From Candidatus Omnitrophota bacterium (GTDB lineage: Bacteria; Omnitrophota; Gorgyraeia; Tantalellales; Tantalellaceae): a stretch of DNA of 64,000 nt. Within the stretch, counting starts at the first letter, position 1. The number at the start of each line of letters is the position of its first letter. The position numbers and the translations under genes are program-made. Location: assembly GCA_014728075.1 (NCBI GenBank), contig WJMG01000075.1, positions 4,262-68,261 on the forward strand. Reading direction: 5' to 3'. The notes under the pieces were generated by a model that was not told where the DNA came from, did not search any database, and saw nothing but the letters and a program-made list of their open reading frames with translations. Shown one piece after another: positions 1-64,000 of this stretch.

Positions 1-37
1 TTTTCCAACACACTGCCACATAAGGCTTTACACAGAA

Positions 38-448
38 TTATCCCGGCTCGTGCATACCGATAAGAGAGTCCAGGGTTATGCTCTTTAACTCCCCGGCTAC
101 CCCCTTCTCAATTTTGTCCAGTTTTTTCTTCAGCTTACATACCTTTAAATAGGGGCATCGCTCCCCTTTAAAGACATGTTCGTTCATCTCAAAAGGCCCC
201 TGGAATATCTCCATTAGCCTGAAAAGGGAGATCTCCCCGGGGGGTACAGCCAGTTTGAAACCTCCCCCTTTCCCTTTTATGGAGACCAATATGCCTTTCT
301 TGTTCAGTATCTGGAGTATCTTCCTGGTAAAAGGCCGCGGGACATCAAGCTTTTCCGTCAGGCTGGTTACAGACACGACGCCTTTCTCCCCGGCTATGCA
401 GCTCAGAGCCCTGATCGCGTAATCCGTATCTCTGGTAAGTAACTTCAT
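38..448 (-). CDS. Rrf2 family transcriptional regulator
   Basis: 136 aa; N-terminal winged HTH (TDYAIRAL...) and GGGF motif typical of Rrf2/IscR-like regulators; distal gene of ndh-doxX operon. Confidence 0.8.
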   Translation of the reverse strand: MKLLTRDTDYAIRALSCIAGEKGVVSVTSLTEKLDVPRPFTRKILQILNKKGILVSIKGKGGGFKLAVPPGEISLFRLMEIFQGPFEMNEHVFKGERCPYLKVCKLKKKLDKIEKGVAGELKSITLDSLIGMHEPG

Positions 449-462
449 GTGAACGGCCCGTG

Positions 463-891
463 TTAAAGTTTATCAAAAAGTGAGATCTTCCCCGCCCCGG
501 TAAATATAACGGCAACACAGCAGGCCAGGATCAAAAGCGGGTACTCAAAACCATTATTCGCCATAAAAAGACCGTTCCAGTGCACTTTGAATATCGCTAC
601 GGCCATAACGGAACCTATGAAAAAAGCGCTCAGCCTGGGAAGCACGCCCAGGACCAGCAAAGCTCCTCCGACGGTTTCGGATAAGCCCACTATCCACGCC
701 CAGACCACCGGGGGTTGGAACCCCAGGCTCTTTACAAAGCCCGAAAACCCTTCTATACCGGGACCTCCCCATAATCCCAGGACCTTCTGCAGCCCGTGAG
801 CGGCAATTATGATCCCCAGCGTGAGCCTTAAAATAAAAATACCGGCGTCAACAGGTTTAATGTCAGACATTGTCCCCTCCTTGTTCGGCAT
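463..891 (-). CDS. DoxX family membrane protein
   Basis: 142 aa, 4 predicted TM helices, DoxX-like hydrophobic pattern (GLQKVLG...GGALLVLG). Confidence 0.7.
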   Translation of the reverse strand: MPNKEGTMSDIKPVDAGIFILRLTLGIIIAAHGLQKVLGLWGGPGIEGFSGFVKSLGFQPPVVWAWIVGLSETVGGALLVLGVLPRLSAFFIGSVMAVAIFKVHWNGLFMANNGFEYPLLILACCVAVIFTGAGKISLFDKL

Positions 892-2074
892 GTTTTTTCT
901 TAAAGAGATAACCGCACCAGTCTCTTATTATATCTATTTTACAGGTAAAAGGCGCTCTGTAAATACTTACCGCGTAATGAAGAGCGTATCCCGCGGGCCC
1001 GGCTACGGGTACCCCCATCACCAGGCCGGGCGCTTTACCCGTGGCGAACGGCACCAGATATCCAAGATCGGCCGCTTTATAAGGCCTCATACGCTTTGCC
1101 TTTAAGGAATTTACAAGGTTGGCGGCGGCGGTCCTTCCCTGACCCATGGCGAACATAACGGCCAGACGCAAAGGTTTGGACCTTCCCTGAGAGAAGAACG
1201 CCGCGCTGTCCCCGGCAATGAATATATTGCCGGATTCCTCTCCCGCGGAATAAGGCCTCAAAAAGGAGTTTACCTTTATCCTGGACTTTTCCTGGTCAAG
1301 GCCAAAATTATCCACGGCTTCAGAGGAGCGTACACCGGCGGACCACACACACATGCAGTTCTCTATGCGGCTCCCGTCCTCCAATACTGCCGCGCCTTCA
1401 TCCACATCCGAAAGCCCGGAATCCGTCATTATTTCCAGCCCGATCCTTTCAAGTTCCTTACGGGCGCTGCGCCGTATCCAGGCGGGGGTCATGGAAAGTA
1501 TTTCCGGGGCCTTTTCGAGAAGCACGATCCTGAAAGGCTTCCCGGCGCGAACGAGCAAATGATATATATTGGTAGCGGCTTCGATCCCCGTATAACCGCC
1601 TCCCGCTACCGCTACATTGACTTTCGGAAAAGCCCGGCACCTTCGAAGAACTTCGCCCTTTATACGCTCGGCATCGGCACAACTGTAAAGTTTAAAGCAT
1701 TTATCCCTGATCTTCCGCTGCCCGAAAAAGTTCGTCTCCGCCCCGGTACAAACGGCAAGCTTTTCATATCCGAAGTCTCCTTCGGATGTCACGATCTTCC
1801 GGGACCGGACATCAGACGCTTTTACTTCCGCGCGCAAAAAATCCGCGCCTGTATTTCTGCACAGCCCTCTCAGTGAATAGCTAAGGCCGGAGGCGGAAAC
1901 CCTTCCGCTTATGATGTCGGGGAGCAGGGGAAGAAACTCGAAATTTTCCTTTCGGTCCACGAGAAGGACATCTCCTTCGGAAAGTACTCCTTTCCCGAAG
2001 CGGGAAAGATGCCTTAAAACGCTCACGCCCGCGAACCCTCCTCCCAGAACTATTATTTTATAATTTCGCCTCAT
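863..2074 (-). CDS. ndh: type II NADH:quinone oxidoreductase / FAD-dependent pyridine nucleotide-disulfide oxidoreductase
   Basis: N-terminal Rossmann motif KIIVLGGGFAG and second GG motif VAVAGGGYTGIE. Start set at MRRNYK (ATG 2074) rather than the track start 2107. Confidence 0.75.
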   Translation of the reverse strand: MRRNYKIIVLGGGFAGVSVLRHLSRFGKGVLSEGDVLLVDRKENFEFLPLLPDIISGRVSASGLSYSLRGLCRNTGADFLRAEVKASDVRSRKIVTSEGDFGYEKLAVCTGAETNFFGQRKIRDKCFKLYSCADAERIKGEVLRRCRAFPKVNVAVAGGGYTGIEAATNIYHLLVRAGKPFRIVLLEKAPEILSMTPAWIRRSARKELERIGLEIMTDSGLSDVDEGAAVLEDGSRIENCMCVWSAGVRSSEAVDNFGLDQEKSRIKVNSFLRPYSAGEESGNIFIAGDSAAFFSQGRSKPLRLAVMFAMGQGRTAAANLVNSLKAKRMRPYKAADLGYLVPFATGKAPGLVMGVPVAGPAGYALHYAVSIYRAPFTCKIDIIRDWCGYLFKKKHAEQGGDNV

Positions 2075-2996
2075 GTATTTTCCCCCGCATATATTCCAGA
2101 ACTTCAACCGCCGCGACGGGCAATTTCCCGGTCACGAGCGCCGCCTCGTCCAGAAGCCGTTCGGCACGGTCCAGACATTTAGTCAAAAAACCGTCAGAGA
2201 CCAAAAGCGAAGAAAGCTCTTCCGTTCTTTCTTTTCTAAACGCCGGGTCCCCGGCGTATACGGCGTCAACCATCTCCCTGCTTCCCGCTCCGCCTTCTCT
2301 GGCGAACGCGATGACAGGAAGCGTAACTATCCCGTTCGCCGCGTCCTTGAACGCTTCTTTATCGGTATAGCTGCCCGCCATATCGAGACAGTCATCAAGG
2401 ATCTGATAAGAAGTTCCAAGCAATATCCCGAACTTCTCCGATTCAAGCGCATCCGGCCCGTGCCCGCTTCGCATTATCGAAGCCACCTTGCACGCTCCGC
2501 CGAAAAGCGAACCCGTCTTCAGGCGGATCATTCCCATGTATTCCTCCTCGGTAAGCCCCAGGTCCCATTTCCGTTCCTGCTGGAGGAGTTCGCCCTTTAT
2601 CACTCCGGAAAGGGCCGCGTTGACCTCTTTCCATATCCTTTCGTCCTCGAGGCCGGCCAGCACCGAAAAACCTGTCGAAAAAAGAAGGTCCCCCAGAAGA
2701 ACCCTGGATACCGTATCCGCGCCGTCCGGGCCTGGACGACCTCGTCTTCTCATTGAGGCGTTGTCAATTATGTCATCGTGGACCAGTGTGGCGTAATGGA
2801 ACAGCTCAATTGAAGCCGCCGCCATCATCTCCTGTTCCCCCGCGCCCCCCGCAAACCCGAGAAAAAGACGCGCCCTCAGTTTCTTGCCGTTTCTGATCGC
2901 TTTCAGGAGAAAAGCGGCATCTCTGTCCGTGAGACCTTCCGCGCGCAGGACATCTTCCAGATAAAGATCCAGCCTGTTCAGGAAATTTTCGGACAT
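2058..2996 (-). CDS. polyprenyl diphosphate synthase (trans-isoprenyl diphosphate synthase)
   Basis: First aspartate-rich motif LVHDDIIDNASMRRGRP and second DD motif (ILDDCLD); 312 aa. Confidence 0.85.
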   Translation of the reverse strand: MSENFLNRLDLYLEDVLRAEGLTDRDAAFLLKAIRNGKKLRARLFLGFAGGAGEQEMMAAASIELFHYATLVHDDIIDNASMRRRGRPGPDGADTVSRVLLGDLLFSTGFSVLAGLEDERIWKEVNAALSGVIKGELLQQERKWDLGLTEEEYMGMIRLKTGSLFGGACKVASIMRSGHGPDALESEKFGILLGTSYQILDDCLDMAGSYTDKEAFKDAANGIVTLPVIAFAREGGAGSREMVDAVYAGDPAFRKERTEELSSLLVSDGFLTKCLDRAERLLDEAALVTGKLPVAAVEVLEYMRGKIHEAKL

Positions 2997-3895
2997 GATC
3001 CTCCGAAGAAAAAAGATAAGACTATAACTATACCGGCCGCGGTGTGAAGCCCCACCGTCAATTTACTGGCCTTATTGTATTCCGCGAACCCGCCGGAGAG
3101 ATCCCTTAAAAGAGATGCCGCCCTGTACCCGAGGATAAAAAAAGGCAGACAGACCAGAGCGGACACCGGAAAGAGGCCGTATAATACATTCAGGACGGTA
3201 AAACACGCCGCCATGCCTACAGGAACAATATAAAGGATCCAGGCTTTTCGCCTGCCCGCGGCGGTCATCAGGTTCTTTTTACCGGCCTCCGTGTCGGTCT
3301 TTATGTCCGGCACTTCGTTGCATAATATTACGGCAAGCACCAGAAAACCTATGGGCAATGACACCAGAAACGGCTCCGGCCCCAGCATGCCGGTGAATAT
3401 CAAAAAACTTCCTGCCGAAAGCAGGGGACCGAACAGAAGGAAAATAACGGCTTCCCCTCCCCTTCTGTAAGCCAGTTTTAACGGAGGCGCCGTATATCCG
3501 ACAGCAAGGACGCCTCCCGCGAGCATAAATAAAAGGATCCTGTAATCGAAGACTACAAGGAAAAGAGCCAGTCCTGAGGCAAAAGAGAGCGCCATGAGGA
3601 GCTTCCCCCAGAAAAGCACCCGGCGCGGGCTTGCCTGGCCCCGGGCTATGAGGCCGGACCCGCCGAAAAAGGCGCTTCTTCCCGATCCGATGCCGTCGGC
3701 GCCGCTTTTATGGTCCCAGTAATTATTGATCGCGTTCGCCCCGAGATGAGCGAAAGCCGTGCCCGCCAACCCCAGAAAAAGGACCAGCGGGTAAAGGGCA
3801 TAACCCCTGTAATGAGCGAAACCGGCGCCCGCCAAAAACGGGATAAGGCTGGCCGGCAGGAAATTCGCCCTTGTTATCTTTGGGAATAAAAACAT
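2978..3895 (-). CDS. UbiA family prenyltransferase (MenA-like 1,4-dihydroxy-2-naphthoate polyprenyltransferase)
   Basis: Multi-TM protein with NAINNYWDHKSGAD motif (NxxxDxxxD) of UbiA/MenA. Adjacent to the polyprenyl synthase and ndh, giving a menaquinone context. Confidence 0.7.
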   Translation of the reverse strand: MFLFPKITRANFLPASLIPFLAGAGFAHYRGYALYPLVLFLGLAGTAFAHLGANAINNYWDHKSGADGIGSGRSAFFGGSGLIARGQASPRRVLFWGKLLMALSFASGLALFLVVFDYRILLFMLAGGVLAVGYTAPPLKLAYRRGGEAVIFLLFGPLLSAGSFLIFTGMLGPEPFLVSLPIGFLVLAVILCNEVPDIKTDTEAGKKNLMTAAGRRKAWILYIVPVGMAACFTVLNVLYGLFPVSALVCLPFFILGYRAASLLRDLSGGFAEYNKASKLTVGLHTAAGIVIVLSFFFGGSCPKIS

Positions 3896-3914
3896 ATTTC
3901 GGGGTATTGCCTGC

Positions 3915-4397
3915 TCACAACCCTGTTTCTCTCTGCATATCCACTATATTGTGGCCCCGGTAAACGATCTCCCCCTCGCTGTTAACCGCTATTACCGCGG
4001 GGATACCCCTCACGCGGTAAGCGGAAGCGACCCTGCCGTCGAGATCAAGCGCCATCGGATACTTTATCCCCGTCCTCTCCACGAACGAAGCCACTTTAGC
4101 GGGGCTTTCCTGTATATTCACACCGATGATCCCGACGCTGTCGCCTTTATCGGTGTAATAATCGTTTACTTCCGGGATCTCCCTCACGCAGTAAGGGCAC
4201 CAGCTGGCTCCGAAGACCAGTACCGCGGCTTCTTTTGTCTTCAGGACTTCCGAAAGGGATATTTCGTTCCCGGCGAGGTCCTTAAGAGTGAAGTCAGGCG
4301 CTTTTCCGGCTCCACCCAGCCCCTGTGTATCCGCGGGAGTGCACGCGCTTAGAACGCAGACCGATAATACGGCTATGGTAAAAAGTTTAAGTTTCAT
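3915..4397 (-). CDS. TlpA/ResA-like thiol-disulfide oxidoreductase lipoprotein
   Basis: Lipoprotein signal peptide (LSVCVLSAC) and WCPYC thioredoxin active site. Confidence 0.8.
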   Translation of the reverse strand: MKLKLFTIAVLSVCVLSACTPADTQGLGGAGKAPDFTLKDLAGNEISLSEVLKTKEAAVLVFGASWCPYCVREIPEVNDYYTDKGDSVGIIGVNIQESPAKVASFVERTGIKYPMALDLDGRVASAYRVRGIPAVIAVNSEGEIVYRGHNIVDMQRETGL

Positions 4398-4476
4398 ATA
4401 TCTCCTCCTTTAGGATAAATAAGCCCGTTCCCGGCACTCAAACCCGGACCGGGCCTTAACCCGCCTTGATATCTCA

Positions 4477-5175
4477 TCATAAACTCAGCATTCCGGCTTT
4501 GTAAATATAATATTCCCCGAGTAAAATCAATAACAGGGCGAAAATTTTCTGTACCGCTTTCATCGCTTTCTCCGACCTGGGAAGGGAAGAAACTATCCCC
4601 GCGAAAGTTCCGATAACTATCAGAACAACGCCGAACCCGAGAGCGAAAGTAAAAAGCAGCGAGACCCCCAGAACCGGATTCTGGGTGGTTGCCACAAAAG
4701 CGAGCAAAGCCCCCAGCACCGCCGCGGCGCAGGGAGAGGCCACGAACCCGGAGGCGACACCCATAAAGAACACCGAAAGAGGGTGCCCGCTCTTTCCGGG
4801 CTTTCCGGCCCCCGCTCTTGCCAGCAGCAAAGTGGGAAGCGGGATCACATCAACAAGCGCCAGCGCAAAAAATATCATCACATTACCGACGACCAAATAT
4901 ACCAGGGGGTTGGTCTGGAACTGACCGAAAAGCTTTCCGGTCAAGGCCGCGGCGGCGCCCAGCGCGGAAAATGTGACCGCCATGCCCATGACATAGCTTA
5001 CCGAAAGGATAAAGTTCCTGGCCCTTGAGGAATCCCTGCCGGTACCTATCACGCCTACTATAATGGGTATCAACGGATAGACACATGGAGTGAAAGATGT
5101 GGCGAGGCCGCCGAGAAACACGGCTATGAAAGTGACCGGAGAAGGATTGTTCAGGTAATACGAAATATCCTGCAT
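4477..5175 (-). CDS. ccdA: cytochrome c-type biogenesis protein CcdA (DsbD transmembrane domain)
   Basis: Two conserved Cys in TM helices (FTPCVYPLIP, SPCAAAVL). Start set at MQDISYY (ATG 5175) with a GGAAAGGTGA Shine-Dalgarno sequence. Confidence 0.85.
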   Translation of the reverse strand: MQDISYYLNNPSPVTFIAVFLGGLATSFTPCVYPLIPIIVGVIGTGRDSSRARNFILSVSYVMGMAVTFSALGAAAALTGKLFGQFQTNPLVYLVVGNVMIFFALALVDVIPLPTLLLARAGAGKPGKSGHPLSVFFMGVASGFVASPCAAAVLGALLAFVATTQNPVLGVSLLFTFALGFGVVLIVIGTFAGIVSSLPRSEKAMKAVQKIFALLLILLGEYYIYKAGMLSL

Positions 5176-5231
5176 AAAATCACCTTTCCAAGAAAACACT
5201 CAGGGTTCAGGTACAGGTTCGGTTCCTCATT

Positions 5232-5867
5232 TCACTTGAATATCGTTCCGGTCTGTGCCGACCAGAAAAGTATATCGAGTTCATCCATGGGGATATCTAT
5301 ACTCCTGGAAAAACCCTCCAGTTTTTTTTCCAATTCAAAATAGCATTTCCTCGATATGCATACCGGTCTTTCGTCCACCAGCCCGTAACGGAGCATGTTC
5401 TTTATTATATGGACATCGAGTATAGCCAGGTCACGGCCGAAACCGATATTCCTCAGAAAATGACTGGCTTCCTTGTATCCGATACCCTTGATGTTCCTGA
5501 CAAGCCAGTCCCTGGTAGCCTTTATGTCCTTTTCGTCTATTCTCTCCTTTATGCGTATGTTCCCTTCCCTGGTCAAGCGCTCCCGGGTCTCGAAGATATA
5601 ACCGGCCTTATTGTTGGGGAACCTTACGGCTTTAAGCCCCTCCCGTATATCTTCCCTGCTTCCGGAAAAAAGCGCCCCGCTTTCAGCGAGCCCGGAAACT
5701 GCCCGGTCGCAGTATACCGCTTTGGACTGCGGTGTGCAGATACAGAAACAAAGCTCGGCGAATATATCCCGTTCGTCACCCTGCCACACTCTTTTGAAAT
5801 CTCTGAGCCTTTCCTTTATGGCTTCTTTCTTTTGCGCGTACTGTTCAAGTAGTTCTTTCATCATCAC
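5232..5867 (-). CDS. Ogg2-type 8-oxoguanine DNA glycosylase/AP lyase (HhH-GPD)
   Basis: About 210 aa, helix-hairpin-helix with catalytic Lys (IKGIGYKEASHFLRNIG) followed by Asp. Size and pattern match archaeal/Thermotoga-type Ogg. Confidence 0.6.
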   Translation of the reverse strand: MMMKELLEQYAQKKEAIKERLRDFKRVWQGDERDIFAELCFCICTPQSKAVYCDRAVSGLAESGALFSGSREDIREGLKAVRFPNNKAGYIFETRERLTREGNIRIKERIDEKDIKATRDWLVRNIKGIGYKEASHFLRNIGFGRDLAILDVHIIKNMLRYGLVDERPVCISRKCYFELEKKLEGFSRSIDIPMDELDILFWSAQTGTIFK

Positions 5868-6048
5868 ACATCTTCATGAGCTCGCGGGCGAGCTTCATGT
5901 GACCTTTTTCCTCTTCTGCTATCGAGTAAAGGACCTTTCTTATTTCCGGGTCCTCGACCTGTTCGGCGTAATGCCCGTAGAAGGCCTTCGCCCTCTCCTC
6001 GTGAACGAATATCTCCCTGAAATCCGCGTGCAGCATGTCAATATTCAT
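5845..6048 (-). CDS. ferritin-like (rubrerythrin-family) half-domain protein, C-terminal half
   Basis: 67 aa; resembles the C-terminal two helices of the neighbouring rubrerythrin-like protein (FY...V.DP..R..L.SIAEEEKGH.KLAREL, E-x-x-H metal-ligand motif). The ATG overlaps the stop of the upstream 80-aa ORF. Confidence 0.45.
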   Translation of the reverse strand: MNIDMLHADFREIFVHEERAKAFYGHYAEQVEDPEIRKVLYSIAEEEKGHMKLARELMKMCDDERTT

Positions 6049-6280
6049 TTCTGGGGTCCTTTTCTATATTCTTAATAAGGCCTTCAACTGTCTCCTTATG
6101 CCTGGAGGAATCGTTATAGAGCCGCGTAAGGATCTTCTTCATCTTTTGAGCTTTTTCGGCGGGAACGCCTTCGGCGTGATCCAGTATCCCCTTGGAAAAA
6201 TTCGCCAGTGTCGTGACCATTCCCTCCTCCACATAAACTACCTCGTTAAGACCGGCAAGAAGCCTTTCCCTGGATATCAT
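6038..6280 (-). CDS. ferritin-like half-domain protein, N-terminal half (translationally coupled to trxB)
   Basis: 80 aa from ATG 6280, which overlaps the trxB stop (ATGA). Two predicted helices with acidic residues; together with the 67-aa ORF it is about 147 aa, the size of one ferritin-like domain. Confidence 0.4.
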   Translation of the reverse strand: MISRERLLAGLNEVVYVEEGMVTTLANFSKGILDHAEGVPAEKAQKMKKILTRLYNDSSRHKETVEGLIKNIEKDPRNEY

Positions 6281-7197
6281 GCCCACCCCCTGTTCCTCGC
6301 CAGATAGCTGAAAGCCCCTAAAGCTGCCTTGGCTCCCTCTCCGGCGGCTATTATTATCTGTTTTTCCGGAATATCCGTGACATCTCCGGCCGCGTATATG
6401 CCTTCAACGCTCGTCTCGTTCCGAAAGTTCACTTTTATCTCTCCAGAACCGTTCTTTTCAACGGCGCTTTCGAACTCCGAATTAGGGATAAGGCCTACCT
6501 CGACGAAAACACCTTCTACGGCTAAATCCCGCCTGCCCGCGGGAGTCTGGACGCTTACCCCGCCGACCAGGCCATTACCGGATATCTCCAGTATCGTGCT
6601 GGAGTTCATAACGGTCACCTTATCCGAAGACATCACCTTTTCCCTTATTACCGCGTCACCGCCCGGTTCTTCGGTGTTATTTACAAGATAGACATGGTCC
6701 GCTATCCTTATAAGCTGGAGCGCGGCTTCCAGAGCGGAATTCCCGCCTCCGGCGACAACGACCTTTTTCCCCGCGAAAAGGGGAGCGTCGCAGGTCGCGC
6801 AATAAGTCACTCCCCTGTTACGGAACTCCTTTTCCCCCGGAACGCCCATTTCCCTGGACCTCTTGCCGGAAGCGATAATGACCGTCCTTGCCGCGTAATA
6901 CGCTTCCTCCGTCCCCACCTTCACTACGCCGCCGTCCTTGAGTATGGAAACGGCCTTTTCCCCTTCTCTCATCTCCACGGCGTATTTTTTCATGTGTTCT
7001 TCGAATTTCGCCGCAAGCTCGTTGCCGGTTATGAACTGGTATCCTGCATAGTTCTCTATTTCCCCGCTCCAGGCGGCCTGTCCGCCTATATCAAGAGATA
7101 CTACCAGAAGGTCCATCTTTTTCCTGGCGGCGTATATCGCCGCCGTAATTCCCGCCGGACCGGCGCCTATTATGATAAGGTCGTAAATTTTATCCAT
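6277..7197 (-). CDS. trxB: thioredoxin-disulfide reductase
   Basis: 306 aa, FAD motif IIGAGPAG, redox-active CATCD motif, NADPH-binding GGGNSA. Confidence 0.9.
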   Translation of the reverse strand: MDKIYDLIIIGAGPAGITAAIYAARKKMDLLVVSLDIGGQAAWSGEIENYAGYQFITGNELAAKFEEHMKKYAVEMREGEKAVSILKDGGVVKVGTEEAYYAARTVIIASGKRSREMGVPGEKEFRNRGVTYCATCDAPLFAGKKVVVAGGGNSALEAALQLIRIADHVYLVNNTEEPGGDAVIREKVMSSDKVTVMNSSTILEISGNGLVGGVSVQTPAGRRDLAVEGVFVEVGLIPNSEFESAVEKNGSGEIKVNFRNETSVEGIYAAGDVTDIPEKQIIIAAGEGAKAALGAFSYLARNRGWA

Positions 7198-7430
7198 GGG
7201 ATACGGCCCCGGGCCGTCAGAGGCCCCGCGCTTTCTCTATCCTGGTTTATCGAACCCTGCGATGACCTCGCCCTCAGTGTCGATAACGGGAACTCTTATC
7301 TGCCCGATATCCTGACCACCTCCTCTACGGCGGAGGGGTCATCCCCCACATCCACGGATCCGTATTGGATATTTTTTAGTCAAAATACCTCTTGAATTTC
7401 CCGCAGGACGAACAGACAGAAGTAATGTGT

Positions 7431-7922
7431 TTAACCTTCTTCACGGTCACAACCTCCCTTAAGGGAGCAAAGCCGGCTCAAATGTTCCTTTTCTTCCGAG
7501 ATCAGCCTCTCTACAAGGCCACGGTCGCTCTCCGGGACCATATTTTTCATTTCCTGGTAAAAGAGAATTGAATCTTTCTCGAACCCTATCCCCAGGGTTA
7601 TACCTTCGGCGTAATCGGATACCGACCCCGCTACTTCCGCGCCCTTGCCTTTTCTGGTAAATACATACTGGGAAGCAAGGGCGTTCATGTACGCGAAATA
7701 CTCTTCCGGGTAGGCTTCCCGGGGTTCATAATCACAGGCCCCTTTGAATATCTTTTCAAAAACGGAAATATGCTGTTCTTCAGCTTCGGCGAGTTCCTTA
7801 AAAGCTTTTCTGGCCTCGGGTTCACCGGTCTTGCCGGCGAGGGCCATATAAAACTCCTTTCCGTTCTTCTCTATCTGTATGCCGAGTTCCACTATTTCAC
7901 ACGCGGAAAAACTGTCAGCCAT
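7431..7922 (-). CDS. rubrerythrin-family ferritin-like diiron protein (no rubredoxin domain)
   Basis: 163 aa with two E-x-x-H motifs (AEAEEQH, SEEKEH) in a four-helix-bundle pattern. Confidence 0.7.
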   Translation of the reverse strand: MADSFSACEIVELGIQIEKNGKEFYMALAGKTGEPEARKAFKELAEAEEQHISVFEKIFKGACDYEPREAYPEEYFAYMNALASQYVFTRKGKGAEVAGSVSDYAEGITLGIGFEKDSILFYQEMKNMVPESDRGLVERLISEEKEHLSRLCSLKGGCDREEG

Positions 7923-8024
7923 ATCATCCTCCGGTAATAGCGTTCAGCGGCAGGCGTTAACACGGGCAAATAAAGAAAACAGCGCGGCCTCAACCCGGCG
8001 CTTAACGCCTGACGCTTGACGCCG

Positions 8025-8600
8025 TTAATAATTCTCAGCCAGAACTTCGTAATAAGACTGCGGATGTTTACACGCGGGGCAGACTTTTGGCGCTTCCTCC
8101 GATTCATGCACGAATCCGCAATTGCGGCAATGCCATTTCACGGGCCGGTCCTTTTTGAAGACCTTCTCCTCTTTGACATTTGCCAGAAGGGCCCTGTACC
8201 GGGCTTCGTGTTCCTTCTCCACCTTGGCTATTTCCCTGTAAGTCTCGGCTATCTCGGGGAACCCCTCTTCTTCGGCGTCCTTGGCGAAATTCTGATAAAG
8301 AACGGTCCATTCCTCTTTCTCGCCGTCCGCGGCGGCTTCCAGATTAGCGGCGGTATCCCCGATCACACCTGCCGGATATCCCGCTGTTATCTCCGCCATC
8401 CCGCCTTCAAGGAATTTGAAGAACCTTTTAGCGTGTTCTTTTTCGTTCTCCGCCGTTTCCGCGAATACAGCGGCTATCTGCTCGTAACCGCCCTTTTTTG
8501 CCACGCTGGCGAAATAAGTGTACCTGTTCCTGGCCTGGGATTCCCCGGCGAAAGAAGCCAACAGGTTCTTTTCCGTTTTCGTTCCTTTTACGCTTGCCAT
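8025..8600 (-). CDS. rbr: rubrerythrin
   Basis: 191 aa; N-terminal diiron ferritin-like domain ([10 protein letters not shown]) plus C-terminal rubredoxin-like CxxC...CxxC (CRNCGF...CPACKHP). Confidence 0.95.
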
Positions 8601-8791
8601 TTTTCCTCCTTTAATGAGACCACAACTTATGAAACGATAGTGAACATAAGTTGTGCTGTCGAATTAAACCCTTCACCCTTCCCGCATGTACCCGCAGGCT
8701 TTTAAAAGGCGCGGGGCCGCTCTATAACACGGGCCTCCTTTGTTTAGGACCGGAAGCCTGTCACCCGGAACCGGATACCCGGCACCTGGCG

Positions 8792-9217
8792 CTATACGCT
8801 GTTTTTCCACAACATATGGACCGTACAGAACTCCCTTACCTCCGCGATATCGTCTTTAGAGACGCAGCAGAAATGAGCTTCGGGCTTGTCGCCGGGCTTG
8901 AGCTCTTTTCTCAGGACACTGTCCTTTGTAAGTACTTCGATACACTTGATGTAATGTTCGTCGGTCATCGGGTGTTCGGTACTTCCTACCTTGACCTTGA
9001 TACAGACATTGTCCTCCCCGCAGGAATCGCAGGTACAGGTCGCGCTGCCTTCGTCTTCGACAACGGGGACATGCTTTTCCTGACCTTCATCCTCGGTCTT
9101 TGCTTCGAGTTTTTTCATCGGCTGGTCACAGCAGACAAGCGCCGGCTGGCCCTCGTTCACTATCTCAACCACATTTCCGCATACTTCACACCTGTAAAGT
9201 TCTCTTAATTGTGTCAT
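8792..9217 (-). CDS. dfx: desulfoferrodoxin (2Fe superoxide reductase)
   Basis: N-terminal desulforedoxin CEVCGN...CC, then the KHVP neelaredoxin centre-II motif and C-terminal His/Cys ligands. Confidence 0.95.
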   Translation of the reverse strand: MTQLRELYRCEVCGNVVEIVNEGQPALVCCDQPMKKLEAKTEDEGQEKHVPVVEDEGSATCTCDSCGEDNVCIKVKVGSTEHPMTDEHYIKCIEVLTKDSVLRKELKPGDKPEAHFCCVSKDDIAEVREFCTVHMLWKNSV

Positions 9218-9289
9218 TACGCGCCTCCTTATACTCTGGCGTTCAGCGTAAAGAGTACAGAGTATAGTCTGAATACTACACGCTGCACG

Positions 9290-10465
9290 CTATACTCTTT
9301 CGGTCAATTCTCCCTTCACCTTCTCCTTTATCTCATCAAGCCGTTCCTTGCGGGGAACATACTGGACCTTTAAACTCTCCATCATTTCGAACCCGCAGGA
9401 AGAAAGCACCTCGTTTATTCCGGGTATACTCTGGCCGCCCCATCCGTATGAACCGAATGCCATGGCTTTTCTGTTCCTGGGAGAAAGGCCTTTAAGATAT
9501 GTCAAGAAAGACCCCACCGTCGGCAGCATGCCGTTATTGAGGGTGGGTGAACCCACGCATATGTACCTGGAATCAAGAACATGGGTCATTATATCCGAAA
9601 TATGGCATGTCCTGAGGTTCTCTATCCTGGATACAATGCCTTTTTCCTCAAAAGCCTCCTGGAGGGAGTAAGCTATCTTTCCGGTAGAACCCCACATCGT
9701 GTCGTAGACAATGACCGCTTTATCGACGGATTCGTTAGCGGACCACTTGCCGTAAAGCTCCAGTATCTTATCGATGTTCCTGCGCCATATGAGACCGTGG
9801 CTCGGAGCTATCATGTCCACATCCAGGCCGGCGACCGCCTCAAGGGCTCTTTGGACCTGGTTTCCGTAAGGCAGTACTATGTTCGCGTAATATTTCGCGG
9901 CCTCGGACCTCACGATATCCCATCCTATCTCGTCGTCGAACCTTTCCTCCGAAGCTATATGCTGGCCGAAAGCGTCGTTAGGTATCAGAAGCCTGTCCCG
10001 GGGAACATAAGTGGCCATTGAATCGGGCCAGTGCACCATTTGTGTCAGAACAAAACTCAGGTCCCTTTTCCCTATATTTAGAGAATCCCCCGTGTTCACG
10101 ACCTTTATATCCCATCCGGAGGTATCGTAATGGAATTTCAGGCCTTTTTCCCCGTTAGGGGATGTGACAACGGTAGCCTCCGGGCAGATTTCCATTATCC
10201 GGGGCAGGGAACCCGAATGGTCCATTTCCACATGGTTACAGACCACATAATCGATCTTCGATGGGTCCGCTATTTTTTTGATCCTCTCGAGCATTTCATC
10301 GAAAAGGTAGTACTTGACGGTGTCTACGAGGACCAGTTTCTCATCCTTTATGAGATAGGAATTATAAGTGGATCCTCTCTGGGTAAGGTAGCCGTGGAAA
10401 TTCCTGAGGTCCCAGTCGATCCCCCCTACCCAGAAAATATCCTTTTTTATTTCAAGAGCTTTCAT
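9290..10465 (-). CDS. fprA: flavodiiron protein (FprA / rubredoxin:oxygen oxidoreductase family)
   Basis: 391 aa; metallo-beta-lactamase-like diiron domain (HVEMDHSG) followed by a flavodoxin-like domain. Confidence 0.9.
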   Translation of the reverse strand: MKALEIKKDIFWVGGIDWDLRNFHGYLTQRGSTYNSYLIKDEKLVLVDTVKYYLFDEMLERIKKIADPSKIDYVVCNHVEMDHSGSLPRIMEICPEATVVTSPNGEKGLKFHYDTSGWDIKVVNTGDSLNIGKRDLSFVLTQMVHWPDSMATYVPRDRLLIPNDAFGQHIASEERFDDEIGWDIVRSEAAKYYANIVLPYGNQVQRALEAVAGLDVDMIAPSHGLIWRRNIDKILELYGKWSANESVDKAVIVYDTMWGSTGKIAYSLQEAFEEKGIVSRIENLRTCHISDIMTHVLDSRYICVGSPTLNNGMLPTVGSFLTYLKGLSPRNRKAMAFGSYGWGGQSIPGINEVLSSCGFEMMESLKVQYVPRKERLDEIKEKVKGELTERV

Positions 10466-10484
10466 GGGTCCTTCTCCCTGACGC

Positions 10485-10994
10485 TCATTCCGCAGCAGGC
10501 GGACTGTACACTCTTTGAGACAGTTCCTTATCCAGCATCAGCAGGCCGTTCCCGTCTTTCCCGACGAGCTTGAACTTCTGGATAAGTTCGGTGGCGTTGG
10601 CCTCCTCTTCTACCTGCTCGGTCACGAACCATTGCAGGAATATCTCCGTCGCCCTGTCCTTCTCTTCAACGGCCTGTGAGACAAGGTCGTTTATGAGGGA
10701 GGTTACCAGCTTTTCATGCTCAAGCGTTTTTTCGAAAAGGTCCAGTGCCGAAGAAAAATCCTGAGGAGGTTCTTCTATGGCCTCAAGCAGGACCCTCCCT
10801 CCCCGCTGGGTAACATACCCGTACATCTTCTGGGCGTGGGAAAGCTCTTCCTGCACCTGCACATTGAACCAGTTGGCCACACCGTTAAGGCCCAGTTCCG
10901 TGGCGAAAGACGACATCCCCATATATAGGTACGCCGAATAAATTTCCCTGTTTATCTGATGATTGATACTTTTGACCATTTTATCGCTTATCAT
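10485..10994 (-). CDS. ftn: non-heme ferritin
   Basis: 169 aa ferritin-like domain (NHQINREIYSAYLY...QEELSHAQK). Confidence 0.9.
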   Translation of the reverse strand: MISDKMVKSINHQINREIYSAYLYMGMSSFATELGLNGVANWFNVQVQEELSHAQKMYGYVTQRGGRVLLEAIEEPPQDFSSALDLFEKTLEHEKLVTSLINDLVSQAVEEKDRATEIFLQWFVTEQVEEEANATELIQKFKLVGKDGNGLLMLDKELSQRVYSPPAAE

Positions 10995-11017
10995 ATCGGG
11001 CTCCCTGTCTTAATTCT

Positions 11018-11155
11018 CTAAACTGCCTCGAACTGATCTTTTCCCACTCCGCATTCGGGACAAGTCCAGTCATCGGGAAGGTCCGCAAAAGCCACATTAT
11101 CGTTTTCCGCCGGATCGTACACATACCCGCAAACAAGACATTTGTACTTTTCCAT
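11018..11155 (-). CDS. rub: rubredoxin
   Basis: 45-aa ORF absent from the supplied track (under 60 aa): [45 protein letters not shown], with canonical CxxCG...CPxCG knuckles. AAGGAGG Shine-Dalgarno 7 nt upstream. Confidence 0.85.
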
Positions 11156-11337
11156 TTTTCCTCCTTGGGATCCATATAGTATGTTGATAAATATAACACC
11201 GTATTGATATCATTATCTATCCTATACCAACGGCCCCTTATTTTCCACCATAATCTGTATTAATTAGCCCCGTATCCCCTCGTATTCCGAGAGCGGTACG
11301 GGGCTAATCGATCACCGTGAGCAGTTTCGCGTCTTGC

Positions 11338-11409
11338 TCAGGACATAATACTGCAGCCTTCTTTACAGTGCGACACCGGACGCAGCATGAACTTTTTCGT
11401 GAAATTCAT
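11338..11409 (-). CDS. candidate 23-aa small ORF / leader peptide (MNFTKKFMLRPVSHCKEGCSIMS)
   Basis: AAGGAGG Shine-Dalgarno 5 nt upstream of the ATG; sits between a sigma70-like promoter and a long hairpin upstream of rubredoxin. Confidence 0.25.
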   Translation of the reverse strand: MNFTKKFMLRPVSHCKEGCSIMS

Positions 11410-11444
11410 ATTCGCCTCCTTTTGTTTTATTGTCCTTTTACTTA

Positions 11445-11471
11445 ATGATACCATATTAGTATCTTTTGTCA
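11445..11471 (-). promoter_or_regulatory. sigma70-like promoter (TTGACA - 16 nt - TATCAT) reading towards the small ORF/rubredoxin/ferritin
   Basis: Consensus -35 hexamer and near-consensus -10 on the minus strand. Confidence 0.4.
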
Positions 11472-11482
11472 AGGGGAAAATA

Positions 11483-11674
11483 TCATATTTTTGACGGATT
11501 ACACAGGTTTTCTTTCTTGTGAGCGGCCCTTCCGCAGTTCTTGCAGTAATACCTGGACTCCCTCACAAGGTCCTTTATCCTCCCCAGGTCCCTATCCAGT
11601 ATTATCTGGCATATGTGGTTCTTCTCGTGGCAGGACCGTGACGATCTGCACGCGTGGACATATTTAATGGACAC
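11483..11674 (-). CDS. small Cys-rich protein (possible zinc-ribbon), function unknown
   Basis: 63 aa with six Cys including a CKNCG knuckle. Confidence 0.4.
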   Translation of the reverse strand: MSIKYVHACRSSRSCHEKNHICQIILDRDLGRIKDLVRESRYYCKNCGRAAHKKENLCNPSKI

Positions 11675-11800
11675 GGAAGCCTCCTTTGTTCCCGTTCTTA
11701 CCCCGGTCGCGGATATTTGCTTTTATGCTTCGACGCTTAGCTAAAGCTCCGTTGAGACGGTACCGTCAAATTGCGGGGCCTCATTAAAAATCAACGCTTC

Positions 11801-12007
11801 CTATCGGCAACCACACTTATTTTCTTCCCCTGCACCCAGTTTCCTTAGTATGGCCATAGCGGGGCACCAGTTAGTAAATGCGGATTGAAAAAGATTAATA
11901 CCCACAAAGGCCGTGAACCATAACCATCTCAAGTCTACATAATGAGCCAGCAAAATGCTAATAATAATAAAAAAACCCGCCATGCCCCTTAAAATTCTTT
12001 CGATCAT
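11801..12007 (-). CDS. DUF2892 (YgaP-like) inner-membrane protein
   Basis: 68 aa, two TM helices, conserved GINLFQSAFTNWCP motif of DUF2892. Confidence 0.7.
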   Translation of the reverse strand: MIERILRGMAGFFIIISILLAHYVDLRWLWFTAFVGINLFQSAFTNWCPAMAILRKLGAGEENKCGCR

Positions 12008-12098
12008 TGTTCGCCTCCTTCAACACACAAGTTGCAAGAAAAAGTATATCCTCCGGCTGAACCAACCACCCAGAAAAATACCTATTTCTTTTTCCTTA

Positions 12099-13391
12099 TC
12101 AAAAACTATATCTCAGCCTCGCGTAGACATTCTTGTTCTTCCTTACGCTTCCGAATTCCGTCCAGGAATCCCGCCCGAAAGGCAGGTTCGCGCCTACCGT
12201 CAGGTTCCAGGAATCCGTGGCGTCCCAGGAAAGCGAAGGCCTTATGTAGGCGTCCATATCGGACGGCGAGAAAAAAGCAAAGACCGTGGCTTTTACGGTC
12301 TGATTGGCGAAAAATTTTGTTATCCTGCTGGTCACTACATGCCTGAACTCGTCCCATCTGTAATCCATGGGCAGAAGAGCTTTCCTGTATTCCCCGTAGT
12401 CCAGGGTCTGTTCCAGGTAATACTGGAACCCTACCCTCAGGTCGTTCCCCAGGTCCTTTTCGTAACCAAGAAGATACTTCATCATTGAGTTCTGTATCGT
12501 CCTGATATCCCCGTCAGGGTCTTCCGGAGAATAGTAATAAGATACTTCGGCGCTACCTATCCCGCCCATTACCGGACCCCTCAAACTGCCGCCGTAAGCG
12601 TCCAGCCTCTGGTGGTATATCTGGTGACCGGCCTCGTTCTTATAACTCGAAGGGGACGGGTCGAAGCCCCTGTAATAATAAAGGGCCCACTCGTAACTTT
12701 TGATGTTCTTGTAAGCCCGGGCGGCGTACACGAAATTCTTAGGCGTTTCGGAGGGTTCTACCACATGAAGCTCCGAGCTTCTTCCGGCTATCCCTCCCTC
12801 GAAACTGTCGAAAAAACTCACCCTGTCCCCCGTAGGCACATCGTTGGGCTCAAAAAAAGGAATGAACGCGAAGTCAATATTGAACCATTCCGGGTAAACC
12901 ATGATCCGAAGCGCATCGTTAGGTTTTTTCAGGTATTCGTCATCCCGTCCGATAAAGAAAGAGACATAGTCTTTGGGGAACAGATCGTTCAGGAAAAGAT
13001 AGTCTCCCGTTCCCCAGGTAAGCACCTGCCGGCCCGCCCTGATATCCACTATATCCAGAGGAGTGAATACGGCGTTGAGCTCCCTCAGGTCCGTAAGCAC
13101 TTTTCCTCCGTAATAAAAGTCCAGCACGAAATCACATTTTGACTCAATGGCCGTCTGCCATTCCGCAAGGATATTATCACCCGAAAAGTAATAGTCGGCT
13201 CTGAGCTGAAGCCTGGCCTCGGCCATATTGTATTGACGGTGCTTAACATCGTCCGAACCGAACCCGGGCGCGAACGCCTCTTCCAGGAAACCGTGTATTT
13301 CCGGGAACTCAAACTCCTCCGCTTCCGCGTTGACCGTCAAAAAAACACAGACGATCATCAGAAATGCCATGGTAAAACCCGATCTTTTCAT
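12099..13391 (-). CDS. outer-membrane beta-barrel protein (signal peptide, C-terminal aromatic residue)
   Basis: 430 aa, cleavable signal peptide, alternating amphipathic strands, terminal ...RLRYSF. Clustered with LolA-like and MMPL genes. Confidence 0.55.
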   Translation of the reverse strand: MKRSGFTMAFLMIVCVFLTVNAEAEEFEFPEIHGFLEEAFAPGFGSDDVKHRQYNMAEARLQLRADYYFSGDNILAEWQTAIESKCDFVLDFYYGGKVLTDLRELNAVFTPLDIVDIRAGRQVLTWGTGDYLFLNDLFPKDYVSFFIGRDDEYLKKPNDALRIMVYPEWFNIDFAFIPFFEPNDVPTGDRVSFFDSFEGGIAGRSSELHVVEPSETPKNFVYAARAYKNIKSYEWALYYYRGFDPSPSSYKNEAGHQIYHQRLDAYGGSLRGPVMGGIGSAEVSYYYSPEDPDGDIRTIQNSMMKYLLGYEKDLGNDLRVGFQYYLEQTLDYGEYRKALLPMDYRWDEFRHVVTSRITKFFANQTVKATVFAFFSPSDMDAYIRPSLSWDATDSWNLTVGANLPFGRDSWTEFGSVRKNKNVYARLRYSF

Positions 13392-13485
13392 ATTTTCCCT
13401 CGTAAAAGCAGCGATTGTGAATTCATCAACGGTCTTGAGCCGGGATCCAAAAGCGTGAACCCCTGCACCCCTCCCGGCCCGTACT

Positions 13486-14268
13486 CTACCTGATATACCT
13501 CCTCGGAGGCCTTCTAAGATACCTTTCGGTAAAAATGTCCTCTTCCAGGCCTATATCGTAATCTATATCAGAGAACTCCGAAACTGTATTTCCTCCGGTA
13601 TTCAGGTCACTGGCCTTCATCTTGACCACCGTCGGATATCCTTCAATATCCTTTATTTCCAGCGCTTCTATCGTCTTGTAAAGTTTTCCCCTTTTATCAT
13701 ACAGCTCGGCCCTGACGGGTACGAAATTATCCTTATTTACCCATGTAACGAAATAAGAGAATTCTACCTCTCCCGGCTCCCTGGGGGTACTTCTTATCTT
13801 ATATTTTCCGTCTTCTTCTCCTTCCAGTTCGTGTGTATCCTCTTCCGGTCCTCTTCCGGATATCTCCTCGTACGCGAAATGAGACCCTACGAAACTCGAT
13901 CTTTTATCGCTCGCGGCCACACGCCTGACCAGGTCCAGCGCCGGCAGGTAAAGCCATCTGTCGTCATCCTCGCCGGGCTTCTTCCATACAAGATACGACA
14001 TCCCCTCGACATCGCTTGGACGGTGAAAATACACATAGAACCTCTGGGGACCGTTATCCTCGTGGTCATACCTCAATATGGTCATATACCTTTCCCTCGT
14101 CCTTCCCAGGGAATCTGTTATGACCATATTGACATCCGCCCTTCCGTCCTTGCCCTGATAGTACGAAGCTGCGCTGGCTTTCCGCACTATCTCATCCGCC
14201 GTGAGCGCGTACGCCGCTCCCGAAACAAAGAGCGCTAAAGTTATTGTTATCGCCGTTATTTTCCTCAT
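13486..14268 (-). CDS. LolA-like outer-membrane lipoprotein-sorting/carrier family protein
   Basis: 260 aa, signal peptide, sequence pattern of LolA_like proteins that accompany MMPL/RND exporters. Confidence 0.6.
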   Translation of the reverse strand: MRKITAITITLALFVSGAAYALTADEIVRKASAASYYQGKDGRADVNMVITDSLGRTRERYMTILRYDHEDNGPQRFYVYFHRPSDVEGMSYLVWKKPGEDDDRWLYLPALDLVRRVAASDKRSSFVGSHFAYEEISGRGPEEDTHELEGEEDGKYKIRSTPREPGEVEFSYFVTWVNKDNFVPVRAELYDKRGKLYKTIEALEIKDIEGYPTVVKMKASDLNTGGNTVSEFSDIDYDIGLEEDIFTERYLRRPPRRYIR

Positions 14269-14361
14269 CTCTCCTCCTTAGCATTATAGTTGCTCATAGC
14301 GCGCCGGGGACCGAGGGGCTTTCTGCCTCTTCACCCCGCGCCCCTGTACCCTGTACGCTGT

Positions 14362-16869
14362 TCACTCGCCGCTGACACATATCTTACGCTTTGAAACAAT
14401 ATTACACATTCCCGCCATAGCCCCTATTACCCCTATACTTATGACCGTGGTCGTCTTCCAGGAGGCAATGGAATATCCTCCAAGCACATAAGCTACACCC
14501 GAAGCCACTATTATACCGAAAATCACACAATAAGAACATCTGCAGGAAGGGTTTTTTCTCTCGTCGAATATCACCCCGGGCATAGCGGAGATCAAAGCGG
14601 GAAGGATGAACAAGGTTCCGATACTGGAAGCCACCATTATAAGGAACATGAAAACACCCACCGTTTTATACGGGACCAGGGGCGCCGCCAGAAGCGGAAG
14701 GAAACCTATCGATATTATAAGCGCGTTCCTCAGTATGGCGCGCGAAGGTTCCCGGAACATCTCCTTGGCCGTGCTTTCCCAGGAAGCCTTGCCGGCGTCT
14801 ATCTCGCGGGCTCTTTGCAGAAAATGTATCGCGAAATCTATCGACAACCCGAGAGTAAGGGCCGAAAGGACGGCTACGGGCATATCGTAGTTCTTTCCGG
14901 AATATCCCAGGAGACTGTAGATAAAGACTATGGTAACGGTAAGCGGTATCATGGAAACCAGGCCTCTTACCGGAGACCTGAAAAGAAAGACCATCATAAA
15001 AAGAACGATCAGGAAACTGCCCATGAAATTCCTCAGCATACCCACGACCATTCTGTCCTGCCAAACCACATTTATGTAAGTAAGTCCCGCCCATCCTTTT
15101 TTGATATCGAACGGCGGAGGATCATCCGAAATGTAGTCGGACACCTGGCGCTCCACCCTGCTCATGTCCACATTATCCCCTGAAGTAAGCTGGATCCAGA
15201 TATTGACCTTGGAATAATCGGGAGTAACAAAATGCCAGAGATCATCGGGCTTGTGAGAGTTCTGGAAAGAGATCAGGCTCTGGGCCACGGCCGGCTTTGT
15301 CGGAGGCACCACACTGTTCTTCCTGTCACCGCCCAGCAGCTCGTAATATATCTTTTTAGCGACATCCGCCAGAGAGGTGGATTTCCCCACGGCGCCTTCC
15401 TCGCCGAGGTATTCCTGCAGATCTTCGATGTATCTCAGCATGTCCGGTTCTTTAAAGACCTCCCCGTCACCGTCCGCGGCTTCCAGGACGAGATAAGCCA
15501 TATATGTCCCCCCGAAATGCTCGTTAAGGACTTCGTCGGCAACCCTTATTTCGTGGCCGGGGGTAAACCACTTGACCGGATTATCGTTTATGACTATTTT
15601 GGAGATCCCAAAGGCGGAAAAGCCCACAAGGAAGACGGTAACGGCAAGCACCACTTTCCATCTCCTAAGGGCCGTCCTTTCGGTGAATTTCAGAAAAGCG
15701 TTCATGGCCCCTTCTTCGTGGTGCTCCTCACGGGCGCCGAAACCTTTCAGGGACGAGGCTTTCGTTAAAGATACGGCAGCGGGTATAAAAGTCATCGTAA
15801 GAAGCCAGGCCAGCATCACACCGAAAGCGACAAAAACACCGAAGACCTGCACAGGGGGTATTTCGGCAAAGGCCAGCGAAAAGAACCCGGCGGTAGTGGT
15901 AAGCGAAGTGAAAAGCATGGGCATAAAAAGATCGTCTATGGTGTCCAGCACCGCCTTTTTCCTGTCCCCGGCCTGCCTGTATTTCTCATAGAACTCACTC
16001 AGGATATGGACAGAATCCAGAACGGCGATCGGCATGAGAAAAATAGGTATCATTGAACTCATTATGTGTACGGTAAAACCCAGGCCTATGAGCGTTCCCA
16101 TGGTCACGATAACGGTGATACCGGCAAGGAAAAGCGGCGACATCACCAGCCTGGGATTCTTAAAGAAAGCCAGCATCAGCAGGAATATTATCAGCATTGC
16201 CAGCGGCGCGGATATCGCCATCTGTTTGAACATCTCGAAACCGAAGGTATCTTCGGCTACCGGCAGTCCGGTTATATAATAATCCTCGCTCCCCGGATAT
16301 TCGGAAATGATCTGTTTTATCTCACCGGAAATGCGGTAACTCATGTCTTTTTTCTCTATCGGCACATACACGCTGAGCGCTTTGCCGTTCTCGGAAACCA
16401 GGGTCCCGTAAAAGAGCGGGTTCTCCATAGCTCTTTTTCTTATCTTGAGAGCCTCTTCCTTATCGTAAGGAGGCTGCCCCATAAGCCATTTGAACCTTAC
16501 AGCTCCCGGGCCGGCCTGCTCGATATCGTCTTTAGTGGAAAGGCTTATCAATTCGTGGGAGATAACCCCCTCTACGCCTTTTATCCTTTCCGTGATCTTA
16601 TATACTTTTTCGAGGGTCGATGGGTTGAATACGCCTTCCGGATGGTCCTCGTTGACCACCCCCAGCACTATGAGGTCATACAGGCCGAATTCCTCCTTAA
16701 CGCGGTGATGGAAAACCCTTGCCTCTTCGTTCCCGGGGAGCATGTTCTCGGGGTCAGTGTCCACTTTCATCTTAGGGAACTGGATAAGACTGACGAAGAC
16801 CAGGACCGCTATGATACCCATAACGACCTTAGGCCTGTCCACGGAGAATTTTATGATACGCCTGAACAT
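14362..16869 (-). CDS. RND-superfamily exporter, MMPL family (HpnN-like)
   Basis: 835 aa, 12 TM helices in two 6-TM bundles with two large periplasmic loops. Confidence 0.85.
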   Translation of the reverse strand: MFRRIIKFSVDRPKVVMGIIAVLVFVSLIQFPKMKVDTDPENMLPGNEEARVFHHRVKEEFGLYDLIVLGVVNEDHPEGVFNPSTLEKVYKITERIKGVEGVISHELISLSTKDDIEQAGPGAVRFKWLMGQPPYDKEEALKIRKRAMENPLFYGTLVSENGKALSVYVPIEKKDMSYRISGEIKQIISEYPGSEDYYITGLPVAEDTFGFEMFKQMAISAPLAMLIIFLLMLAFFKNPRLVMSPLFLAGITVIVTMGTLIGLGFTVHIMSSMIPIFLMPIAVLDSVHILSEFYEKYRQAGDRKKAVLDTIDDLFMPMLFTSLTTTAGFFSLAFAEIPPVQVFGVFVAFGVMLAWLLTMTFIPAAVSLTKASSLKGFGAREEHHEEGAMNAFLKFTERTALRRWKVVLAVTVFLVGFSAFGISKIVINDNPVKWFTPGHEIRVADEVLNEHFGGTYMAYLVLEAADGDGEVFKEPDMLRYIEDLQEYLGEEGAVGKSTSLADVAKKIYYELLGGDRKNSVVPPTKPAVAQSLISFQNSHKPDDLWHFVTPDYSKVNIWIQLTSGDNVDMSRVERQVSDYISDDPPPFDIKKGWAGLTYINVVWQDRMVVGMLRNFMGSFLIVLFMMVFLFRSPVRGLVSMIPLTVTIVFIYSLLGYSGKNYDMPVAVLSALTLGLSIDFAIHFLQRAREIDAGKASWESTAKEMFREPSRAILRNALIISIGFLPLLAAPLVPYKTVGVFMFLIMVASSIGTLFILPALISAMPGVIFDERKNPSCRCSYCVIFGIIVASGVAYVLGGYSIASWKTTTVISIGVIGAMAGMCNIVSKRKICVSGE

Positions 16870-16879
16870 ATGGTCTCCT

Positions 16880-17179
16880 TTACCCGTTACAGCACTTCCT
16901 TATACAGGTCATTAATTTTAATATCTCTTTTTTCTTTATGAAATAATACACCTCATTGGAGATCTTGTCCTTGCCGAGAACGCCTTTCCCGAACATCCTT
17001 GACAGATGCTGTGAGGTGATCGACTGCTTCAGGCCGAGCTCGTCCTGTATCTGACGGACATTCATGCTGCCTTTATTCTCAAGAAGCGATATTATCGCCA
17101 GCCTTACCGGATGCGCCACGGAACGCATGACCTCGGCGGCTTCCTCGAAAGGATATGCATTTTTATTGTTCTTCGCCAT
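16880..17179 (-). CDS. ArsR/SmtB family transcriptional regulator
   Basis: 99 aa; HTH (VAHPVRLAIISLLENKGSMNVRQIQDELGLKQSITSQHLSRM) and C-terminal Cys cluster. Confidence 0.85.
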   Translation of the reverse strand: MAKNNKNAYPFEEAAEVMRSVAHPVRLAIISLLENKGSMNVRQIQDELGLKQSITSQHLSRMFGKGVLGKDKISNEVYYFIKKKEILKLMTCIRKCCNG

Positions 17180-17473
17180 TGCCGCGCCCTCCCTTGAATT
17201 ACAATATTAGTGTATTCTAATTTTCTGTTTTTGTCAAGAGGTATTCCGTTCTCCGCGCCGTATCCGGCTGAGGCGCCTTCCTTCCTCCGCGCCGTATTTT
17301 TCCGGCCCGGGGACAAGCACACTGTTTACGGGCGCCCCAAAGCCCTCTTCCTGCGAAACCTTCTGAAAAAGGGCCTTTCAGACTGCGTCACTCTGATACT
17401 CCTTTCACACAGAGTTTACGGGAAGGCCTGCCTCTGCTCCGGCCTTCAGGCCCTGAAAAAAAACACATTGTTG

Positions 17474-17502
17474 TTGACAAGTATTTTTACTTGTTTTATA
17501 CT
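17474..17502 (+). promoter_or_regulatory. consensus sigma70 promoter TTGACA - 17 nt - TATACT
   Basis: Perfect -35 hexamer, 17-nt spacer and 5/6 -10 hexamer, upstream of two small plus-strand ORFs. Confidence 0.55.
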
Positions 17503-17546
17503 TGGTACATAAGGCACTAAAAACCGCTTTTTTTCAGAAAGGATGA

Positions 17547-17693
17547 CATGAAATACCTTACTGTTATCGAGGTTATCTGTGACGCCGCCGACGAAGAAGA
17601 AGCGTATCACACGGCGGGCGAGTTCCTTAAAGGGAGCGAGGATCTTGTTGTTTCTATGACCTGCAGGACGGCGCCTCTGCAGGTCAAATAAGC
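17547..17693 (+). CDS. hypothetical small acidic protein (48 aa)
   Basis: MKYLTVIEVICDAADEEEAYHTAGEFLKGSEDLVVSMTCRTAPLQVK; AAAGGA Shine-Dalgarno, not in the track (under 60 aa), downstream of a strong promoter. Confidence 0.3.
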
Positions 17694-17727
17694 CTATCGG
17701 TTGGTTTTAAAAATGAGGGGGCATCCG

Positions 17728-17919
17728 ATGATCAAGAAAAGATACATTCAGGCGTGTGAACTCGGGGGTTCGATCTACGGCAAAAGGTCAGCAGGGAAAA
17801 AGGTCAGCCCGCTTCACAACGAAAAGGTCAACAAGAAAGATGTAGCGGATATCTACAATAAATTCTACAAGAACCAGGTCACTGCCCTGTACAAAGCCAT
17901 TCACGGCAGGAATATATAG
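17728..17919 (+). CDS. hypothetical small basic protein (63 aa)
   Basis: GAGGGGG Shine-Dalgarno 7 nt upstream of ATG 17728; MIKKRYIQACELGGSIYGKRSAGKK...; ends just before a bidirectional terminator. Confidence 0.4.
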   Translation: MIKKRYIQACELGGSIYGKRSAGKKVSPLHNEKVNKKDVADIYNKFYKNQVTALYKAIHGRNI

Positions 17920-17925
17920 ACCCAA

Positions 17926-17965
17926 AAAAGGGCCCGGTAACGATAGTTCCCGGGCCCTTTTTTAC
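17926..17965. terminator. bidirectional rho-independent terminator (AAAAAAGGGCCCGG...CCGGGCCCTTTTTT)
   Basis: GC-rich 8-bp stem flanked by an A-run and a T-run; serves the small-ORF pair (+) and the convergent LTXXQ gene (-). Confidence 0.8.
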
Positions 17966-18006
17966 AGCTCAAACGCAATATAGAAACCTTTCCGGTTTTT
18001 ATATTT

Positions 18007-18471
18007 TTATCTTTTGCATTTTTTGCCTTTCTTCTCTTCCCTGCAAAGGTCTTTCATCTCCTCGTATTGTTCTTTGCTGAGTATCTGCTTTAATTCCGCG
18101 CATGCAGCCGCTACTTTTTTAGCCTTTGCTTTCTTTATGTCGTACTTCTTATCTATCAGACCGTCTACTTTATCCAGGTCGATCTTGTCTTTCCACATCT
18201 CTTTCTTTATGTCAAGATAGACCAGGTCCTTTTCCGCGTCCCTGGTTATGACCTCTTTTTTCAGATCGTACTTCATTTTCTTGAGCTTTTCGTACTGGTC
18301 AGCGGAAAGGTCCAGTTCCTTTTTGTTCATTAGAGCTACCTTTATCTTTTTAAGGACCTTGTCCTCCCATCCCATTTTCGAGCAATGGCCGCCGGCGTAC
18401 GAAACGCCGCCGAAAACGAAAGATAAGACCAAAACGGTTACCGCGGCGCACTTGATTATCTTTCCAGACAT
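18007..18471 (-). CDS. periplasmic LTXXQ-motif protein (CpxP/Spy/ZraP family)
   Basis: Signal peptide from MSGKII; repeated LSADQYEKLKKM / LSKEQYEEMKDL motifs, lysine-rich helical protein. Confidence 0.65.
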   Translation of the reverse strand: MSGKIIKCAAVTVLVLSFVFGGVSYAGGHCSKMGWEDKVLKKIKVALMNKKELDLSADQYEKLKKMKYDLKKEVITRDAEKDLVYLDIKKEMWKDKIDLDKVDGLIDKKYDIKKAKAKKVAAACAELKQILSKEQYEEMKDLCREEKKGKKCKR

Positions 18472-18525
18472 TTTCTCCTCCTTTACCGGTTTGTGTTCAA
18501 GATACCCTTTAGCCAATATCAAAGT

Positions 18526-19134
18526 TTACCCTGTACCCAGCACATAGGCAAGTACGGCATCCGCCTGCTTGGCCGCCGCGACGCTGACCCCGGGAGATAA
18601 AGGGGGCTTCTGCGCTGTATCCGAAGAAAGATCTCCCACCAGGACCAGACCTTTTTTCAGGTTTCTCACCCTTATCCCGTCAGTATCACCGTATCCGGAT
18701 ATGCCCGAGGCAGAGACCACGAACTTACCTGTATTCATCAGAGCGGCTATCAGTTTTGATTTATATTCGGCCGCGTCGAACGCTTCCACCACAATATCAC
18801 ATTCCCCGAAAACCGCCATAATGTCGGGAGATTCCAGCTTTCGGCAGACCGCCTCTATCTCTACATCACGGTTGATCCTCAAAAGATTGGCCTTAAGGGC
18901 TTCCACTTTACTATCACCAACCTGGTCCTCAAAATAGAACTGCCGGTTGAGATTCGATAACTCGACCCGGTCGAAATCAACTATGAGAAATCTCCTGAAA
19001 CCCGACCTTACGAGACAGGCGGCGCAATTCGACCCCAAACCCCCTGCCCCGGCTATGCCCACCCTCACGGCCTGTATCTTTTTCAGGTTCTCTTCACCTA
19101 TATATCCGGCTATGGCTTTTTCGAAATTGTTCAT
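18526..19134 (-). CDS. thiF: ThiF/MoeB-family E1-like adenylyltransferase (sulfur carrier ThiS adenylyltransferase)
   Basis: Rossmann motif VGIAGAGGLGS; start set at MNNFEK with a GAGGT Shine-Dalgarno sequence; last gene of the thi operon. Confidence 0.8.
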   Translation of the reverse strand: MNNFEKAIAGYIGEENLKKIQAVRVGIAGAGGLGSNCAACLVRSGFRRFLIVDFDRVELSNLNRQFYFEDQVGDSKVEALKANLLRINRDVEIEAVCRKLESPDIMAVFGECDIVVEAFDAAEYKSKLIAALMNTGKFVVSASGISGYGDTDGIRVRNLKKGLVLVGDLSSDTAQKPPLSPGVSVAAAKQADAVLAYVLGTG

Positions 19135-19216
19135 GATATTACTGACCTCTGACCACAGACCACGGACCACTTGCTATTATATTAAAATATGCGGTCTGTC
19201 GGCCGATGTCTGTCAT

Positions 19217-20329
19217 CTAAATATCCATCCAGTCCTTTAATACGGGCTGATACCCTTTTTCCTTAAGCATCGCGCGTATCTCAGCCACATCCCTTCTGTC
19301 CGCTATGTCGAACTGCGTGATGTACGGCCCGTCCGGGGCCTTGAGGGTGTGACCACCCACGGCGGTAGTAGACCCCGCGGACATACGCGTAACCCCGAGA
19401 GGTATGAGGTTCTCACGGAACCGGGCGCCTTCTCTTGTTGAAAGCGTTATTCCAACCCTGGGAAGGAATATCCTGAAAGCGGTTAAGATCTGCGCGACTT
19501 CCACCTCCGATACGGTACACGCCGGCAGGAAATCTCCGGAACAGGGCCTGAGGCGCGGCACGGATACGCTTATCTCGGCCGCGGGGAACTCTTTCTGCAG
19601 ATAAGCGGCATGCAGTCCGGTAAAGAATACCTCTTTTCTCCAGTCGTTCAGACCCAGCAAAGCGCCTATATTAATGGTCCTCATTCCCGCTCTGCCCGCC
19701 CTTTCGGGGGCTTCCAGACGGAATTCATAATTCTTTTTAACTCCCGACACATGCACTTTGTCGTATACGCCACGGTCATAGACTTCCTGATATATGGTAA
19801 GACCGTCAACACCCGCGCTTATGAGCTCCCTGTATTCTTCTCCGGAGAGCGCGTATACTTCTATCGATATGGAACTGAAATATGCCTTAAGGACCCCGAC
19901 ACATTCCTTTATATAAGATACGGGACTTGCTTTTCTGGACCCGCCCGTAAGGATAAGCAGGTGTTTCAGGCCCGTGGAAGAAATGAACTCCGCCTCTTTT
20001 TCAACTTCCTCAAGGGTAAGCTTTCTGCCGGCCCTTACGCCGCGCGAACTGAATCCGCAATAGGCGCAATCGTTCTCGCAATGATCGGCAAGGTACATGG
20101 GAGTATAAAGCTGTATCACCCTTCCGAAATTCTTCAAGGTCAAACGGTGAGCCCTCTGAGCCATCTCTTCAATAAGACCTTCCGCGGCCGGGGAAAGCAT
20201 CGCCAGAAAGTCCTTCTCTCCCGGCCTGCCTGAACGGACGGCCCGTTCAACATGCTTTACGGACACTGAATCCAGAAACGCTTCCAGATCCGTATTGTCA
20301 TATTTATCATATATGGGAATAAAGCTCAT
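19217..20329 (-). CDS. thiH: 2-iminoacetate synthase ThiH (radical SAM)
   Basis: CENDCAYCGF radical-SAM motif, about 370 aa, thi operon context. Confidence 0.85.
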   Translation of the reverse strand: MSFIPIYDKYDNTDLEAFLDSVSVKHVERAVRSGRPGEKDFLAMLSPAAEGLIEEMAQRAHRLTLKNFGRVIQLYTPMYLADHCENDCAYCGFSSRGVRAGRKLTLEEVEKEAEFISSTGLKHLLILTGGSRKASPVSYIKECVGVLKAYFSSISIEVYALSGEEYRELISAGVDGLTIYQEVYDRGVYDKVHVSGVKKNYEFRLEAPERAGRAGMRTINIGALLGLNDWRKEVFFTGLHAAYLQKEFPAAEISVSVPRLRPCSGDFLPACTVSEVEVAQILTAFRIFLPRVGITLSTREGARFRENLIPLGVTRMSAGSTTAVGGHTLKAPDGPYITQFDIADRRDVAEIRAMLKEKGYQPVLKDWMDI

Positions 20330-20427
20330 GATCTTTGATCTCCGAAGCACTGACGACGGGCCAAATACTTATACTGCAAAAACATGTGGCAGGTAGCCCG
20401 TGGTCTGCCGGTATTTCTTCTTCGCAA

Positions 20428-21198
20428 TTAGCCTCTCAAAAAACCCGTAAGAGGGGAAGAGGCTTCCGCTTCCTTTGTCTTCGGGCCCTTTCCCGCAAGA
20501 TAAGCGAGCCTCCCCGCTTTCACCGCGAGAGAAAAAGCTTCCGCCATGGAAACGGGATCTTCCGAAGCGGCGAGCGCCGTATTGACGAGCACGGCGGCAC
20601 AACCCAGTTCCATACATTCCGCGGCTTCCGACGGGCTTCCTATTCCGGCGTCCACTATGACCGGAAGCGCTATCTCCTCTACCAGTATCTCCACGAGCTC
20701 CCGGGTCCTTAAGCCCCGGTTGGTACCTATAGGGGCTCCCAGAGGCATTATCGCCGCGGCGCCGGCATCCTGCATTCTCCTGGCTGCCGTAAGGTCCGGG
20801 TTCATGTAAGGAAGCACCGTAAACCCTTCACCCGCCAGGATCTCCACGGTTTTCAGGGTTTCGGTATTATCGGGCAGAAGGTACTTGTTATCGGCTATCA
20901 CTTCCACCTTTATCCAGCTGCCGCATCCCGCCGCCCGGGCCAGCCTGGCTATCCTCACCGCTTCTTCGGCATTACGGGCTCCCGATGTATTGGGCATAAG
21001 TATACATCTTTCGGGTATATGGTCCAGGATGTTCTCGTCTTCGGAGTCCGCGTCAACGCGCCTCAAGGCGACGGTAACGACCTCCGCGCCGGACCTTTCG
21101 AGAACTTCCCTGACAAGTGATTTCCTCGCGAATTTGCCCGTCCCCACGAACAACCTGCTGGCAAGTTCCTTTCCGCCTATATTAAGAAGATCTGACAT
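20428..21198 (-). CDS. thiG: thiazole synthase ThiG
   Basis: [24 protein letters not shown]-terminus characteristic of ThiG; AAGGAG Shine-Dalgarno sequence. Confidence 0.9.
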
Positions 21199-21259
21199 GG
21201 TAACTCCTTTTTCAGGTTTAGGTTTAGGAGGCATTCGGCCTGTATTTTCTGGACCTGCC

Positions 21260-21886
21260 CTAAAGACTTATTCTCTCTTTAAATTCTCTTACCTTTCCCC
21301 CGATATCCCCGGCCTGCGTTATGGCTCTTATGACCGCGATATTGCGCACTCCCTTATTTATCAAAATATCAATATTTTTCATATCGATCCCGCCGATGAA
21401 AATAACCGGCTTTTCGGCTGTCCCAAGGACCTCTTCAACATTATCGGCACCTATATGATAATCCTTGGTCCTCGTTTCGAATATCGGCCCGAACGCTATA
21501 TAGTCAATGTCCTTTTTATTCGCGTCGCCGAACTGTTCGACCGAATGCGTAGACAGCCCGATCATCTTTTCCCCGCCGAGGATCTCCCGGGTCTTCTCAA
21601 TCGTATATTTCTCCGCGTCTTCCTGACCCAGATGAACACCGTCGGCGTCAAGTTCAGCGGCTAAAAAGGGATCGTCGTTCACTATGAACTTAACGCCCTT
21701 TTCCCTGCAGACTCTCAAAAGTTGGGACCCCAGAGCCTTAAGCTCATCACGGGTCTTGCCCTTCTCCCGCATCTGCAGTATATCTATACCGGCTTCTATC
21801 GCCTCCAGCGCGACTTCAAGGGTGCTTCTACCGTTAGAGTGTTCTTCAGATGTAACGAAGTACAGATTCGAGTTATCAGGGTTCAT
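21260..21886 (-). CDS. thiE: thiamine-phosphate synthase ThiE
   Basis: TIM-barrel ThiE motifs ([22 protein letters not shown]). Confidence 0.85.
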
Positions 21887-21955
21887 GGTATTATGTTTAG
21901 GTCCAGAAGGCATTCGGCCTGTATTTTCTGGAGAGGGGGGATCTGCCCAAAGGGC

Positions 21956-22153
21956 TTATCCCCCTCCAACGAAGCTGATTATTTCTATATTATCGCTCTC
22001 GTTAATTATCACCTCTGCCCATTTATCCTTCTCAACGACCGAAAGGTTATATTCAATAACTATATTATCAGGGATGAGTTCTTTGCTCTCGACAAGAGAC
22101 AACAAAGTACCCCCTTCGAATTCCTGTTCTTTTCCGTTTATGCGTATCTTCAT
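21956..22153 (-). CDS. thiS: sulfur carrier protein ThiS
   Basis: 65 aa from MKIRINGK to the C-terminal GG. Confidence 0.8.
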   Translation of the reverse strand: MKIRINGKEQEFEGGTLLSLVESKELIPDNIVIEYNLSVVEKDKWAEVIINESDNIEIISFVGGG

Positions 22154-22231
22154 AGTTTCACTTCTAAAACAATATGTTAGGTTTAGGAAGAGCCTGCAGA
22201 CCAAAGGTCTGATGAGTCTCAAACTGGACCC

Positions 22232-22370
22232 ACAACAAAAGAACTCCCTGCTTTTTCCGCGCAGGGAGTTCTTTTGTTTTCTCCTCCCTACGCCGGCATT
22301 AACCGGATCAGGTCAACGGGTAATCCGACTTCATCGGAACTCTCAGAAGGACCAGCCTCCTCCCCGGGAT
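22232..22370 (-). ncRNA. TPP (thiamine pyrophosphate) riboswitch with terminator expression platform
   Basis: Minus-sense sequence carries the conserved GGGGAG...CUGAGA...ACCC...UGACCUGAUCCGGUUAAUGCCGGCGUAGGGA core. It is followed by hairpin AAAAGAACUCCCUGC/GCAGGGAGUUCUUUU plus a U-rich tail, about 80 nt upstream of thiS. Confidence 0.85.
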
Positions 22371-22505
22371 ATCTTTTTTTTCACATATTATAAAGGACCT
22401 CCCGGTCATATCCTGTCGAGCGGCCTTTATCCAAGACCTCAAAAAAACCGAAGATCCTCAAATGAAATTAGACCATAATACTACAGTAAAGTCAATATAT
22501 TGATA

Positions 22506-23855
22506 TCACTCTTTCTCTTTCAAGTAGCTGTCCATGGCCCTGGCGGCGCGTTTCCCGGCGCCCATCGCCAATATAACTGTCGCGGATCCCGTGACTATAT
22601 CACCGCCGGCAAAAATATCCCCGACGCTCGTCCTTCCTTCAGGATCAGCCTCAATATAGCCTTTCCCGTTAAGCTTTAATCCTTTTATAGTACTTAAGAG
22701 AAGTGGATTGGGTCCGCTTCCTATAGCCACGATGACCGTATCGGCGGGGATTTCGAACTCCGAATTCTCCAAAGGCACGGGCCGCCTCCTTCCGCTTTCG
22801 TCGGGAGGGCCGAGCTCGTTCCTCGTACAGACCAGGGTTTTTGCCGCGCCTTGAGGACCCGCGAGTATTTTCGCGGGAGAAGAGAGAAAAAGGAATTTTA
22901 CGCCTTCCTCACGGGCGTGGGTTATTTCATCCCTGCGCGCGGGCATCTCTTTTTCGGTGCGCCTGTAAACTACGGTAACTTCGCCTGCTCCGCACCTCAA
23001 AGCGCTGCGTGCGGAATCCATGGCCACATTCCCCCCCCCTACGACCACGGCCTTACGCCCGACATTAACGGGGGTATCGTATTCGGGGAATTTGTATGCT
23101 TTCATGAGGTTTATCCTGGTCAGGAATTCGTTCGCCGAATAGACGCCTTTCAGGTTCTCTCCTTCTATCCCCAGAAAATAAGGAAGCCCGGCGCCGGAAC
23201 TTATGTAAAAGGCCTTGAACCCTTCTCTCCTGAGGTCCTCTATGGTCTTTATCTTCCCTATTACATAATTAAGTTTTATCTCTACTCCTTTGCCCCGGAT
23301 ATTATCCACTTCCCCCGCGACTATCCCGTTGGGCAGCCTGAATTCCGGTATACCGTAAGCCAAGACGCCTCCGGCCTTATGCAGGGCCTCAAAAACCGTG
23401 ACCCTGTAGCCTTTTTCCGCCAGATCGGCCGCGCAGGTAAGCCCTCCCGGGCCGGATCCTATTACCGCGACGGCGGGGCCCTCCGGCTTCTTTTCGCTCG
23501 CTCTCTTAACGGAAAATTCAGAGGCAAATCTTTCCAGGGCCCCGATATTGATAGGCTTTCCCGTCTTGTTCAGCACACAACGGACTTCACACTGATCCTC
23601 CTGGGGGCAGACCCTCCCGCAGACGGCCGGCAGGTTGCTGGTCTCGCCGATAACGGAGACGGCTTTTTCGAATTTTTTTTCTTTTATCGCCCTGATAAAA
23701 CCGGGTATGTTTATCTCCGCGGGACATCCTTTCACACAGGGAGGATCAGGGCACTGAAGACATCGGGACGCTTCCCTTACGGCTTCTTCTTCGGTGTAAC
23801 CATAAGGAACCTCATTGAAGTTCTTTACCCTGTCTTTCGGACATTGTTCTCTCAT
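22506..23855 (-). CDS. nfnB: NfnB / sulfide-dehydrogenase-alpha-like subunit (glutamate-synthase-small-subunit family, FAD/NADPH, 2x[4Fe-4S])
   Basis: 449 aa; N-terminal Cys clusters (CLQCPDPPCVKGCP, CGRVCP), two dinucleotide-binding motifs (VIGSGPGG, VVGGGNVAMD). Confidence 0.8.
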   Translation of the reverse strand: MREQCPKDRVKNFNEVPYGYTEEEAVREASRCLQCPDPPCVKGCPAEINIPGFIRAIKEKKFEKAVSVIGETSNLPAVCGRVCPQEDQCEVRCVLNKTGKPINIGALERFASEFSVKRASEKKPEGPAVAVIGSGPGGLTCAADLAEKGYRVTVFEALHKAGGVLAYGIPEFRLPNGIVAGEVDNIRGKGVEIKLNYVIGKIKTIEDLRREGFKAFYISSGAGLPYFLGIEGENLKGVYSANEFLTRINLMKAYKFPEYDTPVNVGRKAVVVGGGNVAMDSARSALRCGAGEVTVVYRRTEKEMPARRDEITHAREEGVKFLFLSSPAKILAGPQGAAKTLVCTRNELGPPDESGRRRPVPLENSEFEIPADTVIVAIGSGPNPLLLSTIKGLKLNGKGYIEADPEGRTSVGDIFAGGDIVTGSATVILAMGAGKRAARAMDSYLKEKE

Positions 23856-23926
23856 GACTTGAACACCAGAACACGAAGTCTCAAGGATGACCTATAATGT
23901 ATTCCCTGATCTGTTGTTTTTCCTTT

Positions 23927-24781
23927 TTACTTTCCCCTTCCCGCCGAAGGCGGGACAAGGCCTATCCTGCATTTATGCTCGAGAGCTTGCCGCTCTTTTT
24001 CCACATAACTGCTCACCCTTCTGCCGAGATCCTCAAAATCGACTTTGCTGGCGTCGAAATCAGGCCCGTCGTAACAGGCGAATCTCTTTTCGCCGCCGTA
24101 CAATATCCTGCAGCATCCGCACATGCCGGTGCCGTCGACCATGAGAGCATTAAGCGATACTCTTGTTTCCAGGTTCTCCGACAGGGTCATTCCGCTTACG
24201 GCTTTCATCATGGCCACCGGGCCTACCACAAAAGCCAGATCGTACTTTTTCTTTGTGAGGAGGCCTCCGAGAACATCGGTCACGAAGCCTTTCCGGCCGT
24301 ACGACCCGTCATCGGTGGTGACATGAACTTCACGGCAGAATTCTTTGAGCTCTTTTTCGCAAAGAACGAGTTCTTTCGTTCGAAAACCGGCAATAACCTC
24401 GACTTCCGAACCGTTACCGGCGAAAAGCCTGGCAACGGGATATGCTTCCGCGACCCCTACCCCTCCGCCTACCACTATAACTTTTCCGTACCCCGCCCCG
24501 GAAACCCTGTGGCCCAGAGGCCCGGCGATATCCGCCACATGACCGCCCTCCCCCAGAGAGCAAAGTTTACGGGTGCTTACGCCCACCGCCTGGCAAACGA
24601 CCGAAACCGTACCTCTTTCCGGATCCATGTCGTGTATAGTCAGGGGAAACCGCTCGCCTTTTTCATCCACTCGAAGGACGAGGAACTGTCCCGGCCCCGC
24701 GGCGGCGGCAATGTCCGGAGCATGGAACTCCACAAGGCAGGTTTCAGAGTTAAGCTGTTCTTTTGAGAGTATTTTGAACAT
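23927..24781 (-). CDS. nfnA: NfnA / sulfide-dehydrogenase-beta-like ferredoxin-NADP reductase subunit (FAD, 2Fe-2S)
   Basis: 284 aa PyrK-like; C-terminal CGCC...C cluster motif (TGMCGCCRILYGGEKRFAC). Confidence 0.8.
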   Translation of the reverse strand: MFKILSKEQLNSETCLVEFHAPDIAAAAGPGQFLVLRVDEKGERFPLTIHDMDPERGTVSVVCQAVGVSTRKLCSLGEGGHVADIAGPLGHRVSGAGYGKVIVVGGGVGVAEAYPVARLFAGNGSEVEVIAGFRTKELVLCEKELKEFCREVHVTTDDGSYGRKGFVTDVLGGLLTKKKYDLAFVVGPVAMMKAVSGMTLSENLETRVSLNALMVDGTGMCGCCRILYGGEKRFACYDGPDFDASKVDFEDLGRRVSSYVEKERQALEHKCRIGLVPPSAGRGK

Positions 24782-25776
24782 CAGAGCCTCTCTAAAACGG
24801 CATCGGTAAAGCCGCCGGTGGTACCCTTTCCCCCGAGATCAGGAGTGAGGCGGTCTTTTGTAGACAGAACATCCTCCAGGGCGGATCGTATGTTCCCCGC
24901 TCTCTCTCCCATGCCTATATGATCGAGCATAAGGGCGGAGGCAAGTATCAGCGAGGAAGGGTTCGCTATGTTCTTTCCGGCTATATCCGGGGCCGATCCG
25001 TGTACCGCTTCGAAGATAGCCGCGTCGTTCCCGATATTGGCCCCCGGGGTCAACCCCAGCCCTCCCACCAGACCGGCGCAAAGATCGGAAATAATATCAC
25101 CGAAAAGATTGGTGGTCACGATCACATCGAACTGTCCCGGATCCATTACCAGCTGCATGCAGCAATTATCGACAAGCATCTCCGCCGTCTCAATATCGGG
25201 ATATTCGGGCGCGATCTCACGGGAAGTCTTAAGGAACAGGCCCGAAGTGGACTTTAGTATATTGGCCTTGTTGACCACGGTCACTTTCTTTCTTCCCTTT
25301 TTTCTGGCGGTTTCGTAAGCGAATTTGAGAACACGGCGGCATCCTTCCCTGGTTACTACGCTTACGGCGGTGGCTTCCCCTTCCTCGGAAACATGCTGCC
25401 CCACGCCCGAATACATACCCTGGGTATTTTCCCTTATGGTGATTATATCGACCCCTTCGTATCTGGACAATGTCCCGGGGAAAGACCTGGCCGGCCTGAG
25501 GTTCGCGTAAAGGTCGAACATTTTGCGCAGCGTAACATTTACGGAAGTAAAGCCTTCACCTATGGGCGTTGTCAAAGGCCCCTTGAGAACTATCCTGTTC
25601 CGCTCGATGGATTCTATGGTCTCCCGCGGTATAAGGTCTTTGCCCTCATCCAGCGCGCTCCGGCCCGCGACAGCCGTTTCGTATTCCAGTCCCGCACCCG
25701 CCTTTTCAAGGACCTTCAGGGCCGCGTCGACTATCGAAGGACCTATACCGTCGCCCGGTATCACGGTTATCTTCAT
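24781..25776 (-). CDS. isocitrate/homoisocitrate dehydrogenase family (NAD-dependent IDH-like)
   Basis: 331 aa, IRENTQGMYSG and NLFGDIISDLCAGLVGGLGL motifs of beta-decarboxylating dehydrogenases. Confidence 0.75.
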   Translation of the reverse strand: MKITVIPGDGIGPSIVDAALKVLEKAGAGLEYETAVAGRSALDEGKDLIPRETIESIERNRIVLKGPLTTPIGEGFTSVNVTLRKMFDLYANLRPARSFPGTLSRYEGVDIITIRENTQGMYSGVGQHVSEEGEATAVSVVTREGCRRVLKFAYETARKKGRKKVTVVNKANILKSTSGLFLKTSREIAPEYPDIETAEMLVDNCCMQLVMDPGQFDVIVTTNLFGDIISDLCAGLVGGLGLTPGANIGNDAAIFEAVHGSAPDIAGKNIANPSSLILASALMLDHIGMGERAGNIRSALEDVLSTKDRLTPDLGGKGTTGGFTDAVLERL

Positions 25777-26047
25777 CTCATCCCTTTCGGTTCGGGAACT
25801 TTTAAATTTACGCCTTGGTTTCCCTGGAAATGCCGGCGCTCAAAAGATCCCTAACAAAAACGCCCAGGCGGTGCTTTTCCGTAACGCCGCACGCATGAGC
25901 GTTTATCTTAATGCTTATGCCGGAAAAGGAGAAATCCTTCACCGTATATTTCCCGGCGGGTCACCTGCGTCACAATAATGTCTCGAACGGGCAATTCTGG
26001 CAAGCAAATACGCAACCCCCTGTAAGGCATACGGCATCCGCCTTGCT

Positions 26048-27217
26048 CTAGAGGACATCTTCGAGCAGGCGCTTTATCTCGGTCTCGGAGAACTGATCCA
26101 AACCCTCGAGCGAGGCCCTTACTTTAACGGTGTTCTGCGCCATTGCGTCCGTATCGGGGTTATCTATTCCTATCCCGCCCAGAGACGAGGGCAGGCCGAT
26201 AGAGATCAGAAAGGCCCGCGTAAGCTCTATCGCTTCCTTCGCCGCCTCTTCCGGCGGGTCTTCGGGTGATATCCCCCAGACATTTCTGCCGTAACGGGCG
26301 ATCTTTTCGGGGCCGTATTTTTCCGCCATCCTGGACATAAAGGCCGGCAAAAGTATAGCGAGCCCCGCGCCGTGGCTTATATCGTAGACGGCGCTTATTT
26401 CATGCTCTATCATGTGGAGCGTCCAGTCGGCGATCTTGCCTTTACCCAGAAGGCCGTTCAACGCGAGGGTGGATGTCCACATTATATTGGCCCTGGCCCC
26501 GTAATCACGGGGAGATTCCACGCATACCGGCCCGTATTCTATACACACCCGGAGGAGGCCCTCGGCGATGGCGTCCTGTGCGGCCGCGTCCATCTCGAAA
26601 GGCGTCAGATAGGACTCAAATATATGGGCCATTATATCGGCTATACCGGCAGCGGTATGGTACCTGTTGACCGAAAAGGTATAAACGGGGTCCAAAATGG
26701 AAAAGACCGGCTGCAAACAGGGAGAGATCAGGGGCACCTTTCTCTTCGAGCCTTCCCTGGAGATCACGGTGTTAGGGTTCATCTCCGTGCCTGTCGCGGC
26801 AAGAGTAAGCACCGTTCCCAGGGGCAAAGCCTCTGCGGGGCATTCCCCTCCTTCAAAAAAATCCCAGACATCACCTTCGTATGGGACGCCGGCAGCGATC
26901 GCCTTTGCCGCGTCTATTACGCTTCCTCCGCCCACCGGCAAAAGAAAATCTATTTTCTCGCTCCTGCATATATCAATACCTTCGTAAACGCTTTCCAGCC
27001 GGGGGTTAGGCTTTATCCCGGAAAGGTCCGTATATTCGACTCCCGCCTTATCCACCTGCTCAAGGACCTCGTCGAGTATACCGTTCTTTTTCACGCTCCC
27101 GCCGCCTGTGACCACAAGGACCCTTTTAGCCCTTTTCTTGAGCTCTCCGGAAAGGTTGCAGACCTGCCCTTTGCCGAAATAGACGCAGGTCGGATTGAAA
27201 AAGATGAAATTCTGCAT
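26048..27217 (-). CDS. iron-containing (group III) alcohol dehydrogenase
   Basis: 389 aa, GGGS NAD-binding motif, His-rich iron site (HMIEH...H), similarity to BdhA/YqhD family. Confidence 0.85.
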   Translation of the reverse strand: MQNFIFFNPTCVYFGKGQVCNLSGELKKRAKRVLVVTGGGSVKKNGILDEVLEQVDKAGVEYTDLSGIKPNPRLESVYEGIDICRSEKIDFLLPVGGGSVIDAAKAIAAGVPYEGDVWDFFEGGECPAEALPLGTVLTLAATGTEMNPNTVISREGSKRKVPLISPCLQPVFSILDPVYTFSVNRYHTAAGIADIMAHIFESYLTPFEMDAAAQDAIAEGLLRVCIEYGPVCVESPRDYGARANIMWTSTLALNGLLGKGKIADWTLHMIEHEISAVYDISHGAGLAILLPAFMSRMAEKYGPEKIARYGRNVWGISPEDPPEEAAKEAIELTRAFLISIGLPSSLGGIGIDNPDTDAMAQNTVKVRASLEGLDQFSETEIKRLLEDVL

Positions 27218-27234
27218 ATCGGTTCTCCGGGGGG

Positions 27235-27618
27235 CTAAAGCTCTTTCTCTTCCTCCTCCTGGGGAGGTCCGGTCTTGGAAAGGAAAAAATCAATAAGGTA
27301 GTCCAGGCCCATGGTCTTGGGGATGAATCCGTCCGCGCCCAGCCTCTCGGCCTCGTCCATAAAATCCTGATCGTCGTATCCGCTGAACATGTATACGGGC
27401 ATGGAAGGATGTTCTCTTTTTATCTTTTCAAGCAAAGGAAAGCTTGTGCCCTTTTCGAGCATTATGTCCAGCAGGACAAATTCATATTCCGGTCCGAAGG
27501 CCTTTTCTGCCTCTTCCAGGGTGGAAGTCACATCCACTTTATAGCCTCTGCGCCCCATAAAATCGGATATCAATTCCCCCATACCGGCCTGGTCTTCCAG
27601 TAAAAGGATCTTCTTCAT
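27235..27618 (-). CDS. single-domain response regulator (CheY-like receiver)
   Basis: 127 aa; ILLLEDQ...LLDIMLE with phospho-acceptor Asp, downstream S/T and K. Confidence 0.75.
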   Translation of the reverse strand: MKKILLLEDQAGMGELISDFMGRRGYKVDVTSTLEEAEKAFGPEYEFVLLDIMLEKGTSFPLLEKIKREHPSMPVYMFSGYDDQDFMDEAERLGADGFIPKTMGLDYLIDFFLSKTGPPQEEEEKEL

Positions 27619-27654
27619 ATAAAACCCGGCTTGTCCGTGCGGACGATATGTTCT

Positions 27655-28062
27655 TTATTTTATCGACAGGTACTTGAGAAGAGCCTGCTTTGTCTGCGAC
27701 CCGACTATACCGTCAACTTTTAGACCGTGGTCCGCCTGGAACTCCCTGATCGCCCTTTTTGATTTGTTCCCGATCTTGCCGTCTATAGGCCCGTAATAAT
27801 AACCCGCGTTCTTTAACGCTTTCTGGATCTCTCTCTTCGACATGCTTATATCACGCGTAGAGGAAGGATCGGTCGCTGCCGGGGCCACAAAGGTCACGCT
27901 TTCGGAAGTTTCGGAAACCTGGTTCTCGAGCGATTGCTGCTCTCTTTCCATGCTGTTGACGCGGCTTTCCAGGGAATCCACTCTTTCTTCTAGGCCTGAC
28001 TGGAAGATAGCACATCCCGAAACAAGGGGCAGAACCGTAAGAATAGCCAATAACCTTTTCAT
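27655..28062 (-). CDS. lipoprotein with coiled-coil and C-terminal peptidoglycan-binding domain
   Basis: Lipobox LVSGC; C-terminal PG_binding_1-like YYYGPIDGKIGNKSKRAIREFQADHGLKVDGIVGSQT. Confidence 0.6.
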   Translation of the reverse strand: MKRLLAILTVLPLVSGCAIFQSGLEERVDSLESRVNSMEREQQSLENQVSETSESVTFVAPAATDPSSTRDISMSKREIQKALKNAGYYYGPIDGKIGNKSKRAIREFQADHGLKVDGIVGSQTKQALLKYLSIK

Positions 28063-28157
28063 GCTTCCTCCTTATATTGTTTTTCCGGTAACAAGTTGCC
28101 GTTACATACAATATTATATTATACAGGATGAGTTTGCAACAGAAATCTGGGAAAGTG

Positions 28158-29600
28158 TCACATGGAAGGAAGAGCGCTTTCGCCCATAAGGAACCTGTCG
28201 ATATTATAAGCCGCTTTCCGCCCTTCGGATATCGCCCAGACTACAAGCGACTGACCTCTGCGCATATCGCCGGCGGAAAAGACCTTGTCCCTGGATGTCC
28301 TGAAAGAGTCGTCGGTCTTAACATTACCTCTCTCGTCAAGTTCAAGCCCGAGATCGGAAACAAGGCCTCCGTGCTCGGGGTGTACGAAACCTATGGCCAG
28401 GAGGGCCATATCGGCTTCCAGGCGGAATCCGCTTCCCGGAACCTCTTTCATCACCGGGCAGGCCCCTTCTGTTTTTTCGAACTCGACACGAACGCATTCA
28501 AGGGCCGTGAGCTTCCCCCCGGAACCGATAAACTTTTTCGTGAGGACCGACCACTCTCTTTCACTGCCTTCCTCGTGGCTCGAGGATGTCTTAAGGATAA
28601 GGGGGTAAGAAGGCCAGGGGTAGGCGTCCGTCCGGCATTCCTCCGGCCTGGGCATCACCTCTATCTGGACCACACAGGAAGCTCCCTGCCTGTTGGCCGT
28701 CCCGACACAATCGCTGCCCGTGTCCCCGCCGCCTATAACTACAACTTTTTTCCCGGCGGCATCTATGGATTCTTTTTCATCCGGGCCTTCCCCGGAAACA
28801 CGCTTGTTTGACTGGGTGAGGTAATCCATCGCGAAATGAATACCCTCCAGGGCCCTTCCCTCGATATCAAGGTCACGCGGGGTCCTGGACCCTATGGCCA
28901 GACAGACGGCGTCAAAATCATCCAGCAAATCACCGGACCGGTAATCCCTGCCGACCTTAACCGAAGTCCTGAAATCTATCCCTTCCTGCCTGAGAAGATC
29001 AAGCCTTCTTTCAACTATCCGTTTTTCAAGCTTGAAATCGGGTATACCGTATCTCAAAAGCCCGCCCGGCTTATCGTCCTTTTCGAAGACGGTGACGCTG
29101 TGCCCGGCCCTGTTAAGCTGCTGCGCGCACGAAAGGCCGGCGGGCCCCGAACCTACAACGGCGACTTTTTTCCCGGTCCGCTGTCCGGGAGGCTTTGGTT
29201 TGATAATACCTTTCTCGAAAGCGTATTCTATCGCGTCAAGCTCGTTCTCGCGTATAGTTACGGGGTCATCGTTTATCCCCAGGACACAGGAATACTCGCA
29301 CGGGGCGGGGCATATCCTGCCCGTCATCTCAGGAAGGTTGTTGGTAGCGTCCAGGAGCTCGAAAGCCTTATCCCGGCAACCCTCGAAAATAAGGTCGTTC
29401 CATTCCGGTATATAGTTTCCCACCGGGCACGCCCAATGGCAGAAAGGCGTGCCGCAATCCATGCACCTTGCCGCCTGTTCACCGGACTCCTCTCCGCTGC
29501 GCATAATATTGACATACTTGTAATCTTTGACCCTTTCGCACACGGGCCTGTACCCTGCCGTTTTTCTTCCTATTTTCATGAACCCTTTAGGGTCTCCCAT
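28158..29600 (-). CDS. gltD: glutamate synthase (NADPH) small subunit
   Basis: Start set at MGDPKGFMKIGRK (ATG 29600); Cys clusters CMDCGTPFC, CPAPCE; FAD/NADPH motifs VVGSGPAGLS and VIGGGDTGSD. Confidence 0.85.
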   Translation of the reverse strand: MGDPKGFMKIGRKTAGYRPVCERVKDYKYVNIMRSGEESGEQAARCMDCGTPFCHWACPVGNYIPEWNDLIFEGCRDKAFELLDATNNLPEMTGRICPAPCEYSCVLGINDDPVTIRENELDAIEYAFEKGIIKPKPPGQRTGKKVAVVGSGPAGLSCAQQLNRAGHSVTVFEKDDKPGGLLRYGIPDFKLEKRIVERRLDLLRQEGIDFRTSVKVGRDYRSGDLLDDFDAVCLAIGSRTPRDLDIEGRALEGIHFAMDYLTQSNKRVSGEGPDEKESIDAAGKKVVVIGGGDTGSDCVGTANRQGASCVVQIEVMPRPEECRTDAYPWPSYPLILKTSSSHEEGSEREWSVLTKKFIGSGGKLTALECVRVEFEKTEGACPVMKEVPGSGFRLEADMALLAIGFVHPEHGGLVSDLGLELDERGNVKTDDSFRTSRDKVFSAGDMRRGQSLVVWAISEGRKAAYNIDRFLMGESALPSM

Positions 29601-29778
29601 AACTGCTGCTCCTTCTTGCGTGTCATTCCCGCATGCTCTAAGCGGAGGCCGGACAAAAGTATTATTTTGATGGGATCCCCGCTCGACCCCGCTGGCCGAT
29701 TCCCCTCTGGCCGCGGCACTTTCCCGGCAACCTATACCCCCGGTCGCGGGAATGGTAATTTCTGTTCCTTCTTTTCCA

Positions 29779-32700
29779 TTATCCGTCAAATGTTTCCGCC
29801 AGGCCCAGTTTTTCCTCCATCTTCCTGGCTTCGAGTACCCGCTTATACTCTATGGGCATTACCTTAACAAAACGCCCGATAGCCTCGTGCATGTTATCCA
29901 GTATTTTTTTCGCTTTCTCGCTTCCCGTGTAATTCAGATGGTTATGCAGAAGATTATGTATGGTCTCCCTGTCCCCTTCTTCAGGTTCCTCCAGATCCAC
30001 CATGTCCATATTGCATTTCGCCGGGAAAGAACCGTCTTCGTCGTAAATGTAGGCTATGCCTCCCGACATCCCGGCACCGAAATTCCTGCCGGTCGGACCT
30101 ATTATGACCGCCCTCCCGCCTGTCATGTATTCGCATCCGTGGTCCCCGACCCCCTCTGCCACGGCGTAAACACCCGAATTCCTGATACAGAACCTTTCTC
30201 CCGCGACGCCTTTTATGTAAGCTTCACCGGAGATAGCCCCGTAAAAGGTCGTGTTCCCTATTATTATGTTCTGTCCGGGATCGTAATCCGATCTTTTCCC
30301 GGGGTAAATTACGATCTTTCCCCCGGACATGCCTTTGCCTACATAATCGTTAGCCAGGCCCTCAAGCTCGAAAGTTATACCTTTAGCCAGCCACGCGCCA
30401 AAACTCTGTCCCGCTTCTCCCCGGAACCTGCAGTGGATAGTACCTTCCGGAAGACCCCGTTCGCCGTGTTCCATACATACGGCACCGGAAAGCATGGCGC
30501 CGGTAGTCCTGTTCACATTCCTTATAGGAAGTTCTATTTCGACCTTCTCCTCGTTCTTCACGGCCTTTTCCGCAAGCGATATAAGCTCCCTGTCGAGCAC
30601 CGAATCGATACAGTGGTCCTGGGCCCTCTCGCACCTGGTCCCCACCTCCGGGGCGACCTGCGGTTTATAAAGTATCCTCGAAAGGTCCAGGCCCCTCGCT
30701 TTTTCGGGGATGATGTCCCTGTTCACTTCAAGAAGGTCGGTTCTTCCTATCAGCTCGTCAAGCTTTCTTATTCCCAGTTCGGCCATTATCTCCCTGAGTT
30801 CCCGTATAACGAAACGCATATAGGTCTCCACATATTCCGGACGGCCCCTGAACCTTTTCTGGAGCAGGTCGTCCTGAGTAGCAACACCCACGGAACAGTT
30901 ATTGAGATTGCAATGCCTCAGCATAACACACCCGACCGTTATAAGCGCGGCGGTACAGAAACCGTACTCTTCGGCGCCGAGCATAGCCGCCACGGCGACA
31001 TCCCTTCCCGTCCTCATCTGGCCATCGGTCTGGAGCCGCACCCGGCTCCTGAGATCGTTCAGGACGAGCGTCTGGTGTGTCTCGGAAAGCCCTAATTCCC
31101 AGGGGAGTCCGGCATGCCGTATGGAGCTCTTGGGCGAGGCGCCGGTTCCGCCGTCCGCGCCGGAAATAAGTATCATGTCGGCGTGTCCTTTGGCCACGCC
31201 CGCGGCGATGGTACCTACGCCCACTTCCGATACGAGCTTAACGCTTATACGCGCGCCCGGATTGGTGTTCTTCAGGTCAAATATCAGCTGGGCCAGGTCT
31301 TCTATGGAATAGATATCGTGATGCGGCGGAGGGGATATGAGAGTAACCCCGGGAGTAGTATACCTGGTCCTGGCTATGACCGCGCTTACTTTATGACCGG
31401 GGAGCTGGCCGCCCTCGCCCGGCTTGGCTCCCTGAGCTATTTTTATCTGCAGTTCGTCCGAATTGACCATATAATTGGTGGTAACACCGAATCTGCCTGA
31501 AGCCACCTGTTTTATCGCGCTTCTGGCCGAATCCCCGTTAGGCATGGGAACGAACCTCGCGGGATCCTCCCCGCCTTCTCCCGTATTGGATCTGCCTCCG
31601 AGGCGGTTCATCGCTATTGCCAGCGATTCGTGAGCTCCCCTGGATATGGACCCGAAGCTCATCGCGCCCGTGGCGAACCTCTTCACTATTTCTCCCTCGG
31701 GCTCGACCTCTTCCAGGGGCACCGGCGTGTTCTTTCTGAACTTCAGCAAGCTTCTCAGCGTAACGGGCGTATCGGACTGGTCGTTTATCATTTCGGAGAA
31801 AGACCTGTATTTCCGATAATCGGAGTTCCAGACCGCGTCCTGCAGTGCCGCTATCGACTCAGGGTTCCATAGATGTTTTTCCCCGTCCTTTTTCCACTGA
31901 TATATGCCTCCCGTGACAAGATTGTCCGTTTTGAGCGTTTCCACTTCAGGAAAAGCTTCCTTGTGCCTGCTCAGCGTTTCCCGCGCTATCGTGTCGATAT
32001 CCGCTCCGCCTATCCTCGAAGGGGTTCCCGTAAAACATCTGTCGACAACCTCCTCCCCAAGGCCAATAGCCTCGAATATCTGCGCCCCCCTGTAGCTTTT
32101 AAGCGTAGATATGCCCATCTTGGAAAGTATTTTCATTATACCCTTGTTGACCGCCTTACGGTAATTCAAGTGCGCGGTCCCTGCATCGGAACGCAGCCTC
32201 TTTTCCCCGACAAGTTCCGAAACGGCCTTTAGCGCGAGATAAGGGTTCACGCAATCCGCCCCGTAACCGAAAAGAAGGGCGAAATGATGCACTTCCCTGG
32301 GTTCTCCGCTTTCTACGATAAGACCAATCCTGGAGCGAAGGGCCTTTTTAACGAGGAACTGGTGAACGGCCCCGGCGGCCAGAAGCGCGGGAAGGGCGGC
32401 ATGCTCCCTGTCGACGCCCCTGTCGCTTAAAATGACGAAACTATAGCCGTCCTCGATGGCTTTTTCCGCGTCAAGGCATACCCTGTCGAGAGCCTGTTTG
32501 AAAGCTTTTTTATCAGAGGCGTTGAACAGGGTGGATATTGTGGCTGTTCTGAACCCTTTTTCGTCTATCCCCCTGATCTTTTCAAGCTCGTGGTCCATAA
32601 GCACAGGCTCTTTTATCCTGAGTTTATGGGCGTGTTCCGGCGTTTCCCCCAGTATGTTCTTCTGTGACCCCACATAACTTTCCAGGCTCATCACGACCTC

Positions 32701-34311
32701 TTCCCTTATGGGATCTATGGCGGGATTGGTAACCTGGGCGAAAAGCTGCTTGAAATAATTATAGAGGACCTGCGAATGTTTCGAAAGTATCGCGTGAGGC
32801 GTATCGTTCCCCATCGCGCCGATAGGCTCTTTACCTTCCCTGGCCATAGGGACTATTATCTCTTTAAGGTCTTCCCGGGAATACCCGAACGACTTGAGCA
32901 GTGAAGTCACCTCCTCTTTCTCTTCTTTGGCCGGCCCACCGGAGGACAGGTCATCCATTTCAACAAGATTGTCCCTGACCCACCTGCCGTAATCCTGCCG
33001 CCCGCAGACATCTTTCTTTACATCTTTGTCCTCTATTATCTTTCCGGCTTCGGTATCGATAAAAAATATCTTTCCGGGTTCGAGCCTGCCCGACTTGAGT
33101 ATGTCGGCGGGATCGATATCCAGCACTCCCACCTCGGAAGCCATTACGACGGTATCGTCCTTGGTAACTATGTACCGGGCGGGTCTAAGACCGTTACGGT
33201 CGAGCACGGCGCCTATCCTGGTGCCGTCCGTAGCGGCGATGGCCGCCGGTCCGTCCCATGGTTCCATGAAACAGGAATGGAATTTATAAAAATCCCTTAG
33301 CTCCTTATCCATGAGATCATTATGCTCCCAGGCGCCGGGAACGAGCATCAGCATGACATGGGGCAGGGACCTTCCTGAAAGCTCCAGGAGCTCGAAAACA
33401 TTATCTATCGTGGCGGAATCACTGCCGCCTTCGACTATAACGGGTTTTATCTTCTCCAGGTCCCGTCCGAAATCGCCGCTTTCGAGAAGCCCTTCGCGGG
33501 CGCGCATCCAGTTTATGTTGCCCCTTAAAGTGTTTATCTCTCCGTTATGGGCAAGAAAGCGGAAAGGCTGGGCGAGGTCCCATGTAGGGAAAGTGTTCGT
33601 ACTGTACCGGGAGTGCACAAGAGCCAGGGACGAAACGACATCTTTCTCCCTGAGGTCGACAAAGTAATCTTTTACCTGATGCGGCATCAGCAGACCCTTG
33701 TAGCTCAATGTCCTGGAAGAAAGATTGGTTATGTAGAAAAAGGACTTCTGTTCAATAGTCGAAGCCTTAACCTGTTTTTCAGCTATCCTCCTGATAACAT
33801 AAAGCTTCCGTTCGAAGTCCATTATCGCGTTTACCGACCCGCCCGCTTTTATGATAGGCTGTTTGATGACCGGCTGGGTCTCGAGGGCGCCTTTGCCTAT
33901 GATCGAATCGTCCACGGGAACTTCTCTCCAGCCCAGAAATTCCTGTCCTTCTTCCTTTACGGCCTTTTCCAGGGTTTTCTCGCAAAAATCCCTGTCTTCC
34001 GGCTCTTCCGGAAGGAAAACAAGCCCGGTCCCGTATTCCCCCGCCGCAGGAAGCTCTATTCCCAGCGTTTTGACGGACCTTCGAAGAAAAGCGTCCGGCA
34101 TCTGTATAAGTATCCCCGCGCCGTCACCGGTCTCGGGATCAGCGCCTACCGCCCCTCTGTGGCTCATGTGCTCAAGGACATTTATGGCTTTGCTGATTAT
34201 GTCGTAAGACCTCTCTCCTTTTACATTGCAGACAAACCCTACACCGCAGCTGTCGTGCTCGAAAAAAGGGTCGTAAAGGCCCTGTTTCGGAGGTAAATGC
34301 TTAAATCCCAT
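29779..34311 (-). CDS. gltB: glutamate synthase large subunit
   Basis: 1510 aa; N-terminal Ntn amidotransferase (FEHDSCGVGF), FMN and 3Fe-4S domains, C-terminal GXGXG beta-helix. Confidence 0.95.
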   Translation of the reverse strand: MGFKHLPPKQGLYDPFFEHDSCGVGFVCNVKGERSYDIISKAINVLEHMSHRGAVGADPETGDGAGILIQMPDAFLRRSVKTLGIELPAAGEYGTGLVFLPEEPEDRDFCEKTLEKAVKEEGQEFLGWREVPVDDSIIGKGALETQPVIKQPIIKAGGSVNAIMDFERKLYVIRRIAEKQVKASTIEQKSFFYITNLSSRTLSYKGLLMPHQVKDYFVDLREKDVVSSLALVHSRYSTNTFPTWDLAQPFRFLAHNGEINTLRGNINWMRAREGLLESGDFGRDLEKIKPVIVEGGSDSATIDNVFELLELSGRSLPHVMLMLVPGAWEHNDLMDKELRDFYKFHSCFMEPWDGPAAIAATDGTRIGAVLDRNGLRPARYIVTKDDTVVMASEVGVLDIDPADILKSGRLEPGKIFFIDTEAGKIIEDKDVKKDVCGRQDYGRWVRDNLVEMDDLSSGGPAKEEKEEVTSLLKSFGYSREDLKEIIVPMAREGKEPIGAMGNDTPHAILSKHSQVLYNYFKQLFAQVTNPAIDPIREEVVMSLESYVGSQKNILGETPEHAHKLRIKEPVLMDHELEKIRGIDEKGFRTATISTLFNASDKKAFKQALDRVCLDAEKAIEDGYSFVILSDRGVDREHAALPALLAAGAVHQFLVKKALRSRIGLIVESGEPREVHHFALLFGYGADCVNPYLALKAVSELVGEKRLRSDAGTAHLNYRKAVNKGIMKILSKMGISTLKSYRGAQIFEAIGLGEEVVDRCFTGTPSRIGGADIDTIARETLSRHKEAFPEVETLKTDNLVTGGIYQWKKDGEKHLWNPESIAALQDAVWNSDYRKYRSFSEMINDQSDTPVTLRSLLKFRKNTPVPLEEVEPEGEIVKRFATGAMSFGSISRGAHESLAIAMNRLGGRSNTGEGGEDPARFVPMPNGDSARSAIKQVASGRFGVTTNYMVNSDELQIKIAQGAKPGEGGQLPGHKVSAVIARTRYTTPGVTLISPPPHHDIYSIEDLAQLIFDLKNTNPGARISVKLVSEVGVGTIAAGVAKGHADMILISGADGGTGASPKSSIRHAGLPWELGLSETHQTLVLNDLRSRVRLQTDGQMRTGRDVAVAAMLGAEEYGFCTAALITVGCVMLRHCNLNNCSVGVATQDDLLQKRFRGRPEYVETYMRFVIRELREIMAELGIRKLDELIGRTDLLEVNRDIIPEKARGLDLSRILYKPQVAPEVGTRCERAQDHCIDSVLDRELISLAEKAVKNEEKVEIELPIRNVNRTTGAMLSGAVCMEHGERGLPEGTIHCRFRGEAGQSFGAWLAKGITFELEGLANDYVGKGMSGGKIVIYPGKRSDYDPGQNIIIGNTTFYGAISGEAYIKGVAGERFCIRNSGVYAVAEGVGDHGCEYMTGGRAVIIGPTGRNFGAGMSGGIAYIYDEDGSFPAKCNMDMVDLEEPEEGDRETIHNLLHNHLNYTGSEKAKKILDNMHEAIGRFVKVMPIEYKRVLEARKMEEKLGLAETFDG

Positions 34312-34328
34312 CGGTCACCTTTTCCGGT

Positions 34329-34550
34329 TCAAATTCTGTACTTTTTGACATCTATCCCGAGCTTCCGTATCTTCAGCCTGAGAGTATTCCTGTTTATTCC
34401 CAGAAGCTTCGCGGCGATCGACTGGTTGCCGAAAGCCCTTTTCAGGGCTTTTTCAATAAGCAGTTTTTCAGTACCGCTGATCACCCTGTCGTAAACGCAT
34501 CCCGTATCCGCCGCCGAAAAAACCTCATCGATATTAATATCTTCCCTCAT
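34329..34550 (-). CDS. Fis-family helix-turn-helix DNA-binding protein
   Basis: 73 aa; C-terminal HTH_8 (EKALKRAFGNQSIAAKLLGINRNTLRLKIRKLGI); first gene of the unit containing gltB. Confidence 0.6.
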   Translation of the reverse strand: MREDINIDEVFSAADTGCVYDRVISGTEKLLIEKALKRAFGNQSIAAKLLGINRNTLRLKIRKLGIDVKKYRI

Positions 34551-34628
34551 AACGCTCTCCTGGAATTAGGTTAGTGTTGAACGGTATTTCCAGGACTCCG
34601 CGAACAGGTCTTTTGTATTTCGCCCTTG

Positions 34629-34669
34629 AAATAAAAAAAGCCTTACCAAGCGTCGGAGCTTGATAAGGC
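34629..34669 (-). terminator. rho-independent terminator inside the leader of the fis-like/gltB unit
   Basis: Minus-sense GCCUUAUCAAGC-uccgac-GCUUGGUAAGGC (12-bp stem) followed by UUUUUUUAUUU. Confidence 0.6.
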
Positions 34670-34787
34670 GTCTTTGCCTTAAAGCGAAGTCTTACAGACC
34701 TTTATGAAGCCTAAAAACTCATCGATGAGCATCGGAACTCCCGGGACCGCCCGGTCCCCGGTTCGGTACAGCTTCACTCAGGTGCCC

Positions 34788-34816
34788 ATTCTACCATTCA
34801 TAAATACATATGTCAA
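34788..34816 (-). promoter_or_regulatory. sigma70-like promoter TTGACA - 17 nt - TAGAAT
   Basis: Consensus -35, 17-nt spacer, 5/6 -10; fires towards the terminator and the fis-like gene. Confidence 0.5.
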
Positions 34817-34851
34817 TATGTAAATCCGGCGGTTTTTGAGCCTTTTTAGGC

Positions 34852-35571
34852 TTATAATCGCTCATTTTCCGACCGGTATCGCATTATGTTCTCGAAGTTA
34901 CGGCATATCCTATAGGCCTCATTTTCAAGAGTTTTTCTGAAGTTTTTCTCATCTTCAAGTAATTTTCCGGCCTTTTCAGAGTATTCCTTTCCCTCTTCGG
35001 AATATTCCTTTATCCACCTTTTCACCATCTCCGAAGTAACCTCGAAATGAAATTGAAGCCCGTAGGCATGATCTCCGATCCGGAAGGCCTGGTTGGGACA
35101 GAGCTCTCCGGCAGCGAGGGCCTCCCCATCAGGCGGAATATCGAAAGTATCCTCGTGCCACTGAAAGACCCTCATCACCTCTCCCATTCCGCTGAAAAGA
35201 GGGTCTTCTCTGCCCTTTTCGGTCAATTCCGCGGTATAATAGCCTATCTCGGGTACAGGAGACCTTTTTACGGCCGCGCCGAAAGTTTTTGCCAGCAGCT
35301 GTGCCCCGAGACAGATGCCCATAAACGGTATTCCGCGGTCCGCGGCTTTTCGGATGAACTTACACTCTTCGGACAGGTAAGGGTATTTTCCCTCTTCGTA
35401 AACATTCATGGGCCCTCCGAGGACGATAATACCGTCAGTGCCTTCGGGACTTTGCGGCAGCCTGTCTCCCTGATAAAGGTCTATTGTCACGGAGGGATGA
35501 TCCGCGTTATCGAAAAAGTCCCCTATAAGCCCCGGGCCCTCAATGGAAATGTTCTTTATGTAAATTATCAT
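34852..35571 (-). CDS. class I glutamine amidotransferase-like protein
   Basis: 239 aa; catalytic-triad context GICLGAQLL and HED. Confidence 0.8.
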   Translation of the reverse strand: MIIYIKNISIEGPGLIGDFFDNADHPSVTIDLYQGDRLPQSPEGTDGIIVLGGPMNVYEEGKYPYLSEECKFIRKAADRGIPFMGICLGAQLLAKTFGAAVKRSPVPEIGYYTAELTEKGREDPLFSGMGEVMRVFQWHEDTFDIPPDGEALAAGELCPNQAFRIGDHAYGLQFHFEVTSEMVKRWIKEYSEEGKEYSEKAGKLLEDEKNFRKTLENEAYRICRNFENIMRYRSENERL

Positions 35572-35672
35572 ATGGCCCTTCTAACGGCCGCAGGCCACTG
35601 ACAGCAGACAACATATTTTCATACGCGGTCCTTTGTCGGTGGCCCGTTGCCGGCGGATCTTCTTCTATATTA

Positions 35673-36014
35673 CTACCCTATCGCCTCGTGCCCGGTCTCT
35701 CCGGTCCGTATGCGGATGCAATCGGCGAGATCCAGGACGAGTATCTTCCCGTCCCCTATATTTCCGGTCCTCGCTCCTTTTACGATAGCGTCTATAGTAG
35801 GCTGGACGAACTCCTTGTTCACCGCTATCTCAAGCCTTATCTTCTTGAGAAGGTTCACTTCGTGGACCACGCCCCTGTATGTCTCGGTAAAACCTTTCTG
35901 CTGGCCGCAACCGAGCGCGTTAGTAACTGTCATCTTATGTATGTCCGCCTCAAAAAGCGCTTTTTTGACATCGGGCAGCTTGTGAGGCTGTATCATCGCT
36001 ACTATCAACTTCAT
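35673..36014 (-). CDS. glnK: nitrogen regulatory protein P-II
   Basis: 113 aa from [10 protein letters not shown]; T-loop (GFTETYRG) and B-loop (TGNIGDGKI); AAGGAG Shine-Dalgarno sequence. Confidence 0.9.
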
Positions 36015-36091
36015 GGCGATCACTCCTTGTTCAGTTATTAGTTAAGAGCCTCCGGACCGGACCGGTTCTTTCTCCGGACCCGTACTCTGAA

Positions 36092-37438
36092 CTACTGCGT
36101 TGTAAAGATCTGGAAACCCGAATACGCCTCCATGCCGTGTTCGGTTATGTCCAGGCCTTTGAGTTCTTCTTCCCTCGAGACCCTGAGCCCGATAACCGCG
36201 TTGATGGTCTTGAAAACAACTGTCATGGCTACCAGGACGAACGCTACTACGGCAAAAGCGCCGAGCGCCTGTATGCCGAGCTGTTCAAATCCCCCTCCGT
36301 GCAATAGGCCGTCACGGGCAAGCCCCAGAGCTTTACGCCCGAATATACCTACGGCGAGGGTCCCCCAGATACCGTTGACCATATGCACGGGGACAGCGCC
36401 TACCGGATCGTCTATCTGGACCCTGTCAAGGAACAAGGTCGCGGCTACTACCAGTATACCCCCGATGGCCCCTATCAGAAGAGCTTCGGCAGGTATGACA
36501 TACGCGCATGGCGCCGTTATGGCCACAAGGCCGGCCAGAGCGCCGTTCATGGTCATGGTCAGATCGGGCTTTCCGCACTTTTTCCAGGCGTAGAACATTG
36601 CCACGAGAGCTCCGCTGACGGCCGAAAGGTTCGTGTTAACGGCAACCTTGGCTATAAGGCTTCCGTCACCGACAGCAAGCGTGGATCCCGGGTTGAACCC
36701 GAACCAGGCAAACCACAGTATAAGGGCTCCCAGCGAGGCCAGGGCCATGGAATGCCCTTCTATGGCATTGGCCGAACCGTCCTTATTGTATTTACCTATT
36801 CTCGGGCCCAGCACCATGGTCCCTACCAGCGCGGCCGTGCCGCCGACGGCGTGTACCACCGCGGATCCCGCGAAATCGCCGAAACCCAGCCCGGCGAGCC
36901 AGCCGCCGCCCCAGACCCAGTGGCCTACGAAGGGGTACACGGCAGCCGATATAATGAAAGAATACATGAGATACGCTTTGAACTTCATCCTTCCCGCGAT
37001 GCCTCCCGCGACTATGGTCGCGGCCGCTCCGCAAAATACGGCGTGGAAGAACCAGGTAGCCTCAAGCGGAAGCGCGCCTTCGTGTGCGGCGTTTATGAGC
37101 ATCCATCCTTCCCAGCCCATGAAACCGTTTCCCTTGCCGAACATTATGGCGTACCCGAACATGAAAAATCCCATTGAAGCCATGCAGAAGTCCAGAAAGT
37201 TGTTCATCAGGACATTACATACATTCTTCGTCCTCAACAGACCCGCTTCAAGCATACCGAAACCGGCCTGCATGATAAAGACCATAAAGGCCGCTATCAT
37301 CACCCAAAGGGTATCGATACCGGTAGTAGTGGCATACTTTTCCGTTCCCTCGGCCAGGGCGGGCCCGGCGAGAAAGCCGAACGCGAAAGCGGCAGAGGCG
37401 GCAGCGAATACCGTTCTTCTTAACCATCCCCTCTTCAT
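36092..37438 (-). CDS. amtB: ammonium transporter Amt
   Basis: 448 aa, signal peptide plus 11 TM helices, Amt signature. Confidence 0.95.
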   Translation of the reverse strand: MKRGWLRRTVFAAASAAFAFGFLAGPALAEGTEKYATTTGIDTLWVMIAAFMVFIMQAGFGMLEAGLLRTKNVCNVLMNNFLDFCMASMGFFMFGYAIMFGKGNGFMGWEGWMLINAAHEGALPLEATWFFHAVFCGAAATIVAGGIAGRMKFKAYLMYSFIISAAVYPFVGHWVWGGGWLAGLGFGDFAGSAVVHAVGGTAALVGTMVLGPRIGKYNKDGSANAIEGHSMALASLGALILWFAWFGFNPGSTLAVGDGSLIAKVAVNTNLSAVSGALVAMFYAWKKCGKPDLTMTMNGALAGLVAITAPCAYVIPAEALLIGAIGGILVVAATLFLDRVQIDDPVGAVPVHMVNGIWGTLAVGIFGRKALGLARDGLLHGGGFEQLGIQALGAFAVVAFVLVAMTVVFKTINAVIGLRVSREEELKGLDITEHGMEAYSGFQIFTTQ

Positions 37439-37459
37439 CTCTCTCCTCCTTTTCGGTTA

Positions 37460-37503
37460 AAAAAGATAAGGCGCCTTCCGGCCTACACGGCCAAAAGACG
37501 CCT
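37460..37503 (-). terminator. terminator-like hairpin with U-tract in the amtB(1) leader
   Basis: Minus-sense GGCG..GGCCGUGUAGGCC..CGCC followed by UUAUCUUUUUU, about 40 nt upstream of the amtB ATG. Confidence 0.4.
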
Positions 37504-37531
37504 TCGTCGTTACCATTACCCGTAATATCGC

Positions 37532-37582
37532 GCACATCACTGTGCTTGATAATACAAGTAAACCGGGGATGGTTATGGTAAC
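37532..37582 (-). promoter_or_regulatory. conserved nitrogen-operon upstream element, copy 1
   Basis: About 50 nt shared with copy 2 at 40648..40702: GTTACC-N9-CCGGNTTTACTTGTATTATC(A/G)AGCAC-N6-GTGC. Confidence 0.5.
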
Positions 37583-37659
37583 TTTTATTTAAGGTTTGTT
37601 CGTAAAGGAGACCGGAACAGCCCGGAACTATACCCCGTTCTCTTTATCCGATACTCTTT

Positions 37660-38001
37660 TTAACCTATCGCCTCACTTCCCGTCTCCCCTGTCCTTATCC
37701 TTACACATTCCGCGAGATCCATAACAAAGATCTTCCCGTCTCCTATATTGCCCGTCCTCGCCCCTTTTACGATAGCGTCTATAGTGGGCTGGACGAAGTC
37801 CTTGTTAACCGCTATCTCCAGCCTTATCTTCTTGAGAAGGTTCACTTCGTGGACCACGCCCCTGTATGTCTCGGTAAAACCCTTCTGCTGGCCGCAGCCG
37901 AGGGCGTTGGTGACCGTCATCTTGAAGACCTCGGCCTCGTACAAAGCCTTCTTAACATCGGGCAGTTTGTGCGGCTGTATCATCGCTACTATAAGTTTCA
38001 T
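37660..38001 (-). CDS. glnK: nitrogen regulatory protein P-II (second copy)
   Basis: 113 aa from MKLIVAMIQ; AAGGAGGG Shine-Dalgarno sequence. Confidence 0.9.
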
Positions 38002-38013
38002 GACCACCCTCCT

Positions 38014-39360
38014 TTATTTGGATTCTGTCGCGAATATCTGGAACCCGGCATAGGACTCCATACCGTGTTCGCCTATATCCAGCCCTTTAAGCTGTTCCTC
38101 ATCGGAAGCCCTCAGGCCCATGGTCAGCTTAATAATACCGAAAAGCGCGAAGGCGGCCCCGAAAGTCCACAGAAAAACCGAACCCACACCTACGGCCTGC
38201 GTTATTAACTGGGACAGACCTCCACCGAAGAAAAGGCCGTTGGCTCCCCCGTAGGCCTCCTGGGCGAACAGCCCGACGGCAAGGGTGCCCCAGGCTCCGC
38301 ATACGCCGTGTACGGAGACCGCGCCGACGGGATCGTCGATCCTGAGGACCTTGTCGATGAACTCGACGCTGAAAACTACCAGTATCCCGGCTACCGCACC
38401 TATGATGATCGCGCTGGAGGGAGATACATTGGCGCAACCCGCGGTTATTCCGACAAGCCCGGCCAGCGCGCCGTTAAGCGACATACTGACATCCGGCTTA
38501 CCGAACTGCAGCCAGACCGTTATCATGGCCGCCACCGCGCCCGCGGCCGCCGCAAGATTGGTAGTAACCGCTATTACCGCTATGCTCAGGTCGGTACCGG
38601 CCGTCGTACTGCCGGCGTTGAAACCGAACCATCCGAACCACAATATGAACACACCGAGCGCGGCAAGAGGTATGTTATGGCCCTGTATGGCGTTGGATGA
38701 CCCGTCACTGTTATACTTACCGAGTCTTGGCCCCAGAAGCAGGGCTCCGGCGAGAGCCGCCCATCCGCCTACCGAATGCACTACGGTGGACCCGGCAAAA
38801 TCGATCATTCCTTTCGCCGAAAGCCATCCGCCTCCCCATATCCAGTGCCCCACTACCGGATATATAACAGCGGTAAGAAAAGCGCTGTAGGCCAGATAGG
38901 AAGAGAACTTGGTCCTTTCCGCCATCGCTCCCGAAACGATAGTGGCCGCGGTCGCCGCGAACACCGCCTGGAAGATCCAGAAAGTGAACTGCCAGAGACC
39001 GTCGGCGGTCGACGGGTCGGCACTGCTTAAAAAGAAACCGCTCTTTCCGAAAAGCCCGAAAGCGCTCGCCCCGAACATTATCGCGAAACCCACGGCCCAG
39101 TAAGCCAGTGAACCTACGGCGAAATCCATAAGGTTCTTCATCATTATGTTACACGCGTTCTTGGCCCTGGTAAACCCGGTTTCCACCATCGCGAAACCGG
39201 CCTGCATGAAAAACACCAGTATCGCGGCGAGAAGGGTCCACACGGTGTCGATAGCCACCGCGTTGGAAGCCGCTGTGGCCCCGTCATCCCCCCACGCCCG
39301 CGGCACCAGACCAAGGACCAGAGCCGGCATTATCCTGAGTATTTTACTTAACATCTTCAT
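38014..39360 (-). CDS. amtB: ammonium transporter Amt (second copy)
   Basis: 448 aa; paralogue of 36092..37438. Confidence 0.95.
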   Translation of the reverse strand: MKMLSKILRIMPALVLGLVPRAWGDDGATAASNAVAIDTVWTLLAAILVFFMQAGFAMVETGFTRAKNACNIMMKNLMDFAVGSLAYWAVGFAIMFGASAFGLFGKSGFFLSSADPSTADGLWQFTFWIFQAVFAATAATIVSGAMAERTKFSSYLAYSAFLTAVIYPVVGHWIWGGGWLSAKGMIDFAGSTVVHSVGGWAALAGALLLGPRLGKYNSDGSSNAIQGHNIPLAALGVFILWFGWFGFNAGSTTAGTDLSIAVIAVTTNLAAAAGAVAAMITVWLQFGKPDVSMSLNGALAGLVGITAGCANVSPSSAIIIGAVAGILVVFSVEFIDKVLRIDDPVGAVSVHGVCGAWGTLAVGLFAQEAYGGANGLFFGGGLSQLITQAVGVGSVFLWTFGAAFALFGIIKLTMGLRASDEEQLKGLDIGEHGMESYAGFQIFATESK

Positions 39361-39394
39361 GATATCCTCCTTCCCGTATCCTAATGGTACAGGA

Positions 39395-40222
39395 TCAATA
39401 AGAGAATCCTAATGTCACCCCGCCGAAGAACTCGTTCTCCTGCGCGTCGTTATAGGTATCCCTGTCCAGTATTACCGAATAGGAAACATTGGGCACCAGA
39501 TAAAAATGGTTGAAGAACGGTATTGTAACATCAAGCGACAAAAGCATATCGCTCCATCCGTGTTTATCCGTCCACTGTTCGTAATTGTAGCCGAAGGCAG
39601 CGCCTATATCGGCCGTGATATCGTTCCCCAGGTCAAAAGTATGTCCGCCGCCGAACTGGAGATATGAACCGTGGCCGGCTTCGACATCCCAGTACCAGGT
39701 AAAGAAAGGCTGGAGGAGAATGTCGTAAGAAGTTCCCACAAAGACCTCATGGGAAGTGGCTCCCTTCTCATCCAGGTCCATGTTGGGAAAAGTGTAAAAG
39801 GTATATCCCATCGAAATGCTCCACGGGTCCAGCGCCTCCGCGTCTTCAACGCCCATGTAACCCATCATCTCTCCGACGGAAAACTCGTAACTGGCTGTAT
39901 AATCAAGTTCAGTAAGCTCCTGGTACGACCCGTTCGCCTTGTCGCGGCTCATGCTGTAGTTCCCCCAGAGATCCAGAGTGAACCCGTATTTTGACAGGTT
40001 GACATCGAACTGCATTACCGGGGCGTCGACCAGGTTCTGCCCTCTCCAGATGTACTTGCTCATGAAAGCGGTGCTTGCGTCAAGATCGGGCATGCCCTCC
40101 GGCTTCGCGGGCAGATAATCCTCCTCCATGTCAAGTACGGCATGAGCGCTCGCGCACATTAAGGTAATCCCCGCAAAAAGCGTGAACGCCCTCAAAAAGA
40201 TCTTTTTCCTGAAACTGCACAT
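39395..40222 (-). CDS. putative outer-membrane porin (beta-barrel)
   Basis: Start at MCSFRKK with AAGGAGGG Shine-Dalgarno; signal peptide; alternating aromatic/hydrophilic strands; ends GFSY. Confidence 0.5.
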   Translation of the reverse strand: MCSFRKKIFLRAFTLFAGITLMCASAHAVLDMEEDYLPAKPEGMPDLDASTAFMSKYIWRGQNLVDAPVMQFDVNLSKYGFTLDLWGNYSMSRDKANGSYQELTELDYTASYEFSVGEMMGYMGVEDAEALDPWSISMGYTFYTFPNMDLDEKGATSHEVFVGTSYDILLQPFFTWYWDVEAGHGSYLQFGGGHTFDLGNDITADIGAAFGYNYEQWTDKHGWSDMLLSLDVTIPFFNHFYLVPNVSYSVILDRDTYNDAQENEFFGGVTLGFSY

Positions 40223-40518
40223 GATACCCTCCTTCTTTTCGTTTTCGAGAGACTTTCTCCCCCTGATATGTAACATTCTTCCACCGACATGACCTCCAGG
40301 TCAAGCATTTTGATCCCTTTTCCGAACATGCGCTCGAAGTCAGATGTGATCCTCGGCAACTCCTCTCCCGTAACATATGCTTCTATTCTGACATCGAACC
40401 ATATTTCGGGGATTTCACCGAAGTCGAGGACCAGCATCCTTTTCACTCCGGCCCCGGAAAGTCTTGAAAGGACCGGGTCCAGCTCGGAGCGTTCGCACCT
40501 TAACTCGATCTTCTTCAT
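40192..40518 (-). CDS. small PII-like (GlnB-fold-like) protein, function unknown
   Basis: 108 aa from MKKIELRCERSELDPVLSRLSGAGVKRMLVLDFGE (AGGAGGGGAAGG Shine-Dalgarno sequence); the N-terminal pattern mirrors GlnB. The 3' end overlaps the porin start by 31 nt. Confidence 0.4.
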   Translation of the reverse strand: MKKIELRCERSELDPVLSRLSGAGVKRMLVLDFGEIPEIWFDVRIEAYVTGEELPRITSDFERMFGKGIKMLDLEVMSVEECYISGGESLSKTKRRRVSCAVSGKRSF

Positions 40519-40532
40519 CCTTCCCCTCCTTT

Positions 40533-40580
40533 CTTTAAAAAAAAGCGCCCTGCCCCTTCCCGAATCTCCGGAAAGAGAGG
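40533..40580 (-). terminator. hairpin plus U8 tract in the leader of the PII-like/porin/amtB operon
   Basis: Minus-sense CUCUUUCC-ggagauucg-GGAAGGGG ... GGGCGCUUUUUUUU, about 20 nt upstream of the Shine-Dalgarno sequence. Confidence 0.35.
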
Positions 40581-40647
40581 ACGCCCTTGTCAAAAAAGAC
40601 ATTCCTCCCGGAACGCCTTTGTCTGATAACATCTTTGTGTTCTTTTA

Positions 40648-40702
40648 CCGTGCACTGCTACGTGCTCGATAATACAAGTAAATCCGGATACTTTCCGGTA
40701 AC
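40648..40702 (-). promoter_or_regulatory. conserved nitrogen-operon upstream element, copy 2
   Basis: See copy 1; contains CCGGATTTACTTGTATTATCGAGCACGTAGCAGTGCACGG. Confidence 0.5.
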
Positions 40703-41223
40703 TACATAAGCTCTTCCTTGAGCGCCGAGCATTTTTCCCTTATGTTCTTAGTTATCTTCCCCACCATTACATGCGAAACCCCTATTTTATCGCCTATCTC
40801 CCTGGTGGTGTAACCTTCCAACCTGTAGAAAAACACATTCTTTTCCCTTTCCGTGAACATTGACTCCGTTTCGTCCAGAAGAAGGTATATCTCCAGGGTC
40901 CCCGTATCCTTTGTATAACTATCGGAGACCAGGGTATCCTCGATGGTGATATCCTCCTCGATAGGGGTATACATGCTGATGGAATTCCTGTCCACGCTCT
41001 TGCATATTTTCCTTATATAGTTCTTCAGGAAGAAATATGACCCCTGAAGTATATAGCTGTCGGTCTTTCCTTCCAGCTCGCCGTTCTCGAACCTTAGCCA
41101 GAGGTCAAGAAGGGCTTCCTGAAAGAAATCGTCCTCGTCGCAGTAAGAATATCTGTTCCTTACCTTGTACGAAATAGCTCTTATCCTGGGCGAATATTTT
41201 GCGAGAACATCTTCGTAGCTCAT
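40702..41223 (-). CDS. RNA polymerase sigma factor, sigma-70 family (ECF-sized)
   Basis: 173 aa from MSYEDVL; region 2 (FFQEALLDLWLRF) and region 4 HTH (REKNVFFYRLEGYTTREIGDKIGVSHVMV). Confidence 0.7.
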   Translation of the reverse strand: MSYEDVLAKYSPRIRAISYKVRNRYSYCDEDDFFQEALLDLWLRFENGELEGKTDSYILQGSYFFLKNYIRKICKSVDRNSISMYTPIEEDITIEDTLVSDSYTKDTGTLEIYLLLDETESMFTEREKNVFFYRLEGYTTREIGDKIGVSHVMVGKITKNIREKCSALKEELM

Positions 41224-41254
41224 CCTGACCACCTCCTTTTTTGGCTTTATAAAG

Positions 41255-41300
41255 AAAAAGCCCTTTCGGGTCCTTTTCAGGACCCGAAAGGGCTTCGATG
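41255..41300 (-). terminator. rho-independent terminator after the GAF-ANTAR gene
   Basis: Minus-sense GAAGCCCUUUCGGGUCC-ugaaaa-GGACCCGAAAGGGCUU followed by UUUUCUUUAU. Confidence 0.75.
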
Positions 41301-41440
41301 CCTTAACCCGGCCGCGGGCTTTATGAACTAAAAAAGAGGCTTCCATTCCGGTAAGCCTCTTCGCGTTTTGTACATCCGTGTACGACTTTTATTATACTAC
41401 TTTCCCGGATCAAAGTCAACAACTATCGTCTTTCACAAGG

Positions 41441-42148
41441 TCACTTTTTACCGCCCGATATCTCGAAGGACAGTATAACGGCCTCTGCCACTTCCTTCAT
41501 GGAAATACGCTTGTTCATGCTGGACTTCCTCAAGAGCTTGTATGCCTCGTCCTCGGAAAGGTCCTGCTGCCTCATCAGAATACCCTTTGCTTTCTCGACC
41601 TTTTTCCTGGTCTCGAGCTCTTCCTGGATCACTTTGGTCTTTACCATCAGTTCTGTATTCTCTATCGCTACAGCCGCCTGGTTGGCGACGGCGCTCAGAA
41701 GTTCAATATCACTTTTGGTAAAATCGTGTTTCTCGACCGTGTAAACATTTATAACGCCTATGACCTTTTCCTTGACCATCATAGGCACGCTTAACATCGA
41801 AATAAGGCCTTCTTTCTTCGCGAGCTGCTTTTCCTTATACCTGTCGTCCTGGGAAACATCCTTTATAACAAGCGGCTCGGCTTCTTCGGCTACCAGGCCC
41901 ACTATACCCTCCCCCACCTTTATGGCCCTTTCTTTCAGATATTCCTGGCTCATTGCCTGCGTTGCCCTTATCCTGAGTTCCCCGGCTTCTTCGTCGAGAA
42001 GCCAGAGAGCGCATATTTCGGCCCCCATGACACCCGCGGTGAGATTAACGATCAGCTTAAGTATATCCTCGAGGTAAAGGTCGCTGGTTATAGCGTGGCT
42101 TATCCTGGTCAAGGTCGAAAGATATTCTTTTTCAGAAGATTTCGGCAT
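41441..42148 (-). CDS. GAF-ANTAR RNA-binding antitermination regulator
   Basis: 235 aa; N-terminal GAF domain, C-terminal ANTAR motif (AKGILMRQQDLSEDEAYKLLRKSSMNKRISMKEVAEAVI). Confidence 0.8.
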   Translation of the reverse strand: MPKSSEKEYLSTLTRISHAITSDLYLEDILKLIVNLTAGVMGAEICALWLLDEEAGELRIRATQAMSQEYLKERAIKVGEGIVGLVAEEAEPLVIKDVSQDDRYKEKQLAKKEGLISMLSVPMMVKEKVIGVINVYTVEKHDFTKSDIELLSAVANQAAVAIENTELMVKTKVIQEELETRKKVEKAKGILMRQQDLSEDEAYKLLRKSSMNKRISMKEVAEAVILSFEISGGKK

Positions 42149-42264
42149 GATTTTTCCCCGGTTTAAATATTTATCGCTGCCCTGTCCTCGGGCATTCTCG
42201 AAACATATCCCCCGCTTTCACCCGGGCTTCTTCGCCGCGGAAGTTCCCGGGACATTCCGAGTTT

Positions 42265-42297
42265 ATGAGTTACGGGCGCAAAGCGCCCGTAACTCAT
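42265..42297. repeat. 33-nt perfect palindrome ATGAGTTACGGGCGC-AAA-GCGCCCGTAACTCAT
   Basis: 15-bp perfect inverted repeat with a 3-nt centre, 9 nt past the glnN stop codon and upstream of the GAF-ANTAR gene. Confidence 0.8.
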
Positions 42298-42306
42298 GTG
42301 CTCATT

Positions 42307-44400
42307 TTACATCATGAAGAGCATTTCCGCGTAAGACGGGAGCGGCCAGATCTCGTCCGGAAGAAGTTCTTCCAGACGGTCGACGGCTACTCTGAGCTCG
42401 TTCATAGCGTCTATCTTTTCGGAAGCCTTGCCTCCAAGAGCGGCTTCGAGTTCCTTTATACCCTTGAGCATCTTCTCGGTCTCGCCGCCTACTTCCTTGA
42501 GAAGGTCCATAGTACCGTCCGACTTGCACCCGCATGTTTTCATGTCATCTATGGTCCCCGCGAGCGAAGACTGGTACTCCAGGGCTATGGGAACTATCAT
42601 TGTCCTGGCCATTTTGAGCGCGACACTGGCTTCGATAGTAATGGTCTCTTCATACTGCTCCTCGTAGATATCGTGCCTTGAAGCCAGCTCCTCGGGTGTG
42701 AGGACTTTATGTTTCTTGAACATCTCGATCACTTTAGGATCTTTTGTAGCTTCGAGAGCCGCTTCGGTGTTCCTCAGGTTCGGAAGCCCTCTCTTTTCGG
42801 CTTCCTTGTGCCAGTCTTCGGTATAATTATCACCGTTGAAGAGTATTCTTTTATGTTTTTTGACTATACCCTGAAGCACGACCTGTAGAGCTTCGTTAAA
42901 ATCCTTACCGGATTTCACATCAGACTCGAGTTCCGTGCATATCTCATCGAGAGCATCCGCGACTATAGTGTTAAGCACGATGTTAGGCCCGGCGCAGCTC
43001 TGGTTGGATCCCGGCGCCCGGAACTCGAACTTATTCCCCGTAAAGGCGAAGGGGCTCGTCCTGTTCCTGTCAGTCACATCTTTGGGAAGCTGCGGCAGGG
43101 AATCCACCCCGAGTTCAAGGAGATCCGCCTGCTTTGAGCTTTTTGCGCCACCCTTTTCTATCTGGTCGATTATATCCGTAAGCTGGTCTCCCAGAAATAT
43201 GGACAGTATCGCCGGCGGAGCCTCGTTAGCGCCCAGCCTGTGGTCGTTACCGGCGGTAGCTACCGAAGCTCTAAGCATCGGCGCGTTAGTATCGATCGCC
43301 TTCATGAGCGCGCATATCATGGTAAGGAACTTGGCGTTCTCGTGCGGATTATCCCCCGGGGAAAGCCAGTTCTTGCCGTCCGGACCGACCACCGACCAGT
43401 TGTTATGCTTACCCGATCCATTGACCCCGGCGTATGGTTTTTCGTGAAGAAGGCATACAAAACCGTGCTTTTCCGCCACCTTTTTCAGCGTCTCCATACA
43501 TATCATGTTGTGATCTATCGAAAGGTTCTGCTCCTCAAAAACCGGAGCTATCTCGAACTGCGCCGGACAGACCTCGTTGTGACGGGTCTTTGCCGGTATA
43601 CCCAGCCTCCAGAGCTCCCTGTCCAGATCGTCCATAAAGGACATGACCCTTGTCCTGATAGCTCCGAAGTAATGATCGTCCATCTGCTGGTGTTTAGCCG
43701 GGGCGCTGCCGAAAAGGGTCCTTCCCGTCTGTATCAGGTCAAGCCTGGCTTCGTAAAACGACCTGTCGACAAGAAAATATTCCTGTTCGGGGCCGAGGGT
43801 GGCGTAAGCTCTCTTGTCTTTAGTGTCTATACCGAAAAGCCCAGCCAGGCGGCATACCTGTTTTGAGAGAGCCGCGACCGACCTTAAAAGAGGTGTCTTC
43901 TTGTCAAGCGCTACCCCTGTATAGGAATAGAAAGCCGTCGGGATGCACAGGGTCGCCCCTATTTCCCCTTTCTTTATGAAAGCGGGCGAAGTCGGGTCCC
44001 ATGCGGTATACCCTCTGGCTTCGAAGGTAGCCCTGAGCCCTCCGGACGGAAAACTTGAAGCGTCCGGCTCGCCTTTAATAAGCTCATTGCCGGAAAATTT
44101 CATAATAACGCCGCCTTCCTGGTCCGGCTCTATGAAAGAATCGTGTTTTTCGGCCGTCGCCCCCGTGAGCGGCTGGAACCAGTGGGTAAAATGGGTCGCG
44201 CCCTTAGCGACCGCCCAGGTCTTCATGGCGTCGGCGACCTCGTCGGCTATGGAAGGGTCTATCGTCTTGCCTTCCTTTATTGTCGCGATAAGCGAACCAT
44301 ACGCTTTTTCCGAAAGGTAATTGCGCATGTTCTTGATGCTGAAAACATTCTCGCCGTAAATATCCGCTACCGACCTTACTCCCATTTCTTCCTTACACAT
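42307..44400 (-). CDS. glnN: glutamine synthetase type III
   Basis: About 697 aa from MCKEEMGV (AAGGAGG Shine-Dalgarno sequence); length and conserved segments typical of GSIII (GlnN). Confidence 0.9.
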   Translation of the reverse strand: MCKEEMGVRSVADIYGENVFSIKNMRNYLSEKAYGSLIATIKEGKTIDPSIADEVADAMKTWAVAKGATHFTHWFQPLTGATAEKHDSFIEPDQEGGVIMKFSGNELIKGEPDASSFPSGGLRATFEARGYTAWDPTSPAFIKKGEIGATLCIPTAFYSYTGVALDKKTPLLRSVAALSKQVCRLAGLFGIDTKDKRAYATLGPEQEYFLVDRSFYEARLDLIQTGRTLFGSAPAKHQQMDDHYFGAIRTRVMSFMDDLDRELWRLGIPAKTRHNEVCPAQFEIAPVFEEQNLSIDHNMICMETLKKVAEKHGFVCLLHEKPYAGVNGSGKHNNWSVVGPDGKNWLSPGDNPHENAKFLTMICALMKAIDTNAPMLRASVATAGNDHRLGANEAPPAILSIFLGDQLTDIIDQIEKGGAKSSKQADLLELGVDSLPQLPKDVTDRNRTSPFAFTGNKFEFRAPGSNQSCAGPNIVLNTIVADALDEICTELESDVKSGKDFNEALQVVLQGIVKKHKRILFNGDNYTEDWHKEAEKRGLPNLRNTEAALEATKDPKVIEMFKKHKVLTPEELASRHDIYEEQYEETITIEASVALKMARTMIVPIALEYQSSLAGTIDDMKTCGCKSDGTMDLLKEVGGETEKMLKGIKELEAALGGKASEKIDAMNELRVAVDRLEELLPDEIWPLPSYAEMLFMM

Positions 44401-44448
44401 GACTACCTCCTTGGATTGTATGACACACACTAAATTTTACTCTTTTTC

Positions 44449-44584
44449 GCCTGAAAAAGAAAGAACATCCTTTCCGGGCCGCTATAAAAGAAGCCTTAAA
44501 AGGATGTTCTTCCCTGAACTTCCCGTTTATCCCTCACAACAAAGTGGGGGTAAAAAGAAAAGGCACTCCCGTAAAAGGAATGCC
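44449..44584 (-). promoter_or_regulatory. glnN leader with two terminator-like hairpins (candidate attenuator)
   Basis: Hairpin 1 GGCAUUCC-uuuuac-GGGAGUGCC plus UUUUCUUUUU (44551..44584). Hairpin 2 AGAACAUCCUUUU...AAAGGAUGUUCUU plus UCUUUUUC (44449..44510). Confidence 0.5.
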
Positions 44585-44690
44585 TCTTTGCTTTCAAATC
44601 CGCACTGCTTCGTGCAGTTTTTATTTTACCCTATTCCTGAATTTTGTCAACATCTTTTTTTGCCCGCTTTTCCCGCTTCTTCTGCCTGCC

Positions 44691-45392
44691 TTTTGTACCG
44701 GGTTCCGACCCCACTTTGTACCGGGTACGAACATAAAGCTGTAGCTGTCCCCTCAGTTTTTTGAAAGAATTACATCAAAAAAGTTGTATCTAATAGTGAG
44801 GGGGGATATTTATACGATCGTGTAAAAATCAACACAACCAACAGGAGGTGCTCAAAATGTCCAGAACGAAAAGAATACTTATCGACAACAGTTATTACCA
44901 CATAATAAACAGGGGAAATCGAAAAAAAGAGATCTTCAAACATGGATCAGATTACAGGCATTTTCTCTCTCTACTTAAAAAGGCGAAGAAAAAACATAAA
45001 GTAAAGATAAACGCTTACTGCTTAATGCCGAACCATATACATATCATCGCTTATATCCGGGAAGCAAAGACCATCTCCAGCTTAATGCACTATGTTTCCC
45101 GAAATTACGCCTCGTATTTTAATTCCAGATATGAAAAAGTAGGCCATCTTTGGCAAAGCAGGTTCAAGAGTTATCCTCTTCTCACGGAAGAATATTTGAT
45201 ACATGTGGCCAATTATATTGAAATAAACCCGGTAAAAGCAAAGATAGTGGATGACCCATCAAAATACACCTGGAGCAGTTACAATGAAAGATGCCTTATG
45301 CAAAAACAGTATCTTCTGGATCCTATTACGGTATAGGGACAGGTACAAGTTCAGATCGGTACCCGGTACAAAGCTGACACGGTACCCGGTAC
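44691..45392 (+). mobile_element. REP-RAYT-REP unit (REP-associated tyrosine transposase flanked by inverted REP sequences)
   Basis: IS200-like Y1 transposase ORF bracketed by inverted copies of a ~45-bp element GGGGACAG(G/C)TAC..-N8-GTACCCGGTACAAAG. Confidence 0.7.
44857..45336 (+). CDS. REP-associated tyrosine transposase (IS200/IS605 TnpA-like, Y1 HUH)
   Basis: 159 aa from ATG 44857 (AGGAGG Shine-Dalgarno sequence); HUH motif NHIHII and a downstream Tyr-containing helix (YVSRNYASYFN). Confidence 0.8.
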   Translation: MSRTKRILIDNSYYHIINRGNRKKEIFKHGSDYRHFLSLLKKAKKKHKVKINAYCLMPNHIHIIAYIREAKTISSLMHYVSRNYASYFNSRYEKVGHLWQSRFKSYPLLTEEYLIHVANYIEINPVKAKIVDDPSKYTWSSYNERCLMQKQYLLDPITV

Positions 45393-45399
45393 TGTTTTG

Positions 45400-45714
45400 T
45401 TACTTCCGTATCATCACCAGCACCATCTTAACCCTTTCCGGCGCACTCACGGAATGAGGGACATCCGCCGGCATTATTATGGACTCGCCCGCCGATAGCC
45501 CGTGCTTCTCACCGGCTATGGTGACTTCCGCGCGGCCGTCCACCACATTGACAAGAGCATCGAAAGGCGCGGTGTGCTCACTGAGCCCCTGATCCTTGTC
45601 AAAAGCGAAAACCGTAACGGTACTTTCCTTGTCTATTATCGCCCTGCTGACCACGGACCCTTCCTGGTAATCTATAAGGTCGCCGTATTTGAACACTTTA
45701 GCTTTTATATCCAT
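45400..45714 (-). CDS. cupin domain protein
   Basis: 104 aa from MDIKAKV (AAGGAG Shine-Dalgarno sequence); conserved-barrel cupin pattern (G...H..P.D). Confidence 0.65.
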   Translation of the reverse strand: MDIKAKVFKYGDLIDYQEGSVVSRAIIDKESTVTVFAFDKDQGLSEHTAPFDALVNVVDGRAEVTIAGEKHGLSAGESIIMPADVPHSVSAPERVKMVLVMIRK

Positions 45715-45805
45715 TTCAACTCCTTTCCACAGCGTCGAGCGTAAAGAAAACCCCGCCGGTCCGATACGGCGATACATCTCACCTCTTCAAGCTGAACGCT
45801 AAGGG

Positions 45806-46660
45806 TTAGATCCATTTCTCCTCTTTTACATCACCGTTTATGCCAACCACTATCTTCTTTACGGGAACTTTCCGCTGCGCTCTCCCAACAGCTTCCTCAG
45901 CTAATGCTAAAAGGCCTCCACAGCAGGGAACTTCCATTATCATAACCGTAAGCGTATTTATAAGCGCCCCATCTATCATTGAAACGAGCTTCTCGAGATA
46001 CACCTCCCGGCCCGTATCGAGCTTGGGACAAGCTATTGCAAGGGCTTTCCCCTTCAGGTAGTTTCCGTGAAAATCACCCAGGGAATAAGCGACACAGTCG
46101 GCCGACAGCACAAGGTCTTTTTTCTTAAGAAAAGGCGCGGCCGCGGGGATAAGGTGCAGCTGGACCGGCCACTGGCCCAGTTCTGAACTTCCGTCCCCTC
46201 TTTTTCCGGATATCGCCGGGGATTTTTTTGAAAGCCGCATTGTCCGGGATCCGGGACACCCCGAAAACTTCTCTTCCGGCCTCTCATTTTTCTGTTCACC
46301 CGTTCCGTCCTCCGGGATCCCGATGCCCTCGCGCCTCAAAAACTCAACAGCCGTCTTCAGGTATCCTTCTTCCCCGTGGGCTCTCAGATGGTCAAGATGC
46401 GCTTTTATGACATTGGCCCCCTGCTTTACGATATTCCGCATCACCTTTTCCTCGTCGTAGGCTTCGGCTTCCCTTTCCTCTACGGTTATAGCGCCCACCG
46501 GACATTTCCCGATACAGGCACCCAGCCCGTCGCAGAAAAGATCGCTTATCAGCCTGGCCTTGCCGTCGATCATCTGTATAGCGCCTTCCGGGCAGTTCGG
46601 TATACATTCGCCGCAGCCGTTACACTTTTTCTCGTTTATTTGTATTATCTTTCTTTTCAT
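45806..46660 (-). CDS. 4Fe-4S dicluster domain iron-sulfur protein with uncharacterised C-terminal domain
   Basis: Two CxxCxxC...CP ferredoxin motifs at the N-terminus (CNGCGECIPNCP, CDGLGACIGKCP) and a Cys-containing C-terminal domain (PCCGG). Confidence 0.55.
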   Translation of the reverse strand: MKRKIIQINEKKCNGCGECIPNCPEGAIQMIDGKARLISDLFCDGLGACIGKCPVGAITVEEREAEAYDEEKVMRNIVKQGANVIKAHLDHLRAHGEEGYLKTAVEFLRREGIGIPEDGTGEQKNERPEEKFSGCPGSRTMRLSKKSPAISGKRGDGSSELGQWPVQLHLIPAAAPFLKKKDLVLSADCVAYSLGDFHGNYLKGKALAIACPKLDTGREVYLEKLVSMIDGALINTLTVMIMEVPCCGGLLALAEEAVGRAQRKVPVKKIVVGINGDVKEEKWI

Positions 46661-47072
46661 GGGTATTCTCCGTGTCTTCCAGAAGATCTCTGACCGTTAT
46701 ATTCCTGAATTCATCTGCCAGTTTCTTTTCTATCTTCTTCAACCTTTTTCTCAGAGGGCAGGTCGAGCGATTCGGACATACTCTCTTCCGGAACATGCAC
46801 TCTGATATCTGTATGTCGCCCTGGTAAAGTTCGATCAGTTCGCTTACTGAAATATCACCGGGCTTCTTTACCAGCCTGACCCCTCCTCCGGCGCCCTCCC
46901 TGGAAACCAGATATCCCTCCCGCACCAGGTCCTGGAGTATCCGCCTGACAAAATGCAAAGGGATATCCTGTCTTTCGGATATTTCTCTTGATGAGACCAC
47001 CGATTCTTTCCGGCCCGCGAGGTATACGATCGCCCTGACGGCGTAATCTGTATTTTTATTCAACAGGTTCAT
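46620..47072 (-). CDS. Rrf2 family transcriptional regulator (three-Cys, likely Fe-S binding)
   Basis: 150 aa; wHTH N-terminus (TDYAVRAIVYLA) and C-x5-C-x5-C cluster (ECMFRKRVCPNRSTCP) like IscR/NsrR. Confidence 0.85.
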   Translation of the reverse strand: MNLLNKNTDYAVRAIVYLAGRKESVVSSREISERQDIPLHFVRRILQDLVREGYLVSREGAGGGVRLVKKPGDISVSELIELYQGDIQISECMFRKRVCPNRSTCPLRKRLKKIEKKLADEFRNITVRDLLEDTENTHEKKDNTNKREKV

Positions 47073-47086
47073 GCGTCCTCCGACGC

Positions 47087-47115
47087 TTAACTAACACTAG
47101 TTTACTCCTAGTTAA
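47087..47115. promoter_or_regulatory. candidate Rrf2 operator (TTAACTAACACTAGTTTACTCCTAGTTAA)
   Basis: Inverted repeat AACTA-N4-TAGTT and outer TTAACTA...TAGTTAA, 15-45 nt upstream of the Rrf2 start. Confidence 0.35.
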
Positions 47116-47177
47116 AGGCAAAGTCAAGTCTTTTTTTGATGATTATCCGGTCAAAAAACAGGTATCAGCAGGAAGGC

Positions 47178-47636
47178 CTAAAAGGCGGAGAATAATTGTT
47201 CTTTAACGATGTCCAGAATATCTGATATTCTGGATTTTACTGTTTCGGAGAGATCAAGGTCATATCCCGTGTTCTCGGGCTGTACACCGATCACGGTTAT
47301 CCCGCAGTCGATCCCGAGCTTTTCGGCCAGCGTGAGGGTCTCGAGAAGCGCCATGCCGTGGGTCGAAACACTGTCGGAAAGATCGGCCTTTTTGATATCG
47401 CCCGGGCCGAACACCCGGATATCGCCCGGTTCAAGGTTCATGTCCGCGGCATCGATTATAATGGCCCGGCCTCCCTCGGGAAGGTATTTCAAAAGGTCCA
47501 TACCCGATATATCGGCTCCGTGCAGCTCGACATCGGGAGGGAATTTTTCCTTCTTGAGCTCGTCTATGACGCGCATTCCTATTCCGTCATCGCCCCGCAA
47601 TATGGAACCGACACCGATTATGAGGGTTTTTTTCAT
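47178..47636 (-). CDS. hydrogenase maturation protease
   Basis: 152 aa HyaD/HybD/FrhD family (IIGVGSILRGDDGIG...). Confidence 0.85.
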   Translation of the reverse strand: MKKTLIIGVGSILRGDDGIGMRVIDELKKEKFPPDVELHGADISGMDLLKYLPEGGRAIIIDAADMNLEPGDIRVFGPGDIKKADLSDSVSTHGMALLETLTLAEKLGIDCGITVIGVQPENTGYDLDLSETVKSRISDILDIVKEQLFSAF

Positions 47637-47721
47637 AACAACTAAAAGGCACAGGTAAAGGCAGAGGCATAGAAAAAGGTATTATTTCTTTACCTTTACC
47701 TATGCCTCTATCCGAGCTCTC

Positions 47722-49062
47722 TTATACGAACTTTACATCCAGAAGATGGCAGGAGCAGGAAATGCAGGGATCGTAAGCCCTTACCAGCATTTCCGAGAGA
47801 AGCGTTATCTCCTCTTCCGACTTGCCGATGATCTCCGGTATCAGCTTCTTCATATCAAGGTCCACATTGGCAAGGTTCTGGTTCGTTGGTATACAGCAGT
47901 TCGCTTCGGTAACCACGGCTTTTTCGTCGGCCGTGTAGTCGTGGATAAGAAGGCCCCTCGGCACTTCCACGGCGCCTACTCCCCTTCCCTTCTTCACTTT
48001 GAAAGAAGGCCATTCGTCCCTGGTGGGCCAGGATGTCACAACATCATCGTAATCCACCCCGTTCTCCAGGAAATGGTCTATTATCCTTATCGCGTCGTAA
48101 GTACAATGCGCTATCTCGACCACCTGGGCTACGGTGTTCATGAACGGGTTGTAACAGGGAGCCTTCAAGCCCAGCTCTTCCGCGACGGCCTTGGCCTCGT
48201 CGTTAAGCTGTCCGCTGTTTATATTGAACCTCGCGAGGGCACCCACCATGTAGGAGTCCCGCTTGTTACGCGAATGCTTGGCCGTTGAATGGGCGGCATG
48301 GTACTCGTGGACTATTTCCATATAGTCCCCGGGCTTTACCGTGCCCGAAATATCGCTCGTCGTAAGTTCCCCTTCGTAGAACGCGTATTCGTCGGGATGC
48401 GTTAACGCCACATATTCCGTCTCCCTTTCGAAGTCGGGAAGCTTCACGGATTTGAATATCTCGACTGTCTCTTTCAGGTCGTCAAGCTGCCCGGTGAAGA
48501 TCTCCTTCATCTTTTCCAGTTCTTTTTTCGAAGGCAGCTTGGTCCACCCCCTCGGGCATACGCTGATAGGATGGGTATGCCTTCCGGCCATTATATCGCA
48601 CATGTCACTGTACTGGCGTTTCATACGAAGAGCCCTAAGCACCACATCTTTATGGGTCTTTATGAGAGGGACCACGCTCGGAGCCCCGAGCGCGTCCGGA
48701 GCCACCAGAAAATACGCGTGAAGAAGATGGCTGTCAAGGGTCTCGAGGTGAAGTATCAGCTTCCTGAAAAGTTTGGTCTGCTCGCTCACCTCGTAGCCCA
48801 TGGCCCCTTCCGCGGCCTGCACCGAGGCCATGCAATGGCCCGTCGAACAGATACCGCATATCCTGGAAGTTATATGCTGGACCTCAAAAAGGGACCTTCC
48901 TCTTACCATGGCCTCGAAAAAGCGGGGCGCCTCGACTATTTCCAACTGGCACTTTTCCAGCTTCCCCTCTTTCACATTGACCACGATGTTCCCGTGGCCC
49001 TCCACCCTGGTTATATACTCGACATTTATGTTCAGGTCTTTTTTGGCAAGTTCTCCGCTCAT
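47722..49062 (-). CDS. hydA: [NiFe]-hydrogenase large subunit, group 3 (sulfhydrogenase alpha-like)
   Basis: N-terminal RICGICSTGH and C-terminal DPCISCSCH Ni-binding motifs (Cys, not Sec) followed by a short cleavable extension. Confidence 0.9.
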   Translation of the reverse strand: MSGELAKKDLNINVEYITRVEGHGNIVVNVKEGKLEKCQLEIVEAPRFFEAMVRGRSLFEVQHITSRICGICSTGHCMASVQAAEGAMGYEVSEQTKLFRKLILHLETLDSHLLHAYFLVAPDALGAPSVVPLIKTHKDVVLRALRMKRQYSDMCDIMAGRHTHPISVCPRGWTKLPSKKELEKMKEIFTGQLDDLKETVEIFKSVKLPDFERETEYVALTHPDEYAFYEGELTTSDISGTVKPGDYMEIVHEYHAAHSTAKHSRNKRDSYMVGALARFNINSGQLNDEAKAVAEELGLKAPCYNPFMNTVAQVVEIAHCTYDAIRIIDHFLENGVDYDDVVTSWPTRDEWPSFKVKKGRGVGAVEVPRGLLIHDYTADEKAVVTEANCCIPTNQNLANVDLDMKKLIPEIIGKSEEEITLLSEMLVRAYDPCISCSCHLLDVKFV

Positions 49063-49829
49063 TTCTTCTCAGCCTCCTTTTCGGCGTCCATCCTGCACCT
49101 GTTGTAGAGATCGAACTTTTCGGTGATATCGTCTATAGTGTACCCGTACTTCTCGAGAAGCTCGGTCTGTCCCTGCTCGGCGGGATCATCGAGCAATCCC
49201 CGGCAGGAATAACAGGTATTCCCCCAGCTCGGGCACCAAGCGCCGCATCCGGCCCGGGTCACCGGCCCCATGCATACCTGCCCTTTCTCGAAAAGACAGA
49301 CATTCTCCTTGAGCTTACACTCGACGCATACCGGATAATCCGGCGGGGTATATCCCTTGCCGAGAAGGATGCTCTTGACGGCCTTAATGGTCTCGTCGTT
49401 ATTGCTGGGGCAACCGTGTATGAAATGATCCACCTTCACCACTTCGTGGACAGGCCTCGGCCAGCCCGCCTCCAGATGGGAATCTCTTCCCTTGTAAACG
49501 ATCTCTTTAGCTTCTTCGTCGGAAAAACGCCTCCTCAGGCCGTTAACTCCCCCGAGCGAGGCGCACGATCCGTAGGCAATTACTATCTTGGCGTTCTCCC
49601 GTATCTTCCTGACCCTTTCCTCGTCGTGTTTCCGCGTGATCGAGCCTTCCACAAAAGCTATATCGTATTCGTCGCTGCGCTCTGACATCGCTTCCCGGAA
49701 ACTCACTATTTCGCAGTGCTCGAGGAGGCCCAGAAAATTCTCGTTAAGATATGTCAGCTGCAGCTGACATCCTTCGCAGTCCGCGAAATCAAAAAACGCT
49801 ATGCGCACTTTCTTTTTATCTTCGCTCAT
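49059..49829 (-). CDS. hydD: [NiFe]-hydrogenase small subunit, group 3 (delta)
   Basis: 256 aa; N-terminal proximal-cluster motif (FADCEGCQ), no Tat signal, so a cytoplasmic enzyme. Confidence 0.85.
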   Translation of the reverse strand: MSEDKKKVRIAFFDFADCEGCQLQLTYLNENFLGLLEHCEIVSFREAMSERSDEYDIAFVEGSITRKHDEERVRKIRENAKIVIAYGSCASLGGVNGLRRRFSDEEAKEIVYKGRDSHLEAGWPRPVHEVVKVDHFIHGCPSNNDETIKAVKSILLGKGYTPPDYPVCVECKLKENVCLFEKGQVCMGPVTRAGCGAWCPSWGNTCYSCRGLLDDPAEQGQTELLEKYGYTIDDITEKFDLYNRCRMDAEKEAEKK

Positions 49830-50686
49830 AATGCCTCCTCCAATCCTTTTATCTCGTCATAAGTAAATGTAGGCCCGTCCTGGCAGACATAATTGTCGTT
49901 TATCTGGCAGTGCCCGCATTTCCCGAGTCCGCACTTCATCCTTCTCTCCAGCGAAAGTACTATGTGCTTCTCGGCGAGGTCCTTTTTAAGAAGCTCCGCC
50001 ACGACGAATTTGTACATGATCGGAGGCCCTACCACTACCGCGTAGGTCCTGTTGACATCAAGGTCCACGCCCGGTATGAGGGTGGTAATTACCCCTACAT
50101 TGCCCTTCCAGTCGGGAGCGGCCTTGTCCACCGTACACGCGTAATTTATATCGGCCATCTTCTCCCATTCGGCTATCTCGTCCGTAAAAAGCCGGTCTTT
50201 GGGCTCTTTACAGCCCAGGAGTATATTGACATCTCCGAAATCCCTTCTGCGGTCTATGACGAAGTTTATCAAACTCCTCAAAGGTACCAGGCCTATGCCC
50301 CCGGCCACGAAAAGAAGGTCGTTACCTTTAAGGTCATCCACCGGAAAAGGCCTTCCGAAGGGACCTCTTACTCCTATCTTGTCGCCTTCCCCTAGTTTAT
50401 GCATCTGCTCGGTAAAAGTGCCTACCTTTCTCACCACCACCTCGAAAGTGCTTTTGTCCTCTTTCGTGGGAGAGGAGGACACCGATATGGGCGCCTCTCC
50501 GATACCGAACAGGGAGAACTGCACGAACTGGCCCGGCATGTGGCCCAGCTCCTTCCCGCCTTCCAGCCTGATCTCGAAGAACTTCTCGTTCTCGGTCATC
50601 TGACACGCCTTCACTATAGTCCCCTCAACGGGAGAATACAGCGGGTCTATTGTAATGACTTTTTTATTTTCGCTGCAATTACACAT
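49826..50686 (-). CDS. hydG: sulfhydrogenase gamma-like subunit (FAD/NAD(P)-binding, 2Fe-2S)
   Basis: 286 aa PyrK/SudB-like with C-terminal CGLGKCGHC cluster. Confidence 0.8.
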   Translation of the reverse strand: MCNCSENKKVITIDPLYSPVEGTIVKACQMTENEKFFEIRLEGGKELGHMPGQFVQFSLFGIGEAPISVSSSPTKEDKSTFEVVVRKVGTFTEQMHKLGEGDKIGVRGPFGRPFPVDDLKGNDLLFVAGGIGLVPLRSLINFVIDRRRDFGDVNILLGCKEPKDRLFTDEIAEWEKMADINYACTVDKAAPDWKGNVGVITTLIPGVDLDVNRTYAVVVGPPIMYKFVVAELLKKDLAEKHIVLSLERRMKCGLGKCGHCQINDNYVCQDGPTFTYDEIKGLEEAL

Positions 50687-51722
50687 CCTGTTCTCCTTTT
50701 GCTAGGTCGTTAACGGTTTCTATCAGACTTATTTTGGCCATACAGGTCCTGGTGCACCGGCCGCATCCCGTGCAGAAGAACTTATCGTGTTTTCTTACGG
50801 GGTAATCGAATTTCCTGTAGTAACGATGTCTCTGACGGGAGGATCTTTCTTCGCGGAAGTTCTCGCCGCCGGCGACCTCCGCGAACTCGTTAAGCTGACA
50901 GGAATCCCATACACGGCCCCTCTCTCCGCCGGACATGTCGAGTTTGACATCGTCGTAGACATCGAAACAGTAACAGGTAGGGCAAACGGCCGTACAGTTG
51001 CCGCAGGACACGCAGCGCCTGCCCACATCGTCCCATACACCGGTATTGTTGTAGGACTTCTCGAAAAGCGGCTGAAGCTCCTTATACCCGGGATTGAGGG
51101 CCCTTTTGAACTTAGGCAGTTTCTTCTCCCGAAGGTCTTTGAGCTCTTTTTTTATCGCGTCCTGGTCAGCTTCTTTAAATATATTCCCGGAACCGATTAT
51201 CGCGTCGCCTTGTTTTGAATTTACATGAAGTATGTATTTATCCCCGGCATCCGTCATCATTATATCGTAGCCCGCCTTAGGAACATGGGTGTCCATGGTC
51301 ACGCAGGTGGCGTACTCGTCGCACGGGAACATGCATTCGTAGCCTATTATCGTTACATTCTTTCTTCTCTTCTTGTAATAGGGGTCGGCCGGATCTTTAT
51401 GGAAGACCACATCCAGGCACTCCAGTCCGTCTATGTCGCAGGTATGCATACCGAAGATCACCGTGGGTTCCATCTCTATGGAAGTGTCCTTCATCGATAC
51501 TTCTCCCATGTCGAATTTTCCCAGGGACTCTTTTTGAGGCATGATATATTTTTTCGGGGGAATGATCGTGGGTATGTACTCAAGGGACATATCTTCGCCC
51601 CCGGAAATATCGGCGAAAACAAAAAGGTTCTCTTTTTTCACCGGGGCGACGACCCTGTGCTTCTCCTTGAGGAGGTCTATGAATTTGCCCAGGTCGTCCT
51701 TTGCCAGGTAAACATATCTCAT
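50679..51722 (-). CDS. hydB: sulfhydrogenase beta-like subunit (4Fe-4S)
   Basis: 347 aa with C-terminal CxxCxxC..CP ferredoxin motifs. Confidence 0.8.
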   Translation of the reverse strand: MRYVYLAKDDLGKFIDLLKEKHRVVAPVKKENLFVFADISGGEDMSLEYIPTIIPPKKYIMPQKESLGKFDMGEVSMKDTSIEMEPTVIFGMHTCDIDGLECLDVVFHKDPADPYYKKRRKNVTIIGYECMFPCDEYATCVTMDTHVPKAGYDIMMTDAGDKYILHVNSKQGDAIIGSGNIFKEADQDAIKKELKDLREKKLPKFKRALNPGYKELQPLFEKSYNNTGVWDDVGRRCVSCGNCTAVCPTCYCFDVYDDVKLDMSGGERGRVWDSCQLNEFAEVAGGENFREERSSRQRHRYYRKFDYPVRKHDKFFCTGCGRCTRTCMAKISLIETVNDLAKGEQDV

Positions 51723-52390
51723 GCGTTTTTCTCCTTTTTGATTTTTATCTCATCCTTGATCCAGTCAATAAAACCGTCTATGCCATCTCCTGTCCTGCAG
51801 GATATCTCGAGTATTTTTATCCCGGGATTGACCTTTTTTATACTTTCCCTGCAGTATTGCGCGTCAAAATCCAGATAAGGCAGCAGGTCCGTCTTGTTTA
51901 TTATGGCCAACTTTCCCTCTTCTATGAGAAGAGGATATTTGGAAGGCTTGTCGTGACCTTCCGCGGTACTTAGAAACGCTATCTTCATATCCTCCCCGAG
52001 ATCGAACTCGGCCGGACATACGAGGTTACCGACATTCTCCACTACGATAAGGTCGGTGCCTGCAAGGTCGATCCCCTTCATCGCGCTGTCTATGAGCTGG
52101 GCATCGATGTGGCACGCGTTACCGGTGTTTATCTGAACTACCGGAAGCCCCAGGGCATCCATTCTTTCGGCGTCCCTGGAAGTAAAACAATCCCCTGTAA
52201 GAACGACGAAGGCTATCCCCTCTTCCCGAAGAAGAGGCCCTGTTCTCTCCAGAAACGCGGTCTTACCCGCGCCGGGGGAAGATATTATATTTATCATAAG
52301 GGTGCCTTGCGCGTCAAGGCGTTTCCTTATGCTTTGCGCTACATCGTCGTTCGCTCTCAGGATATTCTCTTTTATCACCTTAAACGCCAT
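51719..52390 (-). CDS. hypB: hydrogenase nickel incorporation GTPase HypB
   Basis: P-loop SPGAGKT and G-domain motifs. Confidence 0.9.
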   Translation of the reverse strand: MAFKVIKENILRANDDVAQSIRKRLDAQGTLMINIISSPGAGKTAFLERTGPLLREEGIAFVVLTGDCFTSRDAERMDALGLPVVQINTGNACHIDAQLIDSAMKGIDLAGTDLIVVENVGNLVCPAEFDLGEDMKIAFLSTAEGHDKPSKYPLLIEEGKLAIINKTDLLPYLDFDAQYCRESIKKVNPGIKILEISCRTGDGIDGFIDWIKDEIKIKKEKNA

Positions 52391-52411
52391 CTTTTTCCCT
52401 CTCCCGACCGT

Positions 52412-52759
52412 TCACCGATCACTGTACTCTATTTTCGATATCGTGAACTCCTTGCCGGATGTTATTTCTGTATCACTTTTCCCGCAACTCCCGCAGGTGA
52501 AGTCCATCTCTTCAACTTCCCTCTCGGTCGAACAGTTGCGGCATCTGACCTTTAGCGGAAGGACCTTTATCTCAAGTTCGGCCCTTCGGAGCTTCCGGCT
52601 TCTGGGAGTCCCTTTAAAGCCCGTTTCAAGTATCTCCGGCACTATATAATGCATTTTGCCGACCTCGAGGCATATCTTTTTCACATTTCCTATCCCGGGG
52701 TCCTTTACGACCGGCTCCAGCGTTTTCACTATATTTTCTGCAAATTTGATCTCATGCAT
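52412..52759 (-). CDS. hypA: hydrogenase nickel insertion protein HypA
   Basis: MHEIKF N-terminus and C-terminal CxxC...CxxC zinc site. Confidence 0.85.
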   Translation of the reverse strand: MHEIKFAENIVKTLEPVVKDPGIGNVKKICLEVGKMHYIVPEILETGFKGTPRSRKLRRAELEIKVLPLKVRCRNCSTEREVEEMDFTCGSCGKSDTEITSGKEFTISKIEYSDR

Positions 52760-52840
52760 TATCCTGCTTCCCCCGGCCGAAGAATAGTACAAAGCGTAAA
52801 ATCCTCAGCTCTTTACACTACGCGCCATTTTCTTGCTTTA

Positions 52841-53845
52841 CTAACAGATCCTCGGCAGCTGTTCGCCCGTTAACATATCGATTATCCTGGCGACCCCGTA
52901 TTTTGTCCTGACACAGACCTTTCCCGGGTTTTCGCCGGTAACTTCGCCGATCACGGCCGCCTCGCGCCCGTATTCGCAGGATCTAAGGGCCGCCAGGACT
53001 TCCTTCCCGGCCGCCGGGTCTACCATCATCACCGCTTTTCCTTCGTTGGCCATATAAAGCGGATCAAGCCCCAGAAGTTCGCACCCCCCTCTTACCGCGT
53101 CCGATACAGGTATACTCGCCTCTTCCAGCGTTATCCCCAGCGCGGTCCCCCGGACAGCTTCGTTAAGTGTCGTGGCCAGGCCGCCTCGCGTAGGATCACG
53201 CATAAAATCCACACCGGGAACATCACGAACAAGGGCTCCCAGCATTCCGTTAAGCGGAGCGCAATCGCTCTCGAGAGGGGTATCGAATTCCAGCCCTTTG
53301 CGTTTACTGAGAACGGCAAGCCCGTGATCCCCGAGAGTTCCCGTGACGATCACCTTATGGCCGGCCCTGATCTTCCCGGCCGAAGGCCTGGACTCCGAGG
53401 TAAAGACCCCTATACCCGAAGTATTTATGAACAAGCCGTCAGCTTCTCCCCTCCCCACGACTTTAGTATCCCCGGCTACTATTTTAACCCCGGCCTCGTT
53501 CGCGGCGGAGGCCATTGAAACAACTATTCTCTCAAGCTCTTCAAGTGAAAAACCTTCCTCAATTATGAACCCGCAGCTTATGTACCTGGCTTCCGCTCCC
53601 TGAACGGCGAGATCGTTCACCGTACCGCATATCGCGAGCTTGCCTATATCTCCTCCCGGAAAGAACACCGGCTTTATGACGAACGAATCTGTCGTAAAAG
53701 CTATTTCCCCGCTTTCGACAGCTACAACGGCCGAATCCTCCGTCCTCTCCAGGACCTCGTTGCCCAGTTCCCTGAAGAAAAGGCCCTTTATAAGCTCGTA
53801 TGTCTTTTTCCCGCCCGATCCGTGGGCAAGCGTTATTCGTTCCAT
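52841..53845 (-). CDS. hypE: hydrogenase maturation protein HypE
   Basis: 334 aa PurM-like; C-terminal ...PRIC. Confidence 0.9.
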   Translation of the reverse strand: MERITLAHGSGGKKTYELIKGLFFRELGNEVLERTEDSAVVAVESGEIAFTTDSFVIKPVFFPGGDIGKLAICGTVNDLAVQGAEARYISCGFIIEEGFSLEELERIVVSMASAANEAGVKIVAGDTKVVGRGEADGLFINTSGIGVFTSESRPSAGKIRAGHKVIVTGTLGDHGLAVLSKRKGLEFDTPLESDCAPLNGMLGALVRDVPGVDFMRDPTRGGLATTLNEAVRGTALGITLEEASIPVSDAVRGGCELLGLDPLYMANEGKAVMMVDPAAGKEVLAALRSCEYGREAAVIGEVTGENPGKVCVRTKYGVARIIDMLTGEQLPRIC

Positions 53846-53974
53846 CGTATTCCTTCGGAATAAAGTTACAATTTACAGACTACAAGGAAAAAGCAGACCA
53901 TCAAATTAAAATAACTATCCCGAAAAAAGCATCTATTTCTTTTTCCTTTTTCCTTGTAACTTTTTCCTTTTAGT

Positions 53975-55060
53975 CTAATTTCCGTATTTATACCATGCGG
54001 CGCAGGCGCCTTCGCTTGAGACCATGCAGGCGCCTTTTGGACCTTCCGGAATACAGGCCTTCCCGAAAAGAGGACAATCCGACGGGTCCTTAGCTCCTCT
54101 TAATATGTCCCCGCAAATACATCCGGGGAATTCCGCCGACGGCGGAACATCCACCTTGAACCTTACCCCGGCGTCAAGACCGGAATATTCTTTTCTGAGC
54201 TTCAGCCCGCTGTCAGGGATCATTCCCAGCCCTCTCCACTCAGCGTCACAGGGCTCAAAAACCCGGTCTATTATCGCGCAGGCCTTTCTGTTCCCTTCTT
54301 CCCTGACGGCGCGCCGGTAAGCATTTACCAGGCGCGGCCGGCCTTCTTCATGGGACTCTACCAGAAAATATATCGCGGAAAGCACATCGGCCGGCTCGAA
54401 CCCGGACACACAGCAAGAAACGCCGAGATCGTTCACTATCGGCCTGTATATCCCGGTGCCCGTTATCGTACTTACATGCCCCGGACAGATAAGGGCGTCT
54501 ATCCTGGAATCCTCGCCGGAAAGAACGGCCTTAAGCGCGGCGGGCATTGTCTTGTTCAACGAAAGAACGAAAAAATTATCGATATTCTCCTTTTTCGCCT
54601 GCAATACCGCGGCGGCGGCGGTAGGAGCTGTCGTCTCGAACCCTATACTCAGGAAAATAAAATCCTTATCCTTCTCTTCGGCCGCAAAAGACAGGGCGTC
54701 GTGCACCGAGTAGACCGTTCTTACATCCGCTCCCCCGGCCCGCGCCTTTTCCAGGCTGCTCCGGGAACCGGGCACACTGAACATATCCCCGAAAGTGCAG
54801 AGAACGGTGTTCCCGCATTCTGAAAGAGCTATGGCTCTGTCCATGTCCGAAATGGAAGTAACGCAAACGGGGCATCCCGGCCCGGATATCAGATTGATAT
54901 TATCACCGACAAGTTCATGAATACCATGCTTCCTTATGGACATGGTATGCCCTCCGCAGACTTCCATTATGTTCAGCTGTTTCGAGGAGAGTCCCTTTAT
55001 CCTGGAGGAAATTTCCCCGACGAGCCCGGCGTCCCTGTACTCATCAAGATATTTAAGCAT
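53975..55060 (-). CDS. hypD: hydrogenase maturation protein HypD
   Basis: CGGHT, GPGCPVC and CPVC Fe-S motifs; start set at MLKYLDEY. Confidence 0.9.
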   Translation of the reverse strand: MLKYLDEYRDAGLVGEISSRIKGLSSKQLNIMEVCGGHTMSIRKHGIHELVGDNINLISGPGCPVCVTSISDMDRAIALSECGNTVLCTFGDMFSVPGSRSSLEKARAGGADVRTVYSVHDALSFAAEEKDKDFIFLSIGFETTAPTAAAAVLQAKKENIDNFFVLSLNKTMPAALKAVLSGEDSRIDALICPGHVSTITGTGIYRPIVNDLGVSCCVSGFEPADVLSAIYFLVESHEEGRPRLVNAYRRAVREEGNRKACAIIDRVFEPCDAEWRGLGMIPDSGLKLRKEYSGLDAGVRFKVDVPPSAEFPGCICGDILRGAKDPSDCPLFGKACIPEGPKGACMVSSEGACAAWYKYGN

Positions 55061-55274
55061 CCCGACCGCCCTTTTTGAAAAAATCCAGGGTGAACTTCGC
55101 TCTTTCCTCGTCGACTTTCTGTATGGCGTATCCGGCATGGACCAGAACATACTCTCCCGGGGCCGGGTCATCTATAAGGTCCGTTGAAACGGGCCTTTTT
55201 ATCCCCGACAGTTCAATAACCGCGGTATTATCGTTCCTGACCTCAAGAATTTTACCGGGGACGCTCCAACACAT
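55053..55274 (-). CDS. hypC: hydrogenase maturation protein HypC
   Basis: 73 aa starting MCWSVPGKI (the MC(L/W)(A/S)VP signature); overlaps hypD start by 8 nt. Confidence 0.85.
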   Translation of the reverse strand: MCWSVPGKILEVRNDNTAVIELSGIKRPVSTDLIDDPAPGEYVLVHAGYAIQKVDEERAKFTLDFFKKGGRDA

Positions 55275-55340
55275 ATATCGATCTCCTGTCACCTTATTTT
55301 ATTTCGCGTACCGCTGCACGAGGCTCCCGTCACGCATCAG

Positions 55341-56423
55341 TTACATACTCGCGGCTATCACTGCCTGGCCTACGGATATCCCGAGATCGGTCGGAGAGTA
55401 TCTTTTATGAGTAAAAAGCTCCAGGCCCGATCCTTCAAATCTTTTTTTTACATATTCCAGCAGGTATTTGTTCTGGAAACATCCTCCGGAAACAACTACT
55501 TTCCGGACCCCTGTCCTTCGCGATATCCCTTCAGAAACCCGGTAAACGATCTCTCCCATCGTATTGTGAAAACGGGCGCTCACCTCTCCCGGAGACAGGC
55601 CCCTTTCCAGGTCGCGGGAGATCTCCCGGACCATGGGAAAAACATCGATCTCGTTACCGGACAGATCATAGTTATATGATCCTTCGATGCCCGGAAAGGC
55701 CGCTTTTTCAAGTTCAATGGCGGCTTCCGCCTCATAGGAGGAAGAATCGCGTATACCCGCTATGGATGACACCGCGTCAAAAAGGCGCCCGGCACTGGAA
55801 GTAAGGGGACAATTAATATCTTTATCTATCATTTCCCTTATAAAGGAAACCTTTTCCGGGCCTATCCTGTCAAAAAGAGGCGTCCTGATCCGGGCCATAT
55901 CACTGCCATATGCTTTAACGAGATAGGAGACCGCCATCCTCCATCCTTGCCGGGCGGCTATATCCCCTCCCGGCTGGGGCACATATTTAAAATGATATTC
56001 CCTGCTGAAATCTTTTCTGTCGCAAACGAGAAATTCCCCGCCCCATGCCCTTTCGTCCGTCCCGTAACCTGTACCGTCGAAAGAGACCCCTACTACTTTT
56101 TCCTCAAGACCGTTATCTTCCATGCAGGAAACCACATGAGCGAAATGATGCTGCACCTTAACGAGCCTTGCTCCTTCGATCTCGCCCCGGAAAGATTCCG
56201 CCAGGCGGGTTGAACCGTAATCCGGATGCAGATCACAGACCAGGCATAAAGGTCCTTTCCGGTCAGCGGGAAGGTGTTCTCTTATACCGGCCTCATAATC
56301 CTTAAGGACCCTTATGTCAGCAAGGTCTTCCAAAGGGGCGCTGACATAAAACTTTTTACCGTCCCTGACCGCGAAAGATGTTTTGTTCTGTGCTCCCAAA
56401 GCTATTATCTTCTTCATCTCCAT
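55341..56423 (-). CDS. hypF: HypF-like carbamoyltransferase, Kae1-like domain only
   Basis: 360 aa; HypF C-terminal signature VQHHFAHVVSCMEDNG and LGAQNKTSF Kae1 start. No room upstream for the acylphosphatase, Zn-finger or YrdC domains, because rex overlaps. Confidence 0.7.
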   Translation of the reverse strand: MEMKKIIALGAQNKTSFAVRDGKKFYVSAPLEDLADIRVLKDYEAGIREHLPADRKGPLCLVCDLHPDYGSTRLAESFRGEIEGARLVKVQHHFAHVVSCMEDNGLEEKVVGVSFDGTGYGTDERAWGGEFLVCDRKDFSREYHFKYVPQPGGDIAARQGWRMAVSYLVKAYGSDMARIRTPLFDRIGPEKVSFIREMIDKDINCPLTSSAGRLFDAVSSIAGIRDSSSYEAEAAIELEKAAFPGIEGSYNYDLSGNEIDVFPMVREISRDLERGLSPGEVSARFHNTMGEIVYRVSEGISRRTGVRKVVVSGGCFQNKYLLEYVKKRFEGSGLELFTHKRYSPTDLGISVGQAVIAASM

Positions 56424-57055
56424 CCGCCGTTCCCGCTTGCAAGAAAATAAGCGAGTATTTCCAGTTCCCTGGAAAGATCAACATTATTAACCTTGATCTT
56501 CCCGGGCACATCAAGATTGACAGGCGCAAAGTTCAATATGCATTTTATACCGGAATCCACGAGCACATCAGCCGCTTTCTGGGCTTCTCCGGCGGGAACG
56601 GCGATTATGGCCATGGGTATACCGTTCTCCTTGACGGCTTCACGCAGTTTTGCGAAACTTTCAACTTTAACGCCTTTTACGGAAGCACCTACAAGATCTT
56701 CAGAAACATCAAAAGCGGAGACTATGTCTAGGCCCTGTTCAGTGAACCCTGAGTAGGAAAGAAGCGCTTCCCCCAGATGCCCGACCCCTACCAGAGCGAC
56801 CTTCCACCGCTTATCTTTTCCCACGATCCTCTCGAGGGCCTTCTTCAACTCCAGGACATTATATCCCGAACCGCTCACGCCGAACTGGCCGAAATATCCG
56901 AGGTCTTTCCTTACCTGAGCGTCGCTCAGGTTCGTTCTCTCACCAAGTTCCGAAGAAGAAACCGTTCTTATGTTGAATTCGGAAAGTTCGGTCACTTCCC
57001 TCAGGTATATGAAAAGACGCTTTACGGTCGTCTCGGGTATACGCTTGGTGGCCAT
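56414..57055 (-). CDS. rex: redox-sensing transcriptional repressor Rex
   Basis: 213 aa; wHTH N-terminus and NAD(H)-binding Rossmann (VALVGVGHLGEALL). Confidence 0.85.
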   Translation of the reverse strand: MATKRIPETTVKRLFIYLREVTELSEFNIRTVSSSELGERTNLSDAQVRKDLGYFGQFGVSGSGYNVLELKKALERIVGKDKRWKVALVGVGHLGEALLSYSGFTEQGLDIVSAFDVSEDLVGASVKGVKVESFAKLREAVKENGIPMAIIAVPAGEAQKAADVLVDSGIKCILNFAPVNLDVPGKIKVNNVDLSRELEILAYFLASGNGGWR

Positions 57056-57228
57056 CGATGCCTTCAGTTCGTTACTTTTTTCACAAAGTTCGTTCTTAAT
57101 TTCACAAAGATGAATATATACCTTTTAATATAAAAAGTCAAGTATATCGCAGCGGGCGCGAGGAATGGGGCTAATCAGCTTTCAGACATCAGACATAAGC
57201 TGTCAGTCTCCGGCAGGCTGTGATGGGT

Positions 57229-57267
57229 GGGGACAGGTACCGCCTTGGCTGCGTACCCGGTACAAAG
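57229..57267 (+). repeat. REP-like element copy c
   Basis: GGGGACAGGTACCGCC-N8-GTACCCGGTACAAAG; same family as the RAYT-flanking REPs. Confidence 0.7.
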
Positions 57268-57268
57268 A

Positions 57269-59101
57269 TCAAGTCCTTTTCCTTTTTCCCAGGAGTATAA
57301 TGTCCCTCAGGCCGGCCTCGTCCTCCGCATCCATCCATTTTTTCTCAAACGCGGGATCTTCCACTATCTGGGCAATGGCGGAGAGCGCCCTCAAATGAAA
57401 AGGCCTTTCGTCCCTGGACCCTGCGATAACGAAAACCGCGTTCACACCGCTGTGGGCTCCGGGAAAGAAAATACCCTGCCGGCACCTGGCGATAAAAAGC
57501 AGGAACTGGTGCTCGCCGTTAACTATTATATGCGGAATGGCCAGTCCGGGCTTGAGCACGGTACTTGCCTGCTCCTCCCTGTCAAGAAGAAGCCTGAAAA
57601 CCTCCGAGGGAGAACAGTCCAGGCGACTGGCTATCTCGACGGCTATATCCCGAAAAAAATCCTCGGCGGTCATTTTGTTCGGTATATCGACCACGACACA
57701 TTCCTCGACTATCCTGTCAAAACGGTCTTTTTCTATATTATCCCTCTCCCTTATAATATCCCTCAGTTCCGTTTCAAGCGAGATATCCATGAACTCCTTG
57801 GCCGCGACCCTTTCGATAAGGTGCAGAAAAGCGAAATCTTTTTTTCCTCTCTGTCTTCCGTAGAACCAGTAAACGCTTAGGCCCGCCGCGAAAAGAAAAG
57901 ACCCCAGTATGAGCGCCGCTTTGCCTATATTAACTACCAGAAGCCAGCAGCCGAAAACACCGGCTATCTGCAGCCAGGGATAAAAAGGCGCCCTGAATTT
58001 GGGCTGGTAATTACGCACACCGCTTTCCCTCATAACTATTACGCACAGGCAGGAAAATATAAAGGTGAAGATCAGGACCGTAGAGGCTACTTTCACCAGG
58101 AGATCGAGTTTAAGGAAAAGCGCGCTTGCCATAAGTATTCCGGTAAGAAGAATAGCCGCGAAAGGTGTGCTTGTCTTCCTGTTTATCTTACCGAAGGCTG
58201 GAGGAAGCAGCCTGTCCCGGCTTAAAGCCAGCGGATAGCGTGAAGCAGACATTATCCCGGCGTTGGCCGTTGATATAAAAGCCAGTATGGCGGCAAAACC
58301 CAGAGCGATCCTTCCCGGGTGGTTTAAAAAGGCTTCCGCGCCGTCGGAAATAGGCGTCAGCGACTTGTCAAGTTCCCCGGAATCCAGAACCCCGCTTGTA
58401 ACATAGACCACAAGAGCGTAAACCACCGTTATCAAAACAAGAGAAAGTATCATGCCTCTGGGCACCGTCTTTCCGGGATCCTGCACCTCTTCAGCTATGC
58501 TGGCTATCTTCAAAAGGCCTCCGTAGGATACGAACACGAAACCGGCCGCGGAAAAAACGGGCACCATGCCGTACGGCGCGAAGGGTCGCAGGTTCGCGTG
58601 ATCTACCGCGGGAAACCCTTTCACTACATAAAAGGACAGTATACCGAGAAGAAGCACCACTATCGCTACCTGCACGCGGCTGGCTTCTTTTACTCCTACA
58701 AGGTTCAACGCGACAAAAAGCACACAAAGGCCAAGAGCGATGTATTTGATATCCCAGGGAACCACGGCGGAGGTAAAGGCCGCCATCCCTATAAGGGCGA
58801 AAGAGCTTTTGAGAGTTATGGACATCCATGTCAAAAGACCGTTTATGGTGCCGAGGGCGGGGCCCATGCTCCGTGTAACATAAAAATAGGTCCCTCCCGC
58901 CCTGGGCATAGCGGAAGCCAGTTCAGCCTGGCTGAGCATACCTGTCATAGCCAGAAGTCCCGCGAGCAGATAAGACACTATAACGGCCGGTCCCGCCATC
59001 GCGTGCGCAAGACCGGGAAGTATGAAAAGGCCCGAGCTTATCATCGCGCCGGAAGCGATACAGAAAACATCCAGCAATTTCAGTTCTCTTTTGAGTTCCA
59101 T
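57269..59101 (-). CDS. APC-family amino acid permease fused to a C-terminal PTS EIIA(Ntr/Fru type-2)-like domain
   Basis: 12 TM helices from MELKRELKLLDVF; C-terminal soluble domain with the LAIPH active-site-His context of PTS_EIIA_2. Confidence 0.7.
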   Translation of the reverse strand: MELKRELKLLDVFCIASGAMISSGLFILPGLAHAMAGPAVIVSYLLAGLLAMTGMLSQAELASAMPRAGGTYFYVTRSMGPALGTINGLLTWMSITLKSSFALIGMAAFTSAVVPWDIKYIALGLCVLFVALNLVGVKEASRVQVAIVVLLLGILSFYVVKGFPAVDHANLRPFAPYGMVPVFSAAGFVFVSYGGLLKIASIAEEVQDPGKTVPRGMILSLVLITVVYALVVYVTSGVLDSGELDKSLTPISDGAEAFLNHPGRIALGFAAILAFISTANAGIMSASRYPLALSRDRLLPPAFGKINRKTSTPFAAILLTGILMASALFLKLDLLVKVASTVLIFTFIFSCLCVIVMRESGVRNYQPKFRAPFYPWLQIAGVFGCWLLVVNIGKAALILGSFLFAAGLSVYWFYGRQRGKKDFAFLHLIERVAAKEFMDISLETELRDIIRERDNIEKDRFDRIVEECVVVDIPNKMTAEDFFRDIAVEIASRLDCSPSEVFRLLLDREEQASTVLKPGLAIPHIIVNGEHQFLLFIARCRQGIFFPGAHSGVNAVFVIAGSRDERPFHLRALSAIAQIVEDPAFEKKWMDAEDEAGLRDIILLGKRKRT

Positions 59102-59267
59102 GTCTTGAATCCTTCCGAATATTTTTAACGGCAAACATTAAGAAGATCTTAGCTGGAGGTCATAGCCGTTTGGAAAGCGTCAAAGTGTCATCCCTCGGCC
59201 TAACCTCGCTTGTGTCAAAGTGTCAAAGTAAAACCAGACGATAGAATCACATATTCAAGGCACAGTA

Positions 59268-59323
59268 GGCCTTTCGCCCTTCGCCTTTTGCCTTTCGCCC
59301 TTCGCCTCTCGCCTCGTCCCCCC
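59268..59323. repeat. 21-bp tandem repeat (CCTTTCGCCCTTCGCC...), about 2.5 units
   Basis: Direct tandem copies in the divergent permease/GT2 promoter region. Confidence 0.7.
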
Positions 59324-59445
59324 GATCCTTACTGAATGTACTAAAATTATACCTTATTACTCCCAAATAACAAGCAAAGCTTCCGGAACGATAATCCTTT
59401 GCCAAAACCGGAATGTACTATATAATATTGCGAAAGGTATTTCCC

Positions 59446-60180
59446 ATGAATAAGCTAAAAGAACTTTCGGTATTTTTTCCCGCGTACAACGAGGAAGGCA
59501 ACATAAAGGATACGGTTTCAAAAGCCCTTTCCTTTCTGCCCGATATCTCGGAAACCTTCGAGGTCATTATTGTCAATGACGGCTCCATCGACGGTACGCC
59601 ACGCGTAGCCGGGGAGCTCGCGGCGGAATTCCCTCAGGTCAGACTGGTAAACCATGACCATAACAGGGGCTACGGAGCAGCTGTGCGAACGGGTTTTTCC
59701 GAATCCAGATACGGCTATATCTTTTTCACCGACGGGGACGGCCAGTTCGATATCCGTGAACTGCGGGATTTTCTCCCCCTTATATCCGAATGCGACATCG
59801 TAGCCGGATACAGGATCAGACGGAACGACCCTTTCTACCGCCTGATAAACGCGAAAGCGTACAACCTTCTGGTCCGCCTGCTCTTCGGGTTAAAAGTCCG
59901 TGATATAGACTGCGCCTTCAAGATAATAAGGAAAAAAGTAGTTGATTCCCTTGAACTCAAGAGCGAAAGCCAGTTCGTAAGCGCCGAGTTCCTGGTCAAA
60001 GCCCGAAAAAAAGGCTTCACCATAAAACAGAAAGGCGCTCACCACTTTCCCCGCAAGGAAGGGGCTCCCACGGGTAACAGCATATCTGCGATAGTGAATT
60101 CCTTCCGTGAACTTTTCGCTCTGCGGGGAGAGTTGTCGCGAAAGGAAAACAATGAAAATTCTCAGGGCTTACGAAAATAA
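59446..60180 (+). CDS. family 2 glycosyltransferase (polyprenyl-phosphate sugar transferase, DPM1/ArnC-like)
   Basis: FFPAYNEEGNI ... VIIVNDGSIDGT ... DGDGQ motifs. Confidence 0.85.
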   Translation: MNKLKELSVFFPAYNEEGNIKDTVSKALSFLPDISETFEVIIVNDGSIDGTPRVAGELAAEFPQVRLVNHDHNRGYGAAVRTGFSESRYGYIFFTDGDGQFDIRELRDFLPLISECDIVAGYRIRRNDPFYRLINAKAYNLLVRLLFGLKVRDIDCAFKIIRKKVVDSLELKSESQFVSAEFLVKARKKGFTIKQKGAHHFPRKEGAPTGNSISAIVNSFRELFALRGELSRKENNENSQGLRK

Positions 60181-61531
60181 GATCTCGCCGGACATTCTGA
60201 TCATCCTCACGGTCTCTTCGATCGTTCTCTTATGGAACCTCGGAACCGGCAGCCTGTGCTCATGGGACGAAGGATTATACGGCGGGGTTACCCGTGAAAT
60301 AATACATACGGGTAACTGGATAGACCTTAGGTGGGCCGGGCAGCCCTGGAGCGATAAACCCCCTCTTTACATGTGGGTAACGGCTCTTTTCTCGAGGGTC
60401 CTAGGATTAAATGAGTTGTCCGTAAGGTTGTTTTCGGCGCTTGCCGGCGTAGGGACGGTTCTGCTCACTTACCTTACGGCTCTTAAGCTTTACTCCAGGA
60501 AAGAAGCCTTTTCCTCAGCCCTGGTCCTTCTTTCAACCTGGGCTTTCCTATGGTCCTCTAAAATGGGCATGCTTGACATTCCCATGACCTTTTTTATCGC
60601 GCTCGCGATATGCCTTTTCGAATACGGAAAAGACAACAGGCTATGCCTTTTCCTCTCCCCTCTGGCTTTTACGGGAGCCTTCCTGACCAAAGGTATGGGC
60701 GCCATGCTCATACCGCTGATACTGGGGCTTTATATCCTTATATCAGGCAGGATAAAAATCCTCAAAGACCCGGCTCTGATCTGCGGTACTATTACCGCTC
60801 TGGCGCTTTCGGCGATATGGCCTCTCGCGGCCGCGGGAGCTTACGGCAAAGAGTTTATCGATGACTATTTCCTAAAACATCTGGTCACCAGGACAACAAA
60901 AGCCGTTGAAGGCCACACGGGAGGGCTCTTCACCTATTTCGGCGTTCTGCCTAATAAGGGGCGGCCATGGGCAGGTATAGGCCTCGCCCTCTCTCCTCTG
61001 CTCATCTGGAGGACCATACGCTTCCGCGAAAAAGAGCACCTGCTTCCGCTCGTGTGGACCTTTACAGTGCTTCTTCTCTTCAGCGCGGTCCGCACCAAAC
61101 TGCACTGGTATGTGATGCCCGTCTACCCGGCGCTGGCGATCATCACCGGATGGGGCGCCGCAAAGCTCTTGAAAAGCCGCGTTTTCATAATGATGCCTCT
61201 TCTCTGCGCCCTTTCTCTTTTTTATCTTGCGACGGAAAAAAACATCTTTGATCTCGACTATTCCCCGGAGACAAAAATGTTCGCCGAAAGCGCTTTGAAC
61301 CTCGGGGAATGCGGCAAACCTCTCTATGCCTACAAGGTCAGCGATCCGGGGCTTCAGTTCTACCTGACCGGAAAAACGCTTCGCGTATACGATACCGAAA
61401 AGATAAAATTAACGATGAGATCCGGCAAGAATTATGTGGTCACGAACAGAAGAGAACTTAAACACCTGAAAGGCGAGCCTTACAGCATTGTACTCGAAGA
61501 GGATAACTTCGTGCTGATACGGAGTGAGTAG
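60152..61531 (+). CDS. GT-C family glycosyltransferase (family 39 / ArnT-PMT-like)
   Basis: About 460 aa, multi-TM; first periplasmic-loop motif SWDEGLYG and downstream KPPLYMW. Confidence 0.8.
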   Translation: MKILRAYENKISPDILIILTVSSIVLLWNLGTGSLCSWDEGLYGGVTREIIHTGNWIDLRWAGQPWSDKPPLYMWVTALFSRVLGLNELSVRLFSALAGVGTVLLTYLTALKLYSRKEAFSSALVLLSTWAFLWSSKMGMLDIPMTFFIALAICLFEYGKDNRLCLFLSPLAFTGAFLTKGMGAMLIPLILGLYILISGRIKILKDPALICGTITALALSAIWPLAAAGAYGKEFIDDYFLKHLVTRTTKAVEGHTGGLFTYFGVLPNKGRPWAGIGLALSPLLIWRTIRFREKEHLLPLVWTFTVLLLFSAVRTKLHWYVMPVYPALAIITGWGAAKLLKSRVFIMMPLLCALSLFYLATEKNIFDLDYSPETKMFAESALNLGECGKPLYAYKVSDPGLQFYLTGKTLRVYDTEKIKLTMRSGKNYVVTNRRELKHLKGEPYSIVLEEDNFVLIRSE

Positions 61532-61551
61532 CCGGTTTACCGCCGCAACCG

Positions 61552-61588
61552 TTGTACCGGGTACGAAGGCAAGGCGGTACCTGTCCCC
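61552..61588 (-). repeat. REP-like element copy d (inverted relative to copy c)
   Basis: Reverse complement reads GGGGACAGGTACCGCCTTGCCTTCGTACCCGGTACAA. Confidence 0.7.
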
Positions 61589-61606
61589 GCCCCTTCATCG
61601 TGATAT

Positions 61607-62593
61607 TCACATGAACCTGATCTTCTTTCCGGCACCCCGCTTGAGCGCCTTTCTGTAGATAAGGTCAGCTACAACTATATCCTGCACAGCCAGCCCGGTG
61701 GAATCAAATACGGTTATTTCTGTTTCTTTAAGCCTTCCTTTCTTTTTTCCTGATACTATCTCCCCTATATCAGCATATACATTTCTCCTTGTAATGCTCT
61801 TTCTCCGCAGCGGAACATTGATCTCCCCGCTATGGGAAGCCTGCTCCCATGAGTCCACCACAAGCCTCGAATGCTTAAGGATAGACGGCTCCAGCTCCTG
61901 TTTCCCCGGGGCGTCGGCGCCTATGGCGTTTATGTGAGCGCCTTCTTTAAGCCAGGAAAGCTTCACGATGGGCTTTCTGGCGGGTGTCGTCGTCACTATT
62001 ATATCGGCCCCTTTTACACATTCCCGAGGGGTCCCCGCAGGCAAAAGATCAACACCTCTTACCTTTACGCTGCTGCAGAAGTTTTCGGCCTCTTTGCCGG
62101 TTTTTCCCCAGACCCTCGCCTCCTTAATGACGCGAACCGCCGCAAGCGCTTCCAGCTGTGAACAAGCCTGTCTGCCGCATCCAACGAGAGCGACCGTCTC
62201 CGAGGCCTTTGCCGACATATATTCGGCAGCGACCCCGCCCGCGGCTCCCGTCCTCAGCGCGGTCGCGAGAGTAGCGTCCATAACCGCCAGGGGGAAACCA
62301 CTACGGGGGTCGCTCAATATCATGAGCCCCATGACCGTGGGGAGCCCCTTTCTCCTGTTCCCGGGATGCACATTGACCCACTTTATTCCGGCCCTATCCA
62401 CCGCTTCGTCATATACGGGCATGGCCCTCAGGTCTCCGTTGTGTTTTTTGAAGTACAGATAAACTTTAGGCGGCATCTGGACCTTTCCTCTTCCGTAATC
62501 CTTAAAACCCTTTTCCACTGCCTTTACGGCATCTTTTATAGAGACCAGTTTTTTTATCGTTTTCTGATCGATGATAAGAGTGTGTTTGTTCAT
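61607..62593 (-). CDS. ornithine cyclodeaminase / mu-crystallin family protein
   Basis: 328 aa, NAD-binding VGCGRQA motif, OCD/mu-crystallin sequence pattern. Confidence 0.75.
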   Translation of the reverse strand: MNKHTLIIDQKTIKKLVSIKDAVKAVEKGFKDYGRGKVQMPPKVYLYFKKHNGDLRAMPVYDEAVDRAGIKWVNVHPGNRRKGLPTVMGLMILSDPRSGFPLAVMDATLATALRTGAAGGVAAEYMSAKASETVALVGCGRQACSQLEALAAVRVIKEARVWGKTGKEAENFCSSVKVRGVDLLPAGTPRECVKGADIIVTTTPARKPIVKLSWLKEGAHINAIGADAPGKQELEPSILKHSRLVVDSWEQASHSGEINVPLRRKSITRRNVYADIGEIVSGKKKGRLKETEITVFDSTGLAVQDIVVADLIYRKALKRGAGKKIRFM

Positions 62594-62695
62594 AAGTGTC
62601 CCCGTTGCACAGATAAAGGCACAGGCAGAGATATAGATATTGGTTGCTCCAGGATACTGTTTCTTTACCTTTACCTATACCCGCACCTTAAATAA

Positions 62696-64000
62696 TTACT
62701 TCCCATGGATCTTCCGCGCTATCCTTAATCGCCTGTCGTAGTCCCTGACCATTTTTATCACCACCCCGCTCAGCCCCAGAAGCGCTACGAGGTTCGGAAA
62801 AGCCATAAAGGCATTGGCTATATCGGCCAGGTTCCAGATAAATTCCAGTTTAACTACAGCCCCCACCGGTATCAAAACACAATAAATCCATTTATAAGCT
62901 CTTACTGCTTTTTCCCCTAAGAGGTAATACACACACCTGTCCCCGTAATAAGACCAGGCGATGGTAGTGGAAAGCGCGAAAAAGACAAGTCCGAAACCTA
63001 CGACGATATCTCCTCCCACTCCTCCCATTGAATGATTGAAAGCGGACGCGGTAAGAGTGGCGCCGTTGAGGCCGGTCGACCATTTTCCTGATACGATTAT
63101 TACAAGAGCCGTAAGAGTACATATGACCAGCGTATCCACGAACGGTCCCAGCATGGCGACAAGGCCTTCGCGCACGGGTTCGTTCTCCCTGGCGGCCGCG
63201 TGAGCGATCGGCGCCGACCCCAGGCCCGCCTCGTTGGAAAAAAGACCGCGGGCTATGCCCATCCTCATCGTGTAAAGTACAGCCGACCCGGCAAATCCTC
63301 CGGCAGCGGCGGTAGGCGTGACGGCGTGACGGCATATCAGACAGAATGCCGGCGCTATCTTTTCGGCGTTGGCGATAAGGATATATAACGCACTTAAAAA
63401 ATACACACCGCACATCAACGGCACTATTACCTGTGTTACACCGGCTATTCTCCTTATACCGCCCACTATCACAAGCCACACGAGCACTGCCAGAACGACG
63501 CCAGTTATCGCGGGCGCAACGCCGGCGGAACTTTCCAGAACATCCGCGACCGAATTCGACTGTACCATATTGCCTATGAAAAGCGCCGTTACCATCCCGC
63601 AAAACGCGAATATAACGGCAAGCCACCTGGCGTTCATACCCTTTTCAAGATAATACATGGGACCCCCGGCTACTTTCCCGCGGGCGTCGAACTGCCTGTA
63701 TTTCAAGGAAAGAGCGCACGAAGCGAATTTGAGCCCCATACCGAAAAAGCCGGTTATCCACATCCAGAAGACGGCCCCGGGTCCTCCCAGGGCTACGGCA
63801 GTAGCTACTCCCGCTATGTTCCCGGTCCCTATGGTAGCTGATAAGGCTGTGCTGAGAGCCTGAAAATGCCTGATCTCTCCCTTGTGCCTGGGGTCTTCAA
63901 AGTGCCCCAGGGTAACCCTGACGGCGTGGAAGAATTCCCGGACCTGGATGAACCGGGAACGAAAAGAATAATATATTCCCGTACCGAGAAGCAGCGCCAT
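62696..64000 (-). CDS. sodium:alanine (AGCS family) symporter, N-terminus probably beyond the window
   Basis: Multi-TM; GTGNIAGVATAVALGGPGAVFWMW signature of alanine/glycine:cation symporters; ORF runs to the window edge. Confidence 0.85.
   Translation of the reverse strand: MALLLGTGIYYSFRSRFIQVREFFHAVRVTLGHFEDPRHKGEIRHFQALSTALSATIGTGNIAGVATAVALGGPGAVFWMWITGFFGMGLKFASCALSLKYRQFDARGKVAGGPMYYLEKGMNARWLAVIFAFCGMVTALFIGNMVQSNSVADVLESSAGVAPAITGVVLAVLVWLVIVGGIRRIAGVTQVIVPLMCGVYFLSALYILIANAEKIAPAFCLICRHAVTPTAAAGGFAGSAVLYTMRMGIARGLFSNEAGLGSAPIAHAAARENEPVREGLVAMLGPFVDTLVICTLTALVIIVSGKWSTGLNGATLTASAFNHSMGGVGGDIVVGFGLVFFALSTTIAWSYYGDRCVYYLLGEKAVRAYKWIYCVLIPVGAVVKLEFIWNLADIANAFMAFPNLVALLGLSGVVIKMVRDYDRRLRIARKIHGK

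What the first reader, a model, noticed from the sequence alone, without database searches (positions are those of the whole stretch)
5845..6280. Split ferritin-like (rubrerythrin-family) domain encoded as two overlapping small ORFs translationally coupled to trxB
The trxB stop overlaps an ATG (ATGA) that opens an 80-aa ORF. Its stop in turn overlaps, over 11 nt in another frame, the ATG of a 67-aa ORF. The 67-aa product aligns with the C-terminal two helices of the adjacent 163-aa rubrerythrin-like protein, including the EEEKGH metal-ligand helix. The 80-aa product resembles the N-terminal two helices. Together they are about 147 aa, one four-helix diiron domain. This is either a naturally split heterodimeric half-ferritin pair, which would be an unusual architecture, or a frameshifted gene: a pseudogene, a sequencing error, or a programmed -1 shift.
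Basis: partly seen in the sequence, partly recalled or inferred. Interest (0 to 1): 0.55.

Follow-up and report, generated by a model that had tools for sequence, protein, structure and literature searches.

The report
Paired half-ferritin genes, conserved overlap
Two tiny overlapping genes after the thioredoxin reductase gene are not a broken gene but a widely conserved pair of related two-helix, ferritin-like proteins that probably join to build one iron-binding four-helix bundle from two different chains.

Summary
On the minus strand, trxB (6277-7197) ends in an ATGA overlap with an 80-aa ORF (A, 6038-6280). A overlaps a 67-aa ORF (B, 5845-6048) by 11 nt, and B overlaps ogg.

The frameshift, pseudogene and sequencing-error reading is refuted:
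- A and B are separate ORFs of fixed size (78-80 aa and 62-67 aa) in all 19 independent loci examined.
- All 19 have the same 11-nt junction (ATG-5 nt-stop). Four of them are relatives only 25-30% identical, in unrelated gene contexts.
- An exhaustive profile search of 1.84 billion representative proteins found 138 A-family members and no A-B fusion.

B is a two-helix EncFtn/erythrin-like half-ferritin with E17, Y24 and E47-x-x-H50. A has no Pfam family. It is a diverged paralogue of B (hhalign E 5.7e-7) with a longer loop and a variant ligand motif, E18...[D/E][S/T]xxH61.

B resembles the N-terminal half of the neighbouring 163-aa rubrerythrin-like protein best, not the C-terminal half. So this is an old two-gene module, not a recent split.

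New variant of a known kind; moderate interest.

The parts
6277..7197 (-). Low-molecular-weight thioredoxin-reductase-like flavoprotein (306 aa, CATC redox motif). Its stop overlaps the start of ORF A.
   Evidence: Pfam Pyr_redox_2 3.4e-43. NCBIfam TRX_reduct 1e-82 and AhpF C-terminal part 1.2e-91, both below their equivalog cutoffs. The same gene lies upstream of A in 13 of the 14 other Omnitrophota loci examined; the exception is L021.
6277..6280 (-). ATGA stop/start overlap between trxB and ORF A.
   Evidence: Sequence. Also present in L001 and L007. L004, L016 and L022 have a 4-9 nt gap instead.
6038..6280 (-). ORF A, 80 aa (NCBI MBD3380038.1, annotated hypothetical protein). Predicted helical hairpin (helices 4-33 and 41-74). 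A diverged half-ferritin paralogue of B with candidate ligands E18, D57 and H61. The position of the canonical bridging Glu is Ser58.
   Evidence: 52 homologue clusters, almost all exactly 80 aa. 138 representatives of 78-80 aa in an exhaustive search. H61 invariant and E18 conserved in at least 90% of 128 diverse members. hhalign against the B family: probability 92%, E 5.7e-7. 26 of 128 members hit Pfam Rubrerythrin below threshold, on profile positions 1-61. AlphaFold2 pLDDT 94.
6057..6061 (-). Shine-Dalgarno-like AAGGA inside the 3' end of ORF A, 8 nt upstream of ORF B's ATG.
   Evidence: Purine-rich GGAG/AAGGA-type motifs occur 6-15 nt upstream of B's ATG in most of the 18 loci inspected. 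A consensus match only; function is inferred.
6038..6048 (-). 11-nt overlap ATGAATATTGA: the start codon of B embedded in the last codons (N-E-Y-stop) of A.
   Evidence: The same geometry (ATG 8 nt before A's stop codon) is found in 19 of 19 distinct loci. Of 131 A-family C-termini, 109 have D/N at position -3, 117 have a residue with a G-initial codon (E, V, A, D, G) at position -2, and 111 have Y/F at position -1. If the D/N codon ends in AT, as it does in all 19 loci, the first two features spell xATG.
5845..6048 (-). ORF B, 67 aa (NCBI MBD3380037.1, annotated hypothetical protein). A two-helix EncFtn/erythrin-like half-ferritin with ligand set E17, Y24, E47 and H50. It is 5 residues longer at the C-terminus than the usual 62 aa.
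   Evidence: Pfam Rubrerythrin 28.3 bits, above the cutoff of 22.8, on profile positions 8-59. NCBIfam EncB_fam 5.9e-8. 95 homologue clusters, nearly all 62 aa. E17, Y24 and E47 invariant and H50 conserved in at least 90% of 87 sequences. AlphaFold2 pLDDT 96.5. Top Foldseek PDB hits are EncFtn, EncB, sulerythrin and rubrerythrin, TM 0.8-0.9.
5232..5867 (-). 8-oxoguanine DNA glycosylase (archaeal-type Ogg, 211 aa). Its start overlaps the end of ORF B.
   Evidence: Pfam Ogg-HhH 2.4e-56 and NCBIfam N-glycosylase/DNA lyase 1.2e-62, above cutoff. It follows B in most Omnitrophota loci, usually through an ATGA overlap.

Best explanation
ORF A (80 aa) and ORF B (67 aa; 62 aa in most relatives) are two real, separately initiated genes joined by translational coupling. 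They form a conserved two-gene module.

Both encode helix-loop-helix halves of a ferritin-like (rubrerythrin/EncFtn-type) four-helix bundle, and they are paralogues of each other. B keeps the canonical half-site (Glu17, Tyr24, Glu47-x-x-His50), with the same spacing as the E32/Y39/E62/H65 site of encapsulated ferritin. A keeps Glu18 and His61 but has a 9-10 residue longer loop. It also has a family-wide [D/E]-[S/T]-x-x-H motif, so the second carboxylate sits one residue earlier and the canonical bridging position is Ser or Thr.

The most likely mechanism is inferred. The 11-nt overlap and an internal Shine-Dalgarno-like element give roughly equal amounts of A and B. One A hairpin and one B hairpin pack antiparallel into a heterodimeric four-helix bundle. 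At the interface lies an asymmetric dimetal (probably diiron) site made of E18, D57 and H61 from A and E17, E47 and H50 from B.

In this Omnitrophota genome the pair sits inside a large O2/ROS-defence cluster: ferritin, flavodiiron protein, desulfoferrodoxin, rubrerythrin, rubrerythrin-like protein, thioredoxin reductase and Ogg. It therefore most likely acts as a minimal erythrin-type peroxide/oxygen-reducing or Fe(II)-oxidising protein.

Shown here: gene structure, conservation, homology, hairpin fold and ligand conservation. Inferred: heterodimer, metal binding and activity.
For: Conservation of the two-gene layout:
- A is 78-80 aa in 52 close clusters and in 138 representatives at 50% identity or less.
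- B is 62-67 aa in 95 clusters.
- A is followed by B with the identical 11-nt overlap in 19 of 19 distinct loci. These include 25-30%-identical relatives in unrelated contexts (rhodanese, hexokinase, MetF/histidine kinase). Two further A relatives also have an overlapping small ORF downstream: one next to a glycosyltransferase (contig ends 24 codons into it) and one next to MFS and VIT1 genes (no DNA held, gene caller reports 20 nt of overlap).
- A's C-terminal [D/N]-[G-initial-codon residue]-[Y/F] pattern is consistent with B's ATG being embedded across the family.
- No fused form was found in the exhaustive search.

A and B are paralogues:
- hhalign probability 92%, E 5.7e-7. It aligns E18 with E17, S58 with E47 and H61 with H50.

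A is ferritin-like:
- 26 of 128 members hit PF02915, against 7 or fewer for any other family. The matches cover profile positions 1-61 and reach up to 20.8 bits.
- H61 is invariant and E18 is conserved in at least 90% of members.

B is ferritin-like:
- PF02915 above threshold and EncB_fam 5.9e-8.
- PDB sequence hits include a Mn catalase, the designed diiron hairpin dimer DF1 (1MFT) and EncC.
- Top Foldseek hits are EncFtn 5N5E, EncB 7S5C and sulerythrin, TM 0.8-0.9.

Fold and precedent:
- Both are confident hairpins, pLDDT 94 and 96.5.
- In EncFtn the diiron site forms between two hairpins, and the E62A mutation abolishes activity (PMC11202242). An A homodimer would lack that residue.

Context:
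- The ROS-defence gene cluster.
Against: - No direct evidence of A-B contact.
- A's fold matches are non-specific: any long helical hairpin scores as well.
- B could homodimerise on its own, as EncFtn does, with A playing some other role.
- A lacks the canonical ExxH glutamate, so it may not bind metal at all.
- Contexts outside Omnitrophota are not related to oxidative stress, so the physiological role is uncertain.
- All Pfam hits for A are below the gathering threshold.
Confidence: 0.6

Rival explanations
1. A single four-helix ferritin-like gene was broken by a frameshift. It is a pseudogene, a sequencing or assembly error, or a gene read through by programmed frameshifting into one product of about 145 aa.
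For: - The two ORFs overlap in different frames and together have the size of one ferritin-like domain.
- The same MAG carries a truly frameshifted glutaredoxin-like gene 900 bp upstream, so errors or decay do occur in this record.
Against: - The same two-ORF structure and 11-nt junction occur in 19 of 19 independent loci from different assemblies, down to 25-30% identity.
- Protein lengths are fixed across 138 A representatives and 95 B clusters, and no fused homologue exists.
- B is in the +1 frame, not -1.
- No conserved slippery sequence is present.
- In L015, L019 and L020 a stop codon directly precedes B's ATG in B's frame. That leaves only 8 nt for any shift.
- A conserved ATG and an upstream purine-rich element fit independent initiation.
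Confidence: 0.02
2. B alone is the functional unit: an EncFtn-like homodimer or ring with a symmetric diiron site. A is a non-catalytic paralogue that regulates, caps or chaperones B, or A forms its own homodimer with a different function.
For: - B has the complete canonical half-site and resembles homo-oligomeric EncFtn and EncB most closely.
- A has Ser or Thr at the bridging-Glu position. In EncFtn, mutating that Glu abolishes activity.
Against: - A keeps an invariant His, a Glu conserved in at least 90% of members, and a family-wide acidic residue at His-4 across about 130 diverse members. This argues for retained metal ligation rather than a purely structural role.
- Strict co-occurrence, fixed order and overlap coupling are typical of stoichiometric partners.
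Confidence: 0.25
3. The pair arose by recent fission or duplication of the adjacent 163-aa rubrerythrin-like gene. A would be its N-terminal half and B its C-terminal half.
For: - The gene order A then B would match N-half then C-half.
- B shares 35% identity with part of the neighbour, and its EEEKGH helix resembles the neighbour's SEEKEH helix.
Against: - B's best match is to the neighbour's N-terminal half (E 3e-6), not the C-terminal half (E 0.049).
- A matches B far better (E 5.7e-7) than it matches the neighbour family (E 0.01; BLASTP E 0.15).
- Both A and B match the first helix pair of the Rubrerythrin profile.
- The pair occurs in distant lineages with no rubrerythrin-like gene in the short flanks available.
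Confidence: 0.05
4. The pair is an unrelated small helical-hairpin heterodimer with no metal chemistry, for example WXG100/Esx-like or a toxin-antitoxin-like pair.
For: - A's structural neighbours include designed heterodimeric hairpins and EsxA/EsxB-type proteins.
- Esx heterodimers have a ferritin-like bundle topology (PMC3843698).
Against: - Neither loop contains a WXG motif, and no type VII secretion genes lie nearby.
- B passes the Pfam Rubrerythrin threshold and has all the ligands.
- A's only recurrent Pfam signal is Rubrerythrin.
Confidence: 0.05

Closest known systems
Encapsulated ferritin (EncFtn; R. rubrum Rru_A0973, M. xanthus EncB/EncC, P. furiosus; Pfam PF22277, TIGR04535)
   Same: - B is a two-helix subunit whose diiron site would have to form between two hairpins.
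- The ligand pattern and spacing are the same: E-x6-Y ... E-x2-H, with 30 residues between the two Glu.
- These are B's best structural matches, TM 0.8-0.9 and 28-30% identity.
- Weak family-model hits.
   Different: - EncFtn is a homo-oligomer (dimers forming decameric rings). It carries a C-terminal encapsulin-targeting peptide and is encoded next to an encapsulin shell gene.
- Here B ends right after helix 2, and no shell gene is seen within about 4 kb in related loci.
- B is always paired with a diverged paralogue, A.
- Scores are below the family cutoffs: 16.2 against 27, and 25.1 against 125.
Rubrerythrin / erythrin / sulerythrin (Pfam PF02915)
   Same: - The same superfamily and the same diiron-carboxylate motif.
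- B passes the PF02915 threshold, and A members hit it just below threshold.
- The same ROS-defence gene context.
- From my own knowledge: sulerythrin and some rubrerythrins are domain-swapped, so each diiron bundle is built from helix pairs of two chains.
   Different: These are single chains of four helices, often with a rubredoxin domain. Here each chain has only two helices, and the two chains are different gene products.
Due Ferri (DF1, DFtet) de novo designed diiron helix-loop-helix proteins
   Same: - A helix-loop-helix of about 50-60 residues that dimerises into a four-helix bundle with an E / ExxH dimetal site.
- The B profile hits DF1 (1MFT) and the related entry 5C39 by sequence, E 0.012.
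   Different: DF1 is synthetic and homodimeric. The natural pair has two different chains and an asymmetric ligand set.
Hetero-oligomeric bacterioferritins and H/L ferritins
   Same: Paralogous ferritin-like subunits, one with a complete catalytic site and one with a degenerate site, co-assemble (papers listed; not read in detail).
   Different: Those subunits are each complete four-helix bundles that assemble into 24-mer cages. The heterology lies between bundles, not within a single bundle.
WXG100 (EsxA/EsxB) heterodimers
   Same: Adjacent small genes each encode a helical hairpin. The two hairpins form a heterodimeric four-helix bundle with ferritin-like topology (PMC3843698).
   Different: There is no sequence relationship, no WXG motif, no secretion system, and no metal-ligand motifs in Esx proteins.

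Membership tests
Ferritin-like superfamily, Rubrerythrin family (PF02915) | Score at or above Pfam's gathering threshold. | tested here: met
   ORF B scores 28.3 bits against a cutoff of 22.8. ORF A of the window has no hit. 26 of 128 A-family members hit below threshold, best E 1.8e-4; the highest score among ten members scanned individually is 20.8 bits. Membership by score therefore holds for B only.
Ferritin-like superfamily, Rubrerythrin family (PF02915) | Four-helix bundle within one polypeptide. | tested here: not met
   AlphaFold2 gives two helices for each protein. Both match only profile positions 1-61 of 137.
Ferritin-like superfamily, Rubrerythrin family (PF02915) | Diiron ligand motif: E on one helix and ExxH on the next. 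| tested here: met
   B: E17 and E47 invariant, H50 conserved in at least 90%. A has a variant, E18 ... [D/E][S/T]xxH61, so the canonical motif is not met for A.
Encapsulated ferritin (PF22277 / TIGR04535 / EncB_fam) | Two-helix subunit with the E/Y/E/H ferroxidase half-site. | tested here: met
   B has helices 3-30 and 34-66. Foldseek TM to EncFtn and EncB is 0.8-0.9. E17, Y24, E47 and H50 have the same spacing as E32, Y39, E62 and H65.
Encapsulated ferritin (PF22277 / TIGR04535 / EncB_fam) | Family model score above cutoff. | tested here: not met
   PF22277 16.2 bits against 27. TIGR04535 25.1 against 125. EncB_fam 32.7 against 90.
Encapsulated ferritin (PF22277 / TIGR04535 / EncB_fam) | C-terminal encapsulin-targeting peptide and an adjacent encapsulin shell gene. 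| tested here: not met
   B relatives end at residue 62, directly after helix 2. No shell-family (Linocin_M18) gene appears among the called genes within about 4 kb in L001-L009. The full 64-kb window was not scanned for a shell gene.
Encapsulated ferritin (PF22277 / TIGR04535 / EncB_fam) | Homo-oligomeric (decameric ring) assembly. | not testable with these tools
This needs native mass spectrometry or a structure.
Programmed +1 frameshift genes (prfB type) | A conserved slippery codon at an in-frame stop, with the downstream frame open upstream of the shift site. | tested here: not met
   The junction is GAA TAY TGA/TAA, with no way for the tRNA to re-pair in the +1 frame. B's frame is closed 0-13 codons upstream of its ATG, and 0 codons upstream in three loci.
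WXG100 / Esx hairpin heterodimers | W-x-G motif in the inter-helix loop and a type VII secretion context. | tested here: not met
   The loops are HAEGVPAEK in A and VEDPE in B. The neighbours are redox and DNA-repair genes.

The most novel reading that the evidence does not exclude
The A/B module is a natural obligate heterodimer of two paralogous helix-loop-helix proteins. Together they build a single asymmetric dimetal site (E / D-x3-H from A, E / E-x2-H from B).

It would then be a living example of the 'duplicated but never fused' stage long postulated between a homodimeric two-helix ancestor and the single-chain four-helix diiron-carboxylate proteins (rubrerythrin, ferritin, RNR R2). It would also be a natural counterpart of the designed heteromeric Due Ferri proteins.
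Probability: 0.4. Interest if true: 0.7.

Novelty: new variant of a known kind. Interest (0 to 1): 0.55.

Why it matters
Two-helix ferritin-like proteins are known as homo-oligomers (encapsulated ferritins). The origin of the four-helix diiron fold from a duplicated hairpin is a standing hypothesis.

A widespread, strictly conserved pair of different hairpin genes would give three things:
- a natural heterodimeric version of this fold;
- a directly testable model for how asymmetry in dimetal sites evolves before gene fusion;
- a very small (about 17 kDa in total) scaffold for metalloprotein engineering.

Practically, the result also shows that:
- the A family (about 80 aa, not in Pfam, annotated 'hypothetical') belongs to the ferritin-like superfamily;
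- the 11-nt overlap should not be 'repaired' as a frameshift by annotation pipelines.

Tried and rejected
1. AlphaFold2 of A and B joined by a (GGGGS)5 linker, with 29 paired sequences (alignment A6). The heterodimer could therefore not be modelled.
3. Profile search of A against PDB sequences. Nothing below E 0.05.
4. hhalign of the narrow Omnitrophota-only A alignment against B was weak (probability 19%, E 1.3e-3). It became convincing only with the diverse A alignment.
5. The first genome-contig scan with the 50-sequence alignment failed because no stretch was conserved enough. It was repeated with 5 sequences and gave 13 loci.
6. The metagenome-contig scan for the distant subgroup returned only one locus.
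7. Literature searches for a described heterodimeric half-ferritin or split rubrerythrin found none. They covered only open-access PMC and bioRxiv.
8. P0002 (132 aa) was examined as a possible fusion. It is an A-like N-terminus with an unrelated hydrophobic tail on a 624-bp contig, not an A-B fusion.
9. P0170 (466 aa, 7 matched stretches) is an unrelated repeat protein.
10. Coevolution analysis was considered and dropped because only about 33 pairs were available.
Full report
**1. What is in the sequence**

All relevant genes are on the minus strand.

- A 306-aa thioredoxin-reductase-like flavoprotein lies at 6277-7197. It matches Pyr_redox_2 at 3.4e-43 and carries a CATC motif. Its TGA shares the tetranucleotide ATGA with the start of an 80-aa ORF, here called A (6038-6280).
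- Eight nucleotides before A's stop codon lies the ATG of a 67-aa ORF, here called B (5845-6048). The two overlap by 11 nt, ATGAATATTGA.
- B's 3' end overlaps the start of an 8-oxoguanine DNA glycosylase gene at 5232-5867 (Ogg-HhH, 2.4e-56).
- B is in the +1 frame relative to A, so a -1 shift could not join them.
- NCBI already annotates both ORFs as separate hypothetical proteins, MBD3380038.1 and MBD3380037.1, in a Candidatus Omnitrophica MAG.

**2. Broken gene or two genes?**

They are two genes.

- A has 52 homologue clusters at 48-78% identity, and 49 of them are exactly 80 aa.
- B, searched with a 4-sequence profile, has 95 clusters, nearly all of 62 aa.
- In 14 further distinct Omnitrophota loci taken from independent assemblies, A is always followed by B with the same 11-nt overlap (ATG-5 nt-TGA or TAA). 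B is usually followed by ogg through an ATGA overlap.
- An exhaustive HMM search of 1.84 billion representative proteins with the A profile found 138 members. Apart from fragments and one unrelated repeat protein, all are 71-89 aa, mostly 78-80. None is a fusion of about 145 aa.
- Relatives only 25-30% identical were also examined, in unrelated neighbourhoods: rhodanese, hexokinase, and MetF with a histidine kinase. They too carry a 62-64-aa B partner whose ATG lies 8 nt before A's stop. Two further relatives also have an overlapping small ORF downstream. One lies next to a glycosyltransferase, and its contig ends 24 codons into that ORF. The other lies next to MFS and VIT1 genes; no DNA is held for it, and the gene caller gives 20 nt of overlap.
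- Across 131 A-family proteins the C-terminus reads [D/N]-[E/V/A/D/G]-[Y/F]. Position -3 is D or N in 109 of 131, and position -2 is a residue with a G-initial codon in 117 of 131. If the D/N codon ends in AT, as it does in all 19 loci, this spells xAT-Gxx and contains B's ATG.
- In B's frame a stop codon lies 0-13 codons upstream of the ATG, and directly before it in three loci. No slippery motif is present.
- A purine-rich Shine-Dalgarno-like element usually precedes B's ATG.

Frameshift error, pseudogene and programmed frameshifting are therefore excluded for practical purposes.

**3. What the two proteins are**

*B.*
- It passes Pfam's Rubrerythrin threshold (28.3 against 22.8 bits), matching the first helix pair of the profile (positions 8-59). 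It gives weaker hits to EncFtn-like, DUF2383 and NCBIfam EncB_fam (5.9e-8).
- Across 87 sequences E17, Y24 and E47 are invariant and H50 is conserved in at least 90%. The spacing is the same as in the E32/Y39/E62/H65 ferroxidase site of encapsulated ferritin (PMC11202242).
- AlphaFold2 predicts a confident hairpin, pLDDT 96.5, with helices 3-30 and 34-66.
- Its best PDB neighbours are EncFtn (5N5E, 5DA5), M. xanthus EncB and EncC, sulerythrin and rubrerythrin, with TM 0.8-0.9 and 25-30% identity.
- By sequence the B profile also hits a Mn catalase and the designed diiron hairpin dimer DF1.

*A.*
- The window copy has no Pfam or NCBIfam hit.
- A diverse 128-sequence alignment shows H61 invariant and E18 conserved in at least 90%. 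It also shows a family-wide [D/E]-[S/T]-x-x-H motif.
- Profile-profile comparison with the B family gives probability 92% and E 5.7e-7 over 64 columns. It aligns E18 with E17, H61 with H50 and S58 with E47, and places a 9-10-residue insertion in the loop.
- Independently, 26 of 128 A members hit PF02915 just below threshold, over their whole length, on profile positions 1-61. No other family is hit by more than 7 members.
- AlphaFold2 gives a confident hairpin, pLDDT 94, with helices 4-33 and 41-74.
- Fold searches with A are uninformative, because any long hairpin matches.

A is therefore a diverged paralogue of B. It is a half-ferritin in which the second carboxylate has moved from His-3 to His-4.

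**4. Relation to the neighbouring 163-aa rubrerythrin-like gene**

- B aligns best with that protein's N-terminal helix pair: BLASTP 35% identity and E 3e-6, and hhalign E 1.2e-4. The match to the C-terminal EEKEH helix is weak, E 0.049.
- A shows no significant similarity to it: BLASTP E 0.15 and hhalign E 0.01.
- The pair is therefore not a recently split copy of the neighbour, with A as the N-half and B as the C-half. It is an old, autonomous two-gene module.

**5. How it most likely works (inferred)**

- Tight overlap coupling, strict co-occurrence and fixed gene order are typical of stoichiometric partners.
- In EncFtn and in the designed DF1, two hairpins pack to create the dimetal site at their interface.
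- An A homodimer would lack the canonical bridging glutamate. In EncFtn, loss of that residue abolishes ferroxidase activity.
- An A:B heterodimer would offer E18, D57 and H61 together with E17, E47 and H50. That is a complete but asymmetric six-ligand site.
- In this genome the module is embedded in an O2/ROS-defence cluster. Its members are ferritin, a flavodiiron protein, desulfoferrodoxin, rubrerythrin, a rubrerythrin-like protein, a decayed glutaredoxin-like gene, TrxR, A, B, Ogg, CcdA/DsbD and a TlpA-like redoxin.
- A minimal erythrin-type peroxide/oxygen reductase or Fe(II) oxidase is therefore the best guess.
- One distant pair lies next to a VIT1 iron-transporter-like gene, which is reminiscent of erythrin-VIT1 fusions (MbfA; B hits that model at 7.7e-7).
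- The main rival is that B homo-oligomerises and A is an accessory subunit.

**6. Comparison with what is known, and novelty**

- The fold and the ligand chemistry are those of the ferritin-like superfamily.
- The closest known relatives of B are encapsulated ferritins. The module, however, fails three of their defining features: no targeting peptide, no encapsulin gene nearby, and scores below the family cutoffs.
- I found no description of a conserved heteromeric pair of half-ferritin genes in the searchable literature.
- Arbing et al. (PMC3843698) noted that Esx hairpin heterodimers share ferritin topology and speculated about fusion or fission. Here the hairpins actually carry the ferritin ligands.
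- I rate the finding a new variant of a known kind, with moderate interest. The gene-level facts are solid. The heterodimer and the metal site still need experiment.

Noticed in passing
window 7198-7430 (-): The 233-bp 'intergenic' gap between the rubrerythrin-like gene and trxB holds a glutaredoxin-like gene broken into three frame pieces: '...TSVCSSCGKFKRYFD*', 'IQYGSVDVGDDPSAVEEVVRISGR*' and 'IRVPVIDTEGEVIAGFDKPG*'. An intact 77-80-aa Grx-like gene sits at this position in L001, L004, L007, L016 and L022. There are at least two frameshifts, one of them at an A6 run. It is either a true pseudogene or an assembly error.
   Followed up: partly
window 5845-5867 (-): B in the window is 67 aa instead of the usual 62. 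The canonical B-stop/ogg-start junction (GTATCATGA) is lost. B runs on for 5 more codons (…MCDDERTT) and overlaps the ogg start (GTG/ATG/ATG at 5867-5859) by 17-23 nt.
   Followed up: partly
window 3915-10994 (-): One long same-strand O2/ROS-defence cluster: ferritin (10485-10994), flavodiiron FprA-like protein (9290-10465), desulfoferrodoxin-like protein (8792-9217), rubrerythrin with a rubredoxin domain (8025-8600), 163-aa rubrerythrin-like protein (7431-7922), TrxR, A, B, Ogg, CcdA/DsbD (4477-5199) and a TlpA-like redoxin (3915-4397). The order is partly rearranged compared with related loci. The ferritin and flavodiiron assignments were read from the ORF translations, not from a family search.
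   Followed up: partly
L023 150-160; metagenomic contig: In a distant pair (L023) the gene upstream of A also overlaps A by 11 nt. In another distant locus a VIT1-like (iron transporter) gene follows the A/B pair. This hints at an iron-handling role outside Omnitrophota.
   Followed up: no
P0002 (132 aa, 624-bp ENA contig): An A-like N-terminus (78% identical over about 70 residues) continues into an unrelated tail with a hydrophobic segment, instead of ending in NEY with B following. It may be a frameshifted or chimeric short contig.
   Followed up: no
L021 4423-4911: In one Omnitrophota locus the gene directly upstream of A is a 162-aa rubredoxin-plus-desulfoferrodoxin-like protein, not trxB. 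The conserved core is therefore A-B-ogg, not trxB-A-B.
   Followed up: partly

Follow-up and report, generated by a model that had tools for sequence, protein, structure and literature searches.

What are two very small genes, one for an acidic and one for a basic protein, doing side by side behind a strong promoter of their own in a member of the Omnitrophota, an uncultured phylum in which cells are mostly very small and genomes are almost the sole source of biological knowledge? The pair lies in the 64,000-nucleotide stretch of DNA that we analysed (the window, to which all coordinates refer). An earlier note on this DNA had described it as a self-contained module of two small ORFs, and every element of that description was located where it had been claimed, with minor corrections only. 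The unit is a genuine operon, complete in itself, that encodes two tiny proteins and spans 17474-17963 on the + strand; it is made up of a promoter, two ORFs each led by a Shine-Dalgarno sequence, and a two-way hairpin terminator. Our preferred reading, to which we would give a probability of about 0.4, is that it is an autoregulated bicistronic operon whose two very small products are cognate partners.

The sigma-70-type promoter (17474..17502, +) consists of TTGACA (17474-17479), a 17-nt spacer and TATACT (17497-17502), just as had been described. It matches the consensus at 11 of 12 positions and is the top site in a 7-kb scan; sites with at most one mismatch number three in the 64-kb window, this promoter among them, against 0.19 expected. 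The upstream gene, ORF1 (17548..17691, +), follows the Shine-Dalgarno sequence GAAAGGA (17537..17543, +; 4 nt before the ATG) and encodes a protein with a pI of 4.4 and a net charge of -5.4, so that its reported strong acidity stands while its reported length of 48 aa becomes 47. After a spacing of 36 nt comes ORF2 (17728..17919, +), which has its own Shine-Dalgarno sequence, GAGGGGG (17715..17721, +; 6 nt before the ATG), and encodes the expected basic protein of 63 aa (pI 10.0, net charge +9.7, 14 K+R in its 63 residues). We take the ATG at 17728 as the real start of ORF2 because the family alignment shows it, and the same alignment led us to reject a TTG at 17701. The two genes are co-directional and form one operon, an arrangement kept in two other loci, L001 and L026. 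Beyond ORF2, the terminator (17924..17963, both strands) reads A6, GGGCCCGGTAAC, loop GATA, GTTCCCGGGCCC, T6 and serves both ORF2 and a convergent LTXXQ-like gene, lying between their stop codons. It folds on either strand (-27.8 kcal/mol on the + strand, -29.2 on the - strand) and is thus bidirectional as proposed, but not perfect, since one position inside its 12-bp stem is mismatched; in L001 the sequence at this site differs but still forms a perfect hairpin (-30.5). The predicted transcript would be about 460 nt long, from near 17509 to the T-tract around 17963.

Comparison with the syntenic relative L001 establishes that both ORFs are protein-coding. Synonymous sites are near saturation between the two, and the changes fall mainly at third codon positions (7/4/23 by codon position in ORF1, or 23 of about 34-35 at the third; 6/5/35 in ORF2), with a dN/dS of about 0.05 for ORF1. 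By this measure both are under purifying selection, and both peptides, on whose conservation the earlier note had made its proposal depend, are kept in L001, as are the core of the first Shine-Dalgarno sequence, CAGAAAGG, and the GGGGGCA of the second. The coding status of ORF1 is further backed by its homologues and AlphaFold model.

ORF1 is confidently predicted to be a beta-alpha-beta mini-domain, its AlphaFold model (pLDDT 90.9) having a strand at residues 3-11, a helix at 16-27 and a second strand at 35-43. Its family has ten further members, and protein homologues reach down to 40% identity. The members are either stand-alone proteins of 45-51 aa or larger ones of 111-120 aa, in which the ORF1 domain is N-terminal and precedes a predicted hydrophobic (membrane) segment and a conserved tail, A[IV]QPPLKT. 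We considered ORF1 as an antitoxin domain of the AbrB/MazE/PrlF type and rejected it as such, since it gave no Pfam or NCBIfam match to that swapped-hairpin (SpoVT-AbrB) domain even at E up to 1 and its predicted fold is beta-alpha-beta.

ORF2 comprises an N-terminal motif, KKRYIQACELGGSIYGKR, a basic linker containing KKVSPLHN, and a C-terminal amphipathic helix. AlphaFold places the helix at residues 36-59 (pLDDT 79-87) and gives the N-terminal half no secondary structure (pLDDT 60-65), and on this model, and with its 14 K+R, ORF2 looks like a binder rather than an enzyme. Its family, which we define by the pattern KKY[IL]QACE-GGSIYGK followed by a Y-x2-FY-x2-Q helix, forms 79 clusters at 50% identity, nearly all of 53-88 aa. 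The window's protein belongs to it by a full-length match to the family HMM (96.7 bits), by its size, about 60 aa, and by the residues C10, Y47 and Q50, each at least 90% conserved when ORF2 is aligned with 62 members. The 18 genome loci of the family are every one in Omnitrophota or PVC MAGs, and judging from the sequences found so far, both families appear to be known only from Omnitrophota (for ORF2, Omnitrophota or PVC MAGs). The protein database searched contained no sequence identical to the window ORF2, which may thus lack annotation in the public record; genes as small as this are often missing from public annotation.

The earlier note recognised no family in either peptide, and profile searches of Pfam, NCBIfam, PADLOC, PHROGs and PDB were likewise negative for both, as were PDB sequence searches and, for ORF2, Foldseek. 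The company that ORF2-like genes keep is more informative, and takes three forms. The commonest setting among the sampled loci is the dcw operon (18 loci), in the order mraZ, p63, ORF2-like gene, rsmH, ftsL, ftsI, where p63 is a conserved 63-aa gene with no match in Pfam, NCBIfam, PADLOC or PHROGs. The canonical dcw cluster is not known to include a pair of additional small genes in the mraZ-rsmH interval. Typically 3-27 nt separate the ORF2-like gene from rsmH. Its distance from p63 is 4-324 nt, and these loci have a promoter followed by three GTGGA boxes, with the ORF2-like gene downstream of mraZ. In the second setting, a mini AbrB/PrlF-like gene (56-66 aa) stands directly upstream of the ORF2-like gene, their stop and start codons abutting or overlapping by 1 or 4 nt. 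This partner matches PrlF_antitoxin (1e-6), MazE (1.6e-3) and an antitoxin PHROG (4.5e-5), its AbrB/PrlF match in Pfam being below the gathering score (29 bits vs 32), and the partners matching SpoVT-AbrB are only those in L002, L007, L010, L030, L031 and L033. We take the mini-AbrB to be essentially the DNA-binding domain alone, without the C-terminal toxin-binding tail usual in MazE and PrlF.

The third setting is the pairing of ORF1 with ORF2, found in the window, in L001 and in L026, where the gene order is reversed behind the same promoter-operator. That the two genes stay together behind this promoter in all three genomes, even where their order is flipped, supports the view that this pairing is functional. 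Modules of the AbrB and ORF1 classes occur in at least four different neighbourhoods, between unrelated housekeeping genes. The idea that the partner types (ORF1, AbrB-like and p63) are distant homologues of one another, or that p63 is one of ORF2, was rejected by hhalign, which returned probabilities of 0.1% for p63 against ORF1, 3% for p63 against ORF2 and 0.04% for ORF1 against ORF2. AbrB-like and p63 partners are both basic, so that acid-base complementarity does not hold for the family in general. The literature found on Omnitrophota with mraZ, toxin-antitoxin or AbrB leaves these genes unmentioned.

What the ORF1-class and AbrB-class modules have in common, apart from ORF2, is the DNA in front of them. 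A 34-nt block over the window promoter is identical at 34 of 34 positions in L001, and the flanking spacer is unalignable. (We rejected a 100-aa ORF at 17210-17512, + strand, as a gene in this spacer, the region being indel-rich and unalignable in L001.) The same promoter fronts the related modules in L026, L002/L003, L007, L010, L030, L031 and L033. Within it lies a putative operator (17478..17504, +) of three hexamers, CAAGTA (17478-17483), TACTTG (17488-17493) and TACTTG (17499-17504), placed about one helical turn apart and overlapping both the -35/-10 spacer and the -10 element. The general pattern over these 27 bp is TTGACAAGTA-N4-TACTTG-N5-TACTTG, which in the window takes the form CAAGTA-N4-TACTTG-N5-TACTTG. 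The window contains the palindrome CAAGTA-N4-TACTTG a single time (0.08 expected), and the palindrome is found exactly in the promoters of six fetched loci and also in those of L030, L031 and L033. The operator is common to the ORF1-class loci (window, L001, L026) and to those of the AbrB class (L002, L003, L007, L010, L030, L031, L033), and is thus present with either type of upstream partner. A protein may bind here.

How might such an operon work? In the autoregulated pair that we favour, ORF2 would be the conserved core component. We infer that it folds on its partner, because its predicted make-up is an N-terminal motif without structure, a linker rich in lysine and a single amphipathic helix, and that it may be a small regulator acting with nucleic acid or with AbrB-fold repressors, because it is normally encoded beside AbrB-fold DNA-binding proteins (MraZ, or the 56-66-aa mini-AbrB). 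ORF1 would bind ORF2 and antagonise or buffer it, much as anti-repressors or anti-factors do. The strong promoter would be repressed through the three CAAGTA/TACTTG hexamers over its -35/-10 region, and the repressor could be ORF2, by itself or together with ORF1, or else a mini-AbrB whose gene lies elsewhere in the genome.

ORF1 resembles an anti-factor in that its fold is confidently modelled, its charge is opposite to that of ORF2, and its domain has membrane-anchored relatives. Membrane-anchored anti-sigma and other anti-factors have an N-terminal domain followed by a membrane segment and sequester a cytoplasmic regulator, and the 111-120-aa proteins with an ORF1 domain share this topology. 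The ORF1 domain, however, matches known anti-sigma domains neither in sequence nor in fold, and the genes of its membrane-anchored homologues have no adjoining sigma factor and no ORF2-like gene within about 5 kb. A possible analogue is AbrB-AbbA of Bacillus subtilis, a repressor/anti-repressor pair in which AbbA is small, strongly acidic and helical. The role proposed for ORF1 would resemble that of AbbA, a small acidic protein countering a basic factor associated with DNA binding, but ORF1 is predicted to be beta-alpha-beta and is unrelated in sequence to AbbA, and ORF2 is not of AbrB fold.

A wider version of this regulatory reading, which we consider speculative and unlikely, is that the ORF2 family and p63 constitute an unnoticed, lineage-specific layer of dcw control. 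ORF2-family proteins would be small basic co-regulators acting alongside MraZ-type AbrB-fold repressors, and the window operon would be a satellite circuit where ORF1 titrates the regulator. Most sampled ORF2-family genes sit in mraZ-rsmH-ftsL-ftsI clusters, immediately 5' of rsmH, and the window operator, its three hexamers set about 10-11 bp apart at or close to the promoter, is reminiscent of the three GTGGA boxes of the dcw loci. The window differs in that its hexamer is TACTTG, not GTGGA, and in that tblastn over its 64 kb found no mraZ, rsmH or AbrB-like gene and no second ORF2. If the dcw layer were real, three protein families without known relatives would together make up a new partner-switching module. 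Independently of that, the analysis adds three small-protein families without database annotation (ORF1, the ORF2 family and p63), defines a promoter-operator, and shows the ORF2 family to be part of the dcw cell-division operon as well as of satellite operons that resemble toxin-antitoxin systems. Should ORF2 be a regulator, it would offer a testable handle on the lineage-specific control of division genes, and a 27-bp operator with peptides of 47 and 63 aa is of a size suited to direct biochemistry.

The strongest alternative, although we think it rather unlikely, is that we are dealing with a true type II toxin-antitoxin system: ORF2 would be a small basic toxin of a new kind, ORF1 the acidic antitoxin neutralising it by binding, and the complex, or an AbrB-type antitoxin acting in trans, would repress the operon's own promoter. 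If so, ORF2 would represent a new family of toxins whose three partners are interchangeable. The earlier note had pointed to this resemblance, and as far as layout goes it was borne out. Like MazEF, PrlF-YhaV and AbrB-type VapBC, the unit is an operon of two small adjacent genes, here with its own strong promoter and terminator, and in close relatives of ORF2 the coupling to the upstream gene is as direct as the abutting or overlapping codons described above. As in type II systems, inverted and direct repeats overlap the promoter; many relatives have, upstream, a gene for an AbrB/PrlF/MazE-like swapped-hairpin domain; and partner types are exchanged and gene order can flip between genomes. The modules lie amid unrelated housekeeping genes in their several neighbourhoods, and a second ORF1 paralogue (P0087) is present in the same MAG.

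Resemblance in layout did not extend to family, as neither toxin, antitoxin, defence or phage families nor solved structures gave a match to the unit. ORF2 in particular does not resemble MazF, YhaV or PIN toxins, and it is predicted to be mostly unstructured with a single helix, not a globular toxin. The window partner is not AbrB-like, and the mini-AbrB of the relatives presumably lacks the tail by which such antitoxins usually hold their toxins. In the distribution of the family, the several neighbourhoods and the second ORF1 paralogue are to be weighed against 18 sampled loci that occupy one fixed dcw slot across divergent genomes, a single match in each representative genome, and none in 2.9 million viral contigs. 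Occupation of a fixed slot between mraZ and rsmH by most sampled members is unlike the behaviour of toxin-antitoxin modules. The unit may be called toxin-antitoxin-like in its layout, but on these comparisons membership is not established, and we regard a regulatory role as the more likely of the two because the relatives of ORF2 mostly sit inside the cell-division gene cluster.

The position next to rsmH admits another explanation, in which ORF2-family proteins are small basic proteins associated with the ribosome or rRNA and tied to RsmH, a 16S rRNA methyltransferase, and the window copy is a paralogue with ORF1 as its chaperone. The dcw copies are indeed mostly more tightly linked to rsmH than to p63, and the very high pI and lysine-rich linker of ORF2 would suit such a role. 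But the AbrB-class and ORF1-class modules have no rsmH nearby, ORF2 has no match to a ribosomal-protein or RNA-binding family in Pfam, NCBIfam or PDB profiles, and a dedicated repeat operator together with an AbrB-type partner suggests regulation at the level of DNA; we find this explanation improbable.

We see an equally slim chance that ORF1 and ORF2 are simply co-transcribed and have independent functions. Proteins with an ORF1 domain do occur without an ORF2-like neighbour, and most ORF2-like genes are accompanied by other partners. It would then be difficult, however, to explain why, in three genomes, the two remain neighbours although synonymous divergence is saturated, the surroundings have changed and the order has been inverted, and why the pair always lies behind the same promoter-operator.

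Of the flanking genes, the ArsR regulator on one side, as had been noted, was confirmed by a match to NF033788 (58.6 bits vs a cut-off of 55). The supposed CpxP/Spy-like envelope-stress protein on the other (18007-18522, -) does match LTXXQ (PF07813), but below the cut-off (20.2-20.7 bits vs 24.3, E 0.0007-0.001), and has no NCBIfam match. ArsR and LTXXQ-like flanks were found for the window and its one syntenic relative only, the L026 pair lying near rimP-nusA instead, and the suggestion that these are stress peptides is therefore without support.

Finally, the suggestion that the stretch from promoter to ORF2 is not a gene but a structured RNA leader, riboswitch or sRNA can be given next to no credence, in view of the purifying selection on ORF1 (dN/dS 0.05, differences concentrated at third positions), its homologues down to 40% identity, some with the sequence as a domain of a longer protein, its confidently predicted fold, a 5' UTR of just about 40 nt, and an Rfam search that gave no match at gathering score. 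In that search, over 17150-18050 at E up to 10, all matches were far below threshold, and the best of them (E 0.013-0.17) fall on the terminator hairpin. Across the window as a whole, Rfam has a single gathering-level match, a TPP riboswitch at 22268-22376.

The complete transcription unit lies on the plus strand at 17474-17963, flanked by minus-strand genes, and carries the gene for a small acidic protein (ORF1) followed by that for a small basic protein (ORF2). Its promoter, TTGACA (17474-17479) and TATACT (17497-17502) separated by 17 nt, earns the description of textbook that the earlier note gave it, with 11 of 12 matches and the top place in a 7-kb scan; sites within one mismatch of the consensus number three in the 64-kb window, against 0.19 expected. 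As that note also proposed, each ORF has its own Shine-Dalgarno sequence, although ORF1 (17548-17691, + strand, GAAAGGA 4 nt 5' of the ATG) encodes 47 aa rather than the 48 claimed; ORF2 (17728-17919, + strand, GAGGGGG 6 nt 5' of the ATG) encodes 63 aa. The contrast in charge is genuine, ORF1 having a pI of 4.4 and a charge of -5.4, and ORF2 a pI of 10.0 and a charge of +9.7. An upstream TTG at 17701 was rejected as the start of ORF2, because in the family alignment every relative begins at the M-K-K of 17728. The unit ends, as predicted, at a bidirectional terminator (A6-GGGCCCGGTAAC-GATA-GTTCCCGGGCCC-T6, 17924-17963, both strands), which folds at -27.8 kcal/mol on the plus strand and -29.2 on the minus strand and is common to the convergent gene at 18007-18522. 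The exact ORF1 is on record in the source Candidatus Omnitrophica MAG as hypothetical protein GF408_06295; the protein search that returned it did not return the exact ORF2, so ORF2 may have no annotation in that MAG's public record.

The impression that neither peptide belongs to a recognised family was borne out, ORF1 having no family or structure match in the libraries searched and ORF2 none in Pfam, NCBIfam, PADLOC, PHROGs or the PDB. A word-indexed search of 5.8 billion proteins gave four relatives of ORF2 (61-63 aa each, 51-85% identity), and a profile search of 1.84 billion representatives gave 79 clusters at E ≤1e-3, all but one of them 53-88 aa long with a single match. The family has an N-terminal motif (M-KK-Y-[IL]-Q-A-C-E-x-G-G-S-I-Y-G-K), a linker of about 18 residues rich in lysine, arginine and serine (including KKVSPLHN in the window's subgroup) and a C-terminal segment, Y-x2-F-Y-x2-Q-x3-[LM]; C10, Y47 and Q50 are at least 90% conserved among 63 aligned members. 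Given that alignment, AlphaFold predicts a helix at residues 36-59 (pLDDT 79-87) as the sole element, leaving the N-terminal half without secondary structure (pLDDT 60-65), and the predicted profile is that of a protein folding on a partner, not of an enzyme. Two subgroups can be told apart: A, whose members end in YNKFY-DQV-ALY-AI and often have a degenerate N-terminal motif, and B, in which that motif is strictly kept and the C-terminus reads Q-x3-M-x-[KR]-[VI]-F-R-R. Scanning one genome per species turned up 18 loci, one per genome, all in MAGs labelled Omnitrophota or ('binchicken' assemblies) Planctomycetia; because the patterns searched were exact peptides taken from the N-terminal motif, subgroup A is under-sampled.

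For ORF1, a profile search gave ten members beyond the window's own. Three are stand-alone copies of 45-51 aa, in L001 (the syntenic relative of the window), in locus L026 and as P0087 (GF408_07340), on a 39-kb contig. The last shares 76% identity with the window's ORF1 and 80% with the L026 copy; the GF408 locus-tag prefix, common to it and the window's gene, marks it as a second copy within the source MAG. The other seven are long forms of 111-120 aa (proteins P0086 and P0089-P0094; genes at L025 186-527 and L027 5001-5354), in which the ORF1 domain makes up the N-terminal 45 residues and is followed by a hydrophobic segment, which probably spans the membrane, and by a tail in which A[IV]QPPLKT ... 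W-x-E is conserved. Their genes adjoin FAD-linked oxidase genes.

The ORF2 family recurs in three settings: a dcw operon, a class with an AbrB-like partner, and the class with ORF1. In the AbrB class (L002-L004, L007, L010, L030, L031, L033) the ORF2-like gene follows one for a 56-66-aa protein, here called mini-AbrB, their stop and start codons abutting or overlapping by 1 or 4 nt. Mini-AbrB matches PrlF_antitoxin at 1e-6, its 29 bits falling just short of the 32 required, and also MazE (1.6e-3) and an antitoxin PHROG (4.5e-5); the pairs recur upstream of genes for an isocitrate/isopropylmalate-type dehydrogenase or a phosphofructokinase. Such partners, the operon layout, the exchange of partners among loci and the inverted gene order at L026 all speak for a genuine type II toxin-antitoxin system in which ORF2 would be a new toxin, and in layout and partners the resemblance suspected earlier stands. 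However, ORF2 is predicted to be non-globular, occupies a fixed slot in the dcw operon and gives one match per genome; mini-AbrB lacks a tail, and no relatives of ORF2 were found in 2.9 million viral contigs. Moreover, ORF2 could be placed in no toxin superfamily, as a type II toxin would be, so membership of any toxin-antitoxin family cannot be demonstrated for the unit. We therefore consider this, the main rival, unlikely.

The dcw setting has the order mraZ, p63, ORF2-like gene, rsmH, ftsL, ftsI in 18 loci (the dcw loci listed are L005, L006, L008, L009, L011-L024 and L034), with gaps of 4-324 nt before the ORF2-like gene and mostly 3-27 nt between it and rsmH. The p63 gene (L005 829-1020; L006 374-565; 15 further dcw loci) encodes a basic 63-aa protein that starts MYRRYAVKFHKKQVEFINCVNMVERIKKARAL and is conserved far above ORF2; searches of Pfam, PADLOC and PHROGs gave it no match, and profile comparison does not relate it to ORF1 or ORF2. 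The promoter of these operons is TTGACA-17-TATACT, and after it come three GTGGA boxes spaced about 10-11 nt, as is usual for MraZ boxes. In L005-L023 promoter and boxes occupy the stretch from about 60 nt upstream of mraZ into its start, the boxes running into the start codon. A role for ORF2 tied to RsmH or the ribosome would suit the slot before rsmH; the AbrB and ORF1 settings lie outside that slot, and we regard such a role as improbable.

The ORF1 class comprises the window, L001 and L026. The last has the genes the other way round, the ORF2-like gene (4305-4493) preceding the ORF1-like gene (4527-4682), and its neighbours are rimP and nusA, different from those of the window. The two genes have thus stayed adjacent although their order was inverted and their surroundings changed, which argues strongly that ORF1 and ORF2 function together. 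Functional independence of the two, a lesser rival, is improbable; in its favour, no ORF2-like gene was found within about 5 kb of the long ORF1-family genes.

Another feature common to these modules is the sequence of the promoter itself. Its spacer in the window holds a perfect palindrome, CAAGTA-TTTT-TACTTG (17478-17493; one in the window against 0.08 expected), and a third hexamer, TACTTG (17499-17504), overlaps the -10 element, the centre-to-centre spacings being 10 and 11 bp. The arrangement TTGA-CAAGTA-N4-TACTTG-N5-TACTTG precedes every module of the AbrB and ORF1 classes for which upstream DNA was available (besides the window, L001, L026, L002, L003, L007, L010, L030, L031 and L033), with a fourth hexamer in L031, and is absent from the dcw loci. 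Since this putative operator overlaps the core promoter, it implies repression, and probably autorepression. In the AbrB class the obvious candidate for binding it is mini-AbrB. In the ORF1 class neither the operon nor the rest of the 64-kb window has an AbrB-like gene, and the putative operator is perfectly kept despite saturated synonymous sites; thus either ORF2, the sole component common to both classes, may join in binding, or a mini-AbrB encoded elsewhere may act in trans.

From the anatomy, the coding status, the conserved pairing and the shared promoter-operator sequence, all directly observed, we infer a model to which we give a probability of roughly 40%. The operon would encode a cognate pair, in which ORF2 would be a small basic regulator-like protein acting with AbrB-fold DNA-binding proteins (MraZ in the dcw operon, mini-AbrB in the AbrB class) and ORF1 an acidic anti-factor that binds and buffers it, while the three hexamers would hold the operon in check. 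The presumed membrane-anchored homologues of ORF1 recall anti-sigma proteins in topology, which would be in keeping with an anti-factor role; this is an analogy, with no homology claimed. It is a more doubtful proposition that the ORF2 family and p63 form a lineage-specific layer of dcw control, of which the window's operon would be a satellite partner-switch circuit. In how it would work, the unit resembles autoregulated toxin-antitoxin or anti-repressor modules. It is assembled from new protein families, those of ORF1, ORF2 and p63 being unannotated in every library searched, and literature searches returned no description of them.

The coding status follows from comparison with L001, where the gene order (ArsR, 47-aa gene, 63-aa gene, LTXXQ-like gene, ThiF, ThiH) is that of the window. 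Between the two, ORF1 has 34 nucleotide differences (7/4/23 at codon positions 1, 2 and 3; dN/dS ~0.05) and ORF2 has 46 (6/5/35), with synonymous sites saturated. Across a 34-nt block covering the promoter identity is 100%, and the L001 terminator is a hairpin of different sequence and equal strength (-30.5 kcal/mol), whereas the ~240-nt spacer toward the ArsR gene has many indels and is hardly alignable. The unit has therefore been kept as a module, with stronger constraint on the promoter than on the coding sequence. The alternative raised earlier, a non-coding leader, riboswitch or sRNA, can be dismissed, since Rfam gives nothing at gathering level in this region, the weaker matches of lowest E-value fall on the terminator hairpin, and ORF1 and ORF2 evolve as genes. 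A 100-aa ORF across the spacer (17210-17512, + strand) was rejected as a gene, not being conserved in L001.

Of the neighbours named in the earlier note, the upstream ArsR/SmtB regulator (16880-17179, - strand) exceeds its NCBIfam cut-off, with an MMPL/RND transporter beyond it, but the supposed CpxP/Spy-like gene at 18007-18522 matches LTXXQ only below threshold. Some 46 nt upstream of the ArsR gene (~17193-17238, - strand) form a block that is near-identical in L001; it holds a TTGACA-17-TACACT promoter and an ATTAG-N6-CTAAT inverted repeat, and is probably the ArsR promoter and operator, distinct from the plus-strand module. Between the two promoters, the spacer at 17240-17470, not conserved in L001, contains two pairs of short direct repeats, TTCC-N-TCCGCGCCGTAT 34 nt apart and CACA-N2-GTTTACGGG 90 nt apart. 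Past the LTXXQ-like gene lie ThiF (18526-19170, - strand) and ThiH (19217-20350, - strand), and upstream of both, on the same strand, is the sole gathering-level Rfam match in the window, a TPP riboswitch (RF00059; 22268-22376, 73.3 bits, gathering score 54.3).

Follow-up and report, generated by a model that had tools for sequence, protein, structure and literature searches.

How is nitrogen assimilation controlled in a Candidatus Omnitrophota bacterium that is uncultivated and represented by metagenome-assembled genomes only? The question is raised by a 16 kb nitrogen-assimilation cluster (positions 28158-44650) in the 64,000 nt stretch of DNA analysed here (the window). All its genes are on the minus strand, as are the leader features described below. 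The initial annotation had proposed a regulon governed by ANTAR antitermination through a GAF-ANTAR protein of the locus. Dual-hexaloop geometry and hairpin/terminator overlap, together with conservation, strand specificity, covariation across about 80 loci and linkage to the GAF-ANTAR gene, support that reading at the computational level, and the block very probably represents a nitrogen-assimilation regulon under GAF-ANTAR control after transcription initiation.

Gene content and regulator

The cluster comprises five transcription units. The first contains glnN, coding for a type III glutamine synthetase (42307-44430; GSIII_N, 3.3e-78), and the gene of the GAF-ANTAR one-component regulator, the predicted antiterminator (41441-42148; GAF 3e-25; ANTAR 2e-21, with 75.9 bits at a 27.3-bit cut-off). 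The second codes for an ECF-like sigma-70-family sigma factor of 173 aa (40702-41223). The third (37660-40518) starts with a degenerate PII-like ORF (40192-40518), followed by genes for a porin-like protein with a signal peptide (39395-40222), AmtB (38014-39360) and GlnK (37660-38007), an operon also supported by synteny. The fourth (34852-37438), called the amtB1 operon, harbours amtB (36092-37438), glnK (35673-36023) and a class-I glutamine amidotransferase (GATase) gene (34852-35571). The fifth (28158-34550) codes for a stand-alone Fis-type HTH protein (HTH_8; 34329-34550), GltB (29779-34311) and GltD (28158-29789), all three in line with synteny. The order glnN-ANTAR-(sigma)-porin-amtB-glnK-(GATase)-FisHTH-gltBD is kept among related loci.

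These analyses confirmed the initial identities of the Fis-like HTH, gltB, gltD, GATase, both amtB-glnK pairs, GAF-ANTAR and GSIII glnN genes. The 'porin' and 'PII-like' ORFs are present as well, but neither has a family match. The PII-like label rests only on the position of the ORF, whose true start is at 40518, and on a weak match (28%, E 0.02) to its positional counterpart in a related locus, L031, which is a genuine PII-like gene. The sigma factor gene is real (TIGR02937 sigma70-ECF, 57.1 bits at a 42.9-bit cut-off; weak Pfam matches to regions 2 and 4), although its true start is at 41223 rather than 41346.

Orthologues of the GAF-ANTAR gene, 60-83% identical, were found in 80 loci, mostly from Omnitrophota. 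The ANTAR domain matches chains 6wsh ('Response regulator'), 1s8n ('putative antiterminator') and 4akk ('nitrate regulatory protein'). The GAF domain matches a phosphoenolpyruvate-protein phosphotransferase chain (3ci6, 7.7e-18), and solved structures among its relatives are 3ci6, 3trc and 4g3k. Its closest relatives are PtsP (EI-Ntr; 1e-20) and NifA-type (1e-19) GAF domains, and by this homology 2-oxoglutarate and/or glutamine, or a PII protein, would be the most likely signal.

Terminators and hexaloop hairpins in the leaders

Putative promoters of the sigma-70 type precede the glnN operon (TTGACA-16-TAAAAT, 44623-44650; 11/12 matches, retained in orthologous glnN leaders), the sigma-factor gene (TTGACT-17-TATAAT, 41391-41419) and the Fis-HTH/gltBD operon (TTGACA-17-TAGAAT with a TG extension, 34788-34816). 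None of the five leaders has a sigma-54 promoter match, in agreement with the reported lack of a TGGCAC-N5-TTGC motif.

Eight strong predicted intrinsic terminators are distributed across the five leaders, one or two per operon, after the promoter. Those of the gltB, amtB1, PII-like and glnN (two) leaders are located where they had been described. The first terminator of the PII-like leader and the whole sigma leader, with its two terminators, were absent from the initial annotation.

A short C-[A/G]NNGNN-G hexaloop hairpin, P2, is found at all eight terminators, and its 3' arm overlaps the terminator 5' arm by 6-11 nt in each case. The P2 loops have a closing C-G pair, G at position 4 (G4) in 8/8 and, at position 1, A (A1) in six and G (G1) in two. 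A second hexaloop hairpin, P1, is located upstream of P2. The published definition of an ANTAR target asks for two hairpins of 3 bp or more, A1 and G4 in the hexaloops, a 5-12 nt linker and a P2 that overlaps a terminator (PMC3369931); the Geobacter GnfR site is CAGGCAANGGCGCC, i.e. GGC-AANGGC-GCC (PMC2995071). By its predicted structure, the P1+P2 pair is a canonical ANTAR dual-hairpin antiterminator. With terminators that overlap ANTAR-type hairpins, the leaders represent, by sequence, a genuine case of a switch type that is already known.

Six of the eight P2 hairpins pass when a stem of at least 3 bp is strictly required, compared with 15 of 307 terminator-like hairpins from the antisense strand of related loci, used as background (p = 3.5e-7). 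By itself, P2 is weak (+0.9 to -6.6 kcal/mol; terminators, -11.7 to -34.1 kcal/mol), which would be expected if a protein has to stabilise this hairpin. Marginal stems are the 2 bp of P2 at the first sigma terminator and an A·A mismatch in that of the first glnN terminator, and positive dG values were obtained for the gltB P1 and for the amtB1 and PII-like intermediate hairpins described below.

The glnN leader has P1 CTGCAC-GAAGCA-GTGCGG (44600-44617), the GCAC palindrome noted initially, whose orthologues retain (G/A)CAC-RNNGNN-GTG(C/T), and P2 GAAAGC-AAAGAG-GCATTC (A1, G4; 44578-44595), which overlaps terminator 1 (44552-44588 with its U-tract, -17.4 kcal/mol) by 11 nt. A second element consists of a candidate P1', CAC-TTTGTT-GTG (G4; 44535-44546), for which the pattern scanner picked the alternative register CTTT-GTTGTG-AGGG, and P2' GTTC-AGGGAA-GAAC (A1, G4; 44506-44519), overlapping terminator 2 (44454-44514 with its U-tract, -28.1 kcal/mol) by 9 nt. 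Orthologous glnN leaders have GGAT-AAAGAC-GTCC at the P2' site. In the sigma leader, P1 GTAC-ACGGAT-GTAC (A1, G4; 41370-41383) precedes P2 GC-GAAGAG-GC (G1, G4; 41355-41364), which overlaps terminator 1 (41330-41361, -14.4 kcal/mol) and whose GC-GA[AT]GAG-GC form also occurs in orthologous glnN leaders. They are followed by P1' AGCCC-GCGGCC-GGGTT (G4; 41305-41320) and P2' GGC-ATCGAA-GCC (A1, G4; 41291-41302), with a 6-nt overlap with terminator 2 (41251-41296, -34.1 kcal/mol).

The PII-like leader starts with a P1-type hairpin, GCAC-GTAGCA-GTGC (G4; 40652-40665), followed by an intermediate hexaloop with a weak stem, ACAC-AAAGAT-GTTA (40627-40640). P2 GAC-AAAGGC-GTT (A1, G4; 40612-40623) overlaps terminator 1 (40592-40617, -11.7 kcal/mol) by 6 nt, and P2' GAC-AAGGGC-GTC (A1, G4; 40580-40591) overlaps terminator 2 (40537-40586, -24.6 kcal/mol) by 7 nt. 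The amtB1 leader is similarly arranged, with the P1-type hairpin GCAC-AGTGAT-GTGC (A1, G4; 37532-37545), the intermediate hexaloop TATT-ACGGGT-AATG (A1, G4; 37514-37527) 5 nt upstream of P2, and P2 GAC-GAAGGC-GTC (G1, G4; 37497-37508), overlapping the terminator (37459-37504, -28.4 kcal/mol) by 8 nt. The orthologous locus L002 has GCAC-ATTGCT-GTGC and GAC-GAGGGC-GTC as the 5' hairpin and P2, respectively. The gltB leader has a candidate P1 with a weak stem, ATA-AAGGTC-TGT (A1, G4; 34694-34705), 12 nt upstream of P2 TAAGGC-AAAGAC-GCCTTA (A1, G4; 34664-34681), which overlaps the terminator (34633-34669, -18.4 kcal/mol) by 6 nt.

Conservation of the elements and status of the GCAC hairpin

We searched the window with a covariance model (R1) built from 17 elements that come solely from other, related Omnitrophota loci. 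Six of its 16 matches are within the leaders, which total 906 nt (p about 1e-9): 44580-44610 (glnN), 41353-41383 and 41290-41311 (sigma P1 and P2', respectively), 40611-40640 (PII-like, the best at 16.1 bits, with the intermediate hexaloop as P1), 40579-40607 (PII-like P2') and 34666-34703 (gltB, 15.6 bits). With so small a motif, each single match is weak (E 0.1-6), and the model missed the amtB1 element altogether. Across 79 related loci (1.07 Mb), the model yielded 69 sense matches versus one antisense, and the pattern scanner detected P1+P2+terminator arrangements 46 times in sense and never in antisense orientation. In an alignment fitted to the structure of the model, which inflates pairing, 94% of cells are paired versus 11-43% in slid controls, and double-change cells number 89 versus 29 ± 3.7 in shuffles, a value reached in 0/500. 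Loops of the related loci have G4 in 118/118 and A1 in 90-95%, with linkers of 2-8 nt, and the sigma leaders of relatives also contain dual-hairpin elements.

The initial annotation compared a GCAC-N6-GTGC hairpin shared by three leaders with ANTAR target hairpins. The motif occurs four times in the window versus 0.40 expected (four reached in 0/100 shuffles), and three of the matches are indeed in leaders (37532-37545, 40652-40665 and 44602-44615). Their loops, AGTGAT, GTAGCA and GAAGCA, have G4 in 3/3 and A1 in one, as described. GCAC-N6-GTGC is the local form of P1-type hairpin in this lineage, and P2, which had been missed, is the universal, diagnostic element instead. The well-formed GCAC hairpin is unusually far from P2 (23-29 nt) in two leaders, amtB1 and PII-like, in which the weaker intermediate hexaloop occupies the canonical distance. 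This spacing speaks against the reading, as a 14-nt linker already crippled EutV control (PMC3369931).

Among relatives, the outer pair of the GCAC hairpin is G-C, G·U or A-U but never A-C, and G4 is found in 48/101 CAC-N6-GTG sites in sense versus 20/101 in antisense orientation. These replacements and the strand-specific G4 indicate that the hairpin acts as RNA and not as a DNA operator. The elements are tightly linked to the GAF-ANTAR gene. With only 64 kb of the genome visible, the true regulator could be another ANTAR protein encoded elsewhere.

Predicted circuit and sigma-factor layer

Under control by the local GAF-ANTAR protein, RNA polymerase would by default, presumably at nitrogen sufficiency, halt at the leader terminators. 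On a nitrogen-limitation signal received by the GAF domain, the GAF-ANTAR dimer would bind P1 and P2 of the nascent leader. The P2 3' arm being the first part of the terminator 5' arm, a P2 held closed would prevent terminator formation and allow read-through into the operon. Where terminators are in tandem, as in the glnN, sigma and PII-like leaders, the tightness of the off state would be multiplied. As the regulator gene is downstream of glnN, it probably exerts positive feedback on itself. The basic idea is not new, as work on Geobacter demonstrated ANTAR nitrogen regulons in 2010 and wide occurrence was predicted in 2012.

A promoter-like motif, GTTACC-N15-TTACTTGTA, precedes both the PII-like/porin/amtB/glnK operon (40672-40702) and the amtB/glnK/GATase operon (37552-37582). 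In its strict form it was found in 11/11 sigma-bearing sources and in 0/70 others (p = 8e-14), and every occurrence is in sense orientation, downstream of the sigma gene. The sigma factor thus appears to supply the promoters of both amtB operons. Its gene is itself preceded by two ANTAR-type attenuators. The confinement of the motif to sigma-encoding loci points to a feed-forward cascade in which ANTAR would act on sigma and sigma on amtB. The ANTAR-controlled sigma factor would drive the two amtB-glnK operons, which also have terminators of their own under predicted ANTAR control, and the whole would form a coherent feed-forward loop. Such a sigma-factor layer on an ANTAR switch is apparently undescribed so far.

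Gene content of the nitrogen block and its GAF-ANTAR protein

Based on the ORF listing and on profile searches, every gene of the nitrogen block in the window lies on the minus strand. The block comprises glnN, coding for a type III glutamine synthetase (44430-42307), genes for a GAF+ANTAR protein (42148-41441) and for a sigma-70-family, ECF-like sigma factor of 173 aa (41223-40702), a degenerate PII-like ORF (40518-40192) and a gene for a porin-like protein with a signal peptide (40222-39395). These are followed by two amtB-glnK pairs (amtB, 39360-38014, and glnK, 38007-37660; second amtB, 37438-36092, and second glnK, 36023-35673), a class-I glutamine amidotransferase gene (GATase, 35571-34852), a gene for a stand-alone, 73-aa Fis-type HTH protein (34550-34329), gltB (34311-29779) and gltD (29789-28158). 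Profile searches bore out the gene calls of the initial annotation overall, except that its 'porin' and 'PII-like' calls have no family support. The PII-like ORF has lost the recognisable PII signature and has no Pfam or NCBIfam match; the call is based on its position and on a match of 28% (E 0.02) to a relative's true PII-like gene in the corresponding location. Recognisable PII-like genes occupy this position in three of the related loci retrieved via the GAF-ANTAR gene (L026, L031 and L053). The PII-like ORF and the start of the porin-like gene overlap by ~30 nt (40192-40222, minus strand).

Orthologues of the GAF-ANTAR protein with 60-83% identity were found in 80 genome loci, nearly all of them from Candidatus Omnitrophota MAGs, and a further group with 61-63% identity belongs to Syntrophaceae/Thermodesulfobacteriota. 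The conserved synteny is glnN-ANTAR-(sigma)-porin-amtB-glnK-(GATase)-FisHTH-gltB-gltD. The gene for the Fis-type HTH_8 protein (73 aa) directly upstream of gltB is kept across Omnitrophota (L008, L012, L018, L020, L028, L034, L038 and L058), and the window protein (34329-34550) has no receiver and no AAA+ domain. The spacer between glnN and the GAF-ANTAR gene measures 158 nt in the window and looks like an insertion, since this gap is only ~10-40 nt in relatives. It harbours a near-perfect hairpin of 16 pairs, including 9 G-C (42264-42298, minus strand). This hairpin lacks a sense-strand U-tract and may be an RNA-stability or processing element. After it comes a hexaloop hairpin, GGC-GAAGAA-GCC (42225-42236, minus strand), which resembles the P2 hairpins described below and has no terminator. 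On the other side of glnN, a divergent IS200-like (Y1_Tnp) transposase gene (44848-45336, plus strand) lies immediately upstream of the glnN promoter, with short direct repeats CCCGGTACAAA between the two (~44700-44740). The upstream neighbours (45400-49062, minus strand) code for a cupin protein, a 4Fe-4S ferredoxin-domain protein, an Rrf2-family regulator, a HycI hydrogenase maturation protease and a NiFe hydrogenase large subunit, with no evident relation to the nitrogen cluster.

The ANTAR domain of the 41441-42148 protein (PF03861) scores 75.9 bits against a cut-off of 27.3. Among solved chains, it matches 6wsh ('Response regulator', 2e-10), 1s8n ('putative antiterminator', 1.8e-9) and 4akk ('Nitrate regulatory protein', 1.5e-6), which we take to be EutV, Rv1626 and NasR, respectively. 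The GAF domain is nearest to the N-terminal GAF domain of PtsP/EI-Ntr (1e-20; PDB 3ci6, 7.7e-18), and it is also close to that of NifA (1e-19; Nlh1, 4g3k). Because GAF domains of the PtsP/EI-Ntr and NifA types respond to 2-oxoglutarate and glutamine, or to PII proteins, the signal of the GAF-ANTAR protein is likely, by analogy, to be general nitrogen status.

In the Thermodesulfobacteriota/Syntrophaceae relatives (L077, 10792-17643; L068, L070, L076 and L078), a dual-hairpin element follows the GAF-ANTAR gene. Downstream of it are genes for a glutamate-synthase-domain protein, a GAF histidine kinase, an NtrC-type sigma-54 activator and a glutamine-dependent NAD synthase. As the GAF domain of that kinase is 55-57% identical to that of the window's GAF-ANTAR protein (tblastn), one type of sensor domain apparently serves an output at the RNA level as well as one at the DNA level in these relatives. 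The output visible in the window is at the RNA level only.

Leader terminators and the hexaloop hairpins that overlap them

The initial annotation had proposed that the block is controlled by ANTAR antitermination, with an intrinsic terminator in each of several leaders. The terminators are present and strong (-11.7 to -34.1 kcal/mol), but there are eight of them rather than five: one each in the gltB leader and the amtB1 leader, which precedes the amtB-glnK-GATase operon, and two each in the PII-like, sigma and glnN leaders (T1 and T2). At dG <= -8 our terminator scanner gave much noise, with many hairpins called within ORFs, so the statistics use dG <= -12. The scanner missed the amtB1 terminator, whose U-tract begins 3 nt past the stem; this terminator was taken from other analyses. 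The leaders are 110-240 nt long.

Immediately upstream of all eight terminators we found a hairpin that had gone unreported, called P2 here, with a hexaloop and a C-G closing pair. The P2 hairpins are TAAGGC-AAAGAC-GCCTTA for gltB, GAC-GAAGGC-GTC for amtB1, GAC-AAAGGC-GTT and GAC-AAGGGC-GTC for PII-like T1 and T2, GC-GAAGAG-GC and GGC-ATCGAA-GCC for sigma T1 and T2, and GAAAGC-AAAGAG-GCATTC and GTTC-AGGGAA-GAAC for glnN T1 and T2. Their loops have G at position 4 (G4) in 8/8 cases and A at position 1 (A1) in 6/8, the other two having G. The stem is at least 3 bp long in six of the eight; that of sigma T1 is 2 bp, and that of glnN T1 has 2 bp, an A·A mismatch and then 3 bp. In every case, the 3' arm of P2 forms the first 6-11 nt of the 5' arm of the terminator, and thus antiterminator and terminator are mutually exclusive structures at all eight sites. 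Folded alone, P2 is weak (+0.9 to -6.6 kcal/mol), as expected of a structure that needs a protein to hold it closed. A P1-type hexaloop lies upstream of the first terminator of each leader, and the leaders contain further hairpins besides P1 and P2. An ANTAR target consists of two hairpins of at least 3 bp with A1/G4 hexaloops, separated by a short linker, with P2 overlapping the terminator (Ramesh et al. 2012, PMC3369931). When we strictly required a stem of at least 3 bp, an [AG]NNGNN loop and overlap with a terminator, 6/8 window elements were retained, against a background of 15/307 antisense terminator-like hairpins in the related loci (p = 3.5e-7). Judged by sequence and predicted structure, the eight hairpins are the P2 of the ANTAR antiterminator as defined in PMC3369931.

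Two other features were noted on the minus strand around the gltB leader. A hexaloop with A1 and G4, TATTTC-AAGGGC-GAAATA (34616-34633), directly follows the gltB terminator without a terminator of its own. Early in the leader, a weak hairpin with a U-run, GCTC-ATCGAT-GAGT TTTTT (34713-34730), may be a degenerate first attenuator; the counterparts of this leader in relatives have two elements.

We also used R1, a covariance model built from 17 dual-hairpin elements of other genomes only; L008:13482-13515 was left out of the seed because MAFFT misaligned that sequence. In an unfiltered search of the window (128,000 nt searched), 6 of the 16 matches at E <= 10 fall within the 906 nt of leaders (p ~1e-9). 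Their individual E-values are weak (0.1-6), since the motif has only 7 base pairs, and the amtB1 element was not recovered in this search. We rejected the R1 match GGC-AAAGGC-GCC within the gltB coding sequence (33885-33908, minus strand; 14.1 bits, E 0.3), which has no terminator, as a probable chance match. The scanner or R1 hits at 20444-20485, 2687-2741, 4932-4985, 10679-10708, 47092-47131 and 36076-36105 are probably due to chance as well, because their E-values are above 0.3, they lie in coding sequences or ordinary 3' ends, and none is a P1+P2+terminator unit upstream of a nitrogen gene.

Over 1.07 Mb of related loci, R1 gave 69 matches in the orientation of the ANTAR gene and a single match in the opposite one, and a pattern scanner found the P1+P2+terminator unit 46 times in sense and never in antisense. 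P2-terminator overlap was found for 127/457 sense versus 15/307 antisense terminators (p = 2e-17). In the alignment of the 70 matches, which was fitted to the model itself, 94% of the cells are paired, versus 11-43% when the partner is slid by 1-3 columns, and 89 cells have changed on both sides versus 29 ± 3.7 after shuffling (0/500 shuffles reach 89). Loops are exactly 6 nt long for 52/70 P1 and 66/70 P2; the hexaloops have G4 in 118/118 and A1 in 110/118 cases, and the P1-P2 linker is 2-8 nt. The consensus of the orthologous leaders is xAAC-AAAGAA-GTTx, then 2-6 nt, then GGC-AAAGAA-GCC fused to the terminator.

The terminators might be true attenuators that answer to another controller, such as the PII-like protein, a small RNA, a metabolite-binding riboswitch or an ANTAR protein whose gene lies elsewhere in the genome. 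The genome is visible over 64 kb only, the leaders contain additional hairpins, and in four related loci (L013, L014, L016 and L019) a second, distant ANTAR-family paralogue (29-32% identity) is encoded ~4 kb downstream of the GAF-ANTAR gene. Nevertheless, the conserved features are exactly the ANTAR determinants, namely the hexaloops, A1, G4, the C-G closing pair and the P2-terminator overlap (PMC3369931), and the elements cluster around the GAF-ANTAR gene in ~80 loci, which were themselves retrieved through that gene. In addition, a tblastn search with the ANTAR domain revealed no second copy in the window. At gathering thresholds, the only Rfam match in the whole window was a TPP riboswitch (RF00059; 22268-22376, minus strand; 73.3 bits, E 1.5e-12). 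Between 34300 and 44900, only chance matches to miRNA-like hairpins were obtained even at E <= 1, and no curated family fits the leaders. We thus consider control by another factor very unlikely. Sigma-54 control was looked for too: in agreement with the initial annotation, no TGGCAC-N5-TTGC promoter was found in any leader with up to 2 mismatches allowed, and the window as a whole has 25 such matches versus 38 expected.

Mycobacterial ANTAR targets have been reported to act on mRNA stability or translation. Similarly, the GAF-ANTAR protein might bind the hairpins and mainly affect these processes, with the terminators being constitutive partial attenuators. The hexaloop after the gltB terminator and the P2-like hairpin upstream of the ANTAR gene, both devoid of a terminator of their own, would fit such a role, and the 5'-terminal GCAC hairpins could shield transcripts from 5'-end-dependent decay. 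However, the overlap of P2 with the 5' arm of all eight terminators, together with the sense-strand excess of such overlaps in the related loci, is a geometry that makes sense for antitermination only, and no element overlaps a Shine-Dalgarno sequence. A main effect on stability or translation is extremely improbable in our view.

The GCAC-N6-GTGC palindrome reported at the start of several leaders was also reassessed. It occurs four times in the window versus 0.4 expected, a number reached by 0/100 shuffles, and three copies are in leaders, precisely where they had been located, with loops that have G4 in 3/3 and A1 in 1/3 cases. In orthologous leaders it is kept as (G/A)CAC-RNNGNN-GTG(C/T), which is the P1 of many elements in relatives, 2-6 nt from P2. 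Among 35 sites in relatives, the outer pair is G-C in 12, A-U in 8, G·U in 7 and never A-C. Loop position 4 of CAC-N6-GTG sites is G in 48/101 sense versus 20/101 antisense cases. Because of the G·U and A-U pairs, the missing A-C and the strand-specific G4, these patterns favour a helix of RNA, read from one strand, over a DNA operator. The stems are perfect DNA palindromes right behind the -10 region, a frequent place for operators, the cluster has a gene for a small HTH_8 protein, and in two leaders the distance to P2 exceeds that of a canonical ANTAR linker; yet operators for a dimeric factor such as this Fis-type protein, placed as repressor sites at the transcription start and unrelated to the terminators, can be dismissed as having hardly any probability, given that the outer G·U pairs keep an RNA helix and break a DNA palindrome, that the loop constraint is strand-specific, that the hairpin is a canonical P1 next to the P2-terminator unit in most related leaders, and that a hexaloop of unrelated sequence takes its place in the porin leader of the closest relative, L002 (ATATGCC-GCTGAA-GGCATAT).

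As an RNA hairpin, GCAC-N6-GTGC has two arrangements. The copy in the window's glnN leader is a canonical P1, with 4 nt between it and P2. The linkers of the glnN T1, sigma T1, gltB and glnN T2 elements measure 4-12 nt, and those of the Enterococcus faecalis eut leaders 5-12 nt (PMC3369931). In the amtB1 and PII-like leaders, as well as in L002, the GCAC hairpin is 23-29 nt from P2, and weak intermediate hexaloops are found at the canonical distance, 4-5 nt from P2 (TATT-ACGGGT-AATG for amtB1 and ACAC-AAAGAT-GTTA for PII-like). The 5' GCAC hairpin of these two leaders is a candidate third ANTAR site or 5'-end stabiliser.

The sigma factor gene and predicted amtB promoters

The 173-aa sigma factor matches TIGR02937 (sigma70-ECF) with 57.1 bits versus a cut-off of 42.9, and its Pfam region 2 and region 4 matches are each below cut-off. 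A longer ORF starting at 41346 crosses the gene's own leader terminators. ECF sigma factors typically, though not universally, have an adjacent anti-sigma factor and an autoregulated promoter. No anti-sigma-like ORF adjoins the sigma gene, and autoregulation was not supported, the gene's own promoter being sigma-70-like (TTGACT-17-TATAAT), followed by two attenuators. Most relatives likewise have a sigma-70-type promoter and two ANTAR-type attenuators before their sigma gene. Thus, this sigma factor seems to be controlled by antitermination in place of an anti-sigma factor. In L047 (~2950-3200), dense GTTACGAA-like repeats on both strands lie between the first attenuator and the sigma gene.

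A 15-mer identical in two amtB-type leaders turned out to be part of a longer motif, GTTACC-N15-TTACTTGTA. In its strict form, GTTACC-N15(16)-TTACTTGTA, the motif occurs in 16 copies in the window and the 80 loci, all on the sense strand. It is present in 11/11 sources with an ECF-like sigma gene versus 0/70 without (p = 8e-14). The motif closely follows the sigma gene and recurs ahead of the second amtB or GATase operon. In loci without a sigma gene, porin-amtB-glnK directly follows the ANTAR gene, with only attenuators between them. A near-copy of the TTTACTTGTATTATC box (46635-46649, plus strand) was discarded, as it has the wrong spacing to GTTAC and is antisense within a coding sequence.

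The simplest reading of these sequence patterns is that the ANTAR protein, the sigma factor and amtB would form a coherent feed-forward loop. The ANTAR protein would permit synthesis of the sigma factor, which would start transcription at the amtB operons from the predicted GTTACC-N15-TTACTTGTA promoters, whose -35 and -10 boxes are putatively assigned. The ANTAR protein would then be required once more, for read-through in the amtB leaders.

Comparison with known systems and a possible circuit

Antitermination by an ANTAR protein is known for the glnK-amtB and nif leaders of Geobacter sulfurreducens, with GnfK/GnfR (Ueki & Lovley 2010, PMC2995071). The window shares with that system sigma-70-type promoters followed by leader terminators before nitrogen genes, including a glnK-amtB operon (PMC2995071). 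The conserved GnfR recognition sequence CAGGCAANGGCGCC overlaps the terminator (PMC2995071), and the window P2 hairpins have the same form, as in GGC-AAAGAC-GCC and GAC-AAGGGC-GTC. The antiterminator is one layer of a regulatory cascade in Geobacter, and probably also in the window. Nevertheless, GnfR is a phosphorylated REC-ANTAR protein with a partner kinase, whereas the window regulator is a one-component GAF-ANTAR protein. In Geobacter, the DNA-binding GnfL/GnfM are above the antiterminator, while in the window the antiterminator would be above an ECF-like sigma factor. The predicted targets in the window are assimilation genes (GSIII, GOGAT and amtB) rather than nif, and the phylum is Omnitrophota.

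In 2012, ANTAR regulons with several operons and tandem elements were reported for PII, amtB and the synthases of glutamine and glutamate (PMC3369931, PMC3369936), with at least 13 elements in six transcription units in Desulfotomaculum acetoxidans (PMC3369931). Similarly, the window has multiple and tandem dual-hexaloop elements over several nitrogen operons. The 2012 regulons were predicted in Firmicutes, Proteobacteria and Actinobacteria (PMC3369931), whereas the window belongs to Omnitrophota; it also differs from them by its P1 consensus, (G/A)CAC-RNNGNN-GTG(C/T), and by the three-hairpin layout with a long spacer in two leaders. The GAF-ANTAR architecture is abundant, and none had been characterised as of 2012, 2020 and 2025 (PMC3369931, PMC7496416, PMC12591593).

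The predicted RNA logic is also that of NasR (NIT-ANTAR, Klebsiella oxytoca) and EutV (REC-ANTAR, Enterococcus faecalis), and like NasR the window regulator is a one-component sensor-ANTAR protein. In contrast with both, its sensor is a GAF domain of the PtsP/NifA type rather than NIT or REC, its predicted targets extend over an entire assimilation regulon instead of one operon, and it presumably responds to general nitrogen status, not to nitrate or ethanolamine. Antisense RNA is also involved in the Clostridium NitR/glnA system. There too, as briefly cited in PMC4676874, the gene for an ANTAR-type antiterminator is directly downstream of the glutamine synthetase gene, its presumed target.

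It is quite possible, if somewhat short of probable, that Omnitrophota control ammonium assimilation by a three-tier, RNA-centred circuit without NtrBC/sigma-54, all tiers taken jointly. In the first tier, a one-component GAF-ANTAR protein with a PtsP/NifA-type GAF domain would sense nitrogen status directly, through 2-oxoglutarate, glutamine or PII. In the second, it would antiterminate its own glnN operon, the gltBD operon and the ECF-like sigma gene. In the third, the sigma factor, devoid of an anti-sigma partner and gated by two tandem attenuators, would start transcription at GTTACC-N15-TTACTTGTA before the amtB-glnK operons, where ANTAR-dependent read-through would be needed again. For this scheme we infer the transcription starts, the termination efficiency, the RNA binding and the ligand.

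This proposal does not overturn current understanding, because ANTAR control of nitrogen regulons has been known since 2010-2012. The locus may be regarded as a well-supported case of these known regulons, in which the sigma cascade may be new. Our literature searches, in which 'ANTAR' was swamped by 'Antarctic', yielded nothing published about what GAF-ANTAR proteins do, about nitrogen regulation in Omnitrophota or about ANTAR attenuators that gate a sigma factor. We know of no earlier coherent feed-forward loop in which ANTAR antitermination gates a sigma factor; if confirmed, this would be the first, as well as a compact case of antitermination joined to an alternative sigma factor. For annotation, unrecognised elements of this type mislead pipelines, as illustrated by the sigma ORF called too long, across its own attenuators.

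If correct, the circuit would also provide the first assigned function for the abundant GAF-ANTAR architecture. For this large, still uncharacterised class of one-component regulators the function would be testable, as the locus supplies eight predicted natural target sites in one 10-kb block along with ~80 orthologous loci. For Omnitrophota, an uncultivated phylum, it describes the probable control of nitrogen assimilation.
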